Assembly (NCBI GenBank): GCA_016932785.1
Contig: JAFGCJ010000002.1
Location: 273,777-337,776, forward strand
Reading direction: 5' to 3'
DNA: 64,000 nt
Source: Candidatus Dojkabacteria bacterium
GTDB lineage: Bacteria > Patescibacteriota > Dojkabacteria > SC72 > JAFGCJ01
Shown: positions 1 through 64,000 of the stretch, piece by piece
How the letters are laid out: the number at the start of each line of letters is the position of its first letter
How positions within the stretch are numbered: the first letter of the stretch is position 1
Notes under the pieces: generated by a model
What the model was told of the DNA's origin: nothing
What the model saw: the letters and a program-made list of their open reading frames with translations, nothing else
Database searches by the model: none
Program-made: the position numbers and the translations under genes

Positions 1-526
1 TGACAAGATTAACCTCACCACTTTCAACAATTTCTGCCATACTATCTATGTAACCACCCATACCTTTTATTTGCGGTGTAAATAGCGGGCTATCCGATCC
101 TAATGCTTTTTGCTGGTCATGGGTCATAATGGCATTATCATAATATGGGGTAACGGTGAAGCCTAAACCGTACAAATCAGGCCTTAAATCATCATAGCTT
201 GTAAGCCGGTGAGGTAGCATATCGGCCTTACACACTAAGAAATGTCTCTTACCTAAAGCATGTCCAAATTGTATAGAAGCCCCGAATATAGTCACAGTCT
301 GCTGATTAAGACTAAAACGGATAGCACCTTCAGGAAAAAATGATGGATCGAAAACAGGATCAACAACACATGGAAGAGGGAAAAACTCGTCCGATAATGT
401 TCCAACACGTTCTCCGAGAGCTCTTCTAGCAGAATTAATTGTACTAACGCCAAGGAAATAGAGCACATTCTCTCTAGTATCGGGTTTCAAAGTTTTTGGG
501 TCATCGTATCGTTCAGTTATAAACAA
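1..526 (-). CDS. partial CDS: N-terminal ~175 codons of an unrecognised soluble protein (C-terminus beyond window edge)
   Basis: Hand translation of the minus strand is open from an in-frame stop at 551-553 down to nt 1 (..LFITERYDDPKTLKPDTRENVLYFLGVSTINSARRALGERVGTL..IKGMGGYIDSMAEIVESGEVNLV). It is absent from the ORF track because it has no stop in the window. There is no ATG; TTG at 526-524 is the first candidate start. Family not recognised. Confidence 0.5.
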   Translation of the reverse strand, partial: MFITERYDDPKTLKPDTRENVLYFLGVSTINSARRALGERVGTLSDEFFPLPCVVDPVFDPSFFPEGAIRFSLNQQTVTIFGASIQFGHALGKRHFLVCKADMLPHRLTSYDDLRPDLYGLGFTVTPYYDNAIMTHDQQKALGSDSPLFTPQIKGMGGYIDSMAEIVESGEVNLV

Positions 527-818
527 TATGTCAAGTGTTTTGATCTTAGATTATTTAGCCTAATAAATTATACTCCAAGTTAGGCCTTATCGCACGAACA
601 ATTATTATTGAATTTACATAATCCATTCCCAATATTTACATCACTCAACCAACTTATATCAAAAATGATTTACATTCTATCTCATTAACTCACCAATCTT
701 TCTAAAACCCGACTTACTTAGCACCTAAAAACCTTTAAGTGGCCTAACCCAGAAGAAATATTGTTTTTCCATAATAAGTGCTATAAACTTAAATAATACT
801 TTATTAAACAGTCCGTCT

Positions 819-1580
819 ATGGAAATCCTTCTATATTCACTCCTCTTATCATTAGGAATTCAGATTCTATTTTTTATTTTTGCTTTCCTTTTAAAGACGG
901 ACAAACTTACTGACCTTACATACGGGTTGACCTTCATAATTCTAGTTTTTTTCGCGATTACCCTGTCTCCTATGATTACAGTCAACAAAATAATCTTATT
1001 AGCAATGATCTGTTTATGGGCCCTAAGATTAATTTCCTACCTGTTCTATAGAATCAACAAAATGAAAAAGGATACACGGTTTGATGAGATGAGAACTGAT
1101 TTCCTCAAATTCGCACGGTTCTGGATCTTTCAGGGAATTTCAGTATGGATAATAATGCTCCCGTCATTAATATATTTTTCCCAACTAAAGTCTCACAGTT
1201 TCTCTATAGTCTCGGTATTAGGAATTATCATTTGGTTTACTGGACTATTGATTGAAACAATCGCTGACATTCAAAAGTTTATGTTTAAAAGCAAACCTGA
1301 GAATAAAGGCCTATGGATCGAATCGGGTCTATGGAAATATTCCCGTCATCCAAATTATTTCGGTGAAATTCTTTGCTGGGTAGGAGTTTTTACATTCATT
1401 ACGCCGATATTACGAAACTGGGAATTTTTAACAGTAATAAGCCCGTTATATATCACAACATTATTACTTTTTGTATCAGGAATCCCAATATTGGAAAAAA
1501 GATATAACGAACGCTACAAGAACAACAGAGATTATCAGGAGTACAAAAACTCAACAAGCTTGTTGATACCACTGCCATAG
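819..1580 (+). CDS. DUF1295 / steroid 5-alpha-reductase-like polytopic membrane protein
   Basis: 253-aa multi-TM ORF. The C-terminal WKYSRHPNYFGEILCWVG motif is typical of the DUF1295/ICMT-fold family. Confidence 0.75.
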   Translation: MEILLYSLLLSLGIQILFFIFAFLLKTDKLTDLTYGLTFIILVFFAITLSPMITVNKIILLAMICLWALRLISYLFYRINKMKKDTRFDEMRTDFLKFARFWIFQGISVWIIMLPSLIYFSQLKSHSFSIVSVLGIIIWFTGLLIETIADIQKFMFKSKPENKGLWIESGLWKYSRHPNYFGEILCWVGVFTFITPILRNWEFLTVISPLYITTLLLFVSGIPILEKRYNERYKNNRDYQEYKNSTSLLIPLP

Positions 1581-1759
1581 AAACTTCTCCGAAAATATCT
1601 TGGAAGTTGACATTATCGCTCCAAAATCCGTCCCAAAATTTACCCTACTGCTTTTATAACGAAATTACGCTATAATATGTAACTTAAGAAATGAACACAG
1701 TAATCTTAAAACCATTATCTCTAGTAATTTCCAGTATTAATTTTTAATTACCTTATATT

Positions 1760-1969
1760 ATGGCAACTGGTACAGTTAAAACAGTTACCGACAGAGGTTT
1801 CGGCTTCATAAAGCAAGACGATTCAGAAAACGAAATCTTCTATCATGAGTCCTCTCTAGAAGGCGATCTTGCCGAGAGGAAATTGAAAGTCGGTGACAAG
1901 GTCAGCTTTGAGGTTGAACAAGCCGAAAAAGGACCAAGGGCAGTAAATATTGCACTCGCAGAAGAATAA
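1760..1969 (+). CDS. cold-shock domain protein (CspA family)
   Basis: 69 aa. GTVKTVTDRGFGFIKQDD is an RNP-1-like (K/R)GFGFI motif and EIFYHES is RNP-2-like. Size is typical for a cold-shock domain protein. Confidence 0.9.
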   Translation: MATGTVKTVTDRGFGFIKQDDSENEIFYHESSLEGDLAERKLKVGDKVSFEVEQAEKGPRAVNIALAEE

Positions 1970-1997
1970 TTCCTCGAGCGCATTCTTATTGTAAATG

Positions 1998-2029
1998 AAA
2001 GAGAAGGTACACATGTATCTTCTCTTTTT
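1998..2029 (+). terminator. rho-independent terminator after the csp gene
   Basis: Hairpin AAAGAGAAGGTAC / GTATCTTCTCTTT followed by a T-run, about 30 nt after the stop at 1969. Confidence 0.75.
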
Positions 2030-2437
2030 GGTCATCCAACGAAAAAACGTATTCTACAGATTTTTCATACCGAGCTTGATACAGCGCCAGCTAGAGAGAG
2101 TTCTTTCTTTGAAACAGACATTAAAGAAATAGAGATTTTCGCGACACATCTTGCTCACTTCGAATATAAAAAACAGACAGAAACCAGAGATACAATAATT
2201 GGAATAGTGACAATGGACGTCAATCCGGTTAATATTGCCTGATCTGATTTTCAAAAAGTATTGCGTTATAACCAACAGTTCCCACGTTTGTTTCATTACC
2301 TATCCCATCTTGTCTCAAAGACGTCCTATTCTTTCAAAACACCTCCTCGTAATGTATCATTGAAGATATGGTTTATACGTATCTACGAGACACCATGCAG
2401 CAGATGCCAAACCTCGAAAATAGATAAAAAAGTGATT

Positions 2438-3199
2438 ATGTTTTCACAAGTTTTACAAAAAACTACTCAAGAAATAGCTCAGGAAATTGTTGCTGCTTAT
2501 AATTCTTCAAGTGGAATTTTCTCAAATAAGATCAACGCAGAGGATTTAACACCAGTAACAACCATTGACAACAAAATTCAATATTTATTTTGGGTAATCC
2601 AGTTGGATTACGCAACAAAATCATCGTTACTTTATAAAAATGCCCATAACCTATGGGAAGATAATAATCAATGGGTTAGCGTAGATTACTTGCAATCTAT
2701 ACCAGACAAGGAGTTAATGAATATGATTCTCACAAAACTACACCCCAGATATCCAAAAGAGATATACATTCGATTCAAAACAAATGCTGATAAGCTGAAG
2801 TCCGATTATTCTTCTAAAGCAATTAACATCGTCAAAAATTCTGACTCTGCAAATGAGTTACTTAAAAGAATCAGGGACTTTAGAGGATTCGGCCCCAAGC
2901 TCGGTAACTTACTCACACGGACCTATATAGACATTCTGGATCTAAAATATAATGACCTAGACTCAATAATGCCTCCTGTAGATATACATGATGTGAGACA
3001 AACTTACGAATGGGGCTTAATTAATGACAAGAGCATGACAAACAAAAACATCAACACCGTAAAGAAAATCTGGAATAGAGCCTGTATTGAGTCAAAAGTA
3101 AGCTGGATAAAATTTGATAAAGCACTTTGGCTTCTCGGATCAGAAGGAAAAAGGACAGGTAATTTAGCGAAAGACTTTGACGATAATTTAGGTTTGTAA
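2438..3199 (+). CDS. HhH-GPD-like DNA glycosylase superfamily protein (tentative)
   Basis: ORF 2261..3199 trimmed to Met60 (MFSQVLQK..). FRGFGPKLGNLL is a helix-hairpin-helix-type loop. It is followed by PPVDIHDVRQT, which resembles the vDtHv.Rv segment of endonuclease III/AlkA-type enzymes. Catalytic residues were not verified. Confidence 0.45.
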   Translation: MFSQVLQKTTQEIAQEIVAAYNSSSGIFSNKINAEDLTPVTTIDNKIQYLFWVIQLDYATKSSLLYKNAHNLWEDNNQWVSVDYLQSIPDKELMNMILTKLHPRYPKEIYIRFKTNADKLKSDYSSKAINIVKNSDSANELLKRIRDFRGFGPKLGNLLTRTYIDILDLKYNDLDSIMPPVDIHDVRQTYEWGLINDKSMTNKNINTVKKIWNRACIESKVSWIKFDKALWLLGSEGKRTGNLAKDFDDNLGL

Positions 3200-3262
3200 T
3201 GACTATTCTTGCCTCTAACGGCAATTTTTCACCACGATTTCAAGCACTTCTTAGTTGAAATT

Positions 3263-3898
3263 CTACATTTCTGAATCAGGAGACAGACTCGTCCATTTCA
3301 CCTTAGTTTTATCATTTTTATCAACCACGCAATTATACTTTTTGCCTACCTGGAAATAAGACAGACTATACTCTGGAAGAGGTATCTCCTTAGAGAAGGA
3401 ATACTTTTCAATCTCATCTCCTGATATCTCCAAGATGAACTTGTACAACTGATTTCCGTCCTTCTTGCGATCTGTCTTCTCAATCCCAAGAATTTCTGCA
3501 ACTCCAGATTTACCAGGTGTAAAATCTTCTGTGACATTGCCCACTACATTTTTGGGCTTCGGATCATCGGTATTATCAAAAAAAACTTTTGTTTTATCTT
3601 GCGGATCGTACTTAACGTAGAACATGTTCCCGGGCTGAAACAACGAAGTCTCCAATCTCGATATAATCGTTCTAATTGAGGCCTTAAATGGCTCTTCTCC
3701 TTCAGGATAAACCTCAAGCTCTACAACTACTAAGGGCTGATCATTTACAGTCATATATCCGGCACCACTCTCCGATAGTTTGATAACTTTTGCCACAGCA
3801 CTTTTACCTGTCTCCAAAACTCTTTTCTGTTCAGAATCTCCGAAAAATGCCTTAAAGGTAGTACCCAATGACGCAAAAAGATTGCTGAAGTAGCCCAT
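3263..3898 (-). CDS. hypothetical protein
   Basis: ORF 3263..3952 trimmed to Met19 (MGYFSNLFASLG..). Long uninterrupted frame with no motif recognised. Confidence 0.5.
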   Translation of the reverse strand: MGYFSNLFASLGTTFKAFFGDSEQKRVLETGKSAVAKVIKLSESGAGYMTVNDQPLVVVELEVYPEGEEPFKASIRTIISRLETSLFQPGNMFYVKYDPQDKTKVFFDNTDDPKPKNVVGNVTEDFTPGKSGVAEILGIEKTDRKKDGNQLYKFILEISGDEIEKYSFSKEIPLPEYSLSYFQVGKKYNCVVDKNDKTKVKWTSLSPDSEM

Positions 3899-4023
3899 GA
3901 TTAGAGTAACCAATTTATTAACAAGATAATAGCCTCTCTGATGACCAAACACAATCCTTAATTCCTACCCCATCTAGAACCTCCCATTGACAACATATTT
4001 TCTGTAGACTAACATGAAAAAGT

Positions 4024-4545
4024 ATGACAGCTACTATTTCACCTCCAACAGAATCGCCTGGCGAAGACACACTAGGACCAGCAGAAGAACATGATGAAAT
4101 GGCACAACCCGAAGCAACTCCTGTACAAGAAACTGAAAGGCTCGGTCCTATACGTAAACTCCTCGATGTCTTCCAAGAAGCAATGGTACGGCTCGAACTC
4201 ACCGAATCACGAGAACAAATTATTGAGGCTTACGCTGTAGGTCTTCAGCAAATTGACGAAGGGATCGCATCAAGAAAATACGACCCAAGATTGGGTTTGG
4301 TCGCGGCAGGAACACTATGTACAAACTGGCAATGGCGAGGAATGCCAAATGGTATAGACCGTATAGAAGCGCAAAGTTTCGTCCTCGTGCATAACAAATT
4401 CAATAGAAGAACTCCCATCACCATCATACCAAGAGAAGAACCGGTATATGAGGAGATACCGACAGGAAGAGGACACGACGAGGGAACTTGGTCTATTCAG
4501 GAACTCTCATTACACGCAAAAAAAGTAAGTCAACAAAATCCATAA
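4024..4545 (+). CDS. hypothetical protein (G+C-rich ORFan)
   Basis: 173-aa ORF preceded by TTGACA-N17-TAACAT. It is visibly G+C-richer than its neighbours, with alternate-frame shadow ORFs at 3918..4202 and 4245..4427. Confidence 0.5.
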   Translation: MTATISPPTESPGEDTLGPAEEHDEMAQPEATPVQETERLGPIRKLLDVFQEAMVRLELTESREQIIEAYAVGLQQIDEGIASRKYDPRLGLVAAGTLCTNWQWRGMPNGIDRIEAQSFVLVHNKFNRRTPITIIPREEPVYEEIPTGRGHDEGTWSIQELSLHAKKVSQQNP

Positions 4546-4716
4546 GAGAATTTTTTAATCTCAAACATCACTTTCATCGAAACTTATCGCACGGCTCACC
4601 AACTCAGGCTGTCATATTTTTAAGGATGTAGATCGGAATTTCACCTTTACAGCAAAAATCCACCAGATCGAGTAGTCCTGTCTGTACCCCTACGCTAAAT
4701 CAGACTTAACCGAGAT

Positions 4717-5937
4717 CTATGATTCCTTAGTTTTTGACCTCCGCCTAACTACAAAGATCACAATAATTACTACAACAACACCGAAAACAAAGCAGACTAG
4801 ACCGCCACAAACCAAGAACACCCACGTGTAACTCACCAAATCATCATCTTCATCAACCTCCTCCTCTTTCTCATCAAAGCCATACTCATCCTGCTCATAC
4901 TCTATAAATATTTCCTTCTCCTCTTCGGTAAGTTTTTCATAATCTGGAATATCCATCACTTCCGAGACATACCCAGTATCATCAATATAGAGGTAACCCC
5001 CTTCGCCCAGTTCGGTCACCTCTCCATTGATTGAATCAGTAATTTCCAATGTTCCTTCATAAGTAAAGTATTCCGATATACCTATCTGATCATCATATCG
5101 AACCTTAAACGTCGTACCCCTAACTCCAACAGTCGAGGTTGGAGTCTCAATCTCGAACTTGGCACGAACTCCCTTCGGAGTATGAACATTCGTTGTCACC
5201 TCACCCATTCTTAAGCTGATAGCAGTCTTTGCAAGATTTCCCTGAACAAAAAACTGAGCGATGGCAAAATTCGTCATTTCCTTAATGTCCATCTCGGCTA
5301 CCTTCTCGAAAACAACAGTACAACGTGACTCAAATCCGGTAGCAATATAATCACCCATATGAAGCTTATCTCCAACCTTTGCTTCCCTATAGGAATCATT
5401 CCCACGTATTTGAACTTCCACATCACCCTCGATCCTCTTAATTACAACCTCAAGATCTTCTGAAAATGTAATTTTATCACTCCCCATAGATGCTTCCGTG
5501 CAACAGTCGCTTAATACTTCTTCACAATCTCGTTGTACATAATACTGGCTGTTACAGTTATCAACGCAGTCACAATATGCTTTTATCTCATCATACCAAT
5601 CGTATGCGTAAGTCCCAGGCGTTACTCTATCCTCCCAACCAACACAGGTCCCCGGACTATCAAAGGAAGTATACCTCACAATCGAGTTACAGCCTGAATT
5701 TCCAACACATTCGTTATATGCATCTAGATTACTCTCCGGCAAAGTCGCTCGATTCTGCTGGCATTCATTGTACTCATCCTCACATTCTTGTGATTCAGAC
5801 TCACTTACATCAGGATCATTACAGATGTTCGTATACTGCGCATTTGCTGACTCAAAGTTTGAGAAGAAAAGTACCACAAATACTGCTACACCAAGAGAAA
5901 AAGTTAGTAAAGTAAAAGCGCTATATTTAAGCTTCAT
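4717..5937 (-). CDS. membrane-anchored Cys-rich protein with FecR-like domain
   Basis: N-terminal signal/TM (FTLLTFSLGVAVFVVLFF), then a Cys-rich acidic region. KVGDKLHMGDYIATGFESRCTVVF resembles the FecR-domain core. There is a C-terminal TM plus a basic tail. Confidence 0.6.
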   Translation of the reverse strand: MKLKYSAFTLLTFSLGVAVFVVLFFSNFESANAQYTNICNDPDVSESESQECEDEYNECQQNRATLPESNLDAYNECVGNSGCNSIVRYTSFDSPGTCVGWEDRVTPGTYAYDWYDEIKAYCDCVDNCNSQYYVQRDCEEVLSDCCTEASMGSDKITFSEDLEVVIKRIEGDVEVQIRGNDSYREAKVGDKLHMGDYIATGFESRCTVVFEKVAEMDIKEMTNFAIAQFFVQGNLAKTAISLRMGEVTTNVHTPKGVRAKFEIETPTSTVGVRGTTFKVRYDDQIGISEYFTYEGTLEITDSINGEVTELGEGGYLYIDDTGYVSEVMDIPDYEKLTEEEKEIFIEYEQDEYGFDEKEEEVDEDDDLVSYTWVFLVCGGLVCFVFGVVVVIIVIFVVRRRSKTKES

Positions 5938-5977
5938 TGCTGTTTTTATAAAAATTTGAATAGTCCGATGATCGGTT

Positions 5978-6163
5978 CTACAGATTCAGATAACTCATCA
6001 ACTCGTAGACCATAAATGCCGGCCATACAATAGCCTTAAGAATACCTAGCACTCCGACCCAAAATCCACTCGCAGTCGAAATGAAGTAGATAACGGCTCC
6101 AATAAAACCCAGGCCATATATTGCACCCGCAGGGGCAGCATAGGAAACATGCTTCTTCGCCAT
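5978..6163 (-). CDS. small two-TM membrane protein
   Basis: 61-aa ORF with two clear hydrophobic helices (GAIYGLGFIGAVIYFI; GVLGILKAIVWPAFMV). Confidence 0.5.
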   Translation of the reverse strand: MAKKHVSYAAPAGAIYGLGFIGAVIYFISTASGFWVGVLGILKAIVWPAFMVYELMSYLNL

Positions 6164-6295
6164 TAAAATCGATAAATAATGTTAAATAAATCGCCTTCTT
6201 TGTAGAATCTAAAATATACCATTCTGCAAAATTATCGTCCAGTTAGGTGTTAGCTAGTGTTCGTGAGAGTTCATAACATCTGCTAAAATAGGATC

Positions 6296-6973
6296 ATGAA
6301 CAACATTGACGTAAAAAAACTAAAGCTTTTTGTTTGCTCAACAACAATTACATCTCGGCTTCTTCCAAAGTTTGAAGACTTTGTTGGACGGAAAGCCGAT
6401 GGAATGAAGGTGGCTTTTATACCCGATGGCGCATTAGCCGAAGAAGGCAGCGAAAAATGGATCAACGAGTTTCAAAACAGTCTCAAAAAAATCGGATTCA
6501 AGTTAACAGAATACCACCTGGGAAAAGTACAAGATAAAAATCATTCATCACTTCTTGCTTTCGATGCTATTTTAGTAGCAGGTGGATCAAGTTGAAAATT
6601 AATAGATCTTTACCGAAAAACCCGTTTCGATGTCTTCCTTAATCAAGCTTTCGAAAAAGGAATAACATATATCGGCTCCAGTGCGTCAGGTATGATACTA
6701 TCATCATCTTTGGATTCGTCAGACTGGTACATCGGAGAAGAGGAACGGGGAACAAAAGAAATTCAGGGACTTGGGTATCTTTCCTTCCAAGTTTATCCTC
6801 ACTTTGAAGAAAAATTTCTTCCGGAAATATTAAAAAAGAGAAACCATGGGCTCAATTACTTACTACTAAAAGATGGTGAGGCTTTTTCGTATGATGGGCA
6901 GGTAATGAAGTTTTATGGAGAGAAGAACCTATATCCCAGGGATGATATAGACAATTTACGACCTACAAGCTGA
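6296..6973 (+). pseudogene. peptidase S51 (dipeptidase E/cyanophycinase family) interrupted by one in-frame TGA
   Basis: ORFs 6296..6595 and 6692..6973 are in the same frame, and hand translation of 6596-6691 is open. The only interruption is TGA at 6593-6595. The joined product reads ..AILVAGGSS*KLIDLY..ITYIGSSASGMIL.. This matches the GGGNTFxLL and catalytic GxSAG motifs of PepE-like enzymes. Confidence 0.7.
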
Positions 6974-6979
6974 AAGAGT

Positions 6980-6994
6980 AACCGAATGACACGG
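6980..6994. repeat. left arm of a 15-bp perfect inverted repeat bracketing the 7.0-8.0 kb G+C-rich cassette
   Basis: AACCGAATGACACGG is the exact reverse complement of 8013-8027. Confidence 0.8.
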
Positions 6995-7026
6995 GTAAAA
7001 AAGGAGAAATTGGCAAGAAAATTCGG

Positions 7027-7260
7027 CTACTCTTCGTCTCTGGTTTCACCTCCTTGTATAAGGGTGGTTTGACGAGCTCGAAGCTCGTTTTCGCACTTTT
7101 CGCACAAATGCGAAATTCTCGTCAAGCCAAAACTTTTTATGTGATGGTCGCAAAACCACTTCTTGCAACCGTCACATTTAATGACTGCATTATTTCCGCA
7201 GCCTCTATGACATTTGACAAGAAATCCTATGTAGGGTCGGAAGGCCCTTCTTTTAGCCAT
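7027..7260 (-). CDS. small AN1-like zinc-finger protein
   Basis: MAKRRAFRPY.. start chosen (ORF track gives 7281). The Cys/His pattern C-x3-C-x7-C-x2-C-x4-C-x2-H..H-x-C plus CEKC resembles an AN1-type two-zinc finger. It overlaps the upstream gene by 8 nt, suggesting translational coupling. Confidence 0.55.
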   Translation of the reverse strand: MAKRRAFRPYIGFLVKCHRGCGNNAVIKCDGCKKWFCDHHIKSFGLTRISHLCEKCENELRARQTTLIQGGETRDEE

Positions 7261-7933
7261 CTTGACCTCCTTCCCCACCACTGCAAAACTTCTCTAGGGT
7301 AAGGGGTATTCCCTCACCCGAGATCTCTCCGTCGAGAGATCGCTGATGGATAGCCTCGAAGTGCTCGCAAGTAACCGTCTCCCCAGGAATCCAGCGAACC
7401 GGTTTACACATGATCAACCAGCTCCTCGCATATTCCGCTCCCAGAAGACATTGTTCGTCTTCCTTTAGATACAGACTAGCGAGTCCGTCCTTTACGACGG
7501 TTTCTTCGCTAGCCGGAAGGCCTTCAGGAGAGAACACGTACGCATACATATTCCCTGTGACTTCCTTTTTCCAAATAACTGCTCGTTTCTTAGGTCCAAC
7601 AGTGCCTATCCAGACCTTAATGAGTACGACTTCGTCGAAGTCGTACCCAAATACGGCCATGCCGCCGGAATGGTCGTAATACTCAAAACAACCGGTCCAA
7701 CGCACCTGTTGACCGGTCTGAGGATTTACAACTTTTCTCGGAAGATTCTTGGCCTCTTCCGGGAGATTTTCAAACCCACATTCTTCAAACTCACCAGTCT
7801 GCTGAATTTCCTCAACCTCGGCATTTGCCTCGCCGAGAGTCATGTATTGTTGCTTGTTCAATTGATCAGCAACAATAACCAAAACCACCAATAAAACGAC
7901 TATAAGAATAGCCAAAAGAAATTCGTTCCTCAT
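7253..7933 (-). CDS. membrane-anchored hypothetical protein (G+C-rich ORFan)
   Basis: AAGGAGG RBS 6 nt before the ATG at 7933. N-terminal TM LLAILIVVLLVVLVIV. No family motif recognised. Confidence 0.6.
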   Translation of the reverse strand: MRNEFLLAILIVVLLVVLVIVADQLNKQQYMTLGEANAEVEEIQQTGEFEECGFENLPEEAKNLPRKVVNPQTGQQVRWTGCFEYYDHSGGMAVFGYDFDEVVLIKVWIGTVGPKKRAVIWKKEVTGNMYAYVFSPEGLPASEETVVKDGLASLYLKEDEQCLLGAEYARSWLIMCKPVRWIPGETVTCEHFEAIHQRSLDGEISGEGIPLTLEKFCSGGEGGQDG

Positions 7934-7958
7934 CGTCGGCCTCCTTTTTCGTTTTTAT

Positions 7959-8010
7959 GTTGAACCAGAACAAAACCCACAAAAACATGCTGGCTTTATT
8001 CTGGTTCAAC
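7959..8010 (-). promoter_or_regulatory. 12-bp perfect stem hairpin in the 5' region of the cassette
   Basis: GTTGAACCAGAA (7959-7970) and TTCTGGTTCAAC (7999-8010) with a 28-nt loop. It sits between the right IR arm and the RBS of 7933. Confidence 0.6.
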
Positions 8011-8012
8011 TT

Positions 8013-8027
8013 CCGTGTCATTCGGTT
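8013..8027. repeat. right arm of the 15-bp inverted repeat
   Basis: CCGTGTCATTCGGTT followed by TTTAAAG. Exact complement of 6980-6994. Confidence 0.8.
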
Positions 8028-8153
8028 TTTAAAGATCGTCTGTTTTACCAGACCTATAGTATTGTACCATTTGTTGACCTATGTCATCAACACAACCACG
8101 GAAACCCAGATGCACAATAAGGATAAATAAACCGCGAAAATATTAGATTTGCT

Positions 8154-9170
8154 TCAATTCCGACTCCCATCAAAATCCATATATCTGCTCACCCACTCTT
8201 TAAAAGTCCATTCTTTATTCCACCACACCCTGTCTGTCCGCTGGACCCATTCCCAAATAATGGTTCTATCGTGCAACATAAAAACTTTCCACCTCTCTTC
8301 AAATTCCTCCTGTTTTCCTTGAGCCTCAAGATAAGCATTCACAAATGCATATGCCAAATCAACATTTTCCGTATCAAAATATACGCTAAACATTCGCGAC
8401 AAATCGGCCTCCCCGTTTCCAAAACTTGATTCCATAAGATCAAACAAACCCGTTACCTCCCAGGAATCATCAACCTTATCAACAACCATATTTCCAGGTT
8501 TGTAATCCTGCATAACAAAGGCAACCTCAAATGGCATTTTCATAGAGGGCCTCGCTTTATCCAGGATATCTTGAGCCCACTCAACTTCAGAATCGGGTGT
8601 CATCTTATTATATCCACGTGATTTTTCTAGGCGATCCATAATTTCTCCTTCGTACCATGTGACATAATCAGGTTTGAATGGAATAACGTTGCTCGTCTCA
8701 ATATCGTATTTACCGGGAAAATCCCATGTAAGTTTTTGAGCTTCGGCAAGCATCCGCCCCTGTGCTTTTGCTATCTCGAGTCTATCCTCCTTTGAAAAAT
8801 CGGCATCATCTATACTGTCAGACAAGTGATGACCGGACATTCTAGGCATGATGACATAAGACCAGCCAAATATAGACTCATCTTCATCAAGAAGATACGG
8901 CCAAGGGACCGGAACCTTCGTTTGTTCGTGAAGAAGATCGGCAAAAAATTTTTCAGTTTTGAATTGCCAAGGATAATGCGGAACACCACGAAGTACATAT
9001 TCCCCCTTGCTACTTGTCAAAAACATATTCTGTCCAAACAGCCCTGCTTCAGTCTCAGCAGTATCTCTCAATTTGCCAAGATCAAACTTATCAAGCGCTT
9101 TTTGAAGCTGGGAATCCGATATTTCTCCGAGTCTGTCTGAGTATTTTTTAGATTTATTGGTCTTATTCAT
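8154..9170 (-). CDS. phosphotransferase enzyme family protein (APH/choline-kinase-like fold)
   Basis: 338 aa. VMQDYKPGNMVV is a catalytic-loop-like xDxKPGN motif and TGLFDLMES is the D-x-x metal-binding-segment equivalent. Substrate unknown. Confidence 0.6.
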   Translation of the reverse strand: MNKTNKSKKYSDRLGEISDSQLQKALDKFDLGKLRDTAETEAGLFGQNMFLTSSKGEYVLRGVPHYPWQFKTEKFFADLLHEQTKVPVPWPYLLDEDESIFGWSYVIMPRMSGHHLSDSIDDADFSKEDRLEIAKAQGRMLAEAQKLTWDFPGKYDIETSNVIPFKPDYVTWYEGEIMDRLEKSRGYNKMTPDSEVEWAQDILDKARPSMKMPFEVAFVMQDYKPGNMVVDKVDDSWEVTGLFDLMESSFGNGEADLSRMFSVYFDTENVDLAYAFVNAYLEAQGKQEEFEERWKVFMLHDRTIIWEWVQRTDRVWWNKEWTFKEWVSRYMDFDGSRN

Positions 9171-9344
9171 AGCTATATAACAACGTTAATGCCAGATTAT
9201 TTCATAAAGATAAGGAATTGTACACCAAAACAACGTTTTTGACCCCTCTTGCTGCCAAAACGCCAGCCATCCCATAGTGTACACTGAGCCCCAAGAATGC
9301 TATAATAGCAGACCTTTTCAATTATTTCATAGATACAAATCAAA

Positions 9345-10865
9345 GTGGCAGAATATGTAATCGCACAACAGATAGATATTCGACCTGAAGCCCCTGTCTT
9401 TGTTATTGCAACAGAAACTCAACCCCTAGAAAGGCCAACTCTTCAAGAAAATCTCGAACAACTTCCCGAGACAGTACGGATAGAATTTTTCAGACAATTA
9501 AGAGAACTTGAAATTGGTCCTCAATGTCATGGTAATTGTCCATTTTGTTGCTGTGAAGACACCCCATATCCTGCAAGTTCACCCATTGCAGCCGAATATC
9601 TTCGCTTCCATGAAATAGATACAGCAATAAGAGAATTGGCCACTATAGATCATGAAACGGGAATATATCTTCCAAGCTTCTTTCTTGGAAGTGATGTACT
9701 GGAGTGGAAAGACCGCCAGTTAACATATCTCGACATACTAAAACTAATACACGATATATACGGACCTGAAGCACTGGCTTATAAATACATATCGACAAGA
9801 GTCCCCGAAGGAACGGAATATCTTGTGGGAGATATTCTTAGGCTGTGTGACGGTCTTCTTAGTTCTCTACGCAACAAAGGGTATGATTATCCCGCATTTA
9901 AATTTGCTATCTCACTCACAAACCACAATGCTGTAAGAATAGCAGGAATAGTTGATTCCCTGCTTTCTGAAGGCATCATCGGCCGAGATGGAATAACTCC
10001 TTCAGGATCCACAGCATTGATACTGAGAAATAGAAGACTTGCCACAAAATCTGACGATGGACTTTCCTCTGTCGCGCCTGAAATAATCGGTGTTATGGGA
10101 GGCCTGCTTGAACCACTAGACGAGCCTCTGATAGGAGGTTCCACGGAAATTCTTAGATTCCCCAATGCCACATTGAGCCTTGATCAGTTTGATCAAGAAG
10201 GGAGACTGGCAGGTCGAAGAATACGAAAAGTTAAGGACGATCGATTCTTCAAACTTACCGGTATTGCCGGAATAGCTGGATCACCTGTAGTAGGATCTGC
10301 CGTACTTCACGACGCCACAATCTGCAATATTATCGAAATGAGCCCTCTGACAAGACAAAGACGCCACGGAGTAAGAACCTACCCTATAAGATTTACAACA
10401 CCAGACGGAAGTATTTTCTACAGAGTACTGCGACGTAGCTCATTAGGTAACGGCTTAATTCCCCAGGTAACAGTTAGTATCTTCGATGAATCAGGTTCAT
10501 TGATCACTTACGGTCCATCAGGTCCATTTCTAAAGTTTATCCCCGAAGAAAATATACTCATGAAGCTATATCAAATCTATGTGAAATCATTTGCCAAGAA
10601 AACTGATGGAATCAGACACCCATCCCGTCATGAACTCGACTTTATACATAGTGCAATAGCAGAAATCCAGAACCCACACAGACCTATGCTAGCGGACTTT
10701 TACCCTACCCCCAAACGTAAAATGCTAAGACTCATGTCAAGAATTCTAAGTGAGGCGATATATCCCTTAGATCCAGACCATACCTCACCTCCTTTGTTAA
10801 CATCGACAGAACAACGCAACCGTATAGAACTTGAATCCATAGTTACGTCACTTTCAAAGCCCTAG
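9345..10865 (+). CDS. hypothetical protein with CxxxCxxC motif (possible divergent radical-SAM-like), G+C-rich
   Basis: 506-aa ORF with a GTG start. An extended -10 (TGcTATAAT, 9298-9306) lies upstream. GPQCHGNCPFCCCED contains C-x3-C-x2-C with an aromatic residue before the last Cys. Confidence 0.55.
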   Translation: MAEYVIAQQIDIRPEAPVFVIATETQPLERPTLQENLEQLPETVRIEFFRQLRELEIGPQCHGNCPFCCCEDTPYPASSPIAAEYLRFHEIDTAIRELATIDHETGIYLPSFFLGSDVLEWKDRQLTYLDILKLIHDIYGPEALAYKYISTRVPEGTEYLVGDILRLCDGLLSSLRNKGYDYPAFKFAISLTNHNAVRIAGIVDSLLSEGIIGRDGITPSGSTALILRNRRLATKSDDGLSSVAPEIIGVMGGLLEPLDEPLIGGSTEILRFPNATLSLDQFDQEGRLAGRRIRKVKDDRFFKLTGIAGIAGSPVVGSAVLHDATICNIIEMSPLTRQRRHGVRTYPIRFTTPDGSIFYRVLRRSSLGNGLIPQVTVSIFDESGSLITYGPSGPFLKFIPEENILMKLYQIYVKSFAKKTDGIRHPSRHELDFIHSAIAEIQNPHRPMLADFYPTPKRKMLRLMSRILSEAIYPLDPDHTSPPLLTSTEQRNRIELESIVTSLSKP

Positions 10866-10919
10866 TAAAACACCAGATTCATCAACACTATTTTCAACAT
10901 TCACAGAAACAATGCTACA

Positions 10920-11702
10920 ATGATTGTGCCTAATGGCATCAACCTAAAAATGACACACGAAACACGTCCCAGAACAGTTAAGATAAATGGTCGCCGCTAC
11001 ACCTACCTAACCCTTGGGGAGCAACAACCACTCATTTTTATTCCCGGATGGTGCGATCAATCAGACGACTATCTTGGACTGATCAAAGAACTATCCAAGA
11101 ACTTCAAAGTTTATGTCCCTGATCTCCCCAATTTTGGAAAATCCAGAACAAAGGAAAAATTTTGTTTTGATACATATTCGAAATTTCTTACCGGCTTCAT
11201 TGAAACGCTCAAAATCAAAAACCCTACCATTGTAGGTTTTTCATTCGGTGGGATAATCGCTGTTGATCTTGCCTATAAAACAGATCTGAAATCAGTATTC
11301 TTAATAAACTCACTGGGGGCACCTGATATGAAACCGAAGCTATTTCTTTTTATTTCTATTCTAGCAAATACTATCCTTGAAATCGGGTCTTCACCAGTAC
11401 ATATGACAAAGATACTCTACCACTGGTTCAGAAACTTCCTTTCAAACGTATGGAGGAGAGATTTCCGGAGCTTCCAGAATCAAATTCTATACACAGGCCA
11501 TCCATCCATTTCCAAAGTTGATGAGAAGATTACAGTTATCTGGTCTATCAATGATGTAATCTTCAAACCCGAATATCCCTTCATTTTAAAAAATTCATTT
11601 CAAAATGCCAGGCTAATTCGCCTGCCCGGAGGTCACTTTGACTGCACCCTAAATCCCAAAAAATACGCAAAAATAATTACCAAAAACGGGTCTGAAAACT
11701 GA
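10920..11702 (+). CDS. alpha/beta hydrolase fold protein
   Basis: IFIPGWCDQSDDY, VPDLPNFGKS and the nucleophile elbow GFSFGG. The start could instead be Met11 (10950). A TGcTACAAT extended -10 lies at about 10907-10915. Confidence 0.7.
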   Translation: MIVPNGINLKMTHETRPRTVKINGRRYTYLTLGEQQPLIFIPGWCDQSDDYLGLIKELSKNFKVYVPDLPNFGKSRTKEKFCFDTYSKFLTGFIETLKIKNPTIVGFSFGGIIAVDLAYKTDLKSVFLINSLGAPDMKPKLFLFISILANTILEIGSSPVHMTKILYHWFRNFLSNVWRRDFRSFQNQILYTGHPSISKVDEKITVIWSINDVIFKPEYPFILKNSFQNARLIRLPGGHFDCTLNPKKYAKIITKNGSEN

Positions 11703-11792
11703 CACCTTTCGAGAAACTCATTTCCAATTTGTCAGCTAAAATAAAAATCTGTATTATGAAACTAAACCCCTTAACTTTTTATCTCCAAATAA

Positions 11793-12038
11793 ATGGCGGA
11801 TGATAATAATTCATCAAGATCGCAAGCACAGAAAAAAGCGCTTAGATCTTTTCTTTTACATCTTATAATTTTTGTCGTGGTAAATCTCATTATCATGATA
11901 ATTCCGGTATTTTATGACGGAAATTTCGACTTTACGTTCGAGGATAGAGGGCCAATGCTTTATGGATCGATTGGCTGGGGACTAGGATTGGCAATTCATG
12001 GAACGGTAGTCCTGGTTGACAGATTGATGAACAAGTAA
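11793..12038 (+). CDS. 2TM domain-containing small membrane protein
   Basis: 81 aa. The pattern LRSFLLHLIIFVVVNLIIMII .. GWGLGLAIHG is typical of the 2TM family. Confidence 0.65.
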   Translation: MADDNNSSRSQAQKKALRSFLLHLIIFVVVNLIIMIIPVFYDGNFDFTFEDRGPMLYGSIGWGLGLAIHGTVVLVDRLMNK

Positions 12039-12079
12039 CGTTCGAACTGTAGATTTTTTAAGTTCACACTGAAAAACGC

Positions 12080-12094
12080 CACCGAAAGGACGGG
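12080..12094. repeat. left arm of an imperfect inverted repeat bracketing the 12.1-13.1 kb G+C-rich cassette
   Basis: CACCGAAAGGACGGG compared with the reverse complement of 13086-13100 (AACCGAAAGGAAGGG): 13/15 identical. It shares the AACCGAA core with the 6980/8013 pair. Confidence 0.6.
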
Positions 12095-12115
12095 CATATC
12101 CGTGGAGCGGATATG

Positions 12116-12148
12116 AATACCATATTAGGGGGATGGTATTGCGTTTTT
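12116..12148 (+). terminator. rho-independent terminator after the 2TM gene
   Basis: AATACCAT / ATGGTATT stem followed by GCGTTTTTAT. It is preceded by a second 8-bp hairpin, CATATCCG / CGGATATG (12095-12115). Confidence 0.6.
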
Positions 12149-12172
12149 ATGTCGGAGAGACAGCTTTCAGCT

Positions 12173-13066
12173 TCATTGATTCTGCAGAGCTGGATACTGC
12201 TCCCTCACTGTTTCTTGCCAGATTCCATAGGAATCGTGTTCCTTGAATCCTATGGGAATCCCGTACTCATCTACTTCAGCCTCTTGAGCAAACTCTCCGA
12301 AGAGCTGAGTCCACTCTTTTTGCACAGAGACCCACATAGCATCCTGTTCTGGTTCTCCGTAACCTTTGAAATACCAGAACATCTGAATCCACTGGGCCTC
12401 TGCTTCCATCTCTGGAAGTTTTTTCTTGAGAGTGGAGATCGCACGATCACCAAACTCTTGAGATCCAATGCCTCCGACCTCCTGCTCCAGATCTGAATAG
12501 ATCTGAGAAATTTGCCGTAGATGGATGTACTCCTGGGTCAAACACGACCAGGAGTTTGGGCTCTCCAAGAGAGCCGGATAGACATTCAAATCGAAGCGGA
12601 GAACTTTATAGCTCCCCACAATAACAATCTCTATGGGGTCGATCTCTACTTGAACTGCTCTCTTAGGCACAGGCTGATATACAACTGTCATCATCTGTGC
12701 TTTCCAGAATCCTTCATCGCCAAGGCTCATGACGCTTTGATGATCCTGATCACGAGCCTGTTGAAGAAATTCCTCTGAGGCCAATGAAGCCAAGCGTGGG
12801 ATATCTTCCCTCTTGGCCGTCTTTTCGAGGAGCTCTAAGAATTGCTCCTTCATTTCGCCCACAGGAACAGATGACGCAACTACCTCCTCAGATGGTACAG
12901 AAGTGTCCGTCGGGCTAAAGACAACAGTCGGCTCGATTGTCACAGTCTCGGGTCTCGATGACCCGGCTGTAACAAACCCAGCCGCGACTAGCAAGATAAC
13001 AACCACGAGTATTCCCAAAACGCGCAAGTTTCTTTTCTTCCTTGTCTTCTTTGACATTTTTATCAT
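12173..13066 (-). CDS. membrane-anchored hypothetical protein (G+C-rich ORFan)
   Basis: 297-aa ORF with a basic N-terminus and TM (VLGILVVVILLVAAGFV). Five alternate-frame shadow ORFs in the track indicate elevated G+C. Confidence 0.6.
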   Translation of the reverse strand: MIKMSKKTRKKRNLRVLGILVVVILLVAAGFVTAGSSRPETVTIEPTVVFSPTDTSVPSEEVVASSVPVGEMKEQFLELLEKTAKREDIPRLASLASEEFLQQARDQDHQSVMSLGDEGFWKAQMMTVVYQPVPKRAVQVEIDPIEIVIVGSYKVLRFDLNVYPALLESPNSWSCLTQEYIHLRQISQIYSDLEQEVGGIGSQEFGDRAISTLKKKLPEMEAEAQWIQMFWYFKGYGEPEQDAMWVSVQKEWTQLFGEFAQEAEVDEYGIPIGFKEHDSYGIWQETVREQYPALQNQ

Positions 13067-13085
13067 TCCCCCAACACAATTTTTT

Positions 13086-13100
13086 CCCTTCCTTTCGGTT
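13086..13100. repeat. right arm of the inverted repeat
   Basis: CCCTTCCTTTCGGTT followed by TTTTAATG. This has the same ..TTCGGTTTTT..AA context as 8013-8034. Confidence 0.6.
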
Positions 13101-13330
13101 TTTTAATGAACTTGAGGCCCATAGAGGGCACTCTTCAGTCATATTATAGCCCACAGTCCACAATGAAGTAAAACCCATTAACAAAAGGAAAATCGTCAAG
13201 AACAGACATCAAAATTTTCTACAAATTCTGTTTTCATGATCTCACACCACATCAGTTAGATCACTTTTCCTATAACAATTCGTATGCAATAATGTATAAG
13301 ACCTCGAATATATTTTAATATCAAATCATC

Positions 13331-13819
13331 ATGCCTAAATCCAAAAAGAAATCCTCCTCAAAAACAGAAGACAAAATTGAAAAGAAAATTTCAGAGGCAA
13401 TAACCCGGAATGCTCCCAAAATTCTAGACGCGCTAATACCCACGATTCTTTTTCCCATCGTATACCTGCTTTTAAATAAATACTACAGAGACATAAAACT
13501 ATTTAACGAGAACTTCAGAGATATTCTTCCCCTTATTAATTTCTCCTTCCTCGCGGGTTTCGTGTTAAGCTTCACTCGACTATTTTTCTGGAATGATAAG
13601 TACAAAAGGATAACAACTATCGCAAGTAATCTTATTTTCCTTTACGTCAATTATCATGTCTGGAATATTTTTCCCTTTGATACCTCAGTAATAGGCAATC
13701 CCAAAACATGGGACACGGTGTTCAGGGTTTTAATGGTAATTGTTACCGTAGCATCAATTTTCGGTACTTTTGCAGAACTCGTAAGGCTTATGACCCCGAA
13801 GGAAGAAGAAAAGAAATAG
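13331..13819 (+). CDS. hypothetical 4-TM membrane protein
   Basis: 162-aa ORF with a Lys-rich N-terminus and several hydrophobic helices. No motif recognised. Confidence 0.5.
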   Translation: MPKSKKKSSSKTEDKIEKKISEAITRNAPKILDALIPTILFPIVYLLLNKYYRDIKLFNENFRDILPLINFSFLAGFVLSFTRLFFWNDKYKRITTIASNLIFLYVNYHVWNIFPFDTSVIGNPKTWDTVFRVLMVIVTVASIFGTFAELVRLMTPKEEEKK

Positions 13820-14190
13820 AGGAGAATAGTACTTACGCAATTTTTTACTCTCCTTAGCCGACAAGCAAGTATCTACACACAAGTGAAAATAAAGCATTAG
13901 TGACCATTATTAATACTCCAAGGGCCAAGGGTATTTTATAAATATCTCCTTTCATATTTCTGCTGTATAAATTTATCATCGGAATTGAACGATTACTCAT
14001 ATAGATACGTGAACCGACCCCAAAAGCAACCAACTCCTCAGTACATACGCCCTCGAACACACCAAAAGTCACCTACTCGTCAAACTCCTGACATTTACGC
14101 TCAACCATTATTGTGGTAACATGCCCAGGGTCATTTTCGGACAAGAATAATGACTTTACACGAAAAACTTGAATTTTTTACTACACAAAC

Positions 14191-17100
14191 TTGACTCTAG
14201 CATTAATATCGTTCGCAATATTCTTCATAATAAGCGCCATTATTCTTGTGACGGCCTATTTCAGTCCAATTCCAAGAAAAATAGGCTTCAGAAATATTAG
14301 GCGACGTTTCGGTAATACTGTTCTTGTTGTTATTGGCTCACTTGTTGGTGCCGCTCTAATTTCTGGATCACTTGTTCTATCGGACTCTCTAGACAAAACG
14401 TTTGTAGATATTGTTCACAGAATGATCGGAGAACAGGATGCAGAGATTACCCTCAGCGAGAAAGCCTACAGCAACAAACCACTACCCTACTTAGCTGAAG
14501 AAGAGACCGAAGAGATAAAGGATATGCTGGATATCGATGAAGTTGATGGAGTTTTCACTTCGCTTGCTATTAGAACCTCGCCACAGAAAATTAACGACGA
14601 GGGAGAACCAGTTATCAACACCTATCAAATACGTATAGACGGAGTTGACATGGAATCTCTAAAGAAGTTTGGGGAGTCCCCGGTCGAATTAGTCGATATC
14701 AAGGACAATGAAGTTCTTATTTCAAAACCTCTTGCCAAGAAACTTGAGCTTTCTGTCGGAGACACAATCCGTGCACCTTATGGTCCGCTTAGTATCGACT
14801 TCAAAGTAAAGAAAATATATGAAGAAAACGGACTTATTGATGGTTGGAGAATAATAACCACCAACAAATATCTAACCTCTCAGCTTGGAATTCCAAAAGA
14901 CTCCTACAATACAATTGTTATTTCCGCTAAAGGTGGAATCGAACCGGAGAACTACGATGGACCAGAATTTGAAAAAACTTTGGAAAAGGCCCTTGAGGAT
15001 TTCGACTCAGATACCTACGAACTCTCAGTTATGGAGTGGAAAAAAGAAGCCCTTGAAGGCTATGGAATGAAAACCTTCGTAATAATGTTTATTGTGCTTA
15101 GCTTTTTCGGAGTATTTTCCGGTATTTTGCTCATAGTTAATCTTTACTCAATGCTTGCCGAAGAACGTAAACGCGAAATGGGGATCCTGAGAGCCATAGC
15201 CCTCACAAGACTTCAACTGACGAAAACATTTATATATGAAGGGTTTCTCTACACTCTTATTTCGTCCGCAATAGGATCAATCCTCGGAGTTGGAATCGGC
15301 TATATATTGGTACACAGTCTCGACCAGATGTTTGCGAAAATGATGTCATTGACAGGAGGAGAAGACCTCTTCAAACTTTCATTCGGCTTCAAATGGCAAA
15401 GTCTCCTTATCGCTTTCAGCGCGGGCTTTCTCTTTACAATTGTAACTGCCATTCTCTCCAGCTACAAAATAAGCAAATTAAGTATTGTAACTGCAATAAA
15501 AGACATCAAAGAAAAAGCAGATCTTCAAATCGGATGCAAATGGATTGCAAAAACATTCGTTTATGGTCTAGGACTATTTTCAAGTCTGCTTTTTACTCTT
15601 TCCTTCTTTGTTATTAGAACATTTATGGATGAAGGAAGAAATCAGGATGGAAATCCGCTTGCCGAAATGACAACCAGCAACTATAACGATACGGTAGATT
15701 TAATACAGGCCCACGTCCTTTATATAGGTATTCAGTTAACACTTGCACTGGGAGTAATGTTCATTAACAGGATCGCAAAGGCGCTATTAAAAAAGGATAT
15801 TGACAGAGTAACAGTAACAATAGCTTCCCTTTCAAACATAGCAATCACAGCATCTATGATAACCCTAGATTCCTTCAGATCAGCTTTTATGCAGGATGCC
15901 GGAACAGCATTATTTTTCATTCTAAGTGTATCTCTGGTGATATCACTTGCCCTAGCTGTTACGTATAACCTGAATATCATTTCGACAATTCTCGGCTACC
16001 CTCTTCGGAGAATAGGCAGTCTCAGATCGGTTGTGAGAATGGCGTTTCGTTATCCAGCTGAAAATATTAAGAGAACGGGAATTACTTTAGTTATGTTTGC
16101 CCTTATAATTTTCTTAATTGCCTATGTAAGCATGGTAAAGGCAACGGTGGATCAAGAGACAAGAAAAATGCTACTTAACACTCTTGGCGGATACGACCTG
16201 ATAATAATTCCCGGTCCTGACACAACAATGCAACAAACAGACCAGATTATCGAAGATCTAGAAGATTTAAAGGATGTTGACAGAGTATCAAAGATGGGAC
16301 AAACCGTTGTTGTTTTACCTCAGTACAAATATAAGGACTTGGAGGAGGCACAGTATTGGGGAGATCCTTCACAAACACCAAGTCATTCGGAGGAAGATAG
16401 TTTCCGCTCCTACTATAGCAGTCTTCCTGAAGATTTCATTAAGAAAGCAAGAATTTCGTTATCTGAACGGGCAAAAGGATATGAAACCGACGAAGAGGTC
16501 TGGGATAAGGTTATTGAAGACAGCTCTAAGATTGTCCTGGGAGATGCATTTGCGGCAACGCAAGGCTTTGGACAACAGCCGAAAATCTCTGTCGGAGACA
16601 AGGTAATTGTTTCCGATCTTTTCGAGCAAAAAGATATTGAGAAGGAAGTTATTGGAATAGTAAAAGCTCAAGAAGGAGGAAGTCCGTCAGCTAGCTTCTC
16701 ACCTTACATTATAACTACCAACAAGCACGTAGAGGAAGAATTCGATGAGAATTATTTAAATCGATATTCTGCAAAAAGTCTTCTAGCCGCTTTTAATGGA
16801 GATAACACTATCGAGAAGACAAATTCTATAAAAAAAGAGCTAATTAGTTACAATATATCAATGATAATGAATATTGATGATATGACAGAAACAGCTATTT
16901 CTTTTATAAATTCAATGATGATACTTCTCCAGGGATTCCTCGCATTCTGCCTGATAGTAGGAACTTCAGGACTTGCAATAATAATAACCAGAGCAGTACA
17001 CGAAAGACGGCAGCAAATAGGAATGATGCGTAGTCTTGGGTTCCAAAGGTGGATGATACTTGCAAGTTTCTTTATTGAGTCAACCTTCATAACAATGCTA

Positions 17101-17316
17101 GGAATAGTGATAGGACTTTCAACAGGGACTATCGGTGCTCTCATCTCCTTCGAAGTAGCATACCAGGATCAACCTGACGTTTCACCGGTATTTCCCATCC
17201 GGGAAATAGCACTAATTTGTCTGTTTGTTTACATAGCATCCATGCTGTTTGCTATCCTTCCTTCAATAAAAGCCGCTCGTTTGAGTCCGGTTGAAGCAAC
17301 TGACTATCCAGAATAA
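14191..17316 (+). CDS. ABC transporter permease, MacB/FtsX family with two FtsX modules and large extracytoplasmic domains
   Basis: 1041 aa with a TTG start. N-terminal FRNIRRRFGNTVLVVIGSLVGAALI and internal AFRYPAENIKRTGITLVMFALIIF are typical FtsX-type starts. EERKREMGILRAIALTR and HERRQQIGMMRSLGFQR are the conserved intracellular loops. Confidence 0.85.
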   Translation: MTLALISFAIFFIISAIILVTAYFSPIPRKIGFRNIRRRFGNTVLVVIGSLVGAALISGSLVLSDSLDKTFVDIVHRMIGEQDAEITLSEKAYSNKPLPYLAEEETEEIKDMLDIDEVDGVFTSLAIRTSPQKINDEGEPVINTYQIRIDGVDMESLKKFGESPVELVDIKDNEVLISKPLAKKLELSVGDTIRAPYGPLSIDFKVKKIYEENGLIDGWRIITTNKYLTSQLGIPKDSYNTIVISAKGGIEPENYDGPEFEKTLEKALEDFDSDTYELSVMEWKKEALEGYGMKTFVIMFIVLSFFGVFSGILLIVNLYSMLAEERKREMGILRAIALTRLQLTKTFIYEGFLYTLISSAIGSILGVGIGYILVHSLDQMFAKMMSLTGGEDLFKLSFGFKWQSLLIAFSAGFLFTIVTAILSSYKISKLSIVTAIKDIKEKADLQIGCKWIAKTFVYGLGLFSSLLFTLSFFVIRTFMDEGRNQDGNPLAEMTTSNYNDTVDLIQAHVLYIGIQLTLALGVMFINRIAKALLKKDIDRVTVTIASLSNIAITASMITLDSFRSAFMQDAGTALFFILSVSLVISLALAVTYNLNIISTILGYPLRRIGSLRSVVRMAFRYPAENIKRTGITLVMFALIIFLIAYVSMVKATVDQETRKMLLNTLGGYDLIIIPGPDTTMQQTDQIIEDLEDLKDVDRVSKMGQTVVVLPQYKYKDLEEAQYWGDPSQTPSHSEEDSFRSYYSSLPEDFIKKARISLSERAKGYETDEEVWDKVIEDSSKIVLGDAFAATQGFGQQPKISVGDKVIVSDLFEQKDIEKEVIGIVKAQEGGSPSASFSPYIITTNKHVEEEFDENYLNRYSAKSLLAAFNGDNTIEKTNSIKKELISYNISMIMNIDDMTETAISFINSMMILLQGFLAFCLIVGTSGLAIIITRAVHERRQQIGMMRSLGFQRWMILASFFIESTFITMLGIVIGLSTGTIGALISFEVAYQDQPDVSPVFPIREIALICLFVYIASMLFAILPSIKAARLSPVEATDYPE

Positions 17317-17342
17317 AAATTATAAATTTAGATTTAATAAAA

Positions 17343-18026
17343 ATGAGTAAAAAAGAGAAAATTGTAGATGCAAAAAACCTCAAAAAAATCTACAACCAAG
17401 GTCATCCCAATGAAGTGCAAGCTCTCAAGGGTATCGACCTTACAGTTGATAAAGGAGAAACAATGACAATAATGGGTCCATCCGGTTCCGGGAAAACTAC
17501 ACTACTCAACTGTATTTCAGGTATCGACGAGGCTACATCCGGTGAGATTTTCGTTGCTGGAAAAGACCTCCAGAAAATGAAAGACGGTGAAAAAACAAGG
17601 TACAGAGCCAAAAATATGGGCTTTATTTTCCAGACCTTCAACCTTATACCTGTACTAACCGCAGTAGAAAATGTCGAAATGCCCCTTCTTGTTACAGGCG
17701 TAAAGGCAAAAGAAGCACGCGAGCGTTCACTAGAGATGCTAAAAATTGTTGGACTTGAGGATCGGGCAGAGCACAAACCATCTGAACTTTCAGGAGGTCA
17801 GGTCCAAAGAGTTACAATCGCCAGATCTCTTGTTCACAGGCCGGCAATAGTCTGGGCTGACGAACCTACAGGAAATCTCGACAGTAAAACAGCTCACAGC
17901 GTCTTCGATTTAATGCTCGAACTCAACGATAAGTACAATGAAACTTTCGTTGTAGTGACCCACGATGAGGAAATTGCAAAGAAAACCCAGCGAATAGTAA
18001 ATATCGACAGCGGTAAACTCGTATAG
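17343..18026 (+). CDS. ABC transporter ATP-binding protein (MacB/LolD-like)
   Basis: Walker A GPSGSGKTTLLN, signature LSGGQVQRVTIARSL, Walker B IVWADEPTGNLD. It lies 26 nt after the permease. Confidence 0.92.
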   Translation: MSKKEKIVDAKNLKKIYNQGHPNEVQALKGIDLTVDKGETMTIMGPSGSGKTTLLNCISGIDEATSGEIFVAGKDLQKMKDGEKTRYRAKNMGFIFQTFNLIPVLTAVENVEMPLLVTGVKAKEARERSLEMLKIVGLEDRAEHKPSELSGGQVQRVTIARSLVHRPAIVWADEPTGNLDSKTAHSVFDLMLELNDKYNETFVVVTHDEEIAKKTQRIVNIDSGKLV

Positions 18027-18138
18027 CACGATAGTATCTTTACAAATATTTTCCGCAAAAATTTTCTAGAGGTTGTTGACGTAGATTAAACAAAACTACG
18101 ATAATAAACCGAATATAAGAAATGTCTTTACTAACTGG

Positions 18139-18987
18139 ATGAAAATAAACCAAACTAAAGTACATGGACAAACCATAGAATACTACGATCAGGGAATTGG
18201 AGATACTCTACTGATGATTCATGGTCTTCTTAATGCTAAGGAGGGACTAGAACCTTCGGCGGACATACTATCCAAGAATTTCAGGATAATAGTACCTGAC
18301 TTACCCGGTTACGGCGGATCAGACCAATTTCTAGAAGGTGAATCCCACGAGGAATTTGCAGACTTTCTATCAGACTTTATTGAAGAGCTTTCACTATCCC
18401 ACATACACATACTTGGAACGTCGTTTGGAGGCACAATCGCAATAGATTTTGCCTCAAGATATCCTCAAAAAACAAACAAACTAATTCTTCGTGCTCCTCT
18501 CTACGACAGCAACCAGATCCCGAAAATGATTAGCAACGACATTTCAAAATCACTCATAAAAAACATAACCAAACCCGTCATACTTCAGAAACATATTGCC
18601 AGAATCGTCTGCAAAATTTACGCAGATGTTGTAGAGAAAAAGACATCCGACCTCCAAGACCAAAATTCCTCTGAAGTACTCCAGAAAACAACCAACATAT
18701 GGCTTAACAGAATGAATGACGAAAGGGTCAGAGAAATGATGAGAAATATTCTAATAAACCTTTTATACATAGACCTAAGACCGCAGATTAAACAGATCAC
18801 CAATGAGACACTGATTCTCTGGAAAAAAGGTGACCATTTCGTAGGAGAATCGGGAGAAGAGCTGCATAAAATCTTGAAAAACTCGAAGTACCTTGAAATG
18901 CATGGCAAATACCACGCAATGATCAATGACAACATAGATGTACTAACCAGACGCATAACAGATTTTCTTAATGAACAAAACAAGTAA
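18139..18987 (+). CDS. alpha/beta hydrolase fold protein
   Basis: LLMIHGLLN, VPDLPGYGGSD, nucleophile elbow GTSFGG. Confidence 0.7.
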   Translation: MKINQTKVHGQTIEYYDQGIGDTLLMIHGLLNAKEGLEPSADILSKNFRIIVPDLPGYGGSDQFLEGESHEEFADFLSDFIEELSLSHIHILGTSFGGTIAIDFASRYPQKTNKLILRAPLYDSNQIPKMISNDISKSLIKNITKPVILQKHIARIVCKIYADVVEKKTSDLQDQNSSEVLQKTTNIWLNRMNDERVREMMRNILINLLYIDLRPQIKQITNETLILWKKGDHFVGESGEELHKILKNSKYLEMHGKYHAMINDNIDVLTRRITDFLNEQNK

Positions 18988-19708
18988 CCCCAAAATTTCT
19001 ATTGTTATTCCTGCCTTTAATGAGGAAGGATACATAGACGAGTGCCTCGAGTCTATTCTCAACCAAGACTTCGATCAAGATTATGAGGTAATAGTTGTAA
19101 ACAATACATCTACCGATAATACAGAAAAGATTGTAAGAGAGTATAAAAATGTAATCCTAGTAGAGGAACAAATAAAAGGTATCGCACAGGCAAGACAAAC
19201 GGGCTTTATGGCAGCAAAATCAGATATTATCGTATCAACCGATGCTGATGTAATCGTTCCAAGAACCTGGCTTTCTTCAATATGGAATCTTATGCTAGAC
19301 AACAAAGACGCTGTAGCAATTGGAGGATATTGGATATTATACGGAAACCCAATCTTCGAGTTCATATACAAAAAAGCTGCAGATTTAGATATTCTCACCA
19401 AATTAACCAAGATTTATAGCGGACAACCCCTTTCAACAGCTAATCTTGCAGTGAGAAAGTGGGCCTGGGAAAAAGTCGGCGGTTTTGACACAGAAATAAA
19501 AACAGCCAGTGGTATGGATGACATAGATATAACCCTCAAGCTCTCCAAAATTGGAAGGGTCATTGCTTCAAATGATTTTATCGTAAGGGCATCGGCAAGA
19601 AGGTATATCAAAAAACCATGGACTATACCTTTAAGACTGATAAACGCCTTATCCTTCTCTCTTTTTGGAAGAGGAATCTGGAGAAAGGGCAATTCTGACG
19701 TAAGATAG
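18971..19708 (+). CDS. glycosyltransferase family 2
   Basis: ISIVIPAFNEEGYIDECLESILNQ .. YEVIVVNNTSTDNT .. VSTDADV (DxD). It overlaps the upstream gene by 17 nt. Confidence 0.8.
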   Translation: MNKTSNPKISIVIPAFNEEGYIDECLESILNQDFDQDYEVIVVNNTSTDNTEKIVREYKNVILVEEQIKGIAQARQTGFMAAKSDIIVSTDADVIVPRTWLSSIWNLMLDNKDAVAIGGYWILYGNPIFEFIYKKAADLDILTKLTKIYSGQPLSTANLAVRKWAWEKVGGFDTEIKTASGMDDIDITLKLSKIGRVIASNDFIVRASARRYIKKPWTIPLRLINALSFSLFGRGIWRKGNSDVR

Positions 19709-19806
19709 GTATTTTTGACATCCTCAAGAATTATCAACATACCTGCAAGGCTTAACATGCTATAATGAAACCACCGACATCCGTGATAAATTTTTACTAG
19801 CCCATT

Positions 19807-21549
19807 ATGTCGTTTGCCACAGAATATCCTAACAACAAACAGAAGAATTCTACTGGATCTCCCCCACCATCTTCTCAGAACACTTCAAATGCACCTGCAG
19901 CACCTGGTTCAGGAGCCACCCAATCAGATATAACGTCTCAACAAACTCAAAAGCAGTCTCAGCAGACTTCAATACCGACACCTACAACAAATCAACCGAC
20001 AACAGCTACGCAACCGGCCGTGCCACCCCAGGGTACCAATCCTGTTCAACCAAATGTCCAATTGACATCTTCACCACAGAATACGACATCAGGAACTTCT
20101 AAAGCCGCAGCAGATACATCTATGCGATCTCAAACGTCCAATCAGGTACCAACAGCTGCCGAACCGACTAAAACGCTCAGCAAACAGCCAACCCAGCAAC
20201 AAGTAACTCCCGAGAAAGTAACACCCAAACCAGAAGAAAACTCTCTTCCGCCACTATCCAAACAACCGACACCATCAAAATCAGCAGCAATTTCACAACA
20301 AGCAGTCAGTTCTAAACAGCCAACTCCTACAAACGGAAGATTAAAAATACCCGTCTGGCTAATAATTGTACTTTCAATTATATTACTCGGAGCAATAGGA
20401 ACTGCTGTTTATTTTTTTGTGCTGAAAGACTCCGACTTTTTGAAAGATTTAGGTCTCTCCTCGGATGCTAAAACATGCACCTATGAAGGTAACACATACA
20501 ACGACGGTCAGGCTTTCACAGCCTCAGACGGATGTACCAAGTGCACCTGCACTAACGGAACCACTGAATGTTCCGATGAGGAATGTACATCAAAGGAAAA
20601 CCTCCCAGAAGTACCCGAAGGCTACAGCGATCTTTCTGAAGAAGCTATAACCTATGGAGCCGGAGATTCAGACAATCGAGAGATATATCTAATGAGGAAC
20701 GTATCCGACACACCTAGAAAAATTGGAGACGGCATGTATCCAGCCATGTCACCTGATCAAAAAGCAGTAGCATACACCGAGCAAACCAGTGGCAATACTG
20801 AAGATGCAGATACTATCTATTTCTATAGCATCGGAGACAGATCAACATTGGAGATGACCCAAGATGGAGGAAACATACAACAAGTTACATGGTCACCTGA
20901 CGGTAATTATTTCGTCGTAATATCAGGAACATCTTCTGTAGCAACCAATACAGTCTACTCATATCCAGAACAGGAAAAAATATACGAATTCGACTCAGTG
21001 GCAGGAAAGGCTATGTTTTGGATCAACGAAGACAGAATAATCTTTAACGAGCCTCAGGAAGTTACCCCAGACAGACCATGGGAAAGCGGAATGGGAACAG
21101 GAGTATCATCTGCTGAAATAGTGGCTCAGACCCAAAAGACAAACCAATTACTCACCGCGGAGGCATTAGTCGAGTACGAACTAATCGACGTCACTGCTGA
21201 TGGAAATATACTCTATTCAAAGACTATTGCTAGCAGTCAAAACCAATGGTCACAGGACGACCTACAGGCCACATACTGGGAAATGAGTACCTCCGGAGAA
21301 GACAATACTCAAGTCGGCCATCCGGACATAACTGTTGAAGAAAAAATACTAGGACTTACAGACAAATCAATAAACGATTATCAGGTACTCAGTTATCAGA
21401 TGAACCCTGACCATACAAACTGGTATGCTTATGTTCTTGTTGAGTCCGACGGAGACAGTACAACAGACGGTGAAATCTTCGTTATAGATACGACAGCAGA
21501 AACAGACACCTCTCTGAAAATCGGAGACGGCTATTCTGTTTCCTGGTAA
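19807..21549 (+). CDS. single-pass membrane protein: Q/T/P/S-rich N-region, VWC-like Cys module, TolB/PD40-like beta-propeller region
   Basis: About 180 aa of low-complexity sequence, then TM IPVWLIIVLSIILLGAIGTAVYFFVL. This is followed by CTYEGNTYNDGQAFTASDGCTKCTCTNGTTECSDEEC and then PD40-like strings (YPAMSPDQKAVAY, VTWSPDGNYFVV). Confidence 0.6.
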   Translation: MSFATEYPNNKQKNSTGSPPPSSQNTSNAPAAPGSGATQSDITSQQTQKQSQQTSIPTPTTNQPTTATQPAVPPQGTNPVQPNVQLTSSPQNTTSGTSKAAADTSMRSQTSNQVPTAAEPTKTLSKQPTQQQVTPEKVTPKPEENSLPPLSKQPTPSKSAAISQQAVSSKQPTPTNGRLKIPVWLIIVLSIILLGAIGTAVYFFVLKDSDFLKDLGLSSDAKTCTYEGNTYNDGQAFTASDGCTKCTCTNGTTECSDEECTSKENLPEVPEGYSDLSEEAITYGAGDSDNREIYLMRNVSDTPRKIGDGMYPAMSPDQKAVAYTEQTSGNTEDADTIYFYSIGDRSTLEMTQDGGNIQQVTWSPDGNYFVVISGTSSVATNTVYSYPEQEKIYEFDSVAGKAMFWINEDRIIFNEPQEVTPDRPWESGMGTGVSSAEIVAQTQKTNQLLTAEALVEYELIDVTADGNILYSKTIASSQNQWSQDDLQATYWEMSTSGEDNTQVGHPDITVEEKILGLTDKSINDYQVLSYQMNPDHTNWYAYVLVESDGDSTTDGEIFVIDTTAETDTSLKIGDGYSVSW

Positions 21550-21597
21550 AACAGAAATATCTTAAAATCAAACCCTTTGCATTAAAGGTAATTACCT

Positions 21598-22398
21598 ATG
21601 AGTAATTTTTTGCCAGTACATGAAGAAATAAAACCTATCTATGAGTCCAAAGATCTTCTGGCTTTTGATAAGCCGATAGGTCTCCCTACAACATATAGAA
21701 GCACTTCAGATAACAGCGACTGCTTGATCAAAAGAGTATCTCAGCACTACCCCGACGTACTGACTGTTCAAGGATTTCAACCCAACGAAGGTGGTCTACT
21801 ATATAGACTGGATAATCTGACAAGTGGAATAGTTCTCATTGCAAGAAATCAAAAAACTTTTGACCACTTAAAAGAAATACAAGACAAAAATTTGCTTATA
21901 AAGAGATACTTTGCACTCTGCGAGAAAACCAGAAAATTCCAAAACGTTGCACTAAACCAGAAAACCATCGAAACTCAGAATTCCAAGAAGTATCCTACAT
22001 TTATGTCTTTACCTCAGGATTTCTTTAACATTGTAGGTCTTGAACCATTCGAAACAGAGAAAGCAGATTACCAGATAATTAATTATCCAATAGGTCACAG
22101 TAAAAAATCTTCTAGAAAAATGATAGCAGTGAAAGGGAAAAACTACAAAACAAGAGGAAAATCCCGCTCGGCGACAACAGCCTTCAGAATATTATCTGCA
22201 AAGGACAATCTTGTTCTTGTAGATGTCATAATTACCAAGGCAATCCGTCACCAGATACGGGTTCATCTTTCTTCAATAGGCCTGGGTATAATAGGTGACA
22301 AAATCTATCATCCTAACGGAGCAATCCTCGACAATCCCAGACTATATCTACACTGCGGAATAGTTTCTGTAACAGAAAATCCTCTGGAATTTGAATAA
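21598..22398 (+). CDS. pseudouridine synthase, RluA family
   Basis: LLAFDKPIGLPT, catalytic-Asp motif LYRLDNLTSGIVLIAR, and IRHQIRVHLSSIG. Confidence 0.8.
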   Translation: MSNFLPVHEEIKPIYESKDLLAFDKPIGLPTTYRSTSDNSDCLIKRVSQHYPDVLTVQGFQPNEGGLLYRLDNLTSGIVLIARNQKTFDHLKEIQDKNLLIKRYFALCEKTRKFQNVALNQKTIETQNSKKYPTFMSLPQDFFNIVGLEPFETEKADYQIINYPIGHSKKSSRKMIAVKGKNYKTRGKSRSATTAFRILSAKDNLVLVDVIITKAIRHQIRVHLSSIGLGIIGDKIYHPNGAILDNPRLYLHCGIVSVTENPLEFE

Positions 22399-22414
22399 AA
22401 TTTGGCAAATATAT
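22398..22414. repeat. 17-nt exact direct repeat, copy 1 (upstream of rubrerythrin)
   Basis: AAATTTGGCAAATATAT is identical to 23069-23085. It contains TTGGCA, which with N17 and TAAAAT could form the rbr promoter. Confidence 0.7.
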
Positions 22415-22448
22415 TTCTTAACTGTAAAATTAATACATAAATTTTTAT

Positions 22449-23042
22449 TTGAATACTATGAACAAACTATTAGAGGTACTGTCCAAAGCATTCATTGGCG
22501 AAAGCATGGCAAGAAATCGCTACACCTTCTACGGAAAAATTGCCCAAAAAGAAGGATACGAGAAAATCGGCGAAATATTTTTACTTACGGCAAATCAGGA
22601 GAAAGAACACGCAAACTGGCTTTTTAAGCTGATCCAAGAGGTAAAGGATAAAACAGGAGACAAGACAGATCCAATAGTGGTTGAATCTGAGGTTCCATCG
22701 GTTCTCGGAACCACAGAAGAAAACCTCAAAGCAGCAATGGCCGGAGAAAACTACGAGCACACTTCGATGTACCCGGAATTCGCTGACATTGCCGAAAAAG
22801 AAGATTTTCCTAAAATAGCTGACAGGCTCAGATCAATTGCCAAAGCAGAGAAAAACCATGAAGAAAGATATTCCATCTATCTGCAACAGCTTGAAACAGG
22901 AACACTATTTAGAAAAGAAAAACCAGTAAAATGGGTCTGCAGAGAATGCGGATATGTACATGAGGGAACAGAACCTCCAGCCGAATGCCCTTCCTGTTCA
23001 CATGAAAAGAGCTTCTACGAGCTAAAATGTGACTGCGCGTAG
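22449..23042 (+). CDS. rbr: rubrerythrin
   Basis: Ferritin-like diiron region (ESMARNRYTFYG.., ..EKEHANW.., ..GENYEHTSMYPEF.., ..AEKNHEERY..) plus a C-terminal rubredoxin-like WVCRECGY..CPSCSH. Confidence 0.9.
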   Translation: MNTMNKLLEVLSKAFIGESMARNRYTFYGKIAQKEGYEKIGEIFLLTANQEKEHANWLFKLIQEVKDKTGDKTDPIVVESEVPSVLGTTEENLKAAMAGENYEHTSMYPEFADIAEKEDFPKIADRLRSIAKAEKNHEERYSIYLQQLETGTLFRKEKPVKWVCRECGYVHEGTEPPAECPSCSHEKSFYELKCDCA

Positions 23043-23068
23043 CTGAAGGCTTTCAATATATTACTGTC

Positions 23069-23085
23069 AAATTTGGCAAATATAT
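23069..23085. repeat. 17-nt exact direct repeat, copy 2 (downstream of rubrerythrin)
   Basis: AAATTTGGCAAATATAT, 27 nt after the rbr stop. Confidence 0.7.
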
Positions 23086-23232
23086 GTCCAAAACATGTCA
23101 ACTACTTGTTGTCGGGTCGTGACAGATATGCATATTTAACTTTCCTTGCAACGAAAGTTAAATCCTTGCGTTAAGACATTTCAAATGGTAAATTGTTAAT
23201 AACTCATCACTTATCTTAACTGCTCGAAGTTC

Positions 23233-24939
23233 ATGACACAGTTCGGATTAGAATTCTTTAACTACATAGCATCTATTCTCGGAATACTTGTTTCATTATC
23301 GTCTGCAATCCTCTTTTATATAACACAACGCGTCGAATCTTCAATGAAGACATTCTGGCGCGCATTCGGATTTGCTGCGCTTTCCTTTGCTATCATTTTA
23401 TCTCTTCTCGAACGAAAATTTCCTGACATGGCTTTAACGGCACTACTTATTGAACTCGTAGGTTTCGCAAGCATTTTCAGAGGAGTACTTTCTGAACCTA
23501 CTCTTACACATCTAAGACAGGTGAAAGAAGACTCTACCAAAAAACTCGAAGATTTCAGCAAGAGCCGAAAAGAGAAGATTAGAAAAATTTTTCTTATTTC
23601 GTCCGCAGCACTGTTTATTATTGCGACGATGGCAACATTAATCTACTTCAATGACCTCATCCTCGAGAAGGTCAGCTTCGGTCCCTACCTAGCGCCAGGA
23701 TTGATAACACTATCCTCCATCTTCATTGCATGCACAATATTTCTTCAGGTTAAAAGGTATTTCACAGAAGGGGGAAACATCAGAACCAAGCTTTTGAACT
23801 TATGGCCTCTTATCGCATATGTGTTTCTACTAATAAGAGGAATACTACTGGTACTATACAGACTACCTGAGACAGATATCCTATTCCTTCACAAGATGAA
23901 AACTGTCTTTAGCGTCCCCTGGCAGATCTCGATACTTATGAGTCTTCTCGGTTTTATTTTTCTCGGATTATGGGTATGGGAATTCATCAAACCTCGTTTC
24001 TTTTTGAGAACATATGTCACTTTTCTCGCTATAGCATCTATAGTATCAAGTTTGGGTTCATTAATTTTCACACTTTTAATATTTAGAATAGTAGAACAAG
24101 ATAATCTTGAACTCATGACCGAAGGAGCACAGGCCCAATATCTTGTTATGGAAGACCGATCAAGAACAGCACTGATACTTGCCAGGTCAATTGCATCAGA
24201 CATAAACATCTCTGACGGGAAAATTGCCGATGACTATTCTGCCATATATGACAGAACTGAAACACAGCTTCTTGCTACGGGAACAGATGTTTTAAGAGTT
24301 TTCGATGCAAACGGAAACGTAGTCGTCAGTCCAAGTGACATTCGGGATCAAAATTTATCGTTCGAAGATGATCAAATCCTGCAACAAGTCCTTGAAAACA
24401 ATCAACCCGTCAAAACCTTCGGCGTTGAATCACACGTACTATCTCCGGTACTTATAGCACGCGGAATATATCCCATCATGAGCGGTAATAACCTAGTCGG
24501 TGCTGTAGAAGTCGGCTACAAGATGGATACAGCCTTTGTCGATTTTTCAAAAGATCTAACAGACCTCGACGTTACAATCTACACTGATAAAAACAGATCC
24601 GCAACCACTCTTTACAAGGAAGATGGCGTTTCAAGATGGGTTGGATCCAATGAGACCAATGAAGTGGTTCTAGAAAATGTACTCAAAGATGGAGAAAGCC
24701 AAAGTCTAGCTCTAGACCGGCTAGGTATAGATTTCTATAGTGCGTTTGTACCGATAAGAGACTTTAATGGCAAAATCATTGGAATGGTTTCTGTGGGATC
24801 TCCAACATATGAGCTATTTGAAAGTTCCAGACAGCAGCTACTGACAGCATTTTTAATTTTGACTCTCGTATCAATTGTGGCTGCAATGATAGGATATTTT
24901 GCCCTTCAAAGCTCTAAATCCATGGTAAAGGAAATTTAA
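23233..24939 (+). CDS. polytopic membrane protein with extracytoplasmic Cache-like domain and no recognisable output domain (tentative)
   Basis: About 8 N-terminal TM helices, then a ~250-aa soluble region closed by a last TM (LLTAFLILTLVSIVAAMIGYFAL). The ORF ends about 10 aa after that TM. The Cache assignment rests on architecture and weak pattern only. Confidence 0.45.
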   Translation: MTQFGLEFFNYIASILGILVSLSSAILFYITQRVESSMKTFWRAFGFAALSFAIILSLLERKFPDMALTALLIELVGFASIFRGVLSEPTLTHLRQVKEDSTKKLEDFSKSRKEKIRKIFLISSAALFIIATMATLIYFNDLILEKVSFGPYLAPGLITLSSIFIACTIFLQVKRYFTEGGNIRTKLLNLWPLIAYVFLLIRGILLVLYRLPETDILFLHKMKTVFSVPWQISILMSLLGFIFLGLWVWEFIKPRFFLRTYVTFLAIASIVSSLGSLIFTLLIFRIVEQDNLELMTEGAQAQYLVMEDRSRTALILARSIASDINISDGKIADDYSAIYDRTETQLLATGTDVLRVFDANGNVVVSPSDIRDQNLSFEDDQILQQVLENNQPVKTFGVESHVLSPVLIARGIYPIMSGNNLVGAVEVGYKMDTAFVDFSKDLTDLDVTIYTDKNRSATTLYKEDGVSRWVGSNETNEVVLENVLKDGESQSLALDRLGIDFYSAFVPIRDFNGKIIGMVSVGSPTYELFESSRQQLLTAFLILTLVSIVAAMIGYFALQSSKSMVKEI

Positions 24940-24960
24940 AGTTCTACCCTTTCAGACAGA

Positions 24961-27900
24961 ATGAACAAGATCAAAGAAGAATTGAAAAGAAGACGCCCCA
25001 TTTTAGGAATAATAATTTCTGTTTCAGTCTTACTTATAGCGGTTATGTTTCCTGTTGCATCACTATTTGAAAATAATTTTCTTGTAAGAATATTTAGGGA
25101 AGGCAATATTAAAGAGAACACCTCCACGAAATTCATAATGTCCATTCCATTTACAAATCAAATATATTTCACTTACGACCTGGGAAAAATTACCATCGAT
25201 GAGCACGGCGCACAGATGAAAGAAGACCAGACAAAGGGAGAAATCGAATTACTTGATCATTTGGAGTTCGAAAGAGGATCAGAGATTCAGGGATTCAAAG
25301 AATACAGCGTTACATCAGATTCATCTTCAATCACTTATCAGATATCGGACGACTATGACAACTGGTACTACTTTAACGGAGAAAAATGGGAACCTGTACA
25401 AGACTGTTCCACCTGTGAAAACAGTGCAAATGAAATTAACGAACATATTGACGATATAGATTTCAAAGAAGGATTTGTAAAAATAAAGACTATACTGAGG
25501 TCCGATGGCAATACAAGTCCAAGGCTGTTAAGACTTGAGCTAGAAATCAACGGGAGCGAACCACGGCTAACACAGAGGCAACGGAACTGGATGACAGTTC
25601 TTGGAGCTTCAGACAATTCCTCCTTAAGCAAGGACAATAATAAGACTATGCAGGAAGGATGTCTGTGCGACAGAGGAATAACGATTATGAGTGTCAGATA
25701 TAACGGCCCTGACGGTGTGACTATCAATGTTACAACAAGAAAATATGGAGACGTTGGAGCATTCATAAATGTACAAGACGGAGACATAATAACAATTGAC
25801 GGTTCGGATCTAGAATTTGCCCGTCTTGGTGCTGAAACAGATTTTGAAATCTCTGGAATCTGTGAAGACGAATTTGACGAAGAATGCATCAAAACAATTA
25901 CGGTTCATACTTCATGCTCAGAACCCATCTTTGGTATAGCCTTTGAAAATATTTCTGTTCTGTCATACATTGACGGGAACGGTAATGTATGTGACGACGA
26001 AAATGATCCTCCTTTAATTCTAGATGATGCTGCAACAATATGTGCAAACACCATGGCCGTCATTGACGTTCTGGCAAACGACAGTGATCCAGACGGCGAG
26101 ATCCTACCAGGAACCGTAGATATAATCTCTAATCCTTCTAAAGGCTCTACTGATATTAATTCACAAACAGGAGTAATACACTATACACCCAATAAAAATT
26201 ACACGGGGACAGATACTTTTATATACGAAGCCTGTGACACAAATAATGCATGCGGAACAGCTACCGTGACAATAATTATTAACGACTGTTCACAAAATGA
26301 CCCACCTGATCCACAAAACGACTACACAAAAATTTGCACAAATGAAAGAACTACTATTAATGTTCTTTCAAATGACTCTGATCCTAATGGAGAAATAGAC
26401 CGTAACACTCTAGAGATTGTATCAGGACCACTACATGGTACAGTAGACGATCTAAACAAGATCCAGGGTTCAATTACTTATACTCCCGATCAGGACTATG
26501 TTGGAAATGACACAATAATTTACCAAATATGCGATAACGACGGAGCATGCTCTTCGGCATCAGTATTTATAACTGTAGAGGAATGCTCCCCACTACCACA
26601 GGTCAACCCGGATCAAGCTCAGCTCTGCGTTAATACAAAAGTGCAGGTTGACATTCTTGCAAACGACTACGATCAAAACAATTCTCTTGATCCAGCAAGT
26701 GTAGCTGTTATCTCCGGACCTGGAAATGGCACATATGAAATTGATCAATCCAACGGAAAAATTACATATATTCCATACAAAGATTTCATCGGAACAGACC
26801 TTCTGAGCTACAGGGTATGCAACTCAAATAATGATTGTTCCACAACAACCCTCACGCTCACTGTTAAGGCATGTACCACAGTCAATCCCCATCTAGTCCT
26901 TGAGATCGACGACTCAGCCATTTGTGATCACGAGGACGTAACAATAACTGCAAAAGGTGTCGTTGTACTGCCTCAAGGTCAGTATGCGAAGCTCCGTTTA
27001 GCCTGGAGAATAGCCGAGCCAGAAGAAAAGCGTACAGAAATAGAATATTATAATTACGGCATAGTCAGCAATGGGTACTCTTTTTTGAAAGATATACCAT
27101 GGCCGGGAATAGACGAGGACGAGGGGATCATCAAAATAGAGGTGACTGCAACCTTGCTTGATCCCGTTACAAATGAGCCTATACTGTCAGAAGACGCACT
27201 CGAAGAATACTACTGGTTCCCATGGATATGTCCACCACCTCCCCCGCCTCCACCTCCACCTCCTCCACCAACAGACTATGAGGGATCAATTAGTATTAAC
27301 ACAAACCTTTGCGGTGTAACATACGGAAACGTTAATCTGACATTCACAGGGCAGACATCTATAAATCCCGATACTATAGAAAACCTTGAATATTCTCTTA
27401 TAACTGCGCTTGAAGAAGGATCTTCCTGGAGAGAAATAGACTTGTCAAAATCAGGTACTTTCATTTTCGACACATTTAATTTAAATAACGGTACATACTA
27501 TCTGGTTGTTAGGGCAACCCTAAAGGACGCCACCGAAATCTATTCTGAATACTGTTCGTTCACTGTAGATCAGACAAAAGCCGATCCAGAGTGCCTAATA
27601 TTTGGAGCAAACCAATTTGTTCTCGAATCTCAGCCTTCACCAATATCCGAAAGTGGAATAATATCTCTTGTAAAAAATGAGCCGCATATCTTTTATCTAG
27701 AGGCCAAATGTGCCTCCAGAGCAGGAGTCGTAAATATGGACACCTCAGAATATTACCCTCTTTCCTATGATCCATATTTGAAGCTGTGGACAGGAGATTT
27801 AACCTTCAAAGAAGAGGGAACGTTCAAGCTTCAGGGAGTAGTCTCCGGTGGAAGCCACAGTTATTTCAGAGAGATCAATACCGCTTTTGTAACTGAGAAG

Positions 27901-28692
27901 TCAACAATTATTGATTCCGACTCGAAAAACCCACTCGAAGAGGTGAATATAACGATCTACAACAAGGATCCGGACACACAAGAATTTTCAAAATGGAACA
28001 GCGAAACTTACAGCATAAGCAATCCTATGAAAACAGACAAAAACGGTGAATTTAGTGTAATTCTTCCGGAAGGTGTCTACTACCTTGAGGCAACAAAGTC
28101 AGGATACAATCCCTCTACTTCCTTGATAACAGAACTGGAGGAACACAGTGTGGTTACAGGTAATATTGAACTTGAACCAAAAGGAAATTTTCTCGCTCAA
28201 ATAGGTCGTTTCTTTAGTAAAAAAGGAAACACATATAATTTTCCGCTCACTATTCATCCTCTTCCAGACCATTATCTACTAGAAATAGGAAGCAGTGTAC
28301 CGGAAATTACGGCCTACAATTCAGAAGGACAATTAGTAAACATTTTAGAAACATACAGTGATAAACCACGAGTAGTAATGGTATATAGCAGCTGGAACAC
28401 ACTGGCTGAAGAGCAGGTAAAACAATTTGTCAGTCTATCAAATACACTCGATGAATACTCCTTCATTCCGATTTCAACCATGGAGCCCGACAACGTAAAC
28501 CTTACATACCTTGATAGAGGAAGATACGACTTGGAATTTTACAAACCCTCAAACTCTTTTTATGACAATTATTTTATTATAAGTTTGCCCGAATTTTTCC
28601 TGATTGACGAGAGTAATAAGGTTCAGGGTATAATAGTAGGACCGAGATCTGAGCAAGAGCTCGAGAGAACAATAACAGATATACTGGACTGA
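24961..28692 (+). CDS. giant surface protein: three tandem Ig/cadherin-like ~95-aa repeats, poly-Pro linker, carboxypeptidase-regulatory-like domain, C-terminal thioredoxin-fold domain lacking CxxC
   Basis: N-terminal TM. Repeats carry the pattern C.N....(I/V)(D/N)VL(A/S)ND.D.(D/N)..(I/L)....(V/L)..(I/V)S.P..G. ...G.I.Y.P...(Y/F).G.D...Y..C(D/N)....C. There are 13 consecutive Pro codons. VNITIYNKD..TDKNGEFSVILPEGVYYLEATKSGY is CarboxypepD_reg-like. RVVMVYSSWNTLAEEQVKQF aligns to the TlpA/ResA FWAsWCxPC site. Confidence 0.7.
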   Translation: MNKIKEELKRRRPILGIIISVSVLLIAVMFPVASLFENNFLVRIFREGNIKENTSTKFIMSIPFTNQIYFTYDLGKITIDEHGAQMKEDQTKGEIELLDHLEFERGSEIQGFKEYSVTSDSSSITYQISDDYDNWYYFNGEKWEPVQDCSTCENSANEINEHIDDIDFKEGFVKIKTILRSDGNTSPRLLRLELEINGSEPRLTQRQRNWMTVLGASDNSSLSKDNNKTMQEGCLCDRGITIMSVRYNGPDGVTINVTTRKYGDVGAFINVQDGDIITIDGSDLEFARLGAETDFEISGICEDEFDEECIKTITVHTSCSEPIFGIAFENISVLSYIDGNGNVCDDENDPPLILDDAATICANTMAVIDVLANDSDPDGEILPGTVDIISNPSKGSTDINSQTGVIHYTPNKNYTGTDTFIYEACDTNNACGTATVTIIINDCSQNDPPDPQNDYTKICTNERTTINVLSNDSDPNGEIDRNTLEIVSGPLHGTVDDLNKIQGSITYTPDQDYVGNDTIIYQICDNDGACSSASVFITVEECSPLPQVNPDQAQLCVNTKVQVDILANDYDQNNSLDPASVAVISGPGNGTYEIDQSNGKITYIPYKDFIGTDLLSYRVCNSNNDCSTTTLTLTVKACTTVNPHLVLEIDDSAICDHEDVTITAKGVVVLPQGQYAKLRLAWRIAEPEEKRTEIEYYNYGIVSNGYSFLKDIPWPGIDEDEGIIKIEVTATLLDPVTNEPILSEDALEEYYWFPWICPPPPPPPPPPPPPTDYEGSISINTNLCGVTYGNVNLTFTGQTSINPDTIENLEYSLITALEEGSSWREIDLSKSGTFIFDTFNLNNGTYYLVVRATLKDATEIYSEYCSFTVDQTKADPECLIFGANQFVLESQPSPISESGIISLVKNEPHIFYLEAKCASRAGVVNMDTSEYYPLSYDPYLKLWTGDLTFKEEGTFKLQGVVSGGSHSYFREINTAFVTEKSTIIDSDSKNPLEEVNITIYNKDPDTQEFSKWNSETYSISNPMKTDKNGEFSVILPEGVYYLEATKSGYNPSTSLITELEEHSVVTGNIELEPKGNFLAQIGRFFSKKGNTYNFPLTIHPLPDHYLLEIGSSVPEITAYNSEGQLVNILETYSDKPRVVMVYSSWNTLAEEQVKQFVSLSNTLDEYSFIPISTMEPDNVNLTYLDRGRYDLEFYKPSNSFYDNYFIISLPEFFLIDESNKVQGIIVGPRSEQELERTITDILD
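26020..26875 (+). repeat. three tandem ~285-nt coding repeats inside the giant surface protein
   Basis: Units start near 26020, 26300 and 26590. Each ends on a ..(V/I).(I/V)...C string (TVTIIINDC / FITVEEC / LTLTVKAC). They are diverged at the DNA level. Confidence 0.7.
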
Positions 28693-28782
28693 TCGATATT
28701 CTTTAGTTCTCCCAACAAATATCGGGCGCGTTTCAAGTTTCGGTCACTAGCCTATTTATCTTATTTGTTATTTCCTCATCTT

Positions 28783-29655
28783 ATGGCCGAGAAGAAAACA
28801 GAGAAAAAGGTTGAAGTATCGTCCCCTGTTGATTCTTCAACTACAACCACACCTGAAGCTCCAGCAAAGAAATCTTCGAAAGGACTTCTTATCGTTCTTG
28901 TAATAATTCTTGTACTTGTTATCCTAGGGCTTACCTGTTCATTAATTTGTGTTGTTTCGGGTTTCGGATCTGACATAATCGACCAAATAACAGAGGAAAG
29001 CACCGATGAGGAAGACGACGATGAAGAAGAATCTGAAATTAATGAAGACGAAGATACGAATGACGACGATGAAGAGGAAGAAAGTACACCTGCAAGATCT
29101 ACATTTAGCGGCAGTGTCGTCTCTGGAACATATGCTTCCGGATGGCAGATAAAAGAATACCTAGACGGCGCGGGATCTTCGATGCTTGTCTCCGGAGTTA
29201 CTTACCAGGGACTAACCGGTCTCGAAATTTATACTCCATCAAACAAGCTTGTCTTTAAAATGAGTGCTGTAAGTGGAATCGGAGGAACAGACGCATGTGA
29301 AAAACTCCATACATTCTCCGATACAAGTGCATCCTACATTTCTGATGTACAGACTAGATCTTTAGCAAGCGGAGTAACAACAACCGTCGTCGATCTATCA
29401 GCATCTACCTATTCACAATTCAACCTGTTTGACTTAAAAGCCAGAAGGATTGGTTCTGATCTATACTACGACAAAACATCCGCCTCAAGTTTTGACACAG
29501 CATGCGGGATAGACTACCAATTTTGGTGGTTTAATAATCTCAAGTTCAAAGCTGACGGATCAGATACTTCAGGTTATGATGTAGAGATAATGAATTCTCC
29601 AACTCCTTCTGAATTTACTGAACTGGAGAACATTCTCGGATCTCTGTCAGTATAG
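28783..29655 (+). CDS. membrane-anchored protein with acidic low-complexity linker
   Basis: ATG at 28783 (MAEKKTEKK..) is preferred over the TTG at 28765. TM LLIVLVIILVLVILGLTCSLICVV, a D/E-rich stretch, then a ~190-aa C-terminal domain of unknown family. Confidence 0.55.
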   Translation: MAEKKTEKKVEVSSPVDSSTTTTPEAPAKKSSKGLLIVLVIILVLVILGLTCSLICVVSGFGSDIIDQITEESTDEEDDDEEESEINEDEDTNDDDEEEESTPARSTFSGSVVSGTYASGWQIKEYLDGAGSSMLVSGVTYQGLTGLEIYTPSNKLVFKMSAVSGIGGTDACEKLHTFSDTSASYISDVQTRSLASGVTTTVVDLSASTYSQFNLFDLKARRIGSDLYYDKTSASSFDTACGIDYQFWWFNNLKFKADGSDTSGYDVEIMNSPTPSEFTELENILGSLSV

Positions 29656-29696
29656 TCAAAAAATTTTCTGCCCAGAAAAATTTATAGATTTATATT

Positions 29697-29948
29697 ATGG
29701 CCGTATTTAAACGGTTAATATTGGGCAGTTACATCATTTCTAGAGTTATTATAGCTATTTCAATTTTTATACCAGGAATAGCTTTCTTGCTAATCGCCAT
29801 AAGCAGAAGCCCATTTACACGACCTGCTGAGGCAGATTTTAAATCTGGTCAAATAAAATCTCAGATCACACAAGAAGAAAATATTGAAGACACCTCTGAG
29901 CACGTAGAAATTGGCTTCACTCAGGTCATAAGACCACTTTCAAGGTAG
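29697..29948 (+). CDS. small membrane protein
   Basis: 83-aa ORF with one or two TM segments (IISRVIIAISIFIPGIAFLLIAI). Confidence 0.4.
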   Translation: MAVFKRLILGSYIISRVIIAISIFIPGIAFLLIAISRSPFTRPAEADFKSGQIKSQITQEENIEDTSEHVEIGFTQVIRPLSR

Positions 29949-29952
29949 GCTT

Positions 29953-30651
29953 TTAATTACTGAAGGTAAACTTTTCAAGGTCAATTATTTTTGAGCCGAT
30001 ATTATCTTCTGTAATACTTTTGACCAAAAATGCATTCTCTACTTTGAAATCACCTACAAAGAGTCTCCTCAAGTCAACAGAATTGCCATAAACACCAATT
30101 TTCCTTCCAAGATCGGCTATAAGCTTTCGAACGTATGTCCCGCTTGAACAGACGATTTCAAAAGTAACAACAGGCCAGTTAAATTTCTTTATTTCAAAAC
30201 TATAGACGTTTATCTTTTTAGGCTCGAGGAAGAATTTTATTCCTTTTCTAGCTAGAGAATAGGCCCTCTCTCCCTTAACACGTTTTGCAGAATATTTTGG
30301 AGGGATCTGTGCAATCGGCCCTACAAACAAAGCCAAAGGGCCTTCAATATCCTTACTTGTAAATTTAGGAAGTTTGCCACATCGCTCGATGACTTCACCA
30401 GTTGAATCCATTGTATCTGTCTCGTATCCGAACTCAGCTCTGACTTCATACCCTTTTTTCAACTTCTGCAGTGAGTCATTTAATTTTGTTCCTTTGCCGA
30501 GCAGAATTACTAGAAGACCCGTTGCAAAAGGGTCAAGGGTGCCTGAATGTCCGATTTTCTGATCTTTTGGAAGAATTTTCTTCAACTTTCTTATCACATC
30601 GTACGAAGTGACACCTTTCTCCTTATCGACAAGAAGGATACCATCAAACAT
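29953..30651 (-). CDS. truB: tRNA pseudouridine(55) synthase
   Basis: GILLVDKEKGVTSYDVIRKLKK and the catalytic-Asp motif GHSGTLDPFATGLL, followed by ..QIPPKYSAKRVKGERAY. Confidence 0.9.
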   Translation of the reverse strand: MFDGILLVDKEKGVTSYDVIRKLKKILPKDQKIGHSGTLDPFATGLLVILLGKGTKLNDSLQKLKKGYEVRAEFGYETDTMDSTGEVIERCGKLPKFTSKDIEGPLALFVGPIAQIPPKYSAKRVKGERAYSLARKGIKFFLEPKKINVYSFEIKKFNWPVVTFEIVCSSGTYVRKLIADLGRKIGVYGNSVDLRRLFVGDFKVENAFLVKSITEDNIGSKIIDLEKFTFSN

Positions 30652-30674
30652 ATAGGCCCATTTAATGAATTAAA

Positions 30675-33446
30675 CTAAAAGGTTGATGTTGCAATAAAGG
30701 TAAGTTGGTCAGTATAGGTCCCAGTCCCATCTTCTATATCGGGACTTGCTCCAATTGCCCACTGCACACGTCCTCCCTGAACTGGATTACCATTCGTGTT
30801 AAGAATTTCTACCGGAGCAGATTGAGGAAGATCACAATAATAATCATCGCCTGAAGTACAGTCACAGTCACCGTGTATATTTAGGAACCCAGAAGTTGCA
30901 GTACTAACAAATCCACTGGGATGGTTAAGACCGTAATATCCACTTCCAGTTCCAGTAATCTGATACTCTGACCCCGAAGGAACGCTTGGGATTTCATTGC
31001 TAGCATCCTTATACAAAGCCTGGTTAGCACTGATAACGGTGACCACTCCTCCAGAGTCAGCATTTGTCTCAATATCCATCCAGATAGAATTTACGGTACC
31101 CGTAAGACCGTCGGCATGAAGTATACCGGTATCACCAGAGTTCCGAACCTCAGTTATAAGCATCTCACCAAGATCTACCACATAACCGGCATCATCACTT
31201 GCCCCGCTGTGGCTATCACAGGGACTGGTACCACCGGCAGCATCACAATCTACATCCGTAGTCGCCGTATCAATATCAAAACTTAATACCGTATCCACAT
31301 ACCCCGTTACATTGACAGTGTCATCATCAATGATAGGAACGGAAAGTTCACCGAAATCGATGTCCGTGCCATTATCAAGAGTTATCTGAGTATCATACTC
31401 TCCTACGTTATCAGGATTAATAATCAGAGTATCACCTTGACTCGGAGTATCTGTGTTTGTACCTATTTTAATGTGAACAACACTATTGGAAGCAATCTCT
31501 GTTGCACCCGCATCCGTAGGAGCCGTAAAAGTAATTACGTCATTTGTAGAATCAATATTTACCCCCCAAACTCCACTTCCTGCACTTGCCGCCAAGGTTT
31601 TATCTGCCCCATCATCCTCAAGATCGATATCGTCTATACCAATACCATTAAAATCAAAGTCATTTGTACCATCAGTAGTAGTTTGATTCGGAACAAAATC
31701 AACAGTTATAGTATCTCCAGATGAATTTATGGCATAAGTAGTTGTAAACTGAATATCATGATTCGACGCAGTGCTAACCTGCAACCTTGTCATAGTATCT
31801 TTTATCCCGACAAGACTAAACGCCCCTGTACCAGTAAGACCCGACACCTTCCAGTACTCCACCCCACCATCCATGACGACCTCAACGTTGGGATTTAGCT
31901 CATCCACATAGAACAAACCTTCACAATCAGGACCAACATCCTCAACCGATTGAGCATTAGGACAAATAGCCACTTGATCCCCTAAACCTTTTCTTACATA
32001 TAATGAATACGATCCTCCGCGAGAACCAGGCAGATCAGAAAAGCCTCCCGGATAGTGGAAAAACGCCTTTCCTTCACCAACGCCTGCATCCAACTCCTCC
32101 CAATTTAGATCCTCATCTACAAACTCCACGTCAAACTCCGCCACTCTAAGGTCACCTTCCTTAACACCTATTTCTACATCTCCAAGTTGCGGGTTCTCCC
32201 CTACATCCACAATCCACGAATCTGTTCTAACAGCATCAAGATTTTCAGCCAAGTTTATTACCTTGAAATGCTGCTCACAGTGAGTTGCATAGTCACAAGT
32301 ACCAGAGCCATCACACCCAGCCTGACACAAGAAGCTCCCGCCACGAGCATAATTATCATCACCATATGCAATGCTGAATGAATAAGTATCATTACACACA
32401 TTTTCGGCCTCACACTGACCACTGGAACATGCCGTGCCCGGTGGACAATTCCTCCAATCAAGTTCACCAGTCGGAAAGCTACAACTACCATCAGCTGCGC
32501 ATCTCATAACTTCTCTTCCCTGCTGACACAAAGAATCATTACACATACTAAATTCTCCATAATTGCAACTCAGGACATTATCCGTCCCACAGTTATCTGT
32601 GAGCGTATATCCTTCTTCCGCAACAACCTGCTGAAGATACGAATCCGTCTGATCGTCAGAGCTACGGCAGGAACCTGAACCATCACAAGATGTGAACCAC
32701 TGTGTACCAGTACAATTACCGGACACACAGGTTTCTCCGTAATAACAGTAGTACTCAGGGGAAACCTCAGATACAACTCCATTACCGGTACATGTTGAAC
32801 CAGATGGTATACTCTCTACATAGTCATTGGTATCACAAGATCCGTTCCCATCGCAATATCCATCTCCCCGTTTTCTTTGACACTGTCCATTGCAGCTCCA
32901 CGAAGTATATTGACACTCACTATCCGGATCGTGATTATCGTTAACATTATGACAAATTCCAGCCGTTCCATCATATGCATCGCACCGCTGACACGTTCCC
33001 GAGCAAGAAATATTACAACAGAAACCGTCGACACAATATCCTGAAGTGCATTCACTTGAATTAGAGCATGACTGTCCGTTATTCTTTGTAGAATCTGTCT
33101 CCGGAGAATGATATATCGTAGTACCTGGTGAACCTACTCGAACGACATCCTCCTGATCATCTGTCTGATCGTCTGAGGTTGAAACTCCTTTTACTCCTCC
33201 TGATGCACCATTTTCATCTTCATCACTAGAACGAGAAAATTGCGTTTCCTCTGACTTATCGAGGATATCATCATCTTCATCTTTAGAAGAAATAGGATCA
33301 AAAAGATAGATCCACAGCCAGAGAAGCAATAACAACATAATCATTATCTTCATACTGGTTTTAAGAACATCGCTATCAAGCCATGGAAATCTATTTTTCA
33401 ATTTCCATTTAATATTTCTTGCTTTTAGTCTTAATCTCGTAAACAT
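30675..33446 (-). CDS. large secreted Cys-rich surface protein (ORFan)
   Basis: 923 aa. N-terminal TM (IMIMLLLLLWLWIYLF), an acidic linker, about 300 aa of Cys-rich repeats (e.g. CSNSSECTSGYCVDGFCCNISCSGTCQRC), then a Thr/Asp/Gly-rich beta-type region. Confidence 0.65.
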   Translation of the reverse strand: MFTRLRLKARNIKWKLKNRFPWLDSDVLKTSMKIMIMLLLLLWLWIYLFDPISSKDEDDDILDKSEETQFSRSSDEDENGASGGVKGVSTSDDQTDDQEDVVRVGSPGTTIYHSPETDSTKNNGQSCSNSSECTSGYCVDGFCCNISCSGTCQRCDAYDGTAGICHNVNDNHDPDSECQYTSWSCNGQCQRKRGDGYCDGNGSCDTNDYVESIPSGSTCTGNGVVSEVSPEYYCYYGETCVSGNCTGTQWFTSCDGSGSCRSSDDQTDSYLQQVVAEEGYTLTDNCGTDNVLSCNYGEFSMCNDSLCQQGREVMRCAADGSCSFPTGELDWRNCPPGTACSSGQCEAENVCNDTYSFSIAYGDDNYARGGSFLCQAGCDGSGTCDYATHCEQHFKVINLAENLDAVRTDSWIVDVGENPQLGDVEIGVKEGDLRVAEFDVEFVDEDLNWEELDAGVGEGKAFFHYPGGFSDLPGSRGGSYSLYVRKGLGDQVAICPNAQSVEDVGPDCEGLFYVDELNPNVEVVMDGGVEYWKVSGLTGTGAFSLVGIKDTMTRLQVSTASNHDIQFTTTYAINSSGDTITVDFVPNQTTTDGTNDFDFNGIGIDDIDLEDDGADKTLAASAGSGVWGVNIDSTNDVITFTAPTDAGATEIASNSVVHIKIGTNTDTPSQGDTLIINPDNVGEYDTQITLDNGTDIDFGELSVPIIDDDTVNVTGYVDTVLSFDIDTATTDVDCDAAGGTSPCDSHSGASDDAGYVVDLGEMLITEVRNSGDTGILHADGLTGTVNSIWMDIETNADSGGVVTVISANQALYKDASNEIPSVPSGSEYQITGTGSGYYGLNHPSGFVSTATSGFLNIHGDCDCTSGDDYYCDLPQSAPVEILNTNGNPVQGGRVQWAIGASPDIEDGTGTYTDQLTFIATSTF

Positions 33447-33726
33447 CCCTACTCTTCTAGTAATAAGAGAAGTAAATGCCCGAATAAAGAAAAACTAACC
33501 CTTGGAAATGGGCAGATCATAGCCAGAATTACTGACTTAACTAACATTCAGGCAGTTTAATTAAACTGAGTTATGAGCCTAATATCAATCTATAGGAATT
33601 TCCATCCAAAGTCAACCCTGCAAAACCCCAGATATGCCTATAACAATGCGAAATATTGCGTAGGAACATAGTTCGAGTAGAAACATCATCAACTTTGAGC
33701 TATAATTACAACAATTTAATAGAAAA

Positions 33727-33938
33727 ATGCTTTGACGGAGAGGAATGGGCTCCTGAGCAGCAAGGCGAAAAGTAAGTAGCCGAGACGTAGTTCCTGCGTA
33801 AAAGGATACCCTGATGTTGATTCCACAAAGTCAGGACAAAGGCAAAATCAGCGATGATTTTGCAAAAAGGGGTGGCACCACGATAAACTCGTCCCCAAAC
33901 AAATGGATCTTTAGGATTCATCTGTTTGGGGATTTTTT
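33727..33938 (+). promoter_or_regulatory. T-box riboswitch leader (Trp specifier) with intrinsic terminator, upstream of trpS
   Basis: UUGACGGAG-AGGAAUGGG-CUCCUGAGC carries UGG at 33746-33748. Stem III is GCAAAATCA/TGATTTTGC. The T-box core AAAAAGGGGUGGCACCACG lies at 33864-33882. The antiterminator is GGGG / bulge UGGCACC / ACGA-UCGU / CCCC. The competing terminator CCCCAAACA..TGTTTGGGG plus U6 lies at 33893-33938. A TATAAT is present at 33701-33706. Confidence 0.85.
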
Positions 33939-33961
33939 GTTAAACTTATTATTAATATATT

Positions 33962-35476
33962 ATGAACAACCACAAAAAAATCAAAAACAAACTAGACAAA
34001 CTTGGATTTAAGTACCAGACTATTGACCTTGCCACAGAGTCTTTGGATCTCGACGAACAGGTCCGCGCAGGGAATCTTAAATACAGCGAATGTGTTGGAA
34101 CACTTCTAATCAAAGACCAACGGGGTAATTACTATGCTTTCCTTAGAAGAGACGACAGAAAAATGGATGCCGAAAAGGTGAAAACGATTATTGGAAGCGA
34201 CTCATTTGATTTCTGTGATGACAAAGACCTTGAAAAAATAGGATTCGAATCAGGACTTCTTTCTCCAGTACTACTAAACGACGGCAAAAAACCAATCAAA
34301 GTATTTGTAGATCAAAATATCAAAAAGATGAAAGTCGTTAACTGTGGACCGGCAATTCCCGGTGCAACCCTCCGTCTCGATAAAGACGATCTCCTCAAGG
34401 CAGTTGGAGAATATGAATTTATAGATTTTACACAGCCTAACCCCCAGAGATCTGATGATCTTTTCTCCTCTGATAAGGTTGTTTACACCGCTGATACCCC
34501 AACAGGTCAGATGCATATCGGACATTACGTTGGAACACTAGAAAATCGGGTTAAGCTCCAAGATAGATTCAACTGTTTTTTCGGACTTGCCAACTATCAC
34601 TCATTTTCATATATGCAAAAAGGTGAGGGCCTCTATAAGAATCCAGATTTTATTCACGAAGTGACTCTACAGGTTGCCATGGATAATCTAGCGGTAGGAA
34701 TAAACCCCGAAAAGTGTACCTACTATATCGAATCAGATGTTCCTGAGACATGTGAACTTGCAATGCTCTTCAGCATGCTGGTATCACACAACCGCGCCCT
34801 AAGAAATCCGACCATTAAGGACGAAATTAAACTAAAAGGCATGGGAAATCAGTTCTCACTTGGATTCATCAACTATCCAATGCTCCAAGCAGCGGATATC
34901 CTTATATTTAAAGCCGAATTAATTCCTGTCGGCAAAGACCAGTTGCCCCATATTGAGCAATCGAGAGAAATAGCCCGAGACTTTAACGAGCTATATGGTG
35001 AGACATTCCCAATTCCAGAGGGTCTTGTAGGAAAGGTCGGAATGCTTCCAGGACTTGATAACAAAAAAATGAGCAAAAGTCTCGGAAATGCTATCGTATT
35101 CACTGATTCCGACGAAGAAATCAAAAAGAAAATAATGAGCATGTACACCGATCCTAACAGGATACATCCGACTGATCCTGGCAAGGTAAAAGACAACCCC
35201 GTATTTATATACCATGAAGCTTTCAATCCAGATAAGGAAGAAATTGAAGATTTGAAGGAACGCTATGAAACCGGAAAAGTCGGCGATGTGGAGGTAAAGG
35301 AGAAACTGGCAAATGCTATGATTAATTTCATCGCTCCAATTCGAGAAAGAAGAAAGAAATACGAGGATAATCCTGACCTTCTAAGAGAAATTCTATCAGA
35401 AGGCGGCAAAAAAGCTAGAAAAGAAGCAAAGAAAACCATGTCCGAAGTCAGAGAAAAGATGAAACTGGACTTCTAG
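33962..35476 (+). CDS. trpS: tryptophan--tRNA ligase with N-terminal YbaK/ProX-like (tRNA_edit-type) domain
   Basis: Residues ~1-165 follow the YbaK pattern (..CVGTLLIKD..YYAFLRRDDRKMD..GFESGLLSPVLL..VNCGPAIPGATLRL). The class Ic core has TPTGQMHIGHYVG (HIGH), PMLQAADIL, GKDQLPHIEQSREIARDFN and KKMSKS. The upstream T-box has a UGG specifier. Confidence 0.85.
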   Translation: MNNHKKIKNKLDKLGFKYQTIDLATESLDLDEQVRAGNLKYSECVGTLLIKDQRGNYYAFLRRDDRKMDAEKVKTIIGSDSFDFCDDKDLEKIGFESGLLSPVLLNDGKKPIKVFVDQNIKKMKVVNCGPAIPGATLRLDKDDLLKAVGEYEFIDFTQPNPQRSDDLFSSDKVVYTADTPTGQMHIGHYVGTLENRVKLQDRFNCFFGLANYHSFSYMQKGEGLYKNPDFIHEVTLQVAMDNLAVGINPEKCTYYIESDVPETCELAMLFSMLVSHNRALRNPTIKDEIKLKGMGNQFSLGFINYPMLQAADILIFKAELIPVGKDQLPHIEQSREIARDFNELYGETFPIPEGLVGKVGMLPGLDNKKMSKSLGNAIVFTDSDEEIKKKIMSMYTDPNRIHPTDPGKVKDNPVFIYHEAFNPDKEEIEDLKERYETGKVGDVEVKEKLANAMINFIAPIRERRKKYEDNPDLLREILSEGGKKARKEAKKTMSEVREKMKLDF

Positions 35477-35949
35477 ATTTTTATTAAAGAATTTTCGTAA
35501 TCCTTAACTCTCTTCGGTTTACCAGTTCGGCTAAGCTCTATCTCGTGGCCCTCTGCTTTTAATTTTGCCACATGAGCCTCAGTTCCTCCCGGATACTTAG
35601 GATTTAATTCTCCACCTGCTTTAAGTGTCCTCCAGTAAGGTGTAATTTCATCAATTTTCTTACCACGCTCTTCCATATCCTCTTCCGCTGCCTTAGCGAC
35701 AAGTCCGACAAAAATACCGGTAACCATGGGACAACAGAAATCGGCTTTATATTTTTTGGAAAAGTAATCACGTATCTCTTCCTGGGTTATAAGCTTCCCT
35801 TTTGGAACTTTCTTCATAAGTTCCTCATACTCCGGGGCTGGAGGAATTACCATCTTTCCATGCATCTTCCAATTTCCACGAGGTTCGACATCTTTAATCA
35901 TTAGCTCTGTCTTGGAATTGAGCATCTCACGAGCTGTTTTTCTTGCCAT
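35473..35949 (-). CDS. MGMT/Atl-like DNA-binding-domain family protein (tentative)
   Basis: 158 aa. VPKGKLITQEEIRDYF .. ITPYWRTLKAGGELNPKYPGG .. KLKAEGHEI resembles the iP.Gkv.ty..ia / vPwhRVv..G.l / L..EG pattern of the methylated-DNA-protein-Cys methyltransferase DNA-binding domain. No PCHR active-site Cys is seen. Confidence 0.4.
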   Translation of the reverse strand: MARKTAREMLNSKTELMIKDVEPRGNWKMHGKMVIPPAPEYEELMKKVPKGKLITQEEIRDYFSKKYKADFCCPMVTGIFVGLVAKAAEEDMEERGKKIDEITPYWRTLKAGGELNPKYPGGTEAHVAKLKAEGHEIELSRTGKPKRVKDYENSLIKI

Positions 35950-35983
35950 AACAAGTAACTTCCAAATTAGATTGACACGATCT

Positions 35984-38173
35984 TTACAGATATTTCAGAA
36001 TTTTAGCCTTGTCCATGTCAACAAACTCAACATTATCCTTATCTCTCTTTTTCATCTCAACCTTATCTTCCTTAAGAGTTTTTTCACTGATAACTATTCT
36101 TAATGGAATACCAATCAAATCAGCATCAGCAAATTTCACTCCTGGTGAAACGTCCGACCTGTCATCCCAAAGAATTTCAACCCCAGATTCTGAAAGATCG
36201 TTATATAGTTTTTCTGATTCTTTTGTGATCTTCTTACCATCGCCAATAGAAACAAGAATCACAGAGAACGGAGCAATGCTCCTGGGCCACACTATTCCGT
36301 TCTCATCGTGATGCATTTCAACAACTGAAGCCATAGCACGTCCAACGCCAATCCCATAGGCTCCCATCCACATAGGTTTTTCCTTCCCATCCTTATCAAC
36401 AAAATAAGCCTTGTGAGGATTAGTGTAATAATGATCATATTTAAAGATATGTCCAACCTCAATTGACTTCTTCTCCTTTAAATAACCGTCCTTACATTTG
36501 GGACACTTCGCACCATCGTATGCCGAGGCAATATCGTCTATCTTTGAAACTTTGAAATCACGACCATAATTAACATTGAATGAATCTGTTGTCTTTTCTT
36601 TAAGTCCTCCAATGAGGTTTTTAGACATTTTTAGTGCAATATCTCCGACATAAATCACATTATCCCTACCCTCATCATGACCCCACGAGTGAACCCACCC
36701 ACTCTTTGTACCAATACTCGTAAGGTCCTCCTCATCAGCATAGTCAAGAACATCAATATCGTCGAACAGATTGGCAATCTTTGTAGCGTTAGCCTCGAGA
36801 TCTCCTCGTACAACGGCAATTATCAATCGCCCCTTTTTGTCTTTGAAAACAACATTCTTAAGAAAATGGGACTTTGGCTTCTTATAATGCTCCACATTTT
36901 CATCCATGGTACATACCCACTCAGGCTGCTCAATAATCTCAAAAGGTTTTTCTTCTTCATCTATGTTTACAGAATCCCTCACAAATTCTGCCTTCTCGAC
37001 GTTTGCTTTATAGCCACACCGGTCACACATGACAATCTTATCTCCTCCTGCACTAAACACCTTGTCCTCTCGAACATCTACGAAGTCTTTTACTTTGAGA
37101 TCCCGTCCAATATTCACATTCTTACGAAAGACTCTCTCCTTATGGGCACCGTCATAATAGTTCTTGTTATATTTAACAGACTCATCGATAATAAGCTCAA
37201 CTTTGCTATCCAGCCCTATCGGAGAAACATAACCAATAAACGATCCCAACTCATCAATCTCAGATTTTGTTGCAGGTCGTATAGTCTTGTACTTAAGCAG
37301 TCTTCGAAGCTTAATGAAGTCAATCCTGTAATCTCCACGTATCGTAATACATATGTACTTTTTCCCATCAACAACATAGACCATGTTCTTCAAAGTTTTT
37401 TCCGGATGTTGTGCATAGAATTTTAGGATCTTCTTATACTCCTTCTGGTTCTTCGACACATCCTCAACTTCCATTCGGAGTTCTTTCTCGTCTTCATCAA
37501 AATATAAATCCAATTCCTGAACTCTTTCAGGGGTAATTACCATAAATTCATGACTATAATCTCCTCCGAGCGCACCATTGTCGGCAATCACAGCCTCTGT
37601 CTTAAGCCCAACACGATTAAAAATCTTCTCGTAGGCCTTCCAGTATGCATCGTAGGTCTTCATAAAAGACTTTTCATCCCTCTCATAATTGTAAGCATCC
37701 TTCATCAAAAACTCTCGAACCCTTATTAGTCCTCCCCGGGGCCTCAACTCATCCCTGAACTTGGGAAGAAACTGATATACATTTATAGGAAGATCTTTAT
37801 AGCTCGGCTTTTCTGACTTTATAACTTCAGTCATAAGCGCTTCAGCTGTAGCACTCATTGCAAAGGTACGGCCAAAATGATCCTTAGCCACAATCATTTG
37901 TTCCCCAAATGCCTCATCACGGTTAGTAATTCTCCAAGGCTCAATAGGCTGCATTATAGGCAGTTCCATTCTCTGAGAACCAATGGCCTCCATCTCCTCA
38001 ACGATTATCTTAATAATCTTATCCTTAACTCGATAACCAAGCGGCATGAATGCATATCTCCCAGTAGCAACCTGCCGAATGAAACCTCCCCTATAAAGGA
38101 GTCTGTGACTTTCAGCCTGTGCATCAGATGGAACGGTCTTAGATGTTTTCAAAAAGTATTCAGTAAATTTCAT
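35984..38173 (-). CDS. proS: proline--tRNA ligase, bacterial type, with duplicated INS (YbaK-like) editing module
   Basis: Class II motifs (FRDELRPRGGLIRVREFLMKDAY; GAYGIGVGRAMASVVE) and a C-terminal anticodon-binding region. At 729 aa it is longer than the usual ~570 aa. It has two INS-like units (LKNMVYV..ITIRGDYRIDFIKL..YVSPIG..NVNIGRDLKV and LKNVVFK..AVVRGDLEANATKI..NVNYGRDFKV). Confidence 0.9.
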   Translation of the reverse strand: MKFTEYFLKTSKTVPSDAQAESHRLLYRGGFIRQVATGRYAFMPLGYRVKDKIIKIIVEEMEAIGSQRMELPIMQPIEPWRITNRDEAFGEQMIVAKDHFGRTFAMSATAEALMTEVIKSEKPSYKDLPINVYQFLPKFRDELRPRGGLIRVREFLMKDAYNYERDEKSFMKTYDAYWKAYEKIFNRVGLKTEAVIADNGALGGDYSHEFMVITPERVQELDLYFDEDEKELRMEVEDVSKNQKEYKKILKFYAQHPEKTLKNMVYVVDGKKYICITIRGDYRIDFIKLRRLLKYKTIRPATKSEIDELGSFIGYVSPIGLDSKVELIIDESVKYNKNYYDGAHKERVFRKNVNIGRDLKVKDFVDVREDKVFSAGGDKIVMCDRCGYKANVEKAEFVRDSVNIDEEEKPFEIIEQPEWVCTMDENVEHYKKPKSHFLKNVVFKDKKGRLIIAVVRGDLEANATKIANLFDDIDVLDYADEEDLTSIGTKSGWVHSWGHDEGRDNVIYVGDIALKMSKNLIGGLKEKTTDSFNVNYGRDFKVSKIDDIASAYDGAKCPKCKDGYLKEKKSIEVGHIFKYDHYYTNPHKAYFVDKDGKEKPMWMGAYGIGVGRAMASVVEMHHDENGIVWPRSIAPFSVILVSIGDGKKITKESEKLYNDLSESGVEILWDDRSDVSPGVKFADADLIGIPLRIVISEKTLKEDKVEMKKRDKDNVEFVDMDKAKILKYL

Positions 38174-38236
38174 TATAAATCTAGTTTAATTTATTTTTAG
38201 GACAGCGTCTACTTTACTTCCAGGGTTTGCTGTACA

Positions 38237-38503
38237 ACAAAAAACTCGCCTATACACACCAGTCTTACTGGTATGCAAAGACGAGCTTTCTCGTGTTACC
38301 ACTTTGCTTTGATTTAACGTTACCGCTAAACCCTCTCTAACTGACTCCATAACTTACGTGAATCAGTGTCCCATTTATTTGCTTCGGTCGGGCTTCCGAA
38401 AAAAGTTGGTGCTGCTATGCAGCTTTTCCTCTTTCACTCCCAGGCGGGTTCGCTCAATCTCTCAACTTCGCTACTATTCCTGTTCACAGTGAGCTATTCA
38501 ATT
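38237..38503 (-). promoter_or_regulatory. T-box riboswitch leader (Pro specifier) with intrinsic terminator, upstream of proS
   Basis: Read on the minus strand: AAUAGUA..GAA-CCC-G specifier region (CCC = 38448-38446). The T-box core is CAAAGCAAAGUGGUAACACGAG (38312-38291). The antiterminator is GCAAAG / bulge UGGUAAC / ACGAG-AAAG-CUCGU / CUUUGC (38307-38275). The terminator is CUCGUCUUUGCAUACC..GGUGUGUAUAGGCGAG plus U6 (38286-38239). Confidence 0.8.
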
Positions 38504-38509
38504 AAGCAA

Positions 38510-38538
38510 ATTATATATTTTGATATCGATACTGTCAA
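38510..38538 (-). promoter_or_regulatory. consensus sigma70-type promoter of the proS leader
   Basis: Minus strand TTGACA (38538-38533), N17, TATAAT (38515-38510). It lies immediately after the stop of the upstream gene. Confidence 0.75.
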
Positions 38539-38544
38539 AAGGTC

Positions 38545-39207
38545 TTATTTGTAAAAAGCCATATTCATAAAGGTCTGCTCTGTCACTACGGCAAAATCAG
38601 GAGCATATTTTGGACGAACATGATCTGAAAATAAAACTTTATTTGGATCCCTGCGCACTACCTGATTCTGACCGGAAAATAGAAAATATTGAGGGCTCCC
38701 TGCAACACAACCAAGATCAGTCCAAATAAATTGAGAAGACGCATGTCCTCTTACTGAATCCCAGCTTTTACGAGAAAAGGTAAAGGCGGCTGAGGCAATT
38801 ACTCTTGAAATCATCCAGAAATTTGACTGGCCCATTTCCATAATCTTAAACTTTGCATTCTGACCAGGCCATCTATTTGACGAGATAATTTTAAATAGAT
38901 CAGGACAACCTGTTATAGCAGTAATTTCATGAACCGAAGCAAAGGCCGCTATTGGAATATTACTATCGGGTTCAGGCATACAAGACAGAAATTGTACATA
39001 CTTAGCATTTTCAAGAACGGGGTCACTTGCAGGACCACCATCCCACGCAACATCAATTCTTTCCCAATCCATTTTGCTGCACCAACTAATTACACCCCCT
39101 AATTCTTCAAAAACCCTTTCAGGATCTTCAAACGGGTTGCTCCAAACAAGACCCAACACAGGATCTTCACCTCTTTCCTGGATTTGATTAAGTTGCTCTG
39201 ACATCAC
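38545..39207 (-). CDS. hypothetical protein
   Basis: 220-aa ORF between tyrS and the proS leader. No family motif recognised. Confidence 0.55.
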   Translation of the reverse strand: MMSEQLNQIQERGEDPVLGLVWSNPFEDPERVFEELGGVISWCSKMDWERIDVAWDGGPASDPVLENAKYVQFLSCMPEPDSNIPIAAFASVHEITAITGCPDLFKIISSNRWPGQNAKFKIMEMGQSNFWMISRVIASAAFTFSRKSWDSVRGHASSQFIWTDLGCVAGSPQYFLFSGQNQVVRRDPNKVLFSDHVRPKYAPDFAVVTEQTFMNMAFYK

Positions 39208-39281
39208 GAATATTAAAACCCTATTAAGTAACTATATGGGATTTTACCACTATAGGCACAGTCAAACAAATGAAAAAACTT

Positions 39282-40907
39282 CTATCTCATTAGGTTCTCC
39301 AGACGTGTAATCAAATCCGCCATACTCTTAGGTTCAAAATGCCTTCTGGCGGGTTCCAAAATCTTTACTACTGCTTCAGATACAGCTGTCTTTAGATCCA
39401 ACGGATGAAGCTTGCCTTCCTCAAACAGATTAAACATTTCCTGCTCAGATTCAAAATTGATATCTCCTCCATGTTTCTTTTCTCTTTTGACCTCTAGCTT
39501 TCCTAAAATAGGAAAAACCAAGTGCTTCGCCCAATCTAAAACGGGATTAAACTCAATCTCCCTTTCAGGACAGAAAGCTCCATTTATCTTCCTTCGTATC
39601 TCATCGACACTGTCATGGATAAACACACACGTATCAGGCTTAGATTTACTCATTTTCATCTCTGACCAAAGTTCTCTAAGCCTTGCCTTATCCTTAATCG
39701 GCCAAACTGGCGGCTTACCAAGACCAAGAATTAGGTGGTGATGAATTGCAACAGGCTTTATCTTATTCTTGCTTTCGTCCAATAATGGAGAGACCTCGAG
39801 TTTTTCAGCAACTTCGCGAGCTATAACATGTGCCTTCCTCTGATCCATACCCCCATGAGCAATATTTACACCAATATTAAAAATATCATTAACCTGCATC
39901 GGCGGATATACAAGCCAGGCAAAGCATTGATTCTCTCCCTCACGCCTACCCATAATCGTGGAACTCTTTACTACACGAGCCAGAGTCAGATTCTTGGAGA
40001 CATCAATAAACGATTGCCAGTACTTATCATTATTGTGATAAAACTCAGATCCAAGGATAAAATTCACTTTCAACGGATCAGCCCCGGCACACTTCAACGA
40101 TGCAATTAATGCTTCCTTAAAATATCCCACTGCAACTTCAGTTATCGTCTCAAGATCTCCATTTAGCTTTCCATTTATCCAGGCATGCCAATCTGCAAGC
40201 AAGATATTGCACTCAACACCGGCCTTGAGTAGATCCTTGATTTTAAGAGCAGTCATAAGTCCGCTCCCAATATGGAGTTTACCGGAAATTTCAAAACCAA
40301 TATAATGGCGAAGCTTAGTTTCTCCAACTATCAGCGATTCCAGATCCTTCTCCGTAAGACACTCTTCAAGATTTCCCGTTATTAAACTTTTCTTCTTTTC
40401 TTGGCTGAGAGAAAGACTCATCTCTATTTTCTCCTTATTACTTAATTTATCGGCCAATTGGGTCACTCTAACATTATGCAATTTACTCAGTGCTTCTTCA
40501 ACACTAAGGTTTATACCCTTAGCCAAATCCCCGGCTCCCATACTCCATCTATCCATATCCGCGGCTTCTTTATCAACCAATATTGGGATGTCAAGCAGGA
40601 AAGGATTTAAACACCCTGGCCGAAACTTAAAATTTTCCGCTAATGCTTGTTCGTCCAGAATATCCCATTTCCCGATGTTTTTCCTCAGAAGCTTCTGATC
40701 AATGCGTTGATCCCCCTTAAGCAGAACAGCAAAAAAGCCCTCAGATGTTTTCACAACTAAAGTCTTTATTGCAATTTGCGGATCATAATTCTTGTCCACT
40801 GAAGAATCGACCTTTCGAGCAGATATGGCCCTATCCGTAAAAGTAATTTCTTCAAAGTTCAGTCCTATTTTCTTCAATTTTCTGGCAACAGAATCAAATG
40901 TATGCAT
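39282..40907 (-). CDS. tyrS: tyrosine--tRNA ligase, archaeal/eukaryotic type, with N-terminal YbaK/ProX-like domain
   Basis: The core closely parallels M. jannaschii TyrRS from memory: HYIGFEISGKLHIGSG, LLADWHAWIN, YPPMQVNDIFNIGVNIAHGGMDQRKAHVIARE, KMSKSKPDTCVFIHDS and HGGDINFESEQEMFNLFEEGKLHPLDLKTAVSEAVVKILEPARR. The N-terminal ~160 aa follow the YbaK pattern (..IAIKTLVVK..FFAVLLKGDQRID..FRPGCLNPFLL..SMGAGDLAKGINLS). Confidence 0.88.
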   Translation of the reverse strand: MHTFDSVARKLKKIGLNFEEITFTDRAISARKVDSSVDKNYDPQIAIKTLVVKTSEGFFAVLLKGDQRIDQKLLRKNIGKWDILDEQALAENFKFRPGCLNPFLLDIPILVDKEAADMDRWSMGAGDLAKGINLSVEEALSKLHNVRVTQLADKLSNKEKIEMSLSLSQEKKKSLITGNLEECLTEKDLESLIVGETKLRHYIGFEISGKLHIGSGLMTALKIKDLLKAGVECNILLADWHAWINGKLNGDLETITEVAVGYFKEALIASLKCAGADPLKVNFILGSEFYHNNDKYWQSFIDVSKNLTLARVVKSSTIMGRREGENQCFAWLVYPPMQVNDIFNIGVNIAHGGMDQRKAHVIAREVAEKLEVSPLLDESKNKIKPVAIHHHLILGLGKPPVWPIKDKARLRELWSEMKMSKSKPDTCVFIHDSVDEIRRKINGAFCPEREIEFNPVLDWAKHLVFPILGKLEVKREKKHGGDINFESEQEMFNLFEEGKLHPLDLKTAVSEAVVKILEPARRHFEPKSMADLITRLENLMR

Positions 40908-40931
40908 GTATATAGAATAACAAAATAAACA

Positions 40932-41014
40932 TCCAGGGGGCAGGATTCGAACCTGCGAAGCCTTTCAGCGTTGGATTTACAGTCCAATGCATTTGACCAC
41001 TCTGCCACCCCTGG
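40932..41014 (-). tRNA. tRNA-Tyr (anticodon GUA), class II with long variable arm, no encoded CCA
   Basis: Minus strand: CCAGGGG-UG-GCA(GAGUGGUCAAA)UGC-A-UUGGA(CUGUAAA)UCCAA-CGCUGAAAGGCUUC-GCAGG(UUCGAAU)CCUGC-CCCCUGG-A. It has a 7-bp acceptor stem, the T-loop consensus and discriminator A. It ends 24 nt upstream of the tyrS ATG. Confidence 0.92.
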
Positions 41015-41018
41015 TATG

Positions 41019-41045
41019 ATGCCTGGCTTCGGCGATGCCTGACAT
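41019..41045. repeat. REP-derived remnant (two direct copies of the REP right arm) abutting the tRNA-Tyr 5' end
   Basis: ATGCCTGgcttcggcgATGCCTGACAT. The second copy matches the right arm of the REP at 46138-46150 except for one base. Confidence 0.55.
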
Positions 41046-41376
41046 ATATAATCGAGACATAGCTCACAACCACTGGCCTTTACTTCATGAAGATGGAGGA
41101 AAAGGGTAAAACCCAAATGGCTGTGAGCTTTTTTATTGGAAGTAGACCTGGATCAAACGAGTGCCAAAGGCTAGCCTCTTTCCAGGTCTTTGGAGATCAC
41201 AATATTTGTTTAGCACAAGAGTGCTAACTAGTTGTAATCACCGCGATACACTACTATCACCTCCTCTATAAAGAACAGCGGTTATTTTAGGCCTTAATTC
41301 CAGATAATACTCCTGGTCGGCCACCGCTCAATAAATCCGTACAAAATTAACTTTTCATTAAGCGAAAGCCCACCGG

Positions 41377-41400
41377 TGCCAGGCATAGCCTATGCCAGCA
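41377..41400. repeat. REP-like palindrome (degenerate copy, opposite orientation)
   Basis: TGCCAGGCATAG-C-CTATGCCAGCA has the same core as the REPs flanking the RAYT gene. It carries one A.A mismatch at the variable arm position. Confidence 0.65.
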
Positions 41401-41475
41401 TATTCAATTCTGCGTCCATTCGGCATAACACAAATCTGCTCTTTAAGTATTTTTTGCTTTTAGCAGCGGTTTTGC

Positions 41476-41838
41476 CAAATAAAAACGCCTTTACACAAAC
41501 CCGATCAGCTCGATCAGATTTATGCAAAGGCGTTCAGTAAACGCGGTACCACTTTGCTTTAGTCTATTGTCTTTTAACAATAAAAAAACACCACGGCGGG
41601 TGTTCGAAGTCAAGACAATAAACTCTTGTCCGGAGTGCTCTGACTTCTTTGCCGACACACTCTTTTCGCTGTCACGGGCGAAACCCGTCAATCTTTTAAC
41701 TGTAATAGTACAGTTTTTTGAGATGAAGCTCAGGAGGGTAATTCTGAAGTTTACTTGCGAAAGCCTTGCTCCAACCGGCTTTTCTCATTTGCCACAGAAA
41801 ACTTCTTACTATTTCTCCGTCAACGCTTTTAAATGAAC
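41476..41838 (-). promoter_or_regulatory. T-box riboswitch leader (Tyr specifier, full-length Stem I) with intrinsic terminator
   Basis: Read on the minus strand: GCGUUGACGGAG-AAAUAGUA-[GAAGUUU..distal..AAACUUC]-AGAAU-UAC-C-CUCCUGAGC (UAC = 41740-41738). The T-box core is AAAGCAAAGUGGUACCGCG (41560-41541). The antiterminator is GCAAAG / bulge UGGUACC / GCGUU-UACUG-AACGC / CUUUGC (41557-41524). The terminator is AACGCCUUUGCA..UGUAAAGGCGUU plus UUUUUAUUU (41534-41476). Confidence 0.85.
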
Positions 41839-41845
41839 TAATTAC

Positions 41846-41874
41846 ATTATATCATAATTTTGTTTTTTTATCAA
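41846..41874 (-). promoter_or_regulatory. near-consensus sigma70-type promoter of the Tyr T-box leader
   Basis: Minus strand TTGATA (41874-41869), N17, TATAAT (41851-41846). Confidence 0.7.
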
Positions 41875-42007
41875 GGTTTTTATGCATTAAAACCCCATAA
41901 ACAAAGACAAATACTTAAAATTGACCCCAATCGAAAACACAAATATAATCGAAACATGGACTCAGTCTTTTTCAGATTTCACTACCTAATTTCATCTCTC
42001 CTCATAT

Positions 42008-44131
42008 ATGTCAGATTTAAAAGATAGTTCTTCGACACCCAAGTCAGAAGAAAACCAAACATCTTCTCCCAAAAAATCAGGGCGTGGGAAAACTGTTGTA
42101 ATAATCCTGCTGGTTTTAGCGATCATTCTTGTCTGTTGTGTTTCTGCAGGAATAATCGGATATATTATTTATAAAAATTCTGAAGGAGACGGTAAAAGCA
42201 CCTTTACTCCAAAAAAGTTTGACCTCACACTTAATGAAGTTCAACAGGAGGTTACACAGACTTTCGGTACGGACGCAGGAGAGATTGAAGTAACAGACAA
42301 TTCAAGCCCAATCTTTGGCACCAAGATTCAAATCGGGGAGAACTTCCTAGACGAAGAAGAACAAATATCGATAAGTTTCAGAGAGATCACGGACCTTGAT
42401 ATTCCCGATGATCTAAATGCTGTAAGTGATCTAATAGTACTTACAAAAACAAACCCAGATTTGATGTTTAATCATCCTGTAGCAGTCACCATTCCTTACG
42501 ACAAAACGGAAACAAAATACGGCGAGCTAATTGGAGCCTACGAATACGACGAAGATACAGGGACAATCGAATCTACAACACTACTTGAGCACGACCAGGA
42601 CAATGGAACTGTGACTTTTCTAACCTCACACTTTACTAATTTCTTCCTGATAGAACTTGAAAAAACGTGGAACGATATAAAGTCTGGAGAATATGACACA
42701 GGATTTCGACCAGTCAATGACGGTTGGTTTATAGAAAACTGGGGAGCATATATAACTGACCGAGGCAACTGTATCGGAATGTCCACAGTTGCAAAATATG
42801 TTTACTCCCATCAGGACTTGTTCGATGATGAGTTTTACGATGCTCTGCGAGAGGGTGATGTCGACGATCAGAAGGACGACAAGATTGCAAATGAGCTGGC
42901 AGCACGTGCCCAGCTATCACTAAGCAACAGATGGAACACAATTAAGCAGGATCTGGATAGATTCAGCAAACTTGAGCAACCATCTCCTTCAAGTTTTCAT
43001 GGCAAGGCTATACTAATGAATTTCTTCGTTACAGGAGAACCTCAGGTTTTGTACGTTATGAAATTTTGGAAAGAATACAAGACCGATGGCACATGGGTAT
43101 GGAAAACTGGAAGATATCACGCAATAATGACCTACAAATATGAAGGCGGAAAATTCGCCCTCTATGACCCCAACTTCCCCTATCGTAAAGGCAAAACCAG
43201 CTGGGACAACGAGGTAACCTATTCGTGGGATAAAGGATTCGGAGTCTACGATGACGGTTATGGAGGCTACAACTACTTCCGGCATATCGGGCCAAACCTG
43301 GTTATCCAAGACAGTTTAATTGCAGGCCTGATCGACAAAGCCAAGGGAGGATTCCAGGATGACGAATTCCCCGAAATCGAATTCTATTCCCCAGAGGATG
43401 GATCAACAGTAACCGGGAAATCTGTAGTAATAACAGGAAAAGTATCTGGTGGAAAATACGAAACCGAAGCCGGAGAAAAGTACATGCACTGGTATCACCA
43501 AAACGAAAAAGGCGGTATCCAATATGTCCGCGGACCGGTAAATGCAGATGGTACATTCAGTCAGGAACTACCAGTAGTACCAGGAAGCAATACTGTAAAC
43601 GTACTCCTAGCCGGCTCACAGCCAAATAAAGAATGGGCCGGATACGACTCTATTTCCTTTGATGCAACAGTAAAACCTGCCGACATGATTGTCACTCTGA
43701 CCTGGAGTAAAAACCAAAGCGATATTGACCTTCATGTCACAGATCCCCAGGGTAATCACGTTTGGTATAGCAACATGAACGCCCCTACTGGAGCTCAGTT
43801 GGACTTCGACAATACCTCAGGATATGGGCCGGAGCACTACACGATAAGCTCAGAAGAAGGAGACCAGATGCCATACGGTAATTACAAAGTGGATGTCGTT
43901 TACTATGCAGATCATGACGCAGACTACGATTCTACACAGCCCGTTCCCTGGACTATTACCGCACGATGGGTAAGCAGAATTCTTCCTGATACTCAAGAAA
44001 AAATATGGGAGAGCGTAACAAGATCTGGAGTTCTGACATCGGAAGGACAGACAACTGGAGCTTATACGATTAATTACGAAGAGCCTGCTACTGATGAAAT
44101 TGAAATCGTTGCAAATCCATTTGGGATATAG
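42008..44131 (+). CDS. membrane-anchored protein with putative papain-like Cys-His-Asp domain and C-terminal DUF2135 (YfaP-like) domain
   Basis: TM VVIILLVLAIILVCCVSAGIIGYIIY. Candidate triad: GNCIGMS, RYHAIM and LYDPNF. The C-terminal LTWSKNQSDIDLHVTDPQGNHVWYSN..GAQLDFDNTSGYGPEHY matches the DUF2135 signature as I recall it. Confidence 0.6.
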   Translation: MSDLKDSSSTPKSEENQTSSPKKSGRGKTVVIILLVLAIILVCCVSAGIIGYIIYKNSEGDGKSTFTPKKFDLTLNEVQQEVTQTFGTDAGEIEVTDNSSPIFGTKIQIGENFLDEEEQISISFREITDLDIPDDLNAVSDLIVLTKTNPDLMFNHPVAVTIPYDKTETKYGELIGAYEYDEDTGTIESTTLLEHDQDNGTVTFLTSHFTNFFLIELEKTWNDIKSGEYDTGFRPVNDGWFIENWGAYITDRGNCIGMSTVAKYVYSHQDLFDDEFYDALREGDVDDQKDDKIANELAARAQLSLSNRWNTIKQDLDRFSKLEQPSPSSFHGKAILMNFFVTGEPQVLYVMKFWKEYKTDGTWVWKTGRYHAIMTYKYEGGKFALYDPNFPYRKGKTSWDNEVTYSWDKGFGVYDDGYGGYNYFRHIGPNLVIQDSLIAGLIDKAKGGFQDDEFPEIEFYSPEDGSTVTGKSVVITGKVSGGKYETEAGEKYMHWYHQNEKGGIQYVRGPVNADGTFSQELPVVPGSNTVNVLLAGSQPNKEWAGYDSISFDATVKPADMIVTLTWSKNQSDIDLHVTDPQGNHVWYSNMNAPTGAQLDFDNTSGYGPEHYTISSEEGDQMPYGNYKVDVVYYADHDADYDSTQPVPWTITARWVSRILPDTQEKIWESVTRSGVLTSEGQTTGAYTINYEEPATDEIEIVANPFGI

Positions 44132-44276
44132 GACTGGAAGAACGAATTAATACGAATAAATCGGATAGCAATTCGAATTTGAAGCAGACAGCAAGTTGGT
44201 CGATAGAGGCACCGGGGGCAGAGTCGCCCTCTCACGTGTAAAGGGCGACCCCGCCGAAGGCGTGGAAACAGATAAT

Positions 44277-44561
44277 TCATGGCCATGACTGGGCGGGCTG
44301 AATTTTTGTAATGACGCACGAGCCCTCTATCATTTCATGATCTGAAACTGATGAGGGACAGCTGAGTTCTCCAGTAAAGAGATTCTTTTCAGCACACCCG
44401 CTGTACGGAATAGAAAAACCCTCTGGAGATCTGTACAGAGCTTCAGCCTTGTAGTCACAGTCCACGGTCATGTTCTTATATACAAGCCCCCCCACTGCAA
44501 TCAGGAGCAACACAGCCAGTACCACCACTCCTGCTCTTCTTGCTACGATCCAGAATTTCAT
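44277..44561 (-). CDS. small membrane-anchored hypothetical protein (G+C-rich)
   Basis: ORF 44277..44663 trimmed to Met35 (MKFWIVARRAGVVVLAVLLLIAV..), which is preceded by GGGAGGTGAGGGAG. Confidence 0.5.
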   Translation of the reverse strand: MKFWIVARRAGVVVLAVLLLIAVGGLVYKNMTVDCDYKAEALYRSPEGFSIPYSGCAEKNLFTGELSCPSSVSDHEMIEGSCVITKIQPAQSWP

Positions 44562-44787
44562 CTCCCTCACCTCCCAGACAAAAGTCCCTATCATCTCTGA
44601 TAGAGCTACATAAAAACACACAGTATTCTTATGAAGCCCTATCAGATCCCAACTTGCTGTCAAAGAACGGGGCTTGAAGTCCGCAAGACCCGGAATTTGA
44701 GCCCAGAGACATTCGACCCTAAATTTTGGGCAAGATTATAGCACAAAGTGGAATCTAATAGGCAAATCTGTAAAACAAAGGATCCCC

Positions 44788-46077
44788 TTATATCAATCTG
44801 GCCGAAATTACCAACAATCCGACCAAAGCAATCAACCCCATTGCACTCGCCACCCTTGCATAGTATTTCTCCGAGCCGGAAACCCGCGCTATGAAAGCCT
44901 TAAACATACTGTTACTCGAAACAGCCATAACAATAGTAAGCCAAGCCAGACCACTAGACAAATCACCCGCCCTAAACTGCCTGGCCATTGAAAGAGTAAC
45001 AGCATCAACATCAGCAATTCCAGAAACAATACCTACAACAGCATAACCGAAAGAACTCAAGTTCATTCCGGCAAAAGCCCTTGTAATAAAAGAGATAACC
45101 GAATAGATCAACCCAAACATTATTGCAGGCCGAAGAGAAAGCGGACTACCGAGTTTTATCTCCGCCTCATTCTTATCCTCTGAACCTACCTCTGCCTTGT
45201 TTGACCACCTTGCCAAAACAGCAATACCAGCAAGAGACATCACTAGTATAGGAAGTGTATCTAACGACAACATGGAAAAATCCACAACCCAGACTTCAAG
45301 CATTACTCTGAAAAGCTTAACCACCGTCGCGGCGACTGCGGCAAAAGCATAGGCATCAACATATTTTGGGTTCTTCTTACTATCCTGAGCGGTCGACTGA
45401 GTAACTGCGGTACTACTTACCAAACCACCCAGAACCCCAGTCAAACCGATCCCATGCGCCCCACCTACCATCTTTGTAAGAACATAACCCACAAAACTCA
45501 CACCAGAAACGAAAATCACCATCAGCCATGTTTCGTACGGATTAAATGCGTCATTTACACCAAGTATTGCAAAATCCTTATTCGGCAATAACGGCAAAAT
45601 TACGAAAACCATGAAAACAAACTTAAGAGTGTCATACCACTCAATCTGCTTCGTCTTCTTCGCAAAACCATGCAGCAAGTCCTTTGCCGAAAGCAAAATA
45701 GCAAGTATAACCGAAAGAATTACTGCCAGATTCTGATAATCCTCTATCATCGAAACCGAAGATAAAACATAGACCAATAACACACTAAGCTCAGTAGTAA
45801 GCCCCATATACCCCTTCACAGCCGAAACATAATATGACGTGACGATTAAAATTATTATCCCGCCTAAAACAATATATATGAGAACAGGAAGATCATTCCG
45901 CTGCGCAATATACGATGTTATCGCTCCGAGAAGCGCAACTATTAAATACGTCCTGATACCAGCGAAACCCCGCTTCTTCTTACGCGTACCTTTCTGCTGG
46001 TATATCTCACGCTCAAGACCGACGAGACCACCGATTGCTACTGAAACAAGGAAGTTCGTAAGAAGAGACAGCTCCAT
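44788..46077 (-). CDS. MgtC/SapB family plus DUF4010 membrane protein
   Basis: Start taken at MELSLL.. (Met15 of the track ORF). VAIGGLVGLEREIYQQKG..FAGIRTYLIVALLGAI is the MgtC N-terminal signature. About 12 TM segments overall. Confidence 0.7.
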   Translation of the reverse strand: MELSLLTNFLVSVAIGGLVGLEREIYQQKGTRKKKRGFAGIRTYLIVALLGAITSYIAQRNDLPVLIYIVLGGIIILIVTSYYVSAVKGYMGLTTELSVLLVYVLSSVSMIEDYQNLAVILSVILAILLSAKDLLHGFAKKTKQIEWYDTLKFVFMVFVILPLLPNKDFAILGVNDAFNPYETWLMVIFVSGVSFVGYVLTKMVGGAHGIGLTGVLGGLVSSTAVTQSTAQDSKKNPKYVDAYAFAAVAATVVKLFRVMLEVWVVDFSMLSLDTLPILVMSLAGIAVLARWSNKAEVGSEDKNEAEIKLGSPLSLRPAIMFGLIYSVISFITRAFAGMNLSSFGYAVVGIVSGIADVDAVTLSMARQFRAGDLSSGLAWLTIVMAVSSNSMFKAFIARVSGSEKYYARVASAMGLIALVGLLVISARLI

Positions 46078-46123
46078 AATGTACAAGCAGTTTAAATTAG
46101 GGCTATTAGATTGTAGCACAGGA

Positions 46124-46150
46124 TGTCAGGCATAGGCTATGCCTGACATA
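46124..46150. repeat. REP palindrome flanking the RAYT gene (3' side)
   Basis: ATGTCAGGCATAG-G-CTATGCCTGACAT has 13-nt perfect arms around a single central nt. It overlaps the last codons and stop of the RAYT ORF. Confidence 0.8.
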
Positions 46151-46607
46151 GAGTCTTTGTAAAATGAATGTATCGTGGATTAATGTATAACCACTTGTAA
46201 AAGGAAGGGTCGTATACATACCCTTCCTTGACCGGATTTCTCTCGATATACCTGATCAGCCTACGTAAACTGCTCTTTGTGAAAACAGATTTTGCTTGAT
46301 AACGCCCCTGAAAAGTATGCCCCACAAGCCTATATTTCAAATTGAAATATTTCGAATATGATGTTAAAAGTCTCTGCATAAGAATTGATATCTCATCGCC
46401 AAAACCCTGCCTAACAACCAAATGAAAATGATTATCCATAAGACAATATCCTATTAGCTCTATACCACAATCAAAGACAGTCCTCTTCAATTTACTAATA
46501 AAGAATAACCGGTCTATTCTCGACCGAAAAATCCTTTTTTTTCTATTACCACGATTGTATACATGATATATAACACCAGATTTATAGTCCCTCTTAACTC
46601 TATTCAT
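46137..46607 (-). mobile_element. REP-associated tyrosine transposase (RAYT; IS200/IS605 Y1 transposase-like)
   Basis: 156 aa. VIYHVYNRGN, the HUH motif LMDNHFHLVV, GHTFQGRYQAK and the catalytic-Tyr region LIRYIERNPVKEG. It is flanked on both sides by cognate palindromes. Confidence 0.85.
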
Positions 46608-46660
46608 AAAACCATTCTAAGGGCAAATTCTTAAGAATCCATTAACAAATATCCTTCCGG

Positions 46661-46685
46661 TGTCTGGCATAGGCTATGCCAGACA
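46661..46685. repeat. REP palindrome flanking the RAYT gene (5' side)
   Basis: TGTCTGGCATAG-G-CTATGCCAGACA has perfect 12-nt arms. It differs from the 46124 copy by an A>T change that is compensated in the other arm. Confidence 0.8.
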
Positions 46686-46686
46686 T

Positions 46687-46722
46687 AAAAAGAGAAAGCC
46701 CCTTTCGAGGCCCTCTCTTTAC
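46687..46722 (-). terminator. rho-independent terminator of the 46748..47014 gene
   Basis: Minus strand AAAGAGAGGGCC-UCGAAA-GGGGCUUUCUCUUU followed by UUUAU. Confidence 0.6.
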
Positions 46723-46747
46723 ACCACTTGAATAAAAGGAAATTTTC

Positions 46748-47014
46748 TTAGCTAACCCCTTCTTCTTGCTTTTTCTTTGCGGACAATGCAGCAAGTACAA
46801 GAATCAAAACAATCAATAAAACTAAGCAACAAACCAAACCGTAAGTAAGTCTTCCACCTTCAATCAAACGCTCAAAAAAGTTTTTCGTATCGTCATCGGT
46901 AGCACCAGAGACAGTCCCGTTATCTTTTGCAAAAACAACTGCCGACATGGCAATATTTCCAGAAACAAAGGCTTTACTAAAGGTTTCTTTAATTTTTGCT
47001 ACGATATTTTTCAT
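46748..47014 (-). CDS. small tail-anchored membrane protein
   Basis: 88-aa ORF with a C-terminal TM (LTYGLVCCLVLLIVLILVLAAL) and a terminator downstream. Confidence 0.45.
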   Translation of the reverse strand: MKNIVAKIKETFSKAFVSGNIAMSAVVFAKDNGTVSGATDDDTKNFFERLIEGGRLTYGLVCCLVLLIVLILVLAALSAKKKQEEGVS

Positions 47015-47081
47015 GGTCTTTTTATAAAAACTTGGTTAAAATTGATTAACCTGTTAATATTTTACTATAGATATATTACAG

Positions 47082-48617
47082 GTGTCAATACTACAGGATA
47101 TGCCAAAACAACAACCCGCCAACACTATAGGTGTAACAAGAAATCCTTTTACCAAGGTAACTTCCCTTGTTTTGACAATATCCGTTCTTATATACGGTTT
47201 AGTCGTTCGGATTGCAACAATAACCGATTTTAAAATATATAAAGATAGTTATAAATTTTTACTCCTTGCGAGAGCTTTTCAGCAGGGACAACCGATTTCG
47301 GAGATTTACCCAAATTATCCAGATTTCCTAGGCGTTGTTTTTTATAAGTGGCTTTACCCCTTCCTAATAGGGATTACAGCCCGAATCGTAGAGTTCTTCC
47401 AGTTTGACAAGGGGAATTTTCTAAGCAACAACTACTTTGAATATATAGCCAATGCAATAGTAATACTATCCTCAATCGCCACTCTATTTATTCTCTACAA
47501 GATCTGCAAGTCCTTGAAATTCACGAAAATACAGACATTAGGAACACTCATTCTATTCTGGCTTTCAGGAACTCAAATTATTTGGAATAGATTCATAATT
47601 ACAGATACACTGGCCGGCCTCATCGTGGCAATTGTCTTCTACATTTGGGTCAGAATTCTTGAAAATCCAAGAAAGCAAAGCCTAAAGACAAGAGTATCGC
47701 TTTGGTTATCATGTATTGCTGCGGCAATTTGCCGACCTGAACTTGCTGTTCTTTTAGTTTTTCCCATAGTTGTATCACTGCCTAATAACGCCACAACAAA
47801 ATCGGCGCTTACTTTTCACAAATGGACTAGAATATCATGGGGAGCATTTGTACTCATAACGGCAATCTCCTTTATTTTCTCAAAGATTTTTACAAGAAAT
47901 ATAAGTGGAGACATACTTCTATGGGGATTAATTGCCCTTCTTGCTGTTGATGTTTTCCTGAAGAAAACGGACAAATCGATTGTTATTCCAACATATGCTG
48001 CCCTGACAGTTGGAATACTTGAACTCATATATTTTCTATTCAATCCTTACATATCGAGATACATTGTAATTCTCATGCCACTCCTAACAATTCTCGGTGG
48101 GTATAGCCTAGGATTTACAATCAGGGACACCATTAAAAATTTAAACTCAGTACCCTCGAAACTACAGCGGTACATGGGTAAATCAGCGATCTTGGTCACA
48201 GCCGGAACTCTAATAGTAATTCAGTTTATATCGCCTTTTTTGGCAGGGCCCTCTGAAGAAAAAGACTATCAGGGAGAAGTAGCTGAAAAAGTCTGCGACT
48301 ACATAGACAAGGAAACCAAGAAAACTCCTGGTTCCATTGAGATTCTAGTTAAACAAGAGGAGGCATTCCTGTGGGAAGAAAAGTGTCATGACTACGACAT
48401 CCAGTATTATAAGGAAGGAATTCCTGAATCAGACGCCGACATGATATTTATCGTCTTCGAAAAGCACGCGATAAGTGATGTCGAGAGAGCAGCAATTATT
48501 GGTGATTACAAGGGTAATTTGTTCTACGAGATGTCTTTTGTTACTAAGGGGTTATATAGGGATGGTACGGTTGTTGAGAGTGATACTGAAGTTGAGGTTT
48601 TGGAGTTTGTGAGGTAG
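47082..48617 (+). CDS. polytopic membrane protein, GT-C (ArnT/PMT-like) glycosyltransferase candidate
   Basis: 511 aa with about 10 TM segments and a C-terminal soluble domain. GTG start; an ATG alternative is at 47100. The family call rests on topology and neighbourhood only. Confidence 0.45.
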   Translation: MSILQDMPKQQPANTIGVTRNPFTKVTSLVLTISVLIYGLVVRIATITDFKIYKDSYKFLLLARAFQQGQPISEIYPNYPDFLGVVFYKWLYPFLIGITARIVEFFQFDKGNFLSNNYFEYIANAIVILSSIATLFILYKICKSLKFTKIQTLGTLILFWLSGTQIIWNRFIITDTLAGLIVAIVFYIWVRILENPRKQSLKTRVSLWLSCIAAAICRPELAVLLVFPIVVSLPNNATTKSALTFHKWTRISWGAFVLITAISFIFSKIFTRNISGDILLWGLIALLAVDVFLKKTDKSIVIPTYAALTVGILELIYFLFNPYISRYIVILMPLLTILGGYSLGFTIRDTIKNLNSVPSKLQRYMGKSAILVTAGTLIVIQFISPFLAGPSEEKDYQGEVAEKVCDYIDKETKKTPGSIEILVKQEEAFLWEEKCHDYDIQYYKEGIPESDADMIFIVFEKHAISDVERAAIIGDYKGNLFYEMSFVTKGLYRDGTVVESDTEVEVLEFVR

Positions 48618-48825
48618 AGGGGAAAGAATTCACACATAAACAATCTATATTTCACAGAAAGGAACAGCAAGAGCAGCAGCAGAAATGACCCAAAGGGCCC
48701 ACCAAGATATTCACCAGTTCCAGTCCCGTTGGGACTGATGAATATCAAGGCTTCGTCCACCAGATCTTTCCCCACTTCGTTCATGGGACGTGAGAAAAAT
48801 TGGTGTCAGGTAAAGGTGCTGCGTC

Positions 48826-50460
48826 CTAGGGGTCTACCCCAAACGCAATTCCGCAGTAGGTTTCCGCTCCGTTGCTGTCGATAACGTAAGCCCGCACCGT
48901 GTGGTACGTGCCAGCACTCCAGTTTCCAACGAGCGCCGTCTGAGTGTTCACATTGAGATTCCGGTACATGTCCACGGTCCACCAGATTTCTTCTATCTCG
49001 GCTGTACTGGTAACATGGACTGTCGCGTAGATGTCCTGGTTCTTGGGAACATACCACCACGTCTCGAATCTGGTCGTTGGAGCCAGAGAGATATTACACT
49101 CGATCTGCTCCTGCATTTGCGACTGGTGCCCGTTCAATATCAAAGGGAGATACACCAGGCTTTGCTCTTCCCAGCAGGCTACACGAACATGCGCATAGGA
49201 ATTCCCGGTCTCTTCGTCGTCCGAGTATCCCTGGAGCCAACAACTGTTGCTAAGAGCCACCACATCGGGGTAATTAGCCCCGAAAAGCGCCTCGGGTACA
49301 ACAGTCTGGCTTTCTGTGATGACAACTCCATCGCGCTGGACGAGAGCCATCTGGAGACCCGACAGGTCTTCCAACGGGTTGCTCTGCGTCGTGATCGAGC
49401 GGTATGTGACGTTGATACCGACACTTGATTCCGTGACCGCCGGATACATTTCATGGCGATTGGTCACATCGGTCAGCGCCCAGTCCCGCAAGTGGACACC
49501 TGCAGAAGAGTACGTCGTACCAGAGATGTGCCACGTAGCTCCGGGAACCTCATCCTCGTGAGCCCAGGTCACATGGACACGCCCGTTCCCGTCAATCGCA
49601 ACGTCAGGAAACTGATCGAACCCCGCCAAGAGCAAGTCCTCTCTGTGAGCGACCGCTGCATTCGACGGATCCAGCCAAGCGACACTTACGTCTCGCCGGC
49701 ATTCTGCAACCCCACAGCTATCATTGTAGTACCTACTGCTGTGATAGGCCGCAACGATCAAAGTATCACCATCTACCTGTCGCGAAGCCATGCGAACAGC
49801 AGAAGCTGTCCCGGCAGCTCCGGCAGGAGATACCGATCGCTCAGACCCGACAGTCGCAATGCCGGCACTCACAGTCACGGGAACCGCGTCTAGTTCTTGG
49901 TTGTGGCGATACACTACGACCCAGGAGTTCCCACCAGCATACGCCAGGGCGATACCGCCAAGGTTGGTCGACACCGAAGGAGTAAACGTCACTGTAGGAG
50001 CTAGCACTGTGCCTCCCACATTGTAGTGGGTGCACCTCACCGCACCCGGACCCGAGGTCCCAGCGACATACTCCGACCAGCAAACTATTACCTGCTGGCC
50101 ATTCCAAGAGCTCGCGATCTTTACGCGCGCGCCGTTTCCTGTCACCGTATACACCCCTTGAACTGTTACCGTCTTGTTCAACACTATGAGATCGCTCATC
50201 GTGACGGTTCCATCTGAGGCATAATCAGCGGCTAGAACTCGGCTATCCGACAGATTAACAAGTTCGACATGTGCCCCTGATCCCAAGTCCAAGACAGGAC
50301 CGAGTACGATGCTTTCGTTTCCAGCAGCCAACACATCGTCGGCAGTGCTCTGGGAAGAGGGGGCAGCGACCACATTCTCGCCTGGAAGGGCCAGAATAAG
50401 CGCCACCAATCCAACAACAGCGGCCAAAACCGCAATACATACATTCAATTTCTTGTTCAT
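48826..50460 (-). CDS. secreted hypothetical protein (strongly G+C-rich ORFan)
   Basis: Track ORF trimmed to Met56 (MNKKLNVCIAVLAAVVGLVALILALP.., a signal peptide), which is preceded by AAGGAG. A spot count gives 35/60 G+C at 49861-49920. Many alternate-frame shadow ORFs are present. Confidence 0.65.
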   Translation of the reverse strand: MNKKLNVCIAVLAAVVGLVALILALPGENVVAAPSSQSTADDVLAAGNESIVLGPVLDLGSGAHVELVNLSDSRVLAADYASDGTVTMSDLIVLNKTVTVQGVYTVTGNGARVKIASSWNGQQVIVCWSEYVAGTSGPGAVRCTHYNVGGTVLAPTVTFTPSVSTNLGGIALAYAGGNSWVVVYRHNQELDAVPVTVSAGIATVGSERSVSPAGAAGTASAVRMASRQVDGDTLIVAAYHSSRYYNDSCGVAECRRDVSVAWLDPSNAAVAHREDLLLAGFDQFPDVAIDGNGRVHVTWAHEDEVPGATWHISGTTYSSAGVHLRDWALTDVTNRHEMYPAVTESSVGINVTYRSITTQSNPLEDLSGLQMALVQRDGVVITESQTVVPEALFGANYPDVVALSNSCWLQGYSDDEETGNSYAHVRVACWEEQSLVYLPLILNGHQSQMQEQIECNISLAPTTRFETWWYVPKNQDIYATVHVTSTAEIEEIWWTVDMYRNLNVNTQTALVGNWSAGTYHTVRAYVIDSNGAETYCGIAFGVDP

Positions 50461-50877
50461 TTCGTAGCTCCTTTTTTTTCGTGTCTGATTTTTGAACTTT
50501 ATTAACACCTTTTTACCTGATTTGCCCGTTTTAGCTAGCGGATATACTAAAGACAAAAATCTACCAAAATGATGAGGCCTTGAACCACCTCTTATCCCCA
50601 GTATATCCGCTGCTATAACAAGCAACTTTTTTCTGCTGCTGCTTTACTAAAACCGATAGCTATTTTCTCGTGGTCTACCATTAAATAAGGTAAGCACACA
50701 ACAAGCCATCGTAAATAGCATTATAACCTTTAATAAAGCAACTTTATCAAAGAACTAATTAATTGCTATATAAAATTATTATACCAGATACAGCCAATAA
50801 ATTAAATACACTATAGGTTGTCACGAGGCGCTATTTCTGATATACTTTCACCATATATTAACTATTTACTAGCCAAA

Positions 50878-52344
50878 ATGAACGCGATTAGCCAAGGCCT
50901 AAAAAGTAAGCTCATTATGGGATATAGAATTCTCATAATTCTAGCGATACCACTTCTATTCGGAGCATACCTTTGGTTCAGGAATACCTTACCCTTAGGT
51001 TATTCTAAACGATATGAAATTCAAATTGGAACAAACGATGACAACCAGTCAAAGGCCTGCTATTTCAGAAATCAAGTTGCAGATGGAAGAATGAGTGAGA
51101 CATTCACAATGAATAACGACTTTTACAGAAAACTTTACAGCGGACCAATATATGTTGTCTGCAATCCTTCCCTACAAACTGAAGATATTGACAGTATAGA
51201 GTTCACTGCAACATTCAAATCTGACCAAAGTATCCAGATTGGAATGACAGATTACGATAGTTATTACTATCAAAGCCTTTACCTTACAAATATCTTTGGA
51301 TGGAATCACGTAAGACTTCCAGATAATACTGATATTTATTCTCAAAACAAAATCGGCAGAAAAGACGAGATTACCTTAGAGGAGTGGCTCAAAAACAACG
51401 TTAAAGACAGCAATCCCAGGGTTGGCATAACAAAAGATATCAAAATTGCACCAGAAATCATTTATGACGAAACCGAAATCGAATCACTGGCAAAGCCCGG
51501 CAAAACCACCTCTATCAGCACTCCGATCAGAGGTGGCAACTACACTATCTATACAGTACTCCAAGATGAAATTGCCATCAATGTAACCAAAAGAGATTTC
51601 AATAGATCCAAAGGTTCAGACCAAATAGAACTCATTCTTTTCGATCACGAGGGAAATGAAATAGATAATCAGACAATCGCCGACGATGGAACCACAGGAA
51701 CCAGGGACACAAACTCTGAATCCACTCAGTCAGCTCAAATCAATAAAAAGAGCATTAAGACAGGCCTCTACACTCTTGAAGTCAATAGCGGCTCAGACCT
51801 ACAAATAGAGGATATAACAATCAATTCAGAAAAGGTCGTCTTCAAAGGCTTTATATATCCCCTTTCACAAGTAACAATTTTCACGAAAACCGACATATCA
51901 AGTAGAATCGAGTTTTATTCCCACAGAAATGACACTAGTCAGAAAGCTACGGTTAACGACGGAAGAGAGTTTATTGTTGGTCAGCAAGGTACAAAAGAAA
52001 TAAATCTTACAGAGGAATCCAACACTATTGCAATCGAAGAAGGAGGAATACAGATTCTTGGAACAACATACTTTTCGTTTACAGAAGATCAGTATTTCCT
52101 TCCATCACAATATTACCTGACCAAAAGCATCAGCGATGAAAACGACCTTAATATACTGAAAAACTACTCAAACCCTCAATCAAGAGCACATGATTTTGTT
52201 GAAGTAACTCAGATTATTTCAAAAGAGGATTTCATTTTCGCAGAAGACAATATTGTTATTTTTGCTATTAACTTCGAACCCGACGGGTCGCCAATAATTC
52301 TTGGCGATATTGCAGTAAAGTTTGAAAAATTCAGAGATAACTAA
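50878..52344 (+). CDS. membrane-anchored hypothetical protein
   Basis: ATG at 50878 is preferred over the TTG at 50818. TM ILIILAIPLLFGAYLWF. The stop overlaps the next gene's ATG by 1 nt (TAATG). Confidence 0.55.
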   Translation: MNAISQGLKSKLIMGYRILIILAIPLLFGAYLWFRNTLPLGYSKRYEIQIGTNDDNQSKACYFRNQVADGRMSETFTMNNDFYRKLYSGPIYVVCNPSLQTEDIDSIEFTATFKSDQSIQIGMTDYDSYYYQSLYLTNIFGWNHVRLPDNTDIYSQNKIGRKDEITLEEWLKNNVKDSNPRVGITKDIKIAPEIIYDETEIESLAKPGKTTSISTPIRGGNYTIYTVLQDEIAINVTKRDFNRSKGSDQIELILFDHEGNEIDNQTIADDGTTGTRDTNSESTQSAQINKKSIKTGLYTLEVNSGSDLQIEDITINSEKVVFKGFIYPLSQVTIFTKTDISSRIEFYSHRNDTSQKATVNDGREFIVGQQGTKEINLTEESNTIAIEEGGIQILGTTYFSFTEDQYFLPSQYYLTKSISDENDLNILKNYSNPQSRAHDFVEVTQIISKEDFIFAEDNIVIFAINFEPDGSPIILGDIAVKFEKFRDN

Positions 52345-54215
52345 TGACAATAGAACTTCAACTCAAAAACCGAAAAAACTGGGTACTGTTCCTTTTGTAC
52401 ATAGGACTCATTCTTACAACGTTAATTGCAAGCATCTCAGAGCTAATAGGAATTAAGTACATTTCAACGTTTATTACTGCAAGACCACTGATAATAATCT
52501 CTATACTTGCTTCTCTTGTCGCTGTTTTCATCTTTAGGGATGACCTTAAGAGCATTATCAATCAGTGGTCAGAAACAACAGAAAGGAAAATTACCCCAAA
52601 TCAGATATTTACTTCAAACATATTAATGGGTTTCATCTTTATTGGTACCCTATTAAGGTCACTGAATCTCGATGCATTCGATCTTCACCCTGATGAGGCT
52701 ATTGTTTATTTTGTTGCAAGGAACATCAACAGAACAGGGTACGCAATACTAGATTCCGGACTTTTCTATGCCAGAGGAATACTCCAGGAATACCTGATTT
52801 CTTTTTTAATAAAGAACTCCGGTTCAAGTGAGACAATCCTGAGAGTTCCCAGTGTAATAGCAGGAATCATCGTTATCATCGCTGCTTACTTTCTTGGTAA
52901 AAAGCTAAAAAACAACATCTTAGGTATACTGACATCTTTATATATAGCCATATCAGGCTGGCAAATAATCTTTTCGAGATACGCCAGGATGTATATCTTC
53001 TTTCAACTATCTTTTGTAGCATACATTATTTTCTTCTACCAGGGACTTGTTGAAAAAAAGGTTTTTTACAACATTCTAACTGTTATAACAGGTATAGCGT
53101 GTATTTTCCTCTATGAAATGTCACCTGTAATATTTTTACCCTTCATATTCCTTTTGATCTATAACTATAGGAAATGCCTTAAAGACCCGAGATTCTGGAT
53201 TTCTAGCACAATCCTGATTTTTACCTTTATCATCTATAAGTACATGTCCAATATCGGAATGGTTCAGATGCGAGGCGCAGGAACACAGGATCTTCTTGAA
53301 AGATCCATAGGTGGGTATAGCGGCGGAAATCTATCAGCTTACCCGCTTTCACTGCTTCAGATGTTTCCTATGCTTACATTGTTTTTGATAGCAGGAGCCG
53401 CCATTTTCATTATCATTAAAAAGAGAAACCTATACTACAAATATCTAGGATGGACATTTTTAAGCAGTTTGACGCTAGTTACAATTACTGACCTGATTGG
53501 CGCAAAAAATCAGCCCAGATACATATTTTTTCTGTTCCCTATATTCGTGACTCTTGCGATATACGGTCTGTACTGCATTTCCTCTTTTATAGCATGGTTA
53601 ATATCAAAAACCTACGATGTAATAACAGATATAACCGAATATACAAAAGAGAGAAGCTATCCCCTGATTATAGCCGTGATTCAGCTATGCATATTTTTAA
53701 TGCTTTTCTTTTCAAACGACGTAGAAATTGGCTTAACACTATGGAATGAACAGAAAACAGGAACTGAGTCATTCGGAATGTACGATATTACAACAACAAT
53801 TAGACACCTCCCAGACTGGGAAAATGCAGCCGAATATGTATCAAAAAATTACTCGGAAAATGATGTAATTATTACTACGGCAGAGTTAAGTCTTCTACCT
53901 CAGTATTACCTCAAAGACAAGATTATCGATTACTGGCTAAGAACAGAAAACTGGGAAGAGTCAACCTTTACAACCCAAGATGGTAGAAAACTGGATATCT
54001 ATCAGGGAGTTGACATTCTAAATACCAAAAGTGCGCTAGAGAATGTCATTGCTCACAACGAACGAGTGTGGATACTAACCAACCACTCAATATTCATTGA
54101 GGGACACAACAAACCCGAAGTCATAAAATTTTTCCGTGAAAACGAAGACCATATTGAATTCGAATCTGGTCAGGAATCAAAGGTATACCTTTTCGATAGA
54201 AACGCTGAGGAGTAA
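52344..54215 (+). CDS. GT-C family glycosyltransferase (ArnT / PMT_2-like)
   Basis: 623 aa, polytopic. The first extracytoplasmic loop FDLHPDEAIVYFVARNI carries the D-E-type motif typical of ArnT/PMT enzymes. There is a C-terminal soluble domain. Confidence 0.6.
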   Translation: MTIELQLKNRKNWVLFLLYIGLILTTLIASISELIGIKYISTFITARPLIIISILASLVAVFIFRDDLKSIINQWSETTERKITPNQIFTSNILMGFIFIGTLLRSLNLDAFDLHPDEAIVYFVARNINRTGYAILDSGLFYARGILQEYLISFLIKNSGSSETILRVPSVIAGIIVIIAAYFLGKKLKNNILGILTSLYIAISGWQIIFSRYARMYIFFQLSFVAYIIFFYQGLVEKKVFYNILTVITGIACIFLYEMSPVIFLPFIFLLIYNYRKCLKDPRFWISSTILIFTFIIYKYMSNIGMVQMRGAGTQDLLERSIGGYSGGNLSAYPLSLLQMFPMLTLFLIAGAAIFIIIKKRNLYYKYLGWTFLSSLTLVTITDLIGAKNQPRYIFFLFPIFVTLAIYGLYCISSFIAWLISKTYDVITDITEYTKERSYPLIIAVIQLCIFLMLFFSNDVEIGLTLWNEQKTGTESFGMYDITTTIRHLPDWENAAEYVSKNYSENDVIITTAELSLLPQYYLKDKIIDYWLRTENWEESTFTTQDGRKLDIYQGVDILNTKSALENVIAHNERVWILTNHSIFIEGHNKPEVIKFFRENEDHIEFESGQESKVYLFDRNAEE

Positions 54216-54230
54216 ATTTCTGTTGTCGGA

Positions 54231-54956
54231 TTAAGCTTCTCCATAAAAATATACCATAAAGGAGAATTTCTTTAGTATCGGGATCTTCTCCAGTATTGCA
54301 TCAATTCTATCATACAAGGGAAAAAGTGCCTTAGGAAAAGGCAAAGTGTAAAGAAAATTACCAACCTCAATAGTCCTAAAACCATACATTTCTCCCCACT
54401 TTTTCATATTCTTCTTGGTTATTTGCAGCATTCCCCGTTCCTCAGGTATTGTAAGAATTTCCCAAGTATTCTTCGGGAATAATCTATTCGGCTCCATAAA
54501 AACTGCCCTTCCACCAGGTTTAAGGATTCTTTTCACTTCTTTGACCGCCTCTACAGGATCAGGAATGTGATGCAAAGTTGTGGCATAAAACACGCAATCA
54601 AAACAGTTATCGGGAAACTTTGTCTTTTGCCCATTGTCCACAGTGAGAGTAACCCTGTTGTATTTTTTCAGCTTATCTTCGGAAATCTTTATCATTTCAT
54701 ATGAAATATCAATTCCGTGAAAATCAAGACTGGGAAACCTCCTCATCAGATGTTTAGCGTGAATAGCTGAGCCGATTCCAATCTCCAGTATTCTTTCTGT
54801 ACCTTCGAGTCGCAGTAGATCAATTATTTTATCTAATTTCTTGATATGATTCCTATTCTCACGACTGATTATCTTATCAACGAAATCATACTCCTGGGCC
54901 GTTTTGTTATGGTATTCCTTTTGTTTCTGAAGTTCATCGTTATTTTTTTCTACCAT
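54231..54956 (-). CDS. class I SAM-dependent methyltransferase
   Basis: Motif I ILEIGIGSAIHA. DCVFYATTLHHIPD and LKPGGRAVFMEP are typical of the Methyltransf_11/25 type. Confidence 0.8.
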   Translation of the reverse strand: MVEKNNDELQKQKEYHNKTAQEYDFVDKIISRENRNHIKKLDKIIDLLRLEGTERILEIGIGSAIHAKHLMRRFPSLDFHGIDISYEMIKISEDKLKKYNRVTLTVDNGQKTKFPDNCFDCVFYATTLHHIPDPVEAVKEVKRILKPGGRAVFMEPNRLFPKNTWEILTIPEERGMLQITKKNMKKWGEMYGFRTIEVGNFLYTLPFPKALFPLYDRIDAILEKIPILKKFSFMVYFYGEA

Positions 54957-56108
54957 TTACTCACACAAAAATTTAACATACTTCTCGGCCACAGATTTTA
55001 TAGTAAAATCTCTACTCATTTCTCTGCTCTTCTCGCCATATTTTATTCGCAAATTACGGTCATTAACAATCTTTTCAATTTTTTGAGCTAGGTCGTCACT
55101 ATCCGCAACCCTAGCAAAGATACCATTTACACCTTCCTTGACAATATCCTCTGCTCCTCCACATTTCGTGCTGACTATTGGCAATCCTGTATACATAGCC
55201 TCAACTAACACAATTCCAAACCCTTCGTGCAGAGAAGACATAACATAAATGTCACTTGCTTCTAAATACTGAAATTTCTCTTCGTCTGATAATCTTCCAA
55301 GAAAATGGACTCTTTCTCGGACACCCAGTTTTTCAGCAAGATTTTCCAGGATTTTTTTGTCTGGACCTTCGCTGACAATTAACGATTCTACGTTTTCCGG
55401 AAGTTTCGCCAAAGCCTCAATTAGATAGTTATATCCTTTTCTGCCTATTATTCTACCAACAGAAATCAGATAAAGCTTAGATTCATCGAGACCTAACTGT
55501 TCACGAGATTTCTTGTCATATTCACAAAACACGCTACCAAGGCTCAAAACGTCAATCTCCTTTTTTATCCCAAACCATTCGCGAGCCTTAGTCTTGACAT
55601 CATTACTTATTGCACTTAGTCTATTCGAAAGTAGTGTAACAAGGTGAACTGTCCACCTAAAGAAAAACCACCTGTGAGGAGACCAAACTTGATCAGGTTT
55701 GTATAAATCTCCACCAACAATTGTCAGATAATGTTTTCTTTTAAAGAGTTTCGCCAGTACCAATCCGAGAACTCCCGATGGAACAGCAAACCACGAGTAC
55801 ACAATATCGTACTTATTCTTTCTCATTAATTCGAGTCCCTTCAGAAAACCCAAAATTGGAAACGTCACCAGTGTCACAAGGGGAGCATTACTCCAGGATG
55901 ATCTTCCAACCGACCTGATTCTATATACCCTAATACCATTAATTTTTTCCTCCTTACTAAGATCGGACGAGCCTGCGGTCAAAACGTCTACCTCTATATT
56001 GGAACATTTCCTTTTAGCTTCCTCAAATATTTGCTTACAGGCAATACCTCCACCGCCACCGAGTGGTGGATATTCATAGTTTACAAGTAGAATATGGTAA
56101 TTCCTCAT
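54957..56108 (-). CDS. glycosyltransferase family 4 (GT-B)
   Basis: Start at MRNYHILLVNYEYPPLGGGGG. The C-terminal EGFGIVLVEAMYTGLPIVSTKCGGAEDIV is the GT4 E-x7-E region. Confidence 0.85.
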   Translation of the reverse strand: MRNYHILLVNYEYPPLGGGGGIACKQIFEEAKRKCSNIEVDVLTAGSSDLSKEEKINGIRVYRIRSVGRSSWSNAPLVTLVTFPILGFLKGLELMRKNKYDIVYSWFAVPSGVLGLVLAKLFKRKHYLTIVGGDLYKPDQVWSPHRWFFFRWTVHLVTLLSNRLSAISNDVKTKAREWFGIKKEIDVLSLGSVFCEYDKKSREQLGLDESKLYLISVGRIIGRKGYNYLIEALAKLPENVESLIVSEGPDKKILENLAEKLGVRERVHFLGRLSDEEKFQYLEASDIYVMSSLHEGFGIVLVEAMYTGLPIVSTKCGGAEDIVKEGVNGIFARVADSDDLAQKIEKIVNDRNLRIKYGEKSREMSRDFTIKSVAEKYVKFLCE

Positions 56109-56147
56109 TAAAAAATAGTACCAAAGTAAATACCAACAATACAAGAA

Positions 56148-57095
56148 CTACTCTTTCTCATACACCCTCCTCACACTATAAATCTTCTTCCCATTCAACT
56201 CGTAATAACTCCTTATTAACAACTCCCCCATCAACCCAAGAACAATAAACTGCGACCCAGTAACAAAAAACATCACCGAAACAATAAGCATGGGGTTTCC
56301 CGTCATATCAAAATCCTGAAAAATCTTCATACCAATCAAGGCTAATCCAGCAACAAAACTCAGCACATAGGAGACCAACGCAACAGGACCCAATATCTGA
56401 ATCGGCGTAGTCTTGTGCATCAACAGAAACTTAAGGTTTGCAATGTCCAGTATAACCTTGAACGTTCTCATGAGACCGTACTTACTTTTTCCTTTTTTTC
56501 TAGGTCTGTGGTTGACTTCCATCTCAGCAATACGGGCGCCATATTCACCGGCTATCTCAGCTATAAACCTGTGAAGTTCACCATATAATTTCAGCTCATT
56601 AGCTAATTCTTTTGTCATAACCTTGAGTGCACAACCTCTATCGTGTATCTTTGTTCCAAACATTCTTTTGATTATTAAATTGGCTATTCTTGATGGAAAT
56701 TTTCTAACAAGGGCTTTGTCTTTTCTATTTTTCCTCCATCCGACAACCATATCAAGATCGTCTTTTTTCAGCTTTTCTATCATAGCTGGGATATCTCTGG
56801 GATCGTTCTGCATATCAGAATCCATCGTAACAATAAGATCGCCCTTTGAGTAATCGAAACCTGCCATTAGCGAGGCTGTCTGCCCGCTGTTCCTTCTAAA
56901 ATCAACAATCTTATGATTAGAGTATTTCTTAACAATATTTTGAAGAACAAAAAGTGTATCGTCCGTTGATCCATCATTGATCCAGATGACCTCGCAGTCT
57001 AGACCTGTAGTACCCATAGCTTGGTTAATCTCCTTGGCAAGAGGTTTCACATTTTTCTCTTCATTATATGCGGGTAGAACTATTGATATATCCAT
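56148..57095 (-). CDS. GT2 polyprenyl-phosphate glycosyltransferase (DPM1/ArnC-like) with C-terminal TM helices
   Basis: ISIVLPAYNEEKNV.., WINDGSTDDT, MDSDMQNDP (DxD), plus two C-terminal TM segments. Confidence 0.85.
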   Translation of the reverse strand: MDISIVLPAYNEEKNVKPLAKEINQAMGTTGLDCEVIWINDGSTDDTLFVLQNIVKKYSNHKIVDFRRNSGQTASLMAGFDYSKGDLIVTMDSDMQNDPRDIPAMIEKLKKDDLDMVVGWRKNRKDKALVRKFPSRIANLIIKRMFGTKIHDRGCALKVMTKELANELKLYGELHRFIAEIAGEYGARIAEMEVNHRPRKKGKSKYGLMRTFKVILDIANLKFLLMHKTTPIQILGPVALVSYVLSFVAGLALIGMKIFQDFDMTGNPMLIVSVMFFVTGSQFIVLGLMGELLIRSYYELNGKKIYSVRRVYEKE

Positions 57096-57181
57096 TCCTG
57101 TATTATATCATGCTGGAATAGTATTTTTCAACCTATAGTATAAACAGAGGGCCGGGAAGCAAAACAAAATCTGTGACCAAA

Positions 57182-57562
57182 CTAGCAACAATAATACTTA
57201 TCTTTCACACCTTTCTTTCTATCACCAAAAGGATTTCCATACTTTCTAACATTTTTCATCATTTCATTATTAGATGGTGTATTATCGCCTTTCTTCGCAA
57301 GAATTCTTCTAGCCTTAAGGATAGCGTCATAGAGCTTAACACCGTTCGGGCAGGCTATTTCACAAGCTCTGCAGCCCGTACAGCAAAAAATCTGATCCTT
57401 GTCGATCTTTCCGTTCTTGAGCATAAATGCCCTTCCTCTAGCCGAATATCCTTCACGTCTCAAAGCTTTGAATACAGGACAAACACTCCTGCAAAATCCA
57501 CAATTTGAGCATTTTCTGAGTATCTCTTTAATTTCAAGCAATTCTTTTTCTTCTCTGCTCAT
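57182..57562 (-). CDS. 2x[4Fe-4S] ferredoxin-type protein (GlcF/HdrD N-terminal-like)
   Basis: CSNCGFCRSVCP and CTGCRACEIACP clusters, with SARGRAFML between them as in GlcF. Confidence 0.75.
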   Translation of the reverse strand: MSREEKELLEIKEILRKCSNCGFCRSVCPVFKALRREGYSARGRAFMLKNGKIDKDQIFCCTGCRACEIACPNGVKLYDAILKARRILAKKGDNTPSNNEMMKNVRKYGNPFGDRKKGVKDKYYCC

Positions 57563-57594
57563 TTACCTTTGAAAGCCTTCAAAACTTAGAAAAT

Positions 57595-58776
57595 TTAACC
57601 AATTGACCGGAAAACACCGTCAGGATCGTATTTTTTCTTTATTTTTATAAATTCTGCCCTTACATCTTCTGGCATATATTCCGATTTTGCTGTTCCATAA
57701 CCATGCTCTCCTGTAACATTTCCGCCTATTTTAACAACAAAATCCAACATTTCCCGCAGCAGATCTTCCTGGTCCGTCCTAAAACGTGGATGAAAGATTC
57801 CATATCCGATATGGCCAAAGACAGGAATTTTGTGCTTTCTAAACCAATTCAACAAATTTTCCTTTTGATCTATTTTCGTAACGTAGGGATCGTCAAGCAG
57901 CATAAATCCAGCAGCAGTAAGAACACTTCCCAACCCTACTCTACTCTTCCAAACTTTTCCTTTTTCAATGGCTTTTACACTACCTCGAGAGTAGTCAGAA
58001 TACTCAATTATCAGCCTATAATTGGAAGGAGAAATTTTTGAATATTCGCAACATATCGGGCACATAAACTCAAGCATAGCAACATTTTTGTCGTCCTGTA
58101 GTTCACTTATCTTTGAAATGAGCTCTACAATCGAATCAAATTCCAGAATATCATAAGATATGTCTTTATTTATCTTAATAGTATCAAGTATAAGTCTTGT
58201 TACAATACCAAAAGTTCCTTCTTTTCCCGAAAGCCTCTTGATTTCATCATCGTCATCTATTACTCGAGTTTTGCCTGTACCATCGACAAATTCTATTTCT
58301 CTTACCCAATCCGACATTCTTCCATATCTCATTCCCCTCATACCAATAGCGTTAGTAGAATACATACCACCAATTGTTGCAGCCATCAACGACGCTGGTG
58401 TAACAGGAAAAAAACGGTCAGACAAAGCAAGACAGTCATTAAGTTCAGAAAGAATAACACCTGAACCTACTTCCACAGATGATCCTGTTAATTTTATGAA
58501 ATCAAAAGCAGATAGATCTAAAACAATACCGGTTGTAGGGACACTGGCACCAGTCATAGAAGTTCCACCACCTCGAACAGTTAGCAAAATCTCGACTTCG
58601 TTTGCTAATTTCACAACCTCAGACACTTGGCGAAGTTCGGTCGGAATTATAACTGCATCGCATTGACCAGACACAACACTAAAATCAGTAGAACAAATAT
58701 CTAGATCTGAAGGACCTTCAAAAACAATCTGCGGATATCTATCTTTTACTTTTTCGAGAAATGAAGAATCATTCAT
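57595..58776 (-). CDS. FAD-linked oxidase (GlcD / D-lactate dehydrogenase-like)
   Basis: Start at Met22 (MNDSSFLEK), giving an ATGAATGA overlap with the upstream stop. VRGGGTSMTGASVP is the FAD_binding_4 motif. C-terminal GEHGYG. Confidence 0.8.
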   Translation of the reverse strand: MNDSSFLEKVKDRYPQIVFEGPSDLDICSTDFSVVSGQCDAVIIPTELRQVSEVVKLANEVEILLTVRGGGTSMTGASVPTTGIVLDLSAFDFIKLTGSSVEVGSGVILSELNDCLALSDRFFPVTPASLMAATIGGMYSTNAIGMRGMRYGRMSDWVREIEFVDGTGKTRVIDDDDEIKRLSGKEGTFGIVTRLILDTIKINKDISYDILEFDSIVELISKISELQDDKNVAMLEFMCPICCEYSKISPSNYRLIIEYSDYSRGSVKAIEKGKVWKSRVGLGSVLTAAGFMLLDDPYVTKIDQKENLLNWFRKHKIPVFGHIGYGIFHPRFRTDQEDLLREMLDFVVKIGGNVTGEHGYGTAKSEYMPEDVRAEFIKIKKKYDPDGVFRSIG

Positions 58777-59566
58777 CAGTACTAAATATTGAAGAAATAT
58801 CCTTAATATTAATATTGTGATAAGGAATTGATCGTTCATTAGAATTACGAAGCCTTAACAGACACATTGGGCATGACGTATAAATAAGTTGCGCCTTTAT
58901 AGATAATGCCTCCTTAATCCTGTTCCCACAGATATCGTTGGATATTTGAGTATTATTAGTACCCATTCCAGCACCACCTCCACAGCAGGAAGCCTTTTCC
59001 TTGTTTTTTTGCATTTCTACAAAGTCACCTCCACGCGCCTTAAGCGATTCATTAATAATAAATCTCGGTTCATCATAAATACCCGAATATCTTCCAAGGT
59101 GACAAGGATCATGATACGTAATAAGAACATCCTCCTTCGCTACTTGAAGTAGATGACCCTCTGTCAGCTTTGACTTTTTTTCAAGTTCATTAGCAATCAC
59201 AACTGACGAGTGTTCAACATTAATATTCCAATTCCCCTCCAAGATCTCTTTGTAATCATTACTCAGTACTCTATAGCAAGCTGGACAATTTGTAATTATT
59301 TTACCAACCCCATACTCATGAAAAATTTCGGCATTCTTTTTTACCAAAGTAACGAAATCATCGAATTCACCAGAATTATTTACCGGCGAACCACAACAAT
59401 TTTCTACACCTTCTAGCTCAATAAATTCAATCCCTAATAATCTGAATATGCTCCGATATTTCTCCAGAAGATCTGTTAATACAAACCGTGTTAAACAACC
59501 CGGATAATATAAGGTATTTCCAGTAGAAAATTTTTCAAATAGTTTTCCGAAAAAACTCATAGACAA
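58769..59566 (-). CDS. CCG-domain (Fe-S)-binding protein (GlcF/HdrD C-terminal-like, LutA-like)
   Basis: Two Cys-rich CCG domains: YYPGC..NCCGSP..NCPACY and YHDPCHL..SCCGGG..SCPMC. Confidence 0.75.
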   Translation of the reverse strand: MSMSFFGKLFEKFSTGNTLYYPGCLTRFVLTDLLEKYRSIFRLLGIEFIELEGVENCCGSPVNNSGEFDDFVTLVKKNAEIFHEYGVGKIITNCPACYRVLSNDYKEILEGNWNINVEHSSVVIANELEKKSKLTEGHLLQVAKEDVLITYHDPCHLGRYSGIYDEPRFIINESLKARGGDFVEMQKNKEKASCCGGGAGMGTNNTQISNDICGNRIKEALSIKAQLIYTSCPMCLLRLRNSNERSIPYHNINIKDISSIFSTDE

Positions 59567-59645
59567 AAGAATATTACCAGAAGCCGACTCTCTTGTTTAG
59601 GTATAGGCTTAAGACTGTTTATACTATTTTATTAGTACCAAGAAA

Positions 59646-59689
59646 TTGACATTTACATTCCTCTAGGTTATACTGAGTGAGCACTCAGT
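59646..59689 (+). promoter_or_regulatory. promoter (TTGACA-N17-TATACT) overlapped by an 18-bp palindromic operator candidate
   Basis: TTGACA at 59646-59651, TATACT at 59669-59674. The palindrome ACTGAGTG-AG-CACTCAGT at 59672-59689 covers the GTG start (59677) of the TetR gene. Confidence 0.6.
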
Positions 59690-60291
59690 TATTTATTAAA
59701 GATAGCATAAGAAATCGAAGAAGAAACAAGGAAAAAACAAGAAAAGAAATCACTAGGGCTGCTATCAAGATCTTTACAAAACAGGGCTTCGTTAAAACGT
59801 CAACGCTGGAGATAGCCAAGGAAGCAAAGGTCGCGCATGGTACAGTCTTTTTCCACTTCCCTACAAGAGCCGAGCTTATGATCGAAAGTATCTACAGGAC
59901 AATGGATAAACTGGCCTACGAGCTAGACCTACTCTCACGGAAAACAACTGATCTTCGAAAATTGTGCAGGCTTTTTCTAAGAGAAATTTCCATTAAAGAG
60001 ACCTTTTATTCCCGACTAGTTCGCGATTTGCCTCAACTTCCTTTAGACATTCAGCGACTAGTCTTTGCATCCCTCAGTGGTTTTTCTACACACTTTGTTG
60101 AAGTAATAGAAAGAGGCCAAAAGAAAGGTAACTTCAGAAATATTACACCTAAAACTGCAGTCTTCTATTGGTTTGGAATGGTGAACTATCTTTATTCCTA
60201 TCCAGAGCTACTAGGCACGAAGAAAATAACCAAGAACGAGGAGACAGAATTAATTGATTTCTTTATTAAAGCACTGAAAAATCGAGGCTGA
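59677..60291 (+). CDS. TetR/AcrR family transcriptional regulator
   Basis: The N-terminal HTH is RKEITRAAIKIFTKQGFVKTSTLEIAKEAKVAHGTVFFHFPTRAEL. It is divergent from the FAD-oxidase operon. GTG start with essentially no leader. Confidence 0.8.
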   Translation: MSTQLFIKDSIRNRRRNKEKTRKEITRAAIKIFTKQGFVKTSTLEIAKEAKVAHGTVFFHFPTRAELMIESIYRTMDKLAYELDLLSRKTTDLRKLCRLFLREISIKETFYSRLVRDLPQLPLDIQRLVFASLSGFSTHFVEVIERGQKKGNFRNITPKTAVFYWFGMVNYLYSYPELLGTKKITKNEETELIDFFIKALKNRG

Positions 60292-60334
60292 TTTATGCCC
60301 CCACTGCCTAAAATAATTTATTAAATTTATATAA

Positions 60335-60619
60335 ATGGCTGACAAATCAAACGGGCCAAAACCCAGCAAAGTCTGCATTGTATGCACTATGCCTATGGTA
60401 AAGCCGGAAGATTATCCAGGAGGAAACACGGCTCTGGATTATTGCGTACATTGCGGAACAGAGAATGGAATATACCCCTACAGGAAACTAGTAAAGGGAT
60501 TTGCAGAGTTTATGCAAAAAACTCAAGGAATGGACCCAGATCAGGCAATGAAGGCGTCAAAAGAATTCATCGACAACTGCGAAGCGGTAAAGCAGGGCCG
60601 CGTCAAAGTTGAGAAGTAG
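60335..60619 (+). CDS. putative zinc-ribbon domain protein
   Basis: 94 aa. CIVC..(19)..CVHC zinc ribbon followed by a helical tail (KGFAEFMQKTQGMDPDQAMK). This is the Zn_ribbon_2-like layout. Confidence 0.55.
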   Translation: MADKSNGPKPSKVCIVCTMPMVKPEDYPGGNTALDYCVHCGTENGIYPYRKLVKGFAEFMQKTQGMDPDQAMKASKEFIDNCEAVKQGRVKVEK

Positions 60620-60641
60620 CAATTGTGCAAGAAGCTGCCCA

Positions 60642-60677
60642 GAGGGAGGAGTGTTTTATACACTCCTCTCTTCTTTT
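60642..60677 (+). terminator. rho-independent terminator
   Basis: GAGGGAGGAGTG-TTTTATA-CACTCCTCTCTTC followed by TTTT. Confidence 0.7.
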
Positions 60678-60694
60678 AATAAAATGCAACAGTT

Positions 60695-60735
60695 AACGGA
60701 GGGCTTGCTTAACGCAAGCTCCCCCGTTTTGTTTT
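60695..60735. terminator. second hairpin between convergent genes (possibly bidirectional)
   Basis: AACGGAGGGCTTGC-TTAAC-GCAAGCTCCCCCGTT followed by TTGTTTT on the plus strand. It lies about 30 nt beyond the stop of the minus-strand RRM gene. Confidence 0.55.
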
Positions 60736-60761
60736 CTTATGCTAATACAAAAGGAAAAGTG

Positions 60762-61019
60762 TTACTTATTCTCTGATGGTCTCGCAAAGTCAACTTTCAA
60801 CTGTCTTCCATCCAGCTCCTTACCGTTCAGGGTGTCAATAGCAGCCTGAGCTTCAGCTTCACTGGACATTGTGACAAAGGCAAAGCCTCTTGATCTTCCA
60901 GAGATCTTGTCACGAATTATGCTACATTCCTCAACAGTACCAGCCTGGCTGAAGAACTCGCTTAGGGCCTCTTCGGTCGTGTCCCAACTGAGGTTGCCTA
61001 CAAAAACCTTATTGTTCAT
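60762..61019 (-). CDS. RNA-binding protein (single RRM domain)
   Basis: 85 aa. RNP-2 is KVFVGNL and RNP-1 is RGFAFVTM. Confidence 0.9.
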   Translation of the reverse strand: MNNKVFVGNLSWDTTEEALSEFFSQAGTVEECSIIRDKISGRSRGFAFVTMSSEAEAQAAIDTLNGKELDGRQLKVDFARPSENK

Positions 61020-61213
61020 TAAAGATAATGAATAAAAAATAAAAACTAACTACTGAAAAAAGAATAAATCTTTCTGAGCCGTAAACTTGTTCATGTAGCT
61101 CAATTTCTGTAGCCGAGATATTATATCAAAAACATAGAGAAAAGTTTATATCGATGATAGTATGAATTTATTATGATAAAATAGGATTAAATAATTTGTA
61201 ATTAATCAAACTT

Positions 61214-61966
61214 ATGAAGAAGCTCCGGACCTATAACCTAATAATGGGCTTTTTTCATCTAATTCAGGCTGGTCTGATGATTGCCCTCAGTAACGATTTC
61301 GCTCTTCCAGTGACAACACGTTATCTTAGATTTAATATACAAACTCAATCATTGCAACCCAAGTCTGAAGAGATAGCTACTCTCAAAATAGGCCCTCTGG
61401 TAGCACTTTTCTTACTTATGTCCGCGATGGCCCACTTTCTATTAACAATTCCGAGAATTTACAACTGGTACACCAAGAATCTAAAAAAGGGGATAAACTA
61501 CGCCAGATGGTACGAGTATTCCCTCAGTTCCTCGGTAATGATTGTTGTAATAGCAATGCTTACTGGAGTTTATGACTTGAGTAGTCTCATTCTAATGTTT
61601 TCAATAAATGCGATGATGATATTCTGCGGACTAATGATGGAAAGGCACAATCAAAACACCAAGAAAACGGACTGGGTGCCGTATGTGTTCGGTTGCTTCG
61701 CAGGAGCTGTACCTTGGGTTGTTATTGCCCTTTATCTATTCGGTTCAGCCGACGGAGAGAATCGAGCACCAGATTTCGTTTACTATATATTCTTCTCGAT
61801 TTTCCTGTTCTTCAACTCTTTTGCTGTAAATATGTTTTTGCAGTACAAGAAGGTTGGAAAATGGAAGGACTACTTATTCGGAGAAAAGGTATACATTTTG
61901 CTCAGTCTGCTTGCCAAATCACTACTAGCCTGGCAGGTATTCGGAGGAACTTTGAGACCGGAATAA
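61214..61966 (+). CDS. heliorhodopsin
   Basis: 250 aa with 7 TM. There are long collinear matches to heliorhodopsin 48C12 as I recall it: FHLIQ..LSNDFALP, RWYEYSLSSSVMIV (Glu101 is the counterion position), FGCFAGAVPW, FLFFNSFA, and LQYKKVGKWKDYLFGEKVYILLSLLAKSLLAWQVFGGTL. Lys235, codon 61916-61918, is at the Schiff-base position. Confidence 0.88.
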   Translation: MKKLRTYNLIMGFFHLIQAGLMIALSNDFALPVTTRYLRFNIQTQSLQPKSEEIATLKIGPLVALFLLMSAMAHFLLTIPRIYNWYTKNLKKGINYARWYEYSLSSSVMIVVIAMLTGVYDLSSLILMFSINAMMIFCGLMMERHNQNTKKTDWVPYVFGCFAGAVPWVVIALYLFGSADGENRAPDFVYYIFFSIFLFFNSFAVNMFLQYKKVGKWKDYLFGEKVYILLSLLAKSLLAWQVFGGTLRPE

Positions 61967-62024
61967 AAAAAATTACGTTAAAAAACCAGCTTTACTTCAT
62001 GTAAATGAGTGATAAAATCGTCCT

Positions 62025-62546
62025 ATGTCCTCAGAGGTTCGGATTGATAACACTCCAGAAAGAGACAAAGCCCTTAATGTAAGTGTTGTATTGGTTACCG
62101 GTTTCACCCCTATAGATGGAATATGCTTCCTGCTTGCAGAAAGAACGGAAACAGGACAAATGACTTTTCCGGGAGGTACTATGGAACCAGAAGAAATTTC
62201 TACAGTAGAAACAGCCACAAGAGAGCTTAGAGAAGAGACAGGTCTTGAGATGCCTATTTCAATACAAAACGAACTTGCTCCACCTATCCCATTACGAAGA
62301 ATTATGGACGACGGTGCAATAATAGACTTTCATATATTTGTCGTGCCTCTGGTACATATGTGTACTGCAGTGACTAACGGACTAGACGAAGAAATCGGGA
62401 AATGGAAATTCTATTCTGAAAGCCAAATCTACAGTGGAAACGATAAATTCCGAGATGTGCGGTGGATTTTAGACCATATTAGAATAAAAGCCCCTGCCTA
62501 TTTTCTTGTAGAATGCGCCTTAATGCAGCCCCGCCCGTTTAGGTGA
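62025..62546 (+). CDS. NUDIX hydrolase
   Basis: Nudix box GGTMEPEEISTVETATRELREETGL (G-x5-E-x7-REUxEExGU). Confidence 0.85.
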   Translation: MSSEVRIDNTPERDKALNVSVVLVTGFTPIDGICFLLAERTETGQMTFPGGTMEPEEISTVETATRELREETGLEMPISIQNELAPPIPLRRIMDDGAIIDFHIFVVPLVHMCTAVTNGLDEEIGKWKFYSESQIYSGNDKFRDVRWILDHIRIKAPAYFLVECALMQPRPFR

Positions 62547-62550
62547 AGGC

Positions 62551-63162
62551 CTACTCCTGCCAGATCCTATCAGCATTTAATCTAGGCTCCCAGTCACCTT
62601 CATCATCTTTTTCAACAATAAGTTTACCCTTTATCGTGACCGGTTTAGATATATCGACATAATTACCATCCTGATCCTGGACCTTAAGATCGCTCAACTG
62701 ATACATGGACGGAAGTTGATCCATCGAGTTTCTGCCATCATTTAGATCAATCACAAGGCGAATGTAAGTACTCTTTCTATCGGTATCATCTTTGTCATAT
62801 AACCTAATTGTGCAGGTACTCATACAATATACTGAAGTTGGAATACCAAGCAGTCCCTCAACCTCAACAATTTCTGTAGAATTAGATTCGTCAAATGCCT
62901 CATCAAAGGTAATATTAACAACCTCGTCCTCTTTTTCCTCATCGTCTGAGGTATCTTCGTCAGTCTTGGGAAGAAAAGACATTATTGTCGCACAACCTCC
63001 ACAGATCCAAAGAGGACTCGATACAACAATGAGTACCACTACAACGATTATAATTGTCCTTATAGTTTTTCCCTTCTCTTTCGCCTTAACAACTTCTTTG
63101 TCTTCTACATTTACCTTGGTAGTCTTATCCTTACTCTTATCAGAGGTTTTAGCCTTTGACAT
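62551..63162 (-). CDS. membrane-anchored hypothetical protein
   Basis: 203 aa. Lys-rich N-terminus, TM IIIVVVVLIVVSSPLWICGGCATIM, an acidic linker and a C-terminal domain of unknown family. Confidence 0.55.
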   Translation of the reverse strand: MSKAKTSDKSKDKTTKVNVEDKEVVKAKEKGKTIRTIIIVVVVLIVVSSPLWICGGCATIMSFLPKTDEDTSDDEEKEDEVVNITFDEAFDESNSTEIVEVEGLLGIPTSVYCMSTCTIRLYDKDDTDRKSTYIRLVIDLNDGRNSMDQLPSMYQLSDLKVQDQDGNYVDISKPVTIKGKLIVEKDDEGDWEPRLNADRIWQE

Positions 63163-63391
63163 AATTTTGTACTGAAATTTTAATTGTTGGGGCTTGGCAG
63201 TATTATAATAAAAATTTCAATCAAGATCTATATCAAAAGGTATACTTTATACCACAACACAGACAAAAGAGATACAGAGCCAACTAGTCACGCCTCAAGG
63301 CTTCAACAGGATCCAATCTTGCAATGCCTTCCCCTAAAGACTACCATTATAAGGTAGCAACTAATTGAAGATTAATTTCATTCATCAATAC

Positions 63392-63817
63392 ATGTCAAAA
63401 GATAAAACAAAAACCTGGACATGTCCAAAATGCGGACGGATCTTCCAGAAAAAGAATCAGCCTCATAGTTGCAGAAATATACCATTAAGCGATCACTTCA
63501 AAAACAAAGACCTCGCGAAGAAAATTTACAAAAAACTCTACGAAGAAACAAAAAAGAAGGTAGGACCATGCAAAGAAATATCACTCCCTTGCTGCATTCA
63601 CTGGTTTGGAACATATGATTTCATTGCGCTATTACCAAAGAAAGACAGGCTAGAGGTCAGGTTGGCTTTAGACGTTAAACTCAAGAAAAAAAGGATATTT
63701 GCAACGGTGCCACTATCAAAGACATTATCCAAGAATTGCTTAAACTTATATTCCGAAAATGAAATAGACGATGAACTACTTGACTGGATTAAGAAATCTT
63801 ACGAATTCAAGTCCTAA
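63392..63817 (+). CDS. hypothetical protein with N-terminal zinc-ribbon-like CPKC..H..C motif
   Basis: ATG at 63392 (MSKDKTKTWTCPKCGRIFQKKNQPHSC) is preferred over the TTG at 63365. It may be DUF5655-like, but that is not verified. Confidence 0.5.
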   Translation: MSKDKTKTWTCPKCGRIFQKKNQPHSCRNIPLSDHFKNKDLAKKIYKKLYEETKKKVGPCKEISLPCCIHWFGTYDFIALLPKKDRLEVRLALDVKLKKKRIFATVPLSKTLSKNCLNLYSENEIDDELLDWIKKSYEFKS

Positions 63818-63824
63818 ATACCGC

Positions 63825-64000
63825 TCATGAACTCATTATCCTCATGATTTCTCCGATGTATTTCGCATCCTCCGGCTCGCTACCCGTATACTCAGTAACA
63901 CTCCCCCCTACTACTTCTCTCTTCTCAGTAACTCCCCGCAGGACATCAACGAGAGTATTTCTCGTCAGTCCGCCTGGAGCCAGACACTTCACATGTCTGA
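63825..64000 (-). CDS. partial CDS: C-terminal 58 codons (start beyond window); possibly a methyltransferase
   Basis: Hand translation of the minus strand gives ..HVKCLAPGGLTRNTLVDVLRGVTEKREVVGGSVTEYTGSEPEDAKYIGEIMRIMSS* with the stop at 63827-63825. The L.PGG string is only weakly suggestive of a methyltransferase. Confidence 0.4.
   Translation of the reverse strand, partial: RHVKCLAPGGLTRNTLVDVLRGVTEKREVVGGSVTEYTGSEPEDAKYIGEIMRIMSS

Follow-up and report, generated by a model that had tools for sequence, protein, structure and literature searches.

A perfect 15-bp inverted repeat encloses two minus-strand genes of Candidatus Dojkabacteria, and its two arms probably form a conserved helix between the 5'UTR and the 3'UTR that closes the mRNA of a small family of membrane-anchored proteins. 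The family belongs to low-G+C, CPR-type bacteria. Complementarity of the arms, its conservation and compensatory changes were found in five independent loci, and both arms are placed inside the predicted transcription unit. An mRNA loop is more likely than a mobile cassette, because distant relatives keep the arms in their UTRs with compensating changes. The earlier note had offered both readings, a MITE-like cargo element or cassette and a 5'/3'-UTR pairing that closes the transcript, and it is the second that the comparative evidence favours.

The inverted repeat and the genes it encloses

The analysis covered a stretch of 64 kb (the window), and the positions of the features discussed are collected in Table 1. 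The repeat consists of AACCGAATGACACGG at 6980-6994 and its exact complement at 8013-8027 (15/15 matches), as the earlier note had described it. The arms are 1018 nt apart, the repeat does not extend past 15 nt, and each arm is non-palindromic. The hairpin with a 12-bp perfect stem that the note had placed at 7959-8010 was likewise confirmed. No second copy of the arm was found within the 64-kb window, even when up to three mismatches were tolerated. The motif AACCGAA occurs elsewhere in the window mostly in coding sequence, where it is uninformative.

Table 1. Positions in the window of the genes, repeat arms and predicted signals of the unit, in the order of transcription
Feature	Position	Strand	Remarks
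Promoter-like site TTGATG-18-TACAAT	8061..8090	-	Consensus scan; predicted; outside and upstream of the 5' arm
Extended -10 box TGgTACAAT	8069-8061	-	Predicted
Small hairpin GTCTG-gtaaaa-CAGAC	8038..8053	-	Folding; predicted mRNA 5' end
5' arm AACCGAAUGACACGG	8013..8027	-	In the 5'UTR; preceded by an A-tract
Invariant core CCGAAUGA of the 5' arm	8025-8018	-	
Large 5'UTR hairpin	7959..8010	-	Between the 5' arm and the ribosome-binding site
Ribosome-binding region AAAAAGGAGGC of the 226-aa gene	7939..7949	-	Predicted pairing with the 3'UTR
226-aa protein gene	7253..7933	-	N-terminal membrane anchor; small uncharacterised family; G+C 0.48
77-aa Cys/His-rich (zinc-finger-like) protein gene	7027..7260	-	GGAGG site; inside the predicted closing helix
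Alternative local 3' hairpin	6975..7033	-	AGAGUAGCCGAAU (7033-7021) with AUUCGGUUACUCU (6987-6975)
Pyrimidine-rich anti-ribosome-binding segment UUCUCCUUUUUU	6997..7008	-	3'UTR; directly upstream of the 3' arm
3' arm CCGUGUCAUUCGGUU	6980..6994	-	3'UTR; begins 33 nt past the stop of the second gene

The note had also judged a 15-mer match unlikely by chance. When the window was resampled as a first-order Markov sequence, which keeps the dinucleotide frequencies on average, perfect 15-mer inverted pairs at most 1.5 kb apart appeared at 0.21 per resampled window. Since 13 of 100 shuffled windows held at least one such pair, the 15-bp repeat taken alone is not significant. With the arms limited to two different intergenic regions, 15 nt was reached in 0 of 300 shuffles, and in a control with real distant intergenic pairs 3 matches of at least 13 nt were observed against 0.35 expected. 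As judged by comparison of the sequences, conservation in homologous loci is the decisive evidence that the repeat is real. A chance match without function, for which the 13 shuffled windows would speak, is refuted by the same arms in the same positions with compensatory changes at four other independent loci, and its probability is practically nil.

The genes for the 226-aa and 77-aa proteins (7933>7253 and 7260>7027) overlap by 8 nt, and each is preceded by a GGAGG ribosome-binding site. The 226-aa protein, which is probably surface-exposed, is identical to NCBI entry JW710_02125 of Candidatus Dojkabacteria. Word-based homology searches returned only the protein itself, and a full HMMER scan was needed to find its family. 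With seven representatives among 1.84 billion, all in singleton clusters, this family is small and rare; no homologue was found in phage or plasmid collections. Pfam and NCBIfam gave no match to the 226-aa protein. An AlphaFold model built from the alignment is confident (pLDDT 88.9), in contrast to a useless single-sequence model (pLDDT 44), and showed no fold match in the PDB or among viral structures. For the 77-aa protein, word-based searches found no homologue and Pfam gave sub-threshold matches only. Its gene is present only at the window's locus and is absent from the other four (L007, L009, L012 and L014).

Neither gene matches any transposase family, in line with the earlier statement that no transposase lies inside the repeat. 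The compositional boundary noted at these overlapping genes is also real. The 226-aa gene has a G+C content of 0.48 and the 77-aa gene of 0.44, against a window mean of 0.40 +/- 0.04, and the former is one of about four genes in the window that are so G+C-rich. The boundary at the family gene recurs in every homologous locus (gene/surroundings in the five loci: 0.52/0.37, 0.48/0.34, 0.50/0.36, 0.34/0.29 and 0.48/0.40). For the neighbouring APH kinase, no relative exceeds 59% identity, and these relatives stand in unrelated contexts.

Conservation of the arms and the predicted transcript

The comparison was made with five loci, that of the window and L007, L009, L012 and L014, whose proteins are 40%, 29%, 31% and 27% identical to the 226-aa protein, respectively. 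The variable parts of the arms are distinct in four of them. The earlier note had raised the case of relatives that carry the same genes without the repeat; the opposite was found, as these relatives carry it. The arms pair over 14/15 positions in L007, 15/15 in L009 and L014, and 15-16 in L012, and are placed 34-99 nt ahead of the start codon and 25-98 nt beyond the stop. The outer 8 bp (CCGAATGA/TCATTCGG) are unchanged in all loci. Five further base pairs vary between loci on both sides while pairing is kept at 100%, and the only mismatch of the arms, in L007, is a G.U pair on the sense RNA. The covariation score was 0.42 compared to 0.20 in shuffles, none of which reached it (0/500), and sliding the partner by 1-3 columns lowered pairing from 86% to 26-39%. 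These are the compensatory changes expected of a pairing between 5'UTR and 3'UTR. The genomic context of the unit differs at every locus.

The core is missing from two more distantly related paralogues. These have 5'/3' complements of other sequence, 12 and 9 bp long, which shuffles matched in 8/200 and 7/200 trials, respectively. Searches with family alignments returned only an already known locus from metagenome contigs (alignment A2) and nothing from genome contigs (alignment A3).

At all five loci a TGnTAnAAT box, taken as the predicted promoter, lies 16-83 nt upstream of the core of the 5' arm. Because of this position, the arms fall within the predicted transcript and the conserved unit starts outside the repeat; the arms stand between the predicted promoter and the ORF, and shortly past the last stop, in 5/5 loci. 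Conservation continues outside the repeat into the promoter, the A-tract and the 5' leader. In minimum-energy folds of the full-length predicted transcripts the arms paired with each other at all five loci (probability 0.99-1.00). As no U-tract follows the 3' arm, the helix itself is not a terminator. Rfam gave no family at threshold, the best match (E = 0.43) being far under its gathering score.

The arms are accompanied by hairpins that are continuous, via G.U pairs, on the sense strand only. The perfect stem of the large 5'UTR hairpin becomes 19 contiguous pairs in the sense RNA, including two G.U, and the sense-strand fold of the 126-nt 5'UTR reaches -42.4 kcal/mol (z = -5.9), whereas the antisense strand has internal mismatches. 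A hairpin of unlike sequence occupies the same position in L007 and L014; a large hairpin on the 5' side is absent from L009 and L012. The alternative local 3' hairpin, predicted to engage the 3' arm in competition with the long-range helix, lies in an 86-nt stretch (6960-7045) that folds at -20.9 kcal/mol (z = -2.5); one G.U keeps its stem continuous in the sense RNA, where the antisense strand has an A.C mismatch.

Further complementarities between the two UTRs differ from locus to locus. In the window, 7949-7939 pairs with 6997-7008 in both the minimum-energy and the centroid fold of the whole transcript, a predicted 11-bp helix over the ribosome-binding site. L014 shows a weak counterpart, with the segment CCUCCUCC at the place equivalent to the pyrimidine-rich segment, and the anti-ribosome-binding segment is absent in L007, L009 and L012. 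L014 also has an extra 5'/3' helix of 18 bp, including two G.U. Small hairpins equivalent to the one at the predicted mRNA 5' end of the window are present in L007 and L014; the CAGACC element of L009 and L012 has its complement in the 3'UTR instead. In these two loci the predicted mRNA 5' end matches the 3'UTR over 9 and 8 bp, respectively, in a crossed order (X-Y...X'-Y') with short linkers, so that this complement and the arm helix cannot form together. RNA duplex energies of whole UTRs did not separate own from foreign partners, except in L014.

A proposed closing helix and its rivals

Under the favoured reading, transcription would begin at the extended -10 promoter that closely precedes the 5' arm and pass through the 226-aa gene and, in the window, also through the extra zinc-finger gene. 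Once synthesised, the 3' arm would join its 5' counterpart in a 15-bp duplex, leaving the coding region as a closed loop. Such a duplex could guard the mRNA at both ends, against decay that depends on the 5' end and against 3' exonucleases. In the window and L014 it may also bring the neighbouring pyrimidine tract onto the ribosome-binding site, and the full-length mRNA would persist with little translation until opening or cleavage of the helix, RNase III being one candidate. Competition of the local 3' hairpin (7033-6975) for the 3' arm could tune the balance of these states. The invariance of the outer 8 bp (CCGAAUGA/UCAUUCGG) would imply in addition a sequence-specific reader, putatively a protein or nuclease.

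Some observations sit less well with end-pairing. If pairing alone mattered, perfect invariance of an 8-bp core would be unexpected, since an RNA duplex is seldom recognised by its sequence. Arms that are alike within a locus and differ between loci would also fit one protein that reads both DNA sites, or homogenisation by recombination, and the predicted covering of the ribosome-binding site is limited to two of the five loci. The core holds a conserved AUG, and this AUG opens two-codon mini-ORFs in 3/5 loci. We tentatively propose, as a possibility well short of probable, an undescribed cis-acting mRNA element of the CPR, in which an ORF-spanning closing helix is inherited with the protein family and its core serves as the recognition site of a dedicated factor gating a surface protein's stability or translation. 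In the window, 5'/3' complements of their own (14 bp and 13/14 bp) are also carried by two other G+C-rich genes, which encode anchored orphan proteins, so that end-pairing might be a wider habit of the genome; a genome-wide habit was discarded, as 3 of 49 candidate transcription units were outliers and the others were uniform.

The principal rival takes the arms as recombination sites at which a recombinase encoded elsewhere flips the 1-kb segment, cutting the gene of the surface protein off its fixed upstream promoter and giving phase-variable on/off expression. We consider such an inverton unlikely, though several features suit it. The repeat flanks a whole gene with the promoter just outside, and the orientation of the segment would thus set expression from that promoter; a membrane-anchored, probably surface-exposed product is the usual target of phase variation; and a conserved core next to a locus-specific part alike in both arms fits the recombinase-binding element and crossover region of which the invertons of Bacteroides and Clostridioides are composed. 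However, all seven assemblies of the five loci show the 'on' orientation. A search of the proteins predicted in the 64-kb window (by Pfam and, for a handful of ORFs, by precomputed hits) gave no recombinase or invertase; the only mobile-element gene there encodes an IS200-type Y1 transposase 38 kb away (46137-46607), and the precomputed hits record no recombinase beside L009 or L014. Both arms lack the arm-spacer-arm arrangement typical of tyrosine recombinase sites, a flipped segment would present the promoter with no meaningful ORF, and the extra 5'/3' complementarities and sense-strand G.U pairs would have no role. If true, the inverton would likewise be of interest, as a switch for phase variation in an ultra-small bacterial symbiont.

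That the arms are the terminal inverted repeats of a non-autonomous mobile element or gene cassette, whose G+C-rich cargo is moved by a transposase acting in trans, seems to us quite improbable. The repeats do look terminal, with the conserved part as the outermost 8 bp, and the raised G+C of the family gene and its changing genomic context at each locus would agree with mobility. Beyond these 15-bp perfect repeats the MITE assignment is not supported: no target-site duplications or other direct repeats border the arms at any of the five loci, the window holds a single arm pair, and conservation does not end at the repeat, as the promoter outside it, which starts the unit, and the 5' leader are conserved with the unit. 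Proteins at 27-40% identity between unchanged, intact ends are a misfit with recent mobilisation. The absence of the family from phage and plasmid collections and its singleton clusters also argue against mobility, as do the lack of a transposase or recombinase beside the unit at any locus and the viral contigs, where the 5' arm core occurs 82 times by chance, never with an inverted partner within 3.5 kb. Slightly less probable still is a pair of inverted operators for a DNA-looping regulator, co-varying as the specificity of the regulator drifts. An invariant core is typical of protein-DNA recognition and one site is near the promoter, yet the arms are non-palindromic while regulators that bind as dimers normally call for symmetric sites, none of the loci has a regulator gene linked to the unit, and the fixed helix length, the extra complementarities and the G.U pattern are left unexplained.

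Other identities were tried and rejected. As an integron attC site, the hairpin at 7959-8010 (GTTGAAC...GTTCAAC) has its boxes in the wrong order with one mismatch each; its sequence is not conserved in the homologous loci, and no integrase was found. In elements of the IS200/IS605 type, imperfect hairpins lie subterminally at either end and terminal inverted repeats are absent; the unit has a single large hairpin, on the 5' side, which is missing in L009 and L012 and whose sequence is unrelated to the palindromes next to the Y1 transposase. A split terminator, in which an older bidirectional terminator would have received the cassette in its loop, was dropped because the arms accompany the gene into unrelated contexts.

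Comparison with known systems

End-pairing of bacterial mRNAs is known from a handful of experimentally found cases (hbs, icaR and hok), and it escapes standard RNA-motif searches because the partners are about 1 kb apart. Here it is compensatory evolution across a gene family that supports end-pairing, in organisms that cannot be cultured. The unit offers a concrete, testable example of selection on the architecture of a whole transcript and suggests a search strategy, namely for covarying 5'/3' complements around orthologous genes.

Among DNA elements, the invertible switches fimS, those of the Bacteroides capsule and the C. difficile flagellar and cwpV switches are among the closest. Short inverted repeats with a conserved core, and a segment between a fixed promoter and a surface-protein function, are shared with them. 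In known invertons it is mostly a promoter or a short piece of the 5'UTR that is inverted, and both orientations are observed, whereas here a whole gene is inside the repeat, a single orientation is seen and no invertase is linked. In integron attC sites the arms are separated by tens of nucleotides and come after the ORF, with the boxes R'' (RYYYAAC) and R' (GTTRRRY). The unit resembles them in a conserved outer box and a varying inner part that keeps its complementarity, and differs in that the R''/R' consensus does not fit and there is neither an integrase nor a cassette array.

Among mRNAs, hok of the hok/sok system of plasmid R1, described by the Gerdes laboratory, pairs the 3' end of its full-length form with its 5' end (fbi/tac). 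The folded-back mRNA is closed, stable and translationally inert, and 3' processing activates it. hok encodes a small toxin and has an antisense RNA partner, whereas the window has neither an antisense gene nor toxin features and carries an anchored protein of 226 aa.

In icaR of S. aureus, a pyrimidine motif of the 3'UTR pairs with the mRNA's own ribosome-binding region, which blocks initiation and creates a substrate for RNase III (Ruiz de los Mozos et al., 2013; PMC3868564). The pyrimidine tract adjoining the 3' arm in the window and L014 is alike. In icaR this pairing with the ribosome-binding site makes up the entire interaction; in the family studied here it is predicted as an optional extension, at two of five loci, of a universal helix that lies upstream of that site. 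The B. subtilis hbs mRNA carries a 14-bp helix between 5'UTR and 3'UTR that is an established device and modulates the access of ribonucleases (Braun, Durand and Condon, 2017; PMC5737220). As predicted for the window, it is a long-range duplex of similar length (14 versus 15 bp) in a short mRNA, and it adjoins a 5' leader that is structured, as well as a strong ribosome-binding site (PMC5737220). The hbs helix was demonstrated experimentally in one species, whereas the helix proposed here is supported by covariation across a protein family, includes an invariant 8-bp core, and belongs to another gene and another phylum.

The inverted repeat and its neighbourhood

The perfect 15-bp inverted repeat described in the earlier note is present, with arms that are complementary at 15 of 15 positions, 1018 nt between them and pairing that ends at 15. 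As claimed, it encloses two overlapping minus-strand genes (8-nt overlap, GGAGG ahead of each), and the hairpin next to them is real. The window comes from a Candidatus Dojkabacteria genome, and NCBI JW710_02125, encoded on a 598,548-bp contig, has the same sequence as the 226-aa protein. Neither enclosed protein showed a transposase, recombinase, Pfam or NCBIfam match above threshold, in line with the statement that no transposase lies inside. The description as a G+C-rich cassette holds for the 226-aa gene (G+C 0.48, GC3 0.49; window means 0.40 ± 0.04 and 0.38 ± 0.06), but the window has about four G+C-rich genes, this one included, and it is therefore no unique island.

Coordinates of the repeats and genes discussed
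Feature	Position	Strand	Remarks
Arm AACCGAATGACACGG	6980-6994; exact complement 8013-8027		15 bp
226-aa gene	7933-7253	minus	N-terminal transmembrane helix in product
77-aa gene	7260-7027	minus	Cys/His-rich product
Hairpin	7959-8010		
Invariant core	8018-8025		Holds AUG
Peptidase S51 gene	6296-6973	plus	In-frame TGA at 6593-6595
Inverted pair ACCGAAAGGAnGGG	12079-12094 / 13089-13107		13/14
Gene within ACCGAAAGGAnGGG	12173-13066	minus	Third G+C-rich anchored orphan
Direct repeat AATTTGGCAAATATAT	22399-22414 / 23070-23085		16 nt; nearly palindromic in itself
Rubrerythrin gene	22449-23042		Between the AATTTGGCAAATATAT copies
Class Ib aminoacyl-tRNA synthetases	33962-35476; 39282-40907		Tyr/Trp-type
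Near-palindrome CTGGCATAGGCTATGCCAG	46664-46680; 41382-41398		~57 nt upstream of the transposase gene; second copy in another intergenic region, 5 kb off
Y1 transposase gene	46137-46607		IS200-type
Inverted pair AGCAGCAGCAGAAA	48672-48685 / 50630-50643		14 nt, perfect
Gene within AGCAGCAGCAGAAA	48826-50460	minus	G+C 0.54, highest in window; orphan with N-terminal membrane anchor
Inverted pair ATAGTATAAACAG	57135-57147 / 59615-59627		13 nt, perfect; around operon of FAD oxidase, Fe-S protein and CCG-domain protein genes
Heliorhodopsin gene	61214-61966		Pfam E = 1e-105

The repeat had been rated unlikely by chance, with about 0.1 expected. Taken alone, it does not stand out: when the window was resampled with a first-order Markov model, which preserves dinucleotide frequencies on average, a resampled window held on average 0.21 perfect inverted pairs of 15-mers at distances up to 1.5 kb, and 13 of 100 had at least one. 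It does stand out when each arm has to fall in a different intergenic region; none of 300 shuffles then reached 15 nt. Nearby intergenic pairs of at least 13 nt numbered 3, against 0.35 expected from a control of real distant intergenic pairs (Poisson p ~0.006). Other copies of the arm, also raised in the earlier note, did not turn up in the window with up to 3 mismatches allowed.

Several other features of the window were recorded. Of 49 candidate transcription units, just three are outliers, the unit within AGCAGCAGCAGAAA among them; its gene probably starts at Met56 (MNKKLNV) rather than at the TTG at 50625. The ACCGAAAGGAnGGG arm is similar to the family core ACCGAA and likewise has an A-tract ahead; its 3' copy doubles as a small hairpin followed by U5, and the protein within has no detectable kinship with the 226-aa family beyond the anchor. 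Each ATAGTATAAACAG copy reads outward as CTGTTTATACTAT, and the copies may be similar -10 regions of the flanking glycosyltransferase and TetR genes. The CTGGCATAGGCTATGCCAG palindromes are candidates for REP/RAYT-like repeats or for end hairpins of IS200. The TGA in the peptidase S51 gene falls within the GGSS-x-KL motif region, with the frame unchanged past it, and could reflect a pseudogene, a sequencing error or recoding. Both synthetases begin with a YbaK-like tRNA editing domain, an unusual fusion, and the heliorhodopsin gene is hosted by a small CPR genome.

The protein family and its arms

Both enclosed proteins looked like orphans in word-based searches, and the neighbouring genes were of no help for comparison: even the best relatives of APH were at most 59% identical and stood in unrelated contexts. 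When 1.84 billion representative proteins were scanned in full with HMMER, the 226-aa protein proved to have a small family, consisting of P0122 (40% identity, E = 1e-42) and of P0123-P0127 and P0129 (25-31% identical in the alignment of the family). Members have in common an N-terminal anchor and a set of conserved residues (Trp, Lys-Glu, Asp-Gly-Leu and Cys); the 90%-identity clusters of the family are all singletons, and no homologues were found in phage and plasmid collections. The AlphaFold model obtained from the family alignment was confident (pLDDT 88.9) and matched nothing in the PDB or among viral folds. At every locus the G+C content of the family gene is above that of the host, possibly through a foreign origin or through selection acting on the mRNA. 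The zinc-finger (77-aa) gene is found only in the window, inside the repeat. Locus L009 also contains a tandem, very distant paralogue (2046-2819; hhalign probability 97%) beside the family protein P0124.

The contigs of family members were retrieved and the flanks of their genes were inspected for arms.

Arms at the loci of the family, with protein identity to the 226-aa protein
Locus	Identity	5' arm	3' arm	Pairing
Window		AACCGAATGACACGG	CCGTGTCATTCGGTT	15/15
L007	40%	CCGAATGACACGGGT	ACTCGTGTCATTCGG	14/15; the mismatch is G.U on sense RNA
L009 (= L010 = L011, one locus in three assemblies)	29%	TACCGAATGACTTAA	TTAAGTCATTCGGTA	15/15
L012	31%	CCGAATGATGTAGTA	TACTACATCATTCGG	15/15; 16 counting the preceding G:C
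L014	27%	ACCGAATGACGTAAA	TTTACGTCATTCGGT	15/15

The 5' core lies 34-99 nt ahead of the start codon and the 3' core 25-98 nt past the stop. An ungapped alignment of the arm regions revealed 8 invariant pairs (CCGAAUGA/UCAUUCGG), and the 5 pairs beside them vary on both sides while being 100% paired. The arm covariation score was 0.42, compared to 0.20 ± 0.04 for shuffles (0 of 500 reached 0.42), and pairing was 86% in register and 26-39% with the partner slid by 1-3 columns. As a negative control, 82 sites with the 5' arm core and A-tract were collected from viral contigs, none of which had an inverted partner within 3.5 kb. These comparisons exclude a chance origin of the repeat, because the arms recur at homologous loci and covary, and the 82 viral core sites lack a partner. 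Judged from five loci in all, the repeat belongs to the unit of the gene and is conserved with it.

Predicted transcripts and competing readings

An extended -10 box (TGnTAnAAT) is found 16-83 nt upstream of the arm core at all five loci. The conserved unit would thus begin outside the arms, and this speaks against reading them as the terminal repeats of a mobile element. Three leaders, those of L007, L014 and the window, run from the promoter through a small 5' hairpin, the A-tract with the arm and a large hairpin to the ribosome-binding site, and the only conserved islands among them are the -10 box and TTnnAAAACCGAATGAC; the large hairpins (-21 to -33 kcal/mol) are unrelated in sequence. 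L009 and L012 have a shorter leader form. G.U pairs allow the hairpin stems to run without interruption on the sense RNA only. The 5'UTR fold of the window has z = -5.9, and in full-length folds of all five predicted transcripts the arms are paired in the minimum-energy structure (probability 0.99-1.00). No U-tract follows the 3' arm.

Additional 5'/3' complements differ between loci. In the window, the ribosome-binding site AAAAAGGAGGC is predicted to pair with UCUCCUUUUUU, which immediately precedes the 3' arm, whereupon the large hairpin would become a branch of a three-way junction. L014 has an 18-bp helix (two G.U pairs) between the 3' half of its large hairpin and the 3'UTR, and a CCUCCUCC tract adjoins its arm. 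Coverage of the ribosome-binding site is predicted in two loci only. L009 and L012 carry CAGACC(AA) at the predicted +1, with the complement lying shortly before the 3' arm; this CAGACC/GGTCTG complement is in crossed order with 1-2 nt linkers on one side, and its pairing and the arm helix are mutually exclusive. The tandem paralogue in L009 and the more distant member L015 are without the CCGAATGA core and have other complements instead: 12 bp in the former (AUCCAGUUUGAA/UUCAGACUGGAU, one G.U; 8 of 200 shuffles reach 12 bp), with a GGUCUgaaAGACC hairpin in its leader, and 9 bp in the latter (7 of 200 shuffles reach 9 bp). The invariant core holds an AUG at the other loci as in the window, a pattern spotted after the fact. 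It continues as AUG-ACU-UAA in L009, AUG-ACG-UAA in L014 and AUG-AUG-UAG in L012, a two-codon mini-ORF in each, and opens frames of 9 codons in L007 and 51 in the window; no ribosome-binding site lies consistently upstream of it across loci.

Of the readings offered in the earlier note we lean towards the 5'/3'-UTR pairing: the repeat would probably form a helix closing the mRNA, the evidence being purely comparative, namely arms that are conserved, covary and lie inside the predicted transcripts at all five loci. Arms that are identical within a locus and different between loci could also arise from inter-arm recombination, as in invertons. An invertible switch is a serious rival, although clearly less probable than the helix: the family gene is in sense orientation relative to the promoter in 7/7 assemblies, and no recombinase was found among the predicted proteins of the window (Pfam, a handful of ORFs via precomputed hits only) or in the recorded hits next to L009 or L014. 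A common protein reading both arms could likewise account for the pattern of identity within and difference between loci, and the invariant 8-bp core fits such a reader better than plain RNA pairing.

The other proposal of the earlier note, a MITE-like cargo element or gene cassette, is unlikely, as target-site duplications are absent at every locus and the predicted promoter lies outside the repeat. Membership among MITEs, integron attC sites and IS200-type elements was considered and rejected, since each fails at least one defining feature.

The feature has no match in Rfam. The closest precedents to the putative arm helix are found in hok, hbs and icaR. The hok mRNA is subject to fold-back inhibition. 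In the B. subtilis hbs mRNA a 14-bp 5'/3'-UTR helix modulates access of RNase Y (PMC5737220), and in S. aureus icaR the 3'UTR provides an anti-Shine-Dalgarno pairing (PMC3868564).

Follow-up and report, generated by a model that had tools for sequence, protein, structure and literature searches.

Repeat-bracketed units of atypical composition that encode anchored orphan proteins are a genuine class, with at least four members in the window (the whole 64-kb stretch of DNA that was analysed). In the numbering used here unit 2, which gave rise to this study, spans positions 12080-13100, and its sister units 1, 3 and 4 lie within the same 64-kb window. The pattern formed by the four units is too regular for chance, with RNA end-pairing, DNA flipping and mobility as candidate purposes. 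Most likely, although we put this forward tentatively, the inverted-repeat arms pair in the mRNA as a 5'-3' closing helix.

The orphan gene of unit 2 (JW710_02150, MBN2100671.1) occupies positions 12173-13057 on the minus strand and encodes a protein of 294 aa. The original prediction placed a G+C-rich gene with its start at 13066 between the arms. Such a gene is indeed present, but its likely start is the one called by NCBI at 13057, the ATG at 13066 being an alternative. The N-terminus of the 294-aa protein is charged; next come a hydrophobic anchor or signal (MSKKTRKKRNLRVLGILVVVILLVAAGFVTAG), a linker of Pro, Thr, Ser and Val residues and a domain of about 220 aa. The G+C content of the gene is 0.478 and its GC3 is 0.510, compared with a mean GC3 of 0.383 (sd 0.057) in the window (z +2.2); its codon-usage z is -1.9, and the shift in composition is modest. 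By its atypical composition and its signals relative to those of the host, unit 2 resembles a horizontally acquired islet.

No homologues of the 294-aa protein were found among about 15 billion proteins. When this protein and the 226-aa protein of unit 1 were used as queries, a word-based search of 5.8 billion proteins and an exhaustive HMMER search of 1.84 billion representatives returned only self-matches. The same two proteins had no match in Pfam, PHROGs or NCBIfam, and tblastn against phages and plasmids gave neither a match nor a donor. An AlphaFold2 single-sequence model of the 294-aa protein had a pLDDT of 41 and was unusable. The sequence of unit 2 was identical in a second, independent assembly of the same run. 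Close strains were not found, each 90% cluster consisting of this genome alone; identity to the nearest relatives is 58-61%, and synteny was lacking around the closest MacB homologues. An empty site of unit 2 was sought in genome and metagenome scans, which yielded nothing. Prophage context was absent as well, with no PHROG match and no phage genes nearby. Unit 2 looks like a self-contained single-gene transcription unit, foreign-looking in a genome of the Dojkabacteria, which belong to the candidate phyla radiation, that encodes an exported or membrane-anchored protein without relatives.

The genome is almost devoid of Shine-Dalgarno (SD) sites. The median SD:anti-SD energy in the window is -0.5 kcal/mol, and an SD match of at least 6 nt was found in none of 109 genes of six related loci. 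With the independently called start of 44277-44561 included, the five best SD energies at annotated starts (-15.1, -14.5, -12.2, -8.5 and -8.4 kcal/mol) belong to the genes of the four units, five in all, and the next-best annotated start reaches -6.9 kcal/mol; this contrast is valid for annotated starts only, since chance SD-like sites turn up inside many genes once every in-frame internal start is admitted. The gene of unit 2 is preceded by the SD-like GGGGGA at 13067-13072 on the minus strand, 9 nt before the ATG at 13057 (-8.4 kcal/mol).

Unit 1 (6980-8027, minus strand) is bracketed by two copies of AACCGAATGACACGG in inverted orientation at 6980-6994 and 8013-8027, which match at 15/15. 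It contains two genes on the minus strand that both have a strong SD, gene A (7933 to 7253) for an anchored orphan of 226 aa and gene B (7260 to 7027) for a Cys-rich protein of 77 aa, and a leader hairpin of 19 bp at 7959-8010. Units 1 and 2 had been described as each encoding an N-terminally anchored ORFan on the minus strand; this is correct for both, except that unit 1 has two genes. Unit 3 (48672-50643, minus strand) has arms AGCAGCAGCAGAAA at 48672-48685 and 50630-50643 that match at 14/14, and its gene (50460 to 48826, minus strand), with a GC3 of 0.60 and the SD AAAGGAG, encodes a protein of 544 aa (MNKKLNVCIAVLAAVVGLVALILALPG...). Unit 4 (44187-44661, minus strand) was picked from its SD, GC3 and anchor, and its repeat was tested only afterwards. 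Its arms at 44187-44210 and 44636-44661 have a perfect core of 13 nt, GACAGCAAGTTGG, and the gene (44561 to 44277, minus strand) encodes a protein of 94 aa (MKFWIVARRAGVVVLAVLLLIAVGGLV...) and has the SD GGGAGGTGAGG. All four units are on the minus strand, have raised GC3, are led by canonical SD sites and possess a private inverted repeat; the genes of units 2 and 3 run opposite to both of their neighbours. The repeats are 13-26 nt long with perfect cores of 15, 14, 13 and 10 nt, in which G-U pairs do not occur. The arms of the four units had no k-mers in common beyond chance, their UTRs had no motif in common, and an Rfam search of units 1 and 2 gave no match.

The left arm of unit 2, on the 3' side, is CACCGAAAGGACGGG at 12080-12094, which reads CCCGUCCUUUCGGUG on the mRNA strand and is followed there by GCGUUUUU. 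The right arm, on the 5' side, is CCCTTCCTTTCGGTT at 13086-13100 and reads AACCGAAAGGAAGGG on the mRNA strand, as its reverse complement. The inverted repeat that had been predicted between these arms was found again with an identity of 13/15, and under gapped alignment it becomes longer, 12060-12094 / 13086-13113 (AAGTTCA..AAAAA..ACCGAAAGGA-GGG). The right arm is placed 28 nt before the ATG at 13057, within the predicted 5' UTR, and contains the SD-like GAAAGGA with a pairing energy of -11.4 kcal/mol. Two of the four intergenic GAAAGGA sites in the window are the arms of unit 2. Self-folding of the arms was not observed, and the right arm has no structure of its own. The arms are therefore not simply stand-alone terminator hairpins, and this candidate was ruled out. 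An integron attC or core-site pattern and a recombinase-type dyad symmetry, for which the arms were read by eye only, did not fit either.

With respect to the relation between units 1 and 2, the common context flanking the right-hand arms was recovered (TTCCGTGTCATTCGGTTTTTAAA versus TTCCCTTCCTTTCGGTTTTTTAA, 18/23), and the two units have the outermost AACCGAA in common. The proposed kinship with the pair at 6980, at 11/15, applies to one arm of unit 2 but not to the other; about 0.05 matches of 11/15 to the 6980 arm are expected among other repeat pairs. The AACCGAA pattern did not lead to further members: when scanned through the 64 kb and another 14 kb of the same genome, it yielded nothing more than two unpaired matches at chance level inside ordinary genes.

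A 13/15 repeat by itself is ordinary in the window and at chance level, as 165 inverted pairs of this quality with a spacing of 500-2000 nt were counted in the whole window versus 135 +/- 18 in Markov shuffles. When only the flanking intergenic regions were compared with dinucleotide shuffles, the repeats had p values of 0.0004 (unit 1), 0.004 (unit 2), 0.0014 (unit 3) and 0.0006 (unit 4). The repeat of unit 2 is the weakest of the four, with p ranging from 0.004 to 0.0085. The combined p value according to Fisher is 5e-9 for the four units. Direct repeats, which served as controls, stayed at background (p 0.43-0.73 across the units; p=0.73 for unit 2). Among 43 units bounded by intergenic regions and ranked by their flanking inverted repeats, the four units took ranks 1-4, and the IS200/IS605 element of the window came 6th. 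These ranks, together with the combined p value and the background level of the direct-repeat controls, indicate that the family is real. The earlier view of an element family instead of a coincidence is thereby widened from two to four units as far as the class is concerned, whereas the shared arm motif and the mobile nature that came with it were not sustained. The bracket pattern was not seen among 64 units of six related loci, which are without comparable genes. GC3 and flanking repeats showed no general association in these same 64 units, and the idea that opposite-strand islands carry repeats in general was not borne out among the relatives.

A promoter-like site of unit 2 is predicted at 13143-13172 on the minus strand (TTTACT-18-TATAAT), upstream of and outside the 5' arm. 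In each of the four units a consensus -10 box is predicted at 33-76 nt upstream of the 5' arm (42 nt in unit 2), promoter-like matches being no commoner than in shuffles. As these boxes lie outside every 5' arm, the arms would be located within the predicted 5' and 3' UTRs. Because the 5' arm is downstream of the -10 box and the 3' arm is downstream of the stop codon, both arms would be part of the same mRNA. At the other end of unit 2, a compound bidirectional terminator region is situated at 12074-12148, between a convergent 2TM gene on the plus strand and the orphan gene on the minus strand. It consists of a closing stem of 8 bp (AAAAACGC/GCGTTTTT) around three hairpins and has the left arm of unit 2 inside. 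The region folds with a z of -3.6 on the minus strand and of -2.0 on the plus strand, and GCGUUUUU is present on both. Hairpin and U-tract at convergent 3' ends give it the features of an intrinsic bidirectional terminator, and it has no match in Rfam. A terminator-like match runs from 12093 to 12079, and its U-tract directly follows the 3' arm. The terminator region explains what surrounds the left arm but not the right arm. The 3' arm of units 3 and 4 comes after a G+C-rich hairpin, and if the transcript ends at this hairpin, the arm would be outside the mRNA.

In the closing-helix reading that we favour, the 5' arm and the 3' arm would be co-transcribed in one message and their pairing would close it into a 5'-3' panhandle. 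In unit 2 the helix would run on into GUGUUGGGGG:CCCCUAAUAU and so cover the SD, and such a helix may set the stability of the mRNA, its translation or both. The arm sequences need not be common to the units, since only complementarity would matter. No extra component would be required, which fits with a window in which no recombinase or terminal-repeat transposase was found. When the full-length mRNAs of units 1 and 2 were folded, the arms were part of a closing helix in the minimum-energy as well as in the centroid structures, in unit 2 together with the GUGUUGGGGG:CCCCUAAUAU extension. Of 50 other 3' UTRs, 49 paired less well with the SD window of the unit 2 gene than its own 3' UTR did. 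Some 5'-3' pairing was present in 35 of 42 control transcripts and is hence common, and the closing helix of unit 1 was gone when generic transcript ends were used. Under RNA pairing rules and against real non-cognate UTR pairs, unit 2 was unremarkable (p=0.13) and units 1 and 3 reached p values of about 0.01. Against a background of -51 kcal/mol, RNAduplex gave no useful signal on long UTRs. Between sense and antisense duplexes the energies showed no consistent bias, the sense strand pairing no better. The perfect cores without G-U pairs fit identity at the DNA level as well as, or better than, RNA pairing. An anti-SD motif in the 3' UTR, tried as a trait of the class, was partly supported only.

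This DNA-level identity would also be accommodated by an inversion switch, in which a site-specific recombinase encoded elsewhere in the genome flips each bracketed gene relative to a fixed outside promoter and so produces phase-variable exported or surface proteins. We regard this as somewhat unlikely. The repeats enclose entire genes, whose products are exported or anchored, the predicted promoters are just outside the 5' arm in 4/4 units, and the cores show no strand asymmetry. In units 1 and 2 T-runs follow both arms when read outward, which would provide a terminator in either orientation, and invertons are common near surface-protein genes (PMC11892184). Known invertons, however, usually carry the promoter and not the gene, and the four repeats lack a common motif that one enzyme could recognize. 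An invertase or a tyrosine or serine recombinase was not found among the window ORFs of at least 120 aa, nor among the called genes 14 kb beyond. Both assemblies contain one orientation only, with each protein on a single contig. Besides, a switch of this kind leaves the foreign composition and the SDs unexplained.

Foreign composition is what would be expected if the arms were the termini of horizontally acquired cassettes, either resembling mobile insertion cassettes or taken up by a structure-recognizing route, with the repeats as insertion scars or handles. The four units look foreign in having the highest GC3, SDs in an SD-poor genome and orphan proteins, and in that units 2 and 3 run opposite to their neighbours; moreover, the occurrence of the repeat bracket coincides exactly with this class. 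By definition, inverted repeats bracket a mobile insertion cassette, which has no transposase of its own (PMC3913671). The outermost AACCGAA of units 1 and 2 and a possible flanking direct repeat, AAAG(A), at unit 1 are in line with such an origin. Convincing target-site duplications were nevertheless absent from units 2, 3 and 4: outside the arms of unit 2 there is only a 4-nt TGAA at offset 6, without extension of the repeat, and units 3 and 4 have none. Because the arms differ among the units, no single transposase could serve them all, and no further copies of the arms were present in 78 kb (64 kb + 14 kb). A terminal-repeat transposase or recombinase was not found in the window, the sole transposase being an IS200-type Y1 enzyme that uses 27-nt palindromes. 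With the promoters outside the arms the cassettes would themselves have none, units 1 and 2 stay similar outward beyond the arms into TTAAAAA, and changes in G+C content do not track the arms, at a resolution that was too low and with inconsistent results. An origin as acquired cassettes is improbable, and a mobile element at unit 2 is not supported, since nothing points to one.

Still more improbable is coincidence at unit 2, that is, an ordinary lineage-specific gene with a leader purine tract, GAAAGGA, that by chance complements the pyrimidine side of the gene's weak terminator hairpin: the chance level of 13/15 pairs across the window, the weakness of this repeat among the four and its p of 0.13 against non-cognate UTR pairs favour it, as do the explanation that the terminator region offers for the left arm and other trivial inverted repeats nearby (the Lys-rich N-termini of divergent genes, 13026-13050 / 13366-13390), but the ranks 1-4 of 43, the combined p value, the success of the prediction that unit 4 would have a flanking inverted repeat, the rarity of GAAAGGA between genes and the arms without a fold of their own all argue against it.

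If the bracket is functional, it would mark a distinct gene set in a minimal, host-dependent bacterium, namely genes for surface or exported proteins that share an architecture and have translation signals of their own. It could then represent a route for the uptake and domestication of foreign genes, phase variation of the surface or control by mRNA end-pairing, none of which is documented in the candidate phyla radiation. Possibly, although we consider it doubtful, the candidate phyla radiation carries a new kind of gene unit, in which acquired, SD-led genes for exported proteins have a private inverted repeat at the DNA level that acts as a flip switch through a promiscuous recombinase or as the handle of a structure-recognizing insertion. 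The search rule for more such genes is that they are SD-led, rich in GC3 and have inverted repeats in the intergenic regions on either side. Should the pattern not hold across the whole genome, the locus would be no more than an orphan gene that has a promoter and a terminator of its own.

Phage morons and small genomic islets consist of an acquired gene with its own promoter, terminator and odd composition; flanking inverted repeats are not part of the definition of a moron. Unit 2 is similar in being an autonomous single-gene unit between unrelated genes, with atypical G+C content and translation signals, and it differs from morons in lying outside any prophage. A real mobile family of this genome, which served as a positive control, is that of an IS200/IS605 element and its transposase-less derivative in the window, where a Y1 transposase goes with one perfect 27-nt palindrome, TGTCAGGCATAGGCTATGCCTGACATA, in four copies; the four units share no such palindrome. 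Mobile insertion cassettes and MITE-like passengers (PMC3913671) have in common with the four units a length of 0.5-2 kb, a passenger gene, terminal inverted repeats, atypical composition and the lack of a transposase. In contrast to such cassettes, the units have single-copy private arms, no consistent target-site duplication, no cognate transposase and a promoter outside. Invertons are DNA inversion switches for phase variation (PMC11892184; bioRxiv 10.1101/2023.03.11.532203), in which, as in the four units, short inverted repeats with perfect cores bracket a segment next to or containing surface-protein genes. Unlike invertons, the units bracket a whole gene with the promoter outside, their repeats share no motif, one orientation was observed and no recombinase was found in the window or 14 kb beyond.

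The closing helix that we favour would have counterparts in several bacterial messages. One precedent of pairing between the ends of an mRNA is the fold-back of hok. Pairing of the 5' UTR with the 3' UTR has also been described for icaR of Staphylococcus aureus (PMC3868564) and for hbs of Bacillus subtilis (PMC5737220). These three messages encode a small toxin, a regulator and a histone-like protein, in this order, whereas the proteins of the four units are exported orphans of 94-544 aa. In addition, the four units show no G-U pairs and no strand asymmetry, and the feature, which is predicted from sequence here, recurs on several foreign-looking genes of one genome. What the units have in common with icaR, hbs and hok is that complementary, gene-specific segments occur in what are predicted to be the leader and the trailer of a single message, and that in unit 2 the predicted helix extends over the SD region.

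The unit at 12080-13100 (unit 2) belongs to a metagenome-assembled genome of Candidatus Dojkabacteria (candidate phyla radiation, CPR), in which its gene, NCBI JW710_02150, is carried by a 598,548-bp contig. This DNA was also assembled independently from run SRR13394437, and the two assemblies were 100% identical across 12.9 kb spanning unit 2 and the 6980/8013 unit (unit 1). Judged by its sequence, the ORF 13066>12173 (-) is a real gene. It is long for a genome of 40% G+C, and its codon positions differ in composition as is normal for coding DNA (GC1 0.57 > GC2 0.36). The NCBI start is at 13057, giving 294 aa, and GGGGGA lies 9 nt upstream of this ATG. The N-terminus, MSKKTRKKRNLRVLGILVVVILLVAAGFVTAG, is charged and then hydrophobic, a predicted anchor or signal peptide. 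Homologues were sought by word matching in 5.8 billion proteins and by exhaustive HMMER comparison with 1.84 billion cluster representatives; each search recovered only the protein itself, apart from one spurious 27-residue match. Pfam, PHROG and NCBIfam assigned it to no family, phages and plasmids gave no match, and the structure modelled from the single sequence was unusable (pLDDT 41). Its GC3 is 0.51, whereas the window averages 0.383 (sd 0.057), in agreement with the G+C-rich ORFan of the original prediction; in codon usage it departs mildly from the norm (z -1.9).

The left arm, CACCGAAAGGACGGG (12080-12094), and the right arm (13086-13100, reverse complement AACCGAAAGGAAGGG) match at 13/15, as first described. 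The gene-proximal context said to be common to the right arm and the 8013 arm was likewise recovered, at 18/23 positions. Gapped alignment lengthens the repeat to 12060-12094 / 13086-13113. Folding gave the arms no stable structure of their own. A 75-nt cloverleaf-like fold at 12074-12148 (z -3.6), with an 8-bp closing stem AAAAACGC/GCGUUUUU and three hairpins, encloses the left arm and is read from the folding model as a putative compound bidirectional terminator between convergent genes; a tRNA identity was rejected, ARAGORN and Rfam being negative. Within the right arm an SD-like (SD, Shine-Dalgarno) GAAAGGAAGGG stands 6 nt before the TTG opening a putative 54-codon ORF (13079-12915, -), which overlaps the orphan gene start out of frame. 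Taken singly, the repeat of unit 2 is no more than chance: inverted pairs at 13/15 spaced 500-2000 nt apart number 165 across the window, where Markov shuffles give 135 +/- 18, and a scan with the arm pattern yielded, as by chance, nothing more than two unpaired matches within ordinary genes. The 6980/8013 pair is the sole perfect 15/15 pair in the window (0.125 expected).

The 25 nt upstream of every listed start were then surveyed for SD sites, which this genome hardly uses: 30 of 52 genes had no match of at least 4 nt, and the median SD:anti-SD energy was -0.5 kcal/mol. Matches of at least 6 nt were absent from all 109 genes of six related Dojkabacteria loci. The whole window and these loci are nearly devoid of SD sites before start codons, and the window has no rRNA. 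Strong SDs at annotated starts were confined to the G+C-rich units: AAGGAGGT before gene 7027-7260 (-15.1 kcal/mol, the strongest in the window), AAAGGAGG before 7253-7933 (-12.2), AAAGGAG before 48826-50460 (-8.5) and GGGGGA before the orphan gene of unit 2 (-8.4), the next-best energy being -6.9. This contrast is valid for annotated starts; once in-frame internal starts of any kind are admitted, many genes show SD-like sites by chance, and the sites of unit 2 and of 48826-50460 (unit 3) no longer stand out. Loss of the anti-SD motif is documented in some CPR lineages (PMC9297842) and SD-independent initiation in Bacteroidetes (PMC7797042); no statement on Dojkabacteria was found in this literature.

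For each unit bounded by intergenic regions, the upstream and downstream regions were aligned in inverted orientation. The three units of highest GC3 came near the top of this flanking-region test: unit 2, 7027-7933 (unit 1) and 48826-50460 (-), the last with arms AGCAGCAGCAGAAA at 48672-48685 / 50630-50643. Allowing alternative starts exposed a fourth, gene 44561>44277 (-), with SD GGGAGGTGAGG (-14.5), GC3 0.49 and 94 aa beginning MKFWIVARRAGVVVLAVLLLIAVGGLV; an independent gene caller placed the start identically. It was chosen without reference to repeats and its flanks were tested afterwards, revealing GACAGCAAGTTGG(GA)TC(T)GATAG-GGC at 44187-44210 / 44636-44661 (p=0.0006). When gene coordinates backed by databases were used, ranks 1, 2, 3 and 4 of 43 went to the four units; the probability of four named units filling the top four is 1/C(43,4), ~8e-6. 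Dinucleotide-preserving shuffles gave p = 0.0004, 0.004, 0.0014 and 0.0006 for units 1 to 4 (Fisher combined p 5e-9), the direct-orientation control on identical regions gave background (p 0.43-0.73), and the IS200 element, a known palindrome-flanked mobile element used as positive control, ranked 6th of 43. From these ranks, shuffles and background, the bracket is genuine and specific to orientation, and it belongs to a class set independently by composition and translation signals, a result resting on four units in one 64-kb window; the preference for a family over coincidence was right and is now far better supported. GC3-high genes without SD (a 61-aa membrane protein, 5978-6163, and heliorhodopsin) had no flanking repeat. 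The pattern was absent from 64 units of the six related loci and from a further 14 kb of this genome, none of which holds a comparable gene.

Several other features were observed. An A+T-rich 14/15 inverted repeat, TATAGATTTATATTA (29683-29697 / 33580-33594), around a TruB and 923-aa gene pair of normal GC3 and no SD ranked 5th of 43 and is probably promoter-like sequence. In unit 1 (-), a very stable leader hairpin of the 226-aa gene lies directly inside the 5' arm (7959-8010; 19-bp stem GUUGAACCAGAA.../...UUCUGGUUCAAC, z -5.9); its best Rfam hit was a chance-level sRNA (E 0.43). The end of this gene is overlapped by the gene with the strongest SD, which encodes a small Cys-rich protein (7027-7281; 77 aa from MAKRRAF..., several CxxC / HH motifs), for which only sub-threshold Pfam hits were found, to the UPF1 zinc-binding and Tc5 transposase C-terminal Cys-rich domains. 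Adjoining short ORFs at 6296-6595 and 6692-6973 (+), the first with a weak Peptidase_S51 hit, are probable halves of a pseudogene split by a stop or frameshift. The heliorhodopsin gene (61214-61966, +; Pfam E 1e-105) has a counterpart beside a MacB-type transporter in related locus L004 (2190-2942); heliorhodopsins are mentioned in freshwater CPR including Dojkabacteria (PMC9166423). Two class I (Trp/Tyr-type) aminoacyl-tRNA synthetases (33962-35476, 39282-40907) carry an N-terminal YbaK-type tRNA_edit domain, near a ProRS-type enzyme (35984-38173). This fusion also occurs twice in related locus L003, and the architecture may merit attention.

A family with shared termini was rejected, as every arm is unique to its own pair. 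The four leaders and four trailers had no common k-mers beyond chance, and the 11/15 likeness between units 1 and 2, on which the claim of related arms was built, is roughly a 5% event. Three readings of the mechanism survive, of which action in RNA is tentatively favoured. Private arm sequences are what is expected if the arms act in RNA, and no unseen component is required. A single message would carry both arms, one in each predicted UTR, and their pairing could close it as a 5'-3' panhandle. When the full-length mRNAs predicted for units 2 and 1 were folded, the arm helix appeared in minimum-energy and centroid structures alike. In unit 2 the predicted helix runs on over the SD (GUGUUGGGGG with CCCCUAAUAU), and 49 of 50 other trailers pair less well with the SD window of this gene than its own trailer does. 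Against the panhandle count that predicted end-pairing is also common in control transcripts, that the helix of unit 1 varies with the choice of transcript ends, that unit 2 gave p=0.13 against real non-cognate UTRs, that arm pairing has neither sense-strand bias nor G-U pairs in the cores, and that the hairpin standing before the 3' arm of units 3 and 4 might mark the transcript end.

Alternatively, the repeat-bracketed gene might flip relative to an outside promoter as a DNA inversion switch. Perfect-core repeats enclose surface-protein genes with the promoter outside, and both arms of units 1 and 2 have outward T-runs. This is rather unlikely: neither a shared site nor a second orientation was seen, and among window ORFs of at least 120 aa there is neither a recombinase or invertase nor a terminal-repeat transposase.

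Taking the arms as cassette termini offers a natural link between the bracket and the foreign appearance of the genes, but this reading is improbable, failing on target duplication, copy number, transposase and promoter placement. The mobility implied at the outset was not borne out: target-site duplications in the flanks were not consistent, and the sole transposase among those ORFs is an IS200-type Y1 enzyme. G+C change-points did not coincide with the arms, and the similarity of units 1 and 2 runs on outward into TTAAAAA, beyond the supposed element end. Each 5' arm is preceded, 33-76 nt upstream, by a predicted consensus -10 box (TATAAT or TACAAT), accompanied in three cases by a plausible -35 or extended -10; the space inside the arms is too short for a promoter, and the cassette would therefore be promoterless. 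The Y1 gene (46137-46607, -) sits in an IS200/IS605-type element (46124-46687), around which the Logan assembly seems to break. The element uses a shared 27-nt palindrome in four copies, two perfect ones flanking the transposase (TGTCAGGCATAGGCTATGCCTGACATA; 46124-46150, 46661-46687) and two further ones (81% and 70% identity) at 41020-41046, abutting tRNA-Tyr (40932-41014), and 41377-41403. The transposase-less ~380 bp between the latter (41020-41403) is probably a non-autonomous derivative. Coincidence, the first view from the single-repeat statistics, was overturned by the flanking-region test, the SD contrast and the fourth unit, and is very doubtful even for unit 2 in particular.

We believe that the combination is new: orphan genes that are SD-led and GC3-rich, encode exported proteins and have private flanking inverted repeats, in an SD-poor CPR genome. 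Unit 2 would act most like one of three known kinds but cannot be assigned to any of them. It differs from a mobile insertion cassette (PMC3913671), two defining features of which were looked for and not found in it. It is not filed as an inverton, whose recombinase was not found here, nor as an icaR-type interaction, transcript ends here being predicted only; for the pairing of 5' and 3' ends, icaR (PMC3868564) and hbs (PMC5737220) are the precedents.

Follow-up and report, generated by a model that had tools for sequence, protein, structure and literature searches.

Two class Ic aminoacyl-tRNA synthetases, TrpRS and TyrRS, bear genuine YbaK/INS-superfamily domains in an uncultured Candidatus Dojkabacteria bacterium (CPR). 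We analyzed a window of 64,000 nt from contig JAFGCJ010000002.1 (GCA_016932785.1), that is, 64 kb out of roughly 598 kb. The synthetase genes for Trp, Pro, and Tyr lie here within 8 kb and contain four PF04073 stretches in total. Matches exceeded the Pfam cut-off in TrpRS (33962-35476, + strand), ProRS (35984-38173, - strand), and TyrRS (39282-40907, - strand), confirming the observation behind the original prediction; its interpretation was partly supported. Somewhat better than even confidence goes to three ordinary, separately transcribed, T-box-controlled synthetase genes that acquired accessory INS/YbaK-fold domains, most likely for post-transfer editing in cis. We found no published description of YbaK/INS-type fusions to TrpRS or TyrRS in the literature. 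The fusions point to a putative quality-control step on the Trp and Tyr enzymes.

The fused architecture was seen in dozens of independent assemblies (NCBI, JGI, ENA, and Logan), many of them from Dojkabacteria. Among the 120 best matches to each enzyme, 49 TrpRS and 8 TyrRS sequences carried the module. The ORFs are continuous, that of TrpRS beginning 24 nt past its T-box terminator. Twelve loci were fetched independently, and in all 12 the module and the TrpRS core formed a single continuous ORF. Synonymous sites were saturated (pS 0.79-0.93), whereas the Trp module had a pN of 0.21-0.28 and ProRS module A one of 0.16, indicating purifying selection on the modules. The complete 504-aa TrpRS contains no Trp residue, a composition common to its module and its core. 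Annotation offers some ground for supposing that separate genes were joined by misassembly, by a frameshift, or by gene calls that run too far: the NCBI call for this TrpRS begins internally (P0002, 382 aa), and one relative's tyrS call extends into the upstream tRNA. Such an artefact has practically no probability left, being refuted by the single-ORF architecture of the independent assemblies and by purifying selection; the Trp-free module and core also speak against it.

In TrpRS, the N-terminal YbaK-fold module (aa 1-165; 33962-34456, + strand) matched PF04073 at aa 33-146 (E 9e-20). The bacterial-type catalytic core (34469-35476, + strand) scored 276 bits against TIGR00233 (cut-off 176.75), also matched PF00579, and has both HIGH and KMSKS motifs. 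An AF2 model of the module (pLDDT 94.7) matched YbaK, APE2540, and ProX in Foldseek with a probability of 1.0. The catalytic Lys column, however, is occupied by Gly46. This Lys was missing from 51 of 53 TrpRS modules, with a small residue in its place, and was kept in 9/9 TyrRS modules, 32/32 ProRS-A modules, 117/117 INS domains, and 5/5 PDB references. All 51 Lys-less modules have Arg or Lys at position 62 (here Arg62, within an LRRDD motif), a position that is mainly Leu, Ile, or Val and never Arg or Lys in every other module group. In the predicted hairpin register, Arg/Lys62 may lie on the other face of the sheet from the active site. Mutagenesis has shown the Lys to be critical in YbaK (PMC3532385), and a standard deacylase role should therefore not be assumed for the TrpRS module. 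The coupled loss and gain suggests that the site was rebuilt and did not simply decay, and the chemistry or the substrate is thus probably different.

TyrRS (541 aa) combines a YbaK-fold module (aa 1-155; 40443-40907, - strand; PF04073 at aa 40-138, E 2e-17) with an archaeal-type catalytic core (aa 176-541; 39282-40382, - strand). The latter assignment, made in the original prediction, was borne out by a score of 404 bits against NF006330 (cut-off 220). The core is ~60% identical to DPANN archaeal TyrRS, and transfer of this enzyme type has been described (Mukai et al. 2017; PMC5370408). The modeled module (pLDDT 86.3) matched YbaK-family structures with a Foldseek probability of 1.0. Both N-terminal modules aligned to YbaK, ProX, APE2540, and INS at TM 0.7-0.8, as the fold prediction had anticipated; the best solved matches were APE2540 (1wdv), YbaK (1dbu, 2dxa), ProX (2cx5), and INS. 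The active site of the TyrRS module is canonical, with Lys48 and the G98xxxP102 loop intact. The K, G, and P are invariant among TyrRS modules, and the signature of the module is FTDxAISAR..D.S.D.NYDP..AIKTL.

Several associations link this subfamily specifically with TyrRS and tRNA-Tyr. A free-standing copy in a WWE3 genome overlaps the start of an archaeal-type tyrS by 4 nt, downstream of tRNA-Tyr. An unrelated TyrRS of bacterial type, which retains its S4 domain, carries a second copy (46% identical) along with a B3/B4 domain, both as fusions, and a further copy precedes a fragment resembling bacterial-type TyrRS by motif only. The tRNA-Tyr(GUA) gene proposed within the island was recovered by ARAGORN and Rfam (40932-41014, - strand). 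It has a long variable arm and A73, with C1:G72 read from the Rfam alignment; tRNA-Pro in relative L003 is also C1:G72/A73. According to a passage in PMC10164551, C1:G72 is recognized by ProXp-ala and bacterial ProRS. The acceptor end of this tRNA-Tyr resembles that of bacterial tRNA-Pro, the superfamily's natural ligand.

ProRS (729 aa, bacterial type) scored 636 bits against NF006625 (cut-off 558) and is colinear with S. aureus ProRS apart from an insertion at aa 215-373. This insertion, module A (37055-37531, - strand; PF04073 E 2e-18), is INS-like, retains the Lys, RGD, and GYVSP, and was present in 31 long relatives but absent from aligned single-INS CPR ProRS. Module B (aa about 396-560; 36494-36988, - strand; PF04073 E 2e-12) aligns to the S. 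aureus INS and is the canonical editing domain in its CPR form, with a GWVHSWGH motif common to single-INS CPR ProRS. While ProRS does contain two modules, they are not strictly in tandem as had been proposed: A lies just upstream of B, with a Zn-hairpin segment between them.

Profile comparisons indicate two origins for the four modules. The closest profile to ProRS module A was INS (hhalign score 148, E 9e-25), pointing to duplication of INS. The Trp and Tyr modules each scored 238 against free-standing YbaK-like proteins, versus 97 and 33, respectively, against INS, suggesting derivation from that family. Close relatives with cores 68-79% identical are without a Trp or Tyr module, which marks these as accessory domains.

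In the favored model, ProRS would have duplicated its own INS domain, and TrpRS and TyrRS would each have gained the N-terminal module by capture of a free-standing, APE2540-like protein of the YbaK family. Each accessory module would most likely act in cis at the 3' end of its own synthetase's tRNA, hydrolyzing misacylated tRNA, with altered chemistry or substrate probable for the TrpRS module. The analysis shows the domain architecture and fold, their conservation and purifying selection, the gene associations, and the T-box anatomy; hydrolytic activity and substrates are inferred, and the fusion is the ground for assuming action in cis. Counting against editing, the normal specificity of TyrRS and TrpRS makes editing of L-amino acids unnecessary. 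The closest relatives cope without a Trp or Tyr module, and the TrpRS module is without the Lys critical in YbaK.

A more specific version of this model is chiral proofreading. The Tyr module, possibly joined by that of TrpRS, would be a YbaK-fold counterpart of D-aminoacyl-tRNA deacylase (DTD) and strip D-Tyr or D-Trp off tRNA. It is established that TyrRS and TrpRS charge D-Tyr and D-Trp and that DTD clears the products (Calendar & Berg 1967; Soutourina 2000; both cited in PMC11295145). The scanned ORFs of the window gave no DTD-family match. The gene for P0363, a free-standing protein from the TyrRS-module subfamily, shares 4 nt with the end of a gene for an amino-acid racemase (TIGR00035, 161 bits; cut-off 93); this element was found in two samples, and a second racemase lies nearby in L005. 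However, this is a single racemase association, on a mobile element, and the neighbors of other free-standing copies were uninformative. To our knowledge, no INS-superfamily member is enantioselective for D-amino acids. We regard chiral proofreading as possible but rather unlikely.

Alternatively, the modules could be non-catalytic appendages, extra acceptor-end binding domains which aid tRNA capture or retention. They might, for example, assist the archaeal-type TyrRS, which has neither the bacterial S4-like domain nor another C-terminal tRNA-binding domain, in handling a bacterial-style tRNA-Tyr with its long variable arm. Loss of the catalytic Lys from the TrpRS module also fits, as does the judgment that a Lys-less YbaK-like protein of Leishmania is probably inactive (PMC3532385). 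Likewise, an RNA-binding B2 domain of PheRS is fused to TyrRS in WS6 (PMC5370408). Against this role, TyrRS modules conserve Lys48 and the GXXXP loop without exception, the subfamily also occurs on the TyrRS that keeps its S4 domain, and close relatives have archaeal-type TyrRS with no module. The 51/51 coupling of Lys loss to R/K62 also resembles a rebuilt site. Taken together, purely tRNA-handling modules seem doubtful.

Turning to regulation, T-boxes are the usual regulators of synthetase genes. Under the favored model, uncharged cognate tRNA would switch on each gene through a terminator-type T-box. All three leaders matched RF00230, as predicted, but below its gathering score of 93, so that "canonical" overstates their form. 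Two have a truncated Stem I with the distal platform missing. The tRNA-Trp leader (33723-33941, + strand; 59.3 bits, E 3e-11) lies downstream of a promoter-like site predicted by position (TAGAAA-17-TATAAT, 33678-33706, + strand; 10/12 in a consensus scan). Its ultrashort Stem I, GGAG-A-GGAA-UGG-G-CUCC, places the UGG specifier in the terminal loop and is identical in L003. The bulge is UGGC, and a terminator hairpin (33891-33933; -29.3 kcal/mol, z -4.1) is followed by a U-run. The tRNA-Pro leader, also truncated, matched with 55.9 bits (E 2e-10; 38239-38538 including the promoter-like site, - strand). It combines a TTGACA-17-TATAAT site (38538-38510; 12/12 consensus matches), a GAA-CCC-G specifier, a UGGU bulge, and a terminator with U-run (-36.4 kcal/mol, z -7.5). 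The tRNA-Tyr leader (88.9 bits, E 8e-19; 41486-41874 with its promoter-like site, - strand) has a full-length Stem I (GAAU-UAC-C-CUCC), a UGGU bulge, and a terminator at 41532-41486 (-37.2 kcal/mol, z -6.6). Its TTGATA-17-TATAAT site (41874-41846) has a TG ahead of the -10 hexamer, and its UAC specifier is kept in L003. Direct reading gave UGG, CCC, and UAC as specifiers, with UGGC, UGGU, and UGGU in the bulges; these agree with the original prediction and are conserved in relatives. By these readings, each specifier and discriminator-pairing base fits the tRNA of its own gene.

A coordinated, co-regulated quality-control island had also been proposed, one that would make up for stand-alone deacylases missing from a reduced genome. 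CPR genomes are small, and the window contains no free YbaK-like ORF; no Pfam deacylase family was matched among its scanned ORFs (nearly all of 150 aa or more). Three module-bearing synthetases also lie within about 11 kb in L003, with other genes interspersed. However, the genes here form separate transcription units on both strands (tRNA-Tyr lies with ProRS and TyrRS on the - strand); every one has a promoter-like site, a T-box, and a terminator of its own, and three different tRNAs are sensed. Clustering is only loosely conserved: L001 is arranged differently, and the WWE3 locus L004 holds the TyrRS part only. Modules come and go independently among close relatives, and free-standing relatives exist in CPR genomes. 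Because of the separate transcription units and loose clustering, a coordinated module is quite improbable.

These domains share PF04073 and the fold with YbaK, ProX, and INS, and the Tyr and ProRS modules also share the conserved Lys. They differ in their class Ic fusions, the Lys-less TrpRS clade with Arg/Lys62, and the second, duplicated INS of ProRS. A 2024 review describes the members as single-domain apart from INS, with neither TrpRS nor TyrRS among the partners it lists (PMC11295145). There are precedents for an editing-type domain on TrpRS, in the cytosolic enzyme of Plasmodium falciparum (PMC3240968), and for N-terminal YbaK-type synthetase fusions, in the YbaK/ProXp-ala domains of apicomplexan and trypanosomatid ProRS (PMC3532385). 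The former, however, is eukaryotic and an AlaX homologue rather than YbaK-type, and the latter sit on the family's usual partner, not on class I enzymes. Archaeal ThrRS likewise recruited a free-standing deacylase fold for cis editing, its DTD-like N-terminal domain, but differs in fold, class (II), and established substrate, Ser-tRNA-Thr (PMC11295145). For CPR TyrRS, Mukai, Reynolds, Crnkovic & Soll (2017) described the same lineages (Dojkabacteria/WS6 and WWE3), the same DPANN-derived enzyme, and the same hybrid tRNA-Tyr, in which C1:G72 is combined with a variable arm. They noted N-terminal fusion to TyrRS as a CPR theme and reported the PheRS-beta B2 (OB-fold) fusion, but never mentioned YbaK; both the N- and the C-termini were trimmed for phylogeny (PMC5370408). 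The Trp and Pro leaders are without the distal Stem I platform, as in the actinobacterial ileS-type T-boxes, whose Stem I is intermediate or ultrashort; transcriptional T-boxes are considered to require this platform (PMC7583486). The ileS-type elements act on translation, whereas the truncated leaders here end in a strong terminator hairpin and U-run.

A strongly structured 471-nt spacer (41015-41485, - strand; MFE -166 kcal/mol, z -6.9) separates the Tyr T-box terminator from tRNA-Tyr and tyrS. It matched no Rfam family, and L003 has a partially conserved spacer of comparable length. Of two ORFs put forward as uncharacterized genes, the 220-aa one (38545-39207, - strand) is possibly no gene, with no Pfam or NCBIfam match and no homologue among the fetched loci. 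The other (158 aa; 35473-35949, - strand), directly downstream of proS, has no assigned function and matched only PF01035, below threshold; it is conserved, with 81% identity to the ORF at the same position in L003.

The three synthetase genes described in the original prediction were all present, and a search with PF04073 (tRNA_edit) bore out the YbaK/INS-type modules it had placed on them, with all four modules scoring 48-71 bits against a Pfam gathering score of 25.5. In TrpRS (33962-35476, + strand; 504 aa), PF04073 matched residues 33-146 (E 9e-20), and the core behind this match was of the bacterial type (TIGR00233, 276 bits versus 176.75). For TyrRS (39282-40907, - strand; 541 aa), the match at residues 40-138 (E 2e-17) preceded an archaeal-type core (NF006330, 404 bits versus 220), and the enzyme was ~60% identical to TyrRS from Pacearchaeota and Nanoarchaeota. 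ProRS (35984-38173, - strand; 729 aa) was of the bacterial type (NF006625, 636 bits versus a cut-off of 558) and contained two PF04073 stretches.

Fold matching covered the TrpRS and TyrRS modules, while the ProRS modules were assigned by sequence only. AlphaFold modeled the TrpRS module with a pLDDT of 94.7 and the TyrRS module with 86.3. As predicted, both matched YbaK and INS structures: Foldseek PDB matches were led by YbaK, ProX, APE2540, and ProRS INS (probability 1.0, TM 0.7-0.8). The top 37 significant matches were all YbaK/ProX/INS-type or related, with no DTD among them. Any D-aminoacyl activity of these predicted YbaK folds would be convergent with DTD.

The fusions are real and under selection. 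Among the best 120 TrpRS matches, 49 (44-77% identity) carried the module, three of them with two in tandem; it was also found in 8 of the best 120 TyrRS matches, and module A, the extra INS-like insertion of ProRS, was present in 31 ProRS relatives. Module and TrpRS core formed one ORF in 12 of 12 loci, drawn from a narrow alignment and fetched independently from genome and metagenome collections. While synonymous sites were saturated in comparisons with relatives (pS 0.79-0.93), non-synonymous divergence was 0.21-0.28 for the Trp module versus 0.13 for the TrpRS core, and 0.16 for ProRS module A versus 0.09 for the ProRS N-terminal core. Assembly or frameshift artefacts joining separate genes, or an over-extended gene call, were therefore ruled out by recurrence in relatives, by the single ORFs, and by purifying selection.

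The modules are also dispensable. Some TrpRS enzymes 71-79% identical over the core lacked the module. A relative's synthetase locus, L001, encoded a short trpS 58 nt after proS, and no PF04073-only gene was called in this 17-kb locus. Likewise, the closest module-less TyrRS had no YbaK-like neighbor. The proposal that the three genes form a coordinated island was not supported.

Two tandem YbaK-type modules were seen on some TrpRS proteins (P0033, P0034, P0039, P0420). Fusion partners of the same domain family also included GatB, GatB/YqeY domains, and a dual-specificity phosphatase domain (P0444, P0467, P0450, P0472). These varied fusions suggest frequent shuffling of the YbaK-type domain among proteins, many of them translation-related.

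Profile-profile comparison pointed to two origins for the four modules. Residues 1-214 and 374-721 of ProRS were colinear with residues 1-214 and 215-553 of S. aureus ProRS, which identifies module B as the canonical INS; the additional insertion, module A, spans about residues 215-373 and lies directly before the 'GGDKIVMCDRCGYKANVEKAE' segment. Module A aligned with INS with an hhalign score of 148 (E 9e-25). TrpN and TyrN, the N-terminal modules of TrpRS and TyrRS, each scored 238 with free-standing proteins of ~150 aa and 163 with each other; their scores with INS were 97 and 33, respectively. APE2540 (1wdv) was the best solved relative of both. These scores argue for module A as an internal INS duplication and for the class Ic (Trp and Tyr) modules as captured free-standing proteins, and they rule out a scheme in which all four were copied from the ProRS INS.

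We also considered whether module B is degenerate, as its loop reads GWVHS instead of GXXXP. This was rejected, as single-INS CPR ProRS enzymes share this motif; the G..S/C loop is the CPR form of INS. Among more distant double-INS ProRS-like proteins (P0259-P0279), the conserved 'DYSHEF' beside the insertion was replaced, e.g. by 'ASGLRF' or 'NPVLRY', and several were without a precomputed PF00587 hit. Such proteins may be paralogues of ProRS that have lost aminoacylation.

Active-site columns were fixed by the 'FKTL' (K46) and 'GGISP' motifs of H. influenzae YbaK. Mutagenesis of YbaK has shown this Lys to be critical (PMC3532385). It was kept in all PDB references, 9 of 9 TyrRS modules, 32 of 32 ProRS-A modules, and 117 of 117 INS domains. 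In the TrpRS modules it was missing from 51 of 53 (Ser 24, Pro 12, Gly 7, Ala 7, Thr 1), with Gly46 in that of the window. Every one of these 51 carried a basic residue at position 62, inside 'LRRDD': Arg in 40 and Lys in 11. More than 300 modules of all other groups, the two Lys-containing TrpRS modules included, had mainly Leu, Ile, or Val at this position and never Arg or Lys. Positions 46 and 62 are predicted to be spatially close, since strands 44-52 and 57-63 form a hairpin in the model. From alignment and model, we read the TrpRS site as probably rebuilt, not decayed. Substitution of the missing Lys by Lys51, five residues downstream, was ruled out, as Lys or Arg is common there in Lys-containing families. 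The GXXXP loop retained G..P in 9 of 9 TyrRS modules; the window's TrpRS module (GLLSP) and ProRS-A (GYVSP) also have it, and the Pro is variable in both families.

For the TyrRS module, a profile search of 1.8 billion representatives yielded mostly free-standing proteins. Among the matches listed, 12 free-standing proteins carried '[IV]S[AT]R', as in 'FTDxAISAR..DTS..NYDP..IKTL'. In a WWE3 locus, the gene order was tRNA-Tyr (C1:G72), a hisC-like aminotransferase, the free module, and an archaeal-type tyrS, with a 4-nt overlap between the module gene and the start of tyrS. In P0361 (825 aa; on two contigs; L013 4001-6478), three parts were joined: a module with 46% identity to that of the window's TyrRS, a B3/B4 domain of the PheRS-beta type, and an unrelated TyrRS of the bacterial type with its S4 domain. 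This tyrosine enzyme has editing-type domains of two different kinds. Another copy, P0364, preceded a fragment resembling a bacterial-type TyrRS, as judged by motif only. To us, no argument for a specific tRNA-Tyr function is stronger than the finding that a single subfamily is fused to two unrelated types of TyrRS.

Another free-standing member, P0363, shared a 4-nt overlap with the end of a gene for an amino-acid racemase (TIGR00035) in loci from two samples (L005 and L006, both 4315-5468). Its context was a conjugative-looking element with a T4SS pilin, a TraG/TrwB-like ATPase, and a relaxase; L005 also carried a resolvase and a second racemase. This single racemase link motivates a D-tyrosine hypothesis, though it does not establish it. 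The neighbors of further free-standing modules were uninformative, and the 432-aa neighbor in locus L024 matched no family and no PDB relative.

The tRNA substrates offer a possible reason for recruitment. The acceptor stem of the window's tRNA-Tyr begins with C1:G72, as in the partner of archaeal/eukaryal-type TyrRS, and C1:G72 with A73 was found on tRNA-Tyr of the window, of the relative's locus L003, and of WWE3. The tRNA-Pro of L003 had the same C1:G72 and A73. C1:G72 has been described as recognized by ProXp-ala and bacterial ProRS (PMC10164551). As tRNA-Tyr shares this pair with the ProXp-ala/ProRS target, we infer that an INS-type domain may have been pre-adapted to its acceptor end.

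The prediction that each synthetase gene has its own T-box, with specifiers UGG, CCC, and UAC and matching bulges, held when the leaders were read directly; calling them canonical did not, as two have a truncated Stem I and all three score below the Rfam threshold. At the Rfam gathering score, only tRNA was found and no T-box. An E-value search with RF00230 over 8.8 kb gave 88.9, 59.3, and 55.9 bits (E 8e-19 to 2e-10; gathering threshold 93 bits), each directly 5' of one synthetase. The Trp leader (33723-33941, + strand; GGAG-A-GGAA-UGG-G-CUCC, bulge UGGC) had an ultrashort Stem I and the Pro leader (38239-38496, - strand; GAA-CCC-G-CCUG, bulge UGGU) a shortened, intermediate one. The Tyr leader (GAAU-UAC-C-CUCC, bulge UGGU) had a full Stem I in which the AG bulge and distal loop align; the distal platform for the tRNA elbow was lacking in the Trp and Pro leaders. 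Specifiers matched the downstream genes, and complementarity between bulge and NCCA was seen on the window's tRNA-Tyr (anticodon GUA, A73). Relatives had UAC and UGG in L003, CCC in L001, and CCU in L003.

Each leader ended in a strong terminator hairpin (-29 to -37 kcal/mol; z -4.1 to -7.5) with a U-run behind it, and the hairpin overlapped the 3' half of the T-box helix, such that terminator and antiterminator were mutually exclusive in the predicted folds of all three leaders. A sigma-70-like promoter-type site lay 5' of each, with a perfect TTGACA-17-TATAAT for Pro. According to a review, short stems are characteristic of translational (actinobacterial) T-boxes, and transcriptional ones require the platform (PMC7583486). 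The Trp and Pro leaders nevertheless combine a short Stem I with strong intrinsic terminators.

In several places the T-box preceded a tRNA and then its cognate synthetase: tRNA-Tyr-tyrS in the window (40932-41874, - strand) and in L003, and tRNA-Pro(UGG)-proS in L003 (L003 arrangements at 9167-11680 and 13340-16034). If tRNA and synthetase share a transcript, the riboswitch would regulate the very gene that supplies its ligand. To the best of our knowledge, no T-box ahead of an operon of tRNA and cognate synthetase has been described. Between the Tyr T-box terminator and tRNA-Tyr lay a 471-nt spacer (41015-41485, - strand) with a predicted folding energy of -166 kcal/mol (z -6.9 versus shuffled); it matched no Rfam family and contained no convincing ORF. 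In L003, the same place (9494-9978) was occupied by a spacer of comparable length with patches of conservation. The window's spacer may represent a processed leader or a structured RNA not yet described.

In textbooks, TyrRS and TrpRS exemplify synthetases that lack editing domains, and the INS/YbaK superfamily is described as a ProRS insertion or as single-domain, trans-acting proteins. The modules are best interpreted as accessory domains that putatively edit in cis; they have two origins, with a canonical form on TyrRS and ProRS and a remodeled one on TrpRS. A more tentative reading, which we consider rather doubtful, holds that class Ic enzymes have two undescribed CPR clades of the INS superfamily, a tRNA-Tyr deacylase and a TrpRS-only clade with a moved base, which, together with the duplicated INS of ProRS, would imply natural cis-editing forms of TyrRS and TrpRS. 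The tRNA-Tyr clade would comprise the forms seen as free proteins, in translational coupling with tyrS, or in fusions with either type of TyrRS. Its conceivable, if unlikely, role would be to clear D-Tyr or some other tyrosine mimic, in the manner of DTD but with a YbaK fold. For the TrpRS-only clade, it is an equally speculative suggestion that loss of Lys46 and gain of Arg/Lys62 brought new chemistry or a new substrate. If true, conserved and selected YbaK-fold domains on TrpRS and TyrRS would constitute a new class of cis-editing enzymes, with support that includes the split-gene and alternative-fusion forms tying one subfamily to tyrosine. They would also raise the biochemical question of what is removed, for which D-tyrosine is one concrete candidate; the TrpRS clade would offer a natural experiment in catalytic-residue relocation.

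Parts of this picture have precedent. A published study already covers, for WS6 and WWE3, archaeal-type TyrRS and a C1:G72 tRNA-Tyr that bears a variable arm; it also reports a PheRS-B2-TyrRS fusion and nowhere mentions YbaK (PMC5370408). P. falciparum TrpRS bears a domain described as an AlaX homologue (PMC3240968), and apicomplexan and trypanosomatid ProRS have N-terminal YbaK-type domains (PMC3532385). Searches of the full-text literature found no account of YbaK-TrpRS or YbaK-TyrRS fusions, duplicated INS, or CPR T-boxes, and searches on CPR editing domains and DTD in Patescibacteria found nothing describing these features. The sequences were made public some time ago (e.g. P0024 from WS6 GW2011_GWF2_39_15, in UniRef).

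The source contig comprises 598,548 bp of Candidatus Dojkabacteria (WS6; CPR/Patescibacteria). NCBI records identical to the window's TyrRS (P0121) and ProRS (P0241, locus tag JW710_02235) were identified. The 729-aa ProRS is named 'hypothetical protein JW710_02235' in public annotation, its relatives 'YbaK/EbsC family protein' or 'aminoacyl-tRNA ligase-related protein', and the NCBI call for the window's TrpRS is 382 aa, with the module cut off. As automatic annotation mishandles these genes, CPR synthetase inventories may mislead. Local HMMs built from the modules identified no further YbaK-like ORF within the 64-kb window, and Pfam scans found no deacylase family among neighboring ORFs. Neighbors included surface proteins, TruB, ABC/MacB-type transporters, glycosyltransferases, an IS200-like transposase (46137-46607, - strand), and a heliorhodopsin (61214-61966, + strand; PF18761, E 1e-105), which L003 has too. 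Directly downstream of proS, a 158-aa ORF (35473-35949, - strand) was 81% identical to its L003 counterpart (16053-16532) in the same position. It resembled the MGMT DNA-binding domain below threshold; neither it nor a 220-aa ORF had a significant family match.

None of the 504 residues of the window's TrpRS, those of the module among them, is Trp (~1e-3 expected from the composition of the window), and 117 of 120 TrpRS homologues were also Trp-free. Mukai et al. 2017 (PMC5370408) had already remarked on the lack of Trp in bacterial-type TrpRS from these CPR bacteria. The window's TyrRS contained six Tyr (1.1%) versus 4.1% in the window's proteins, consistent with avoidance of the cognate amino acid.
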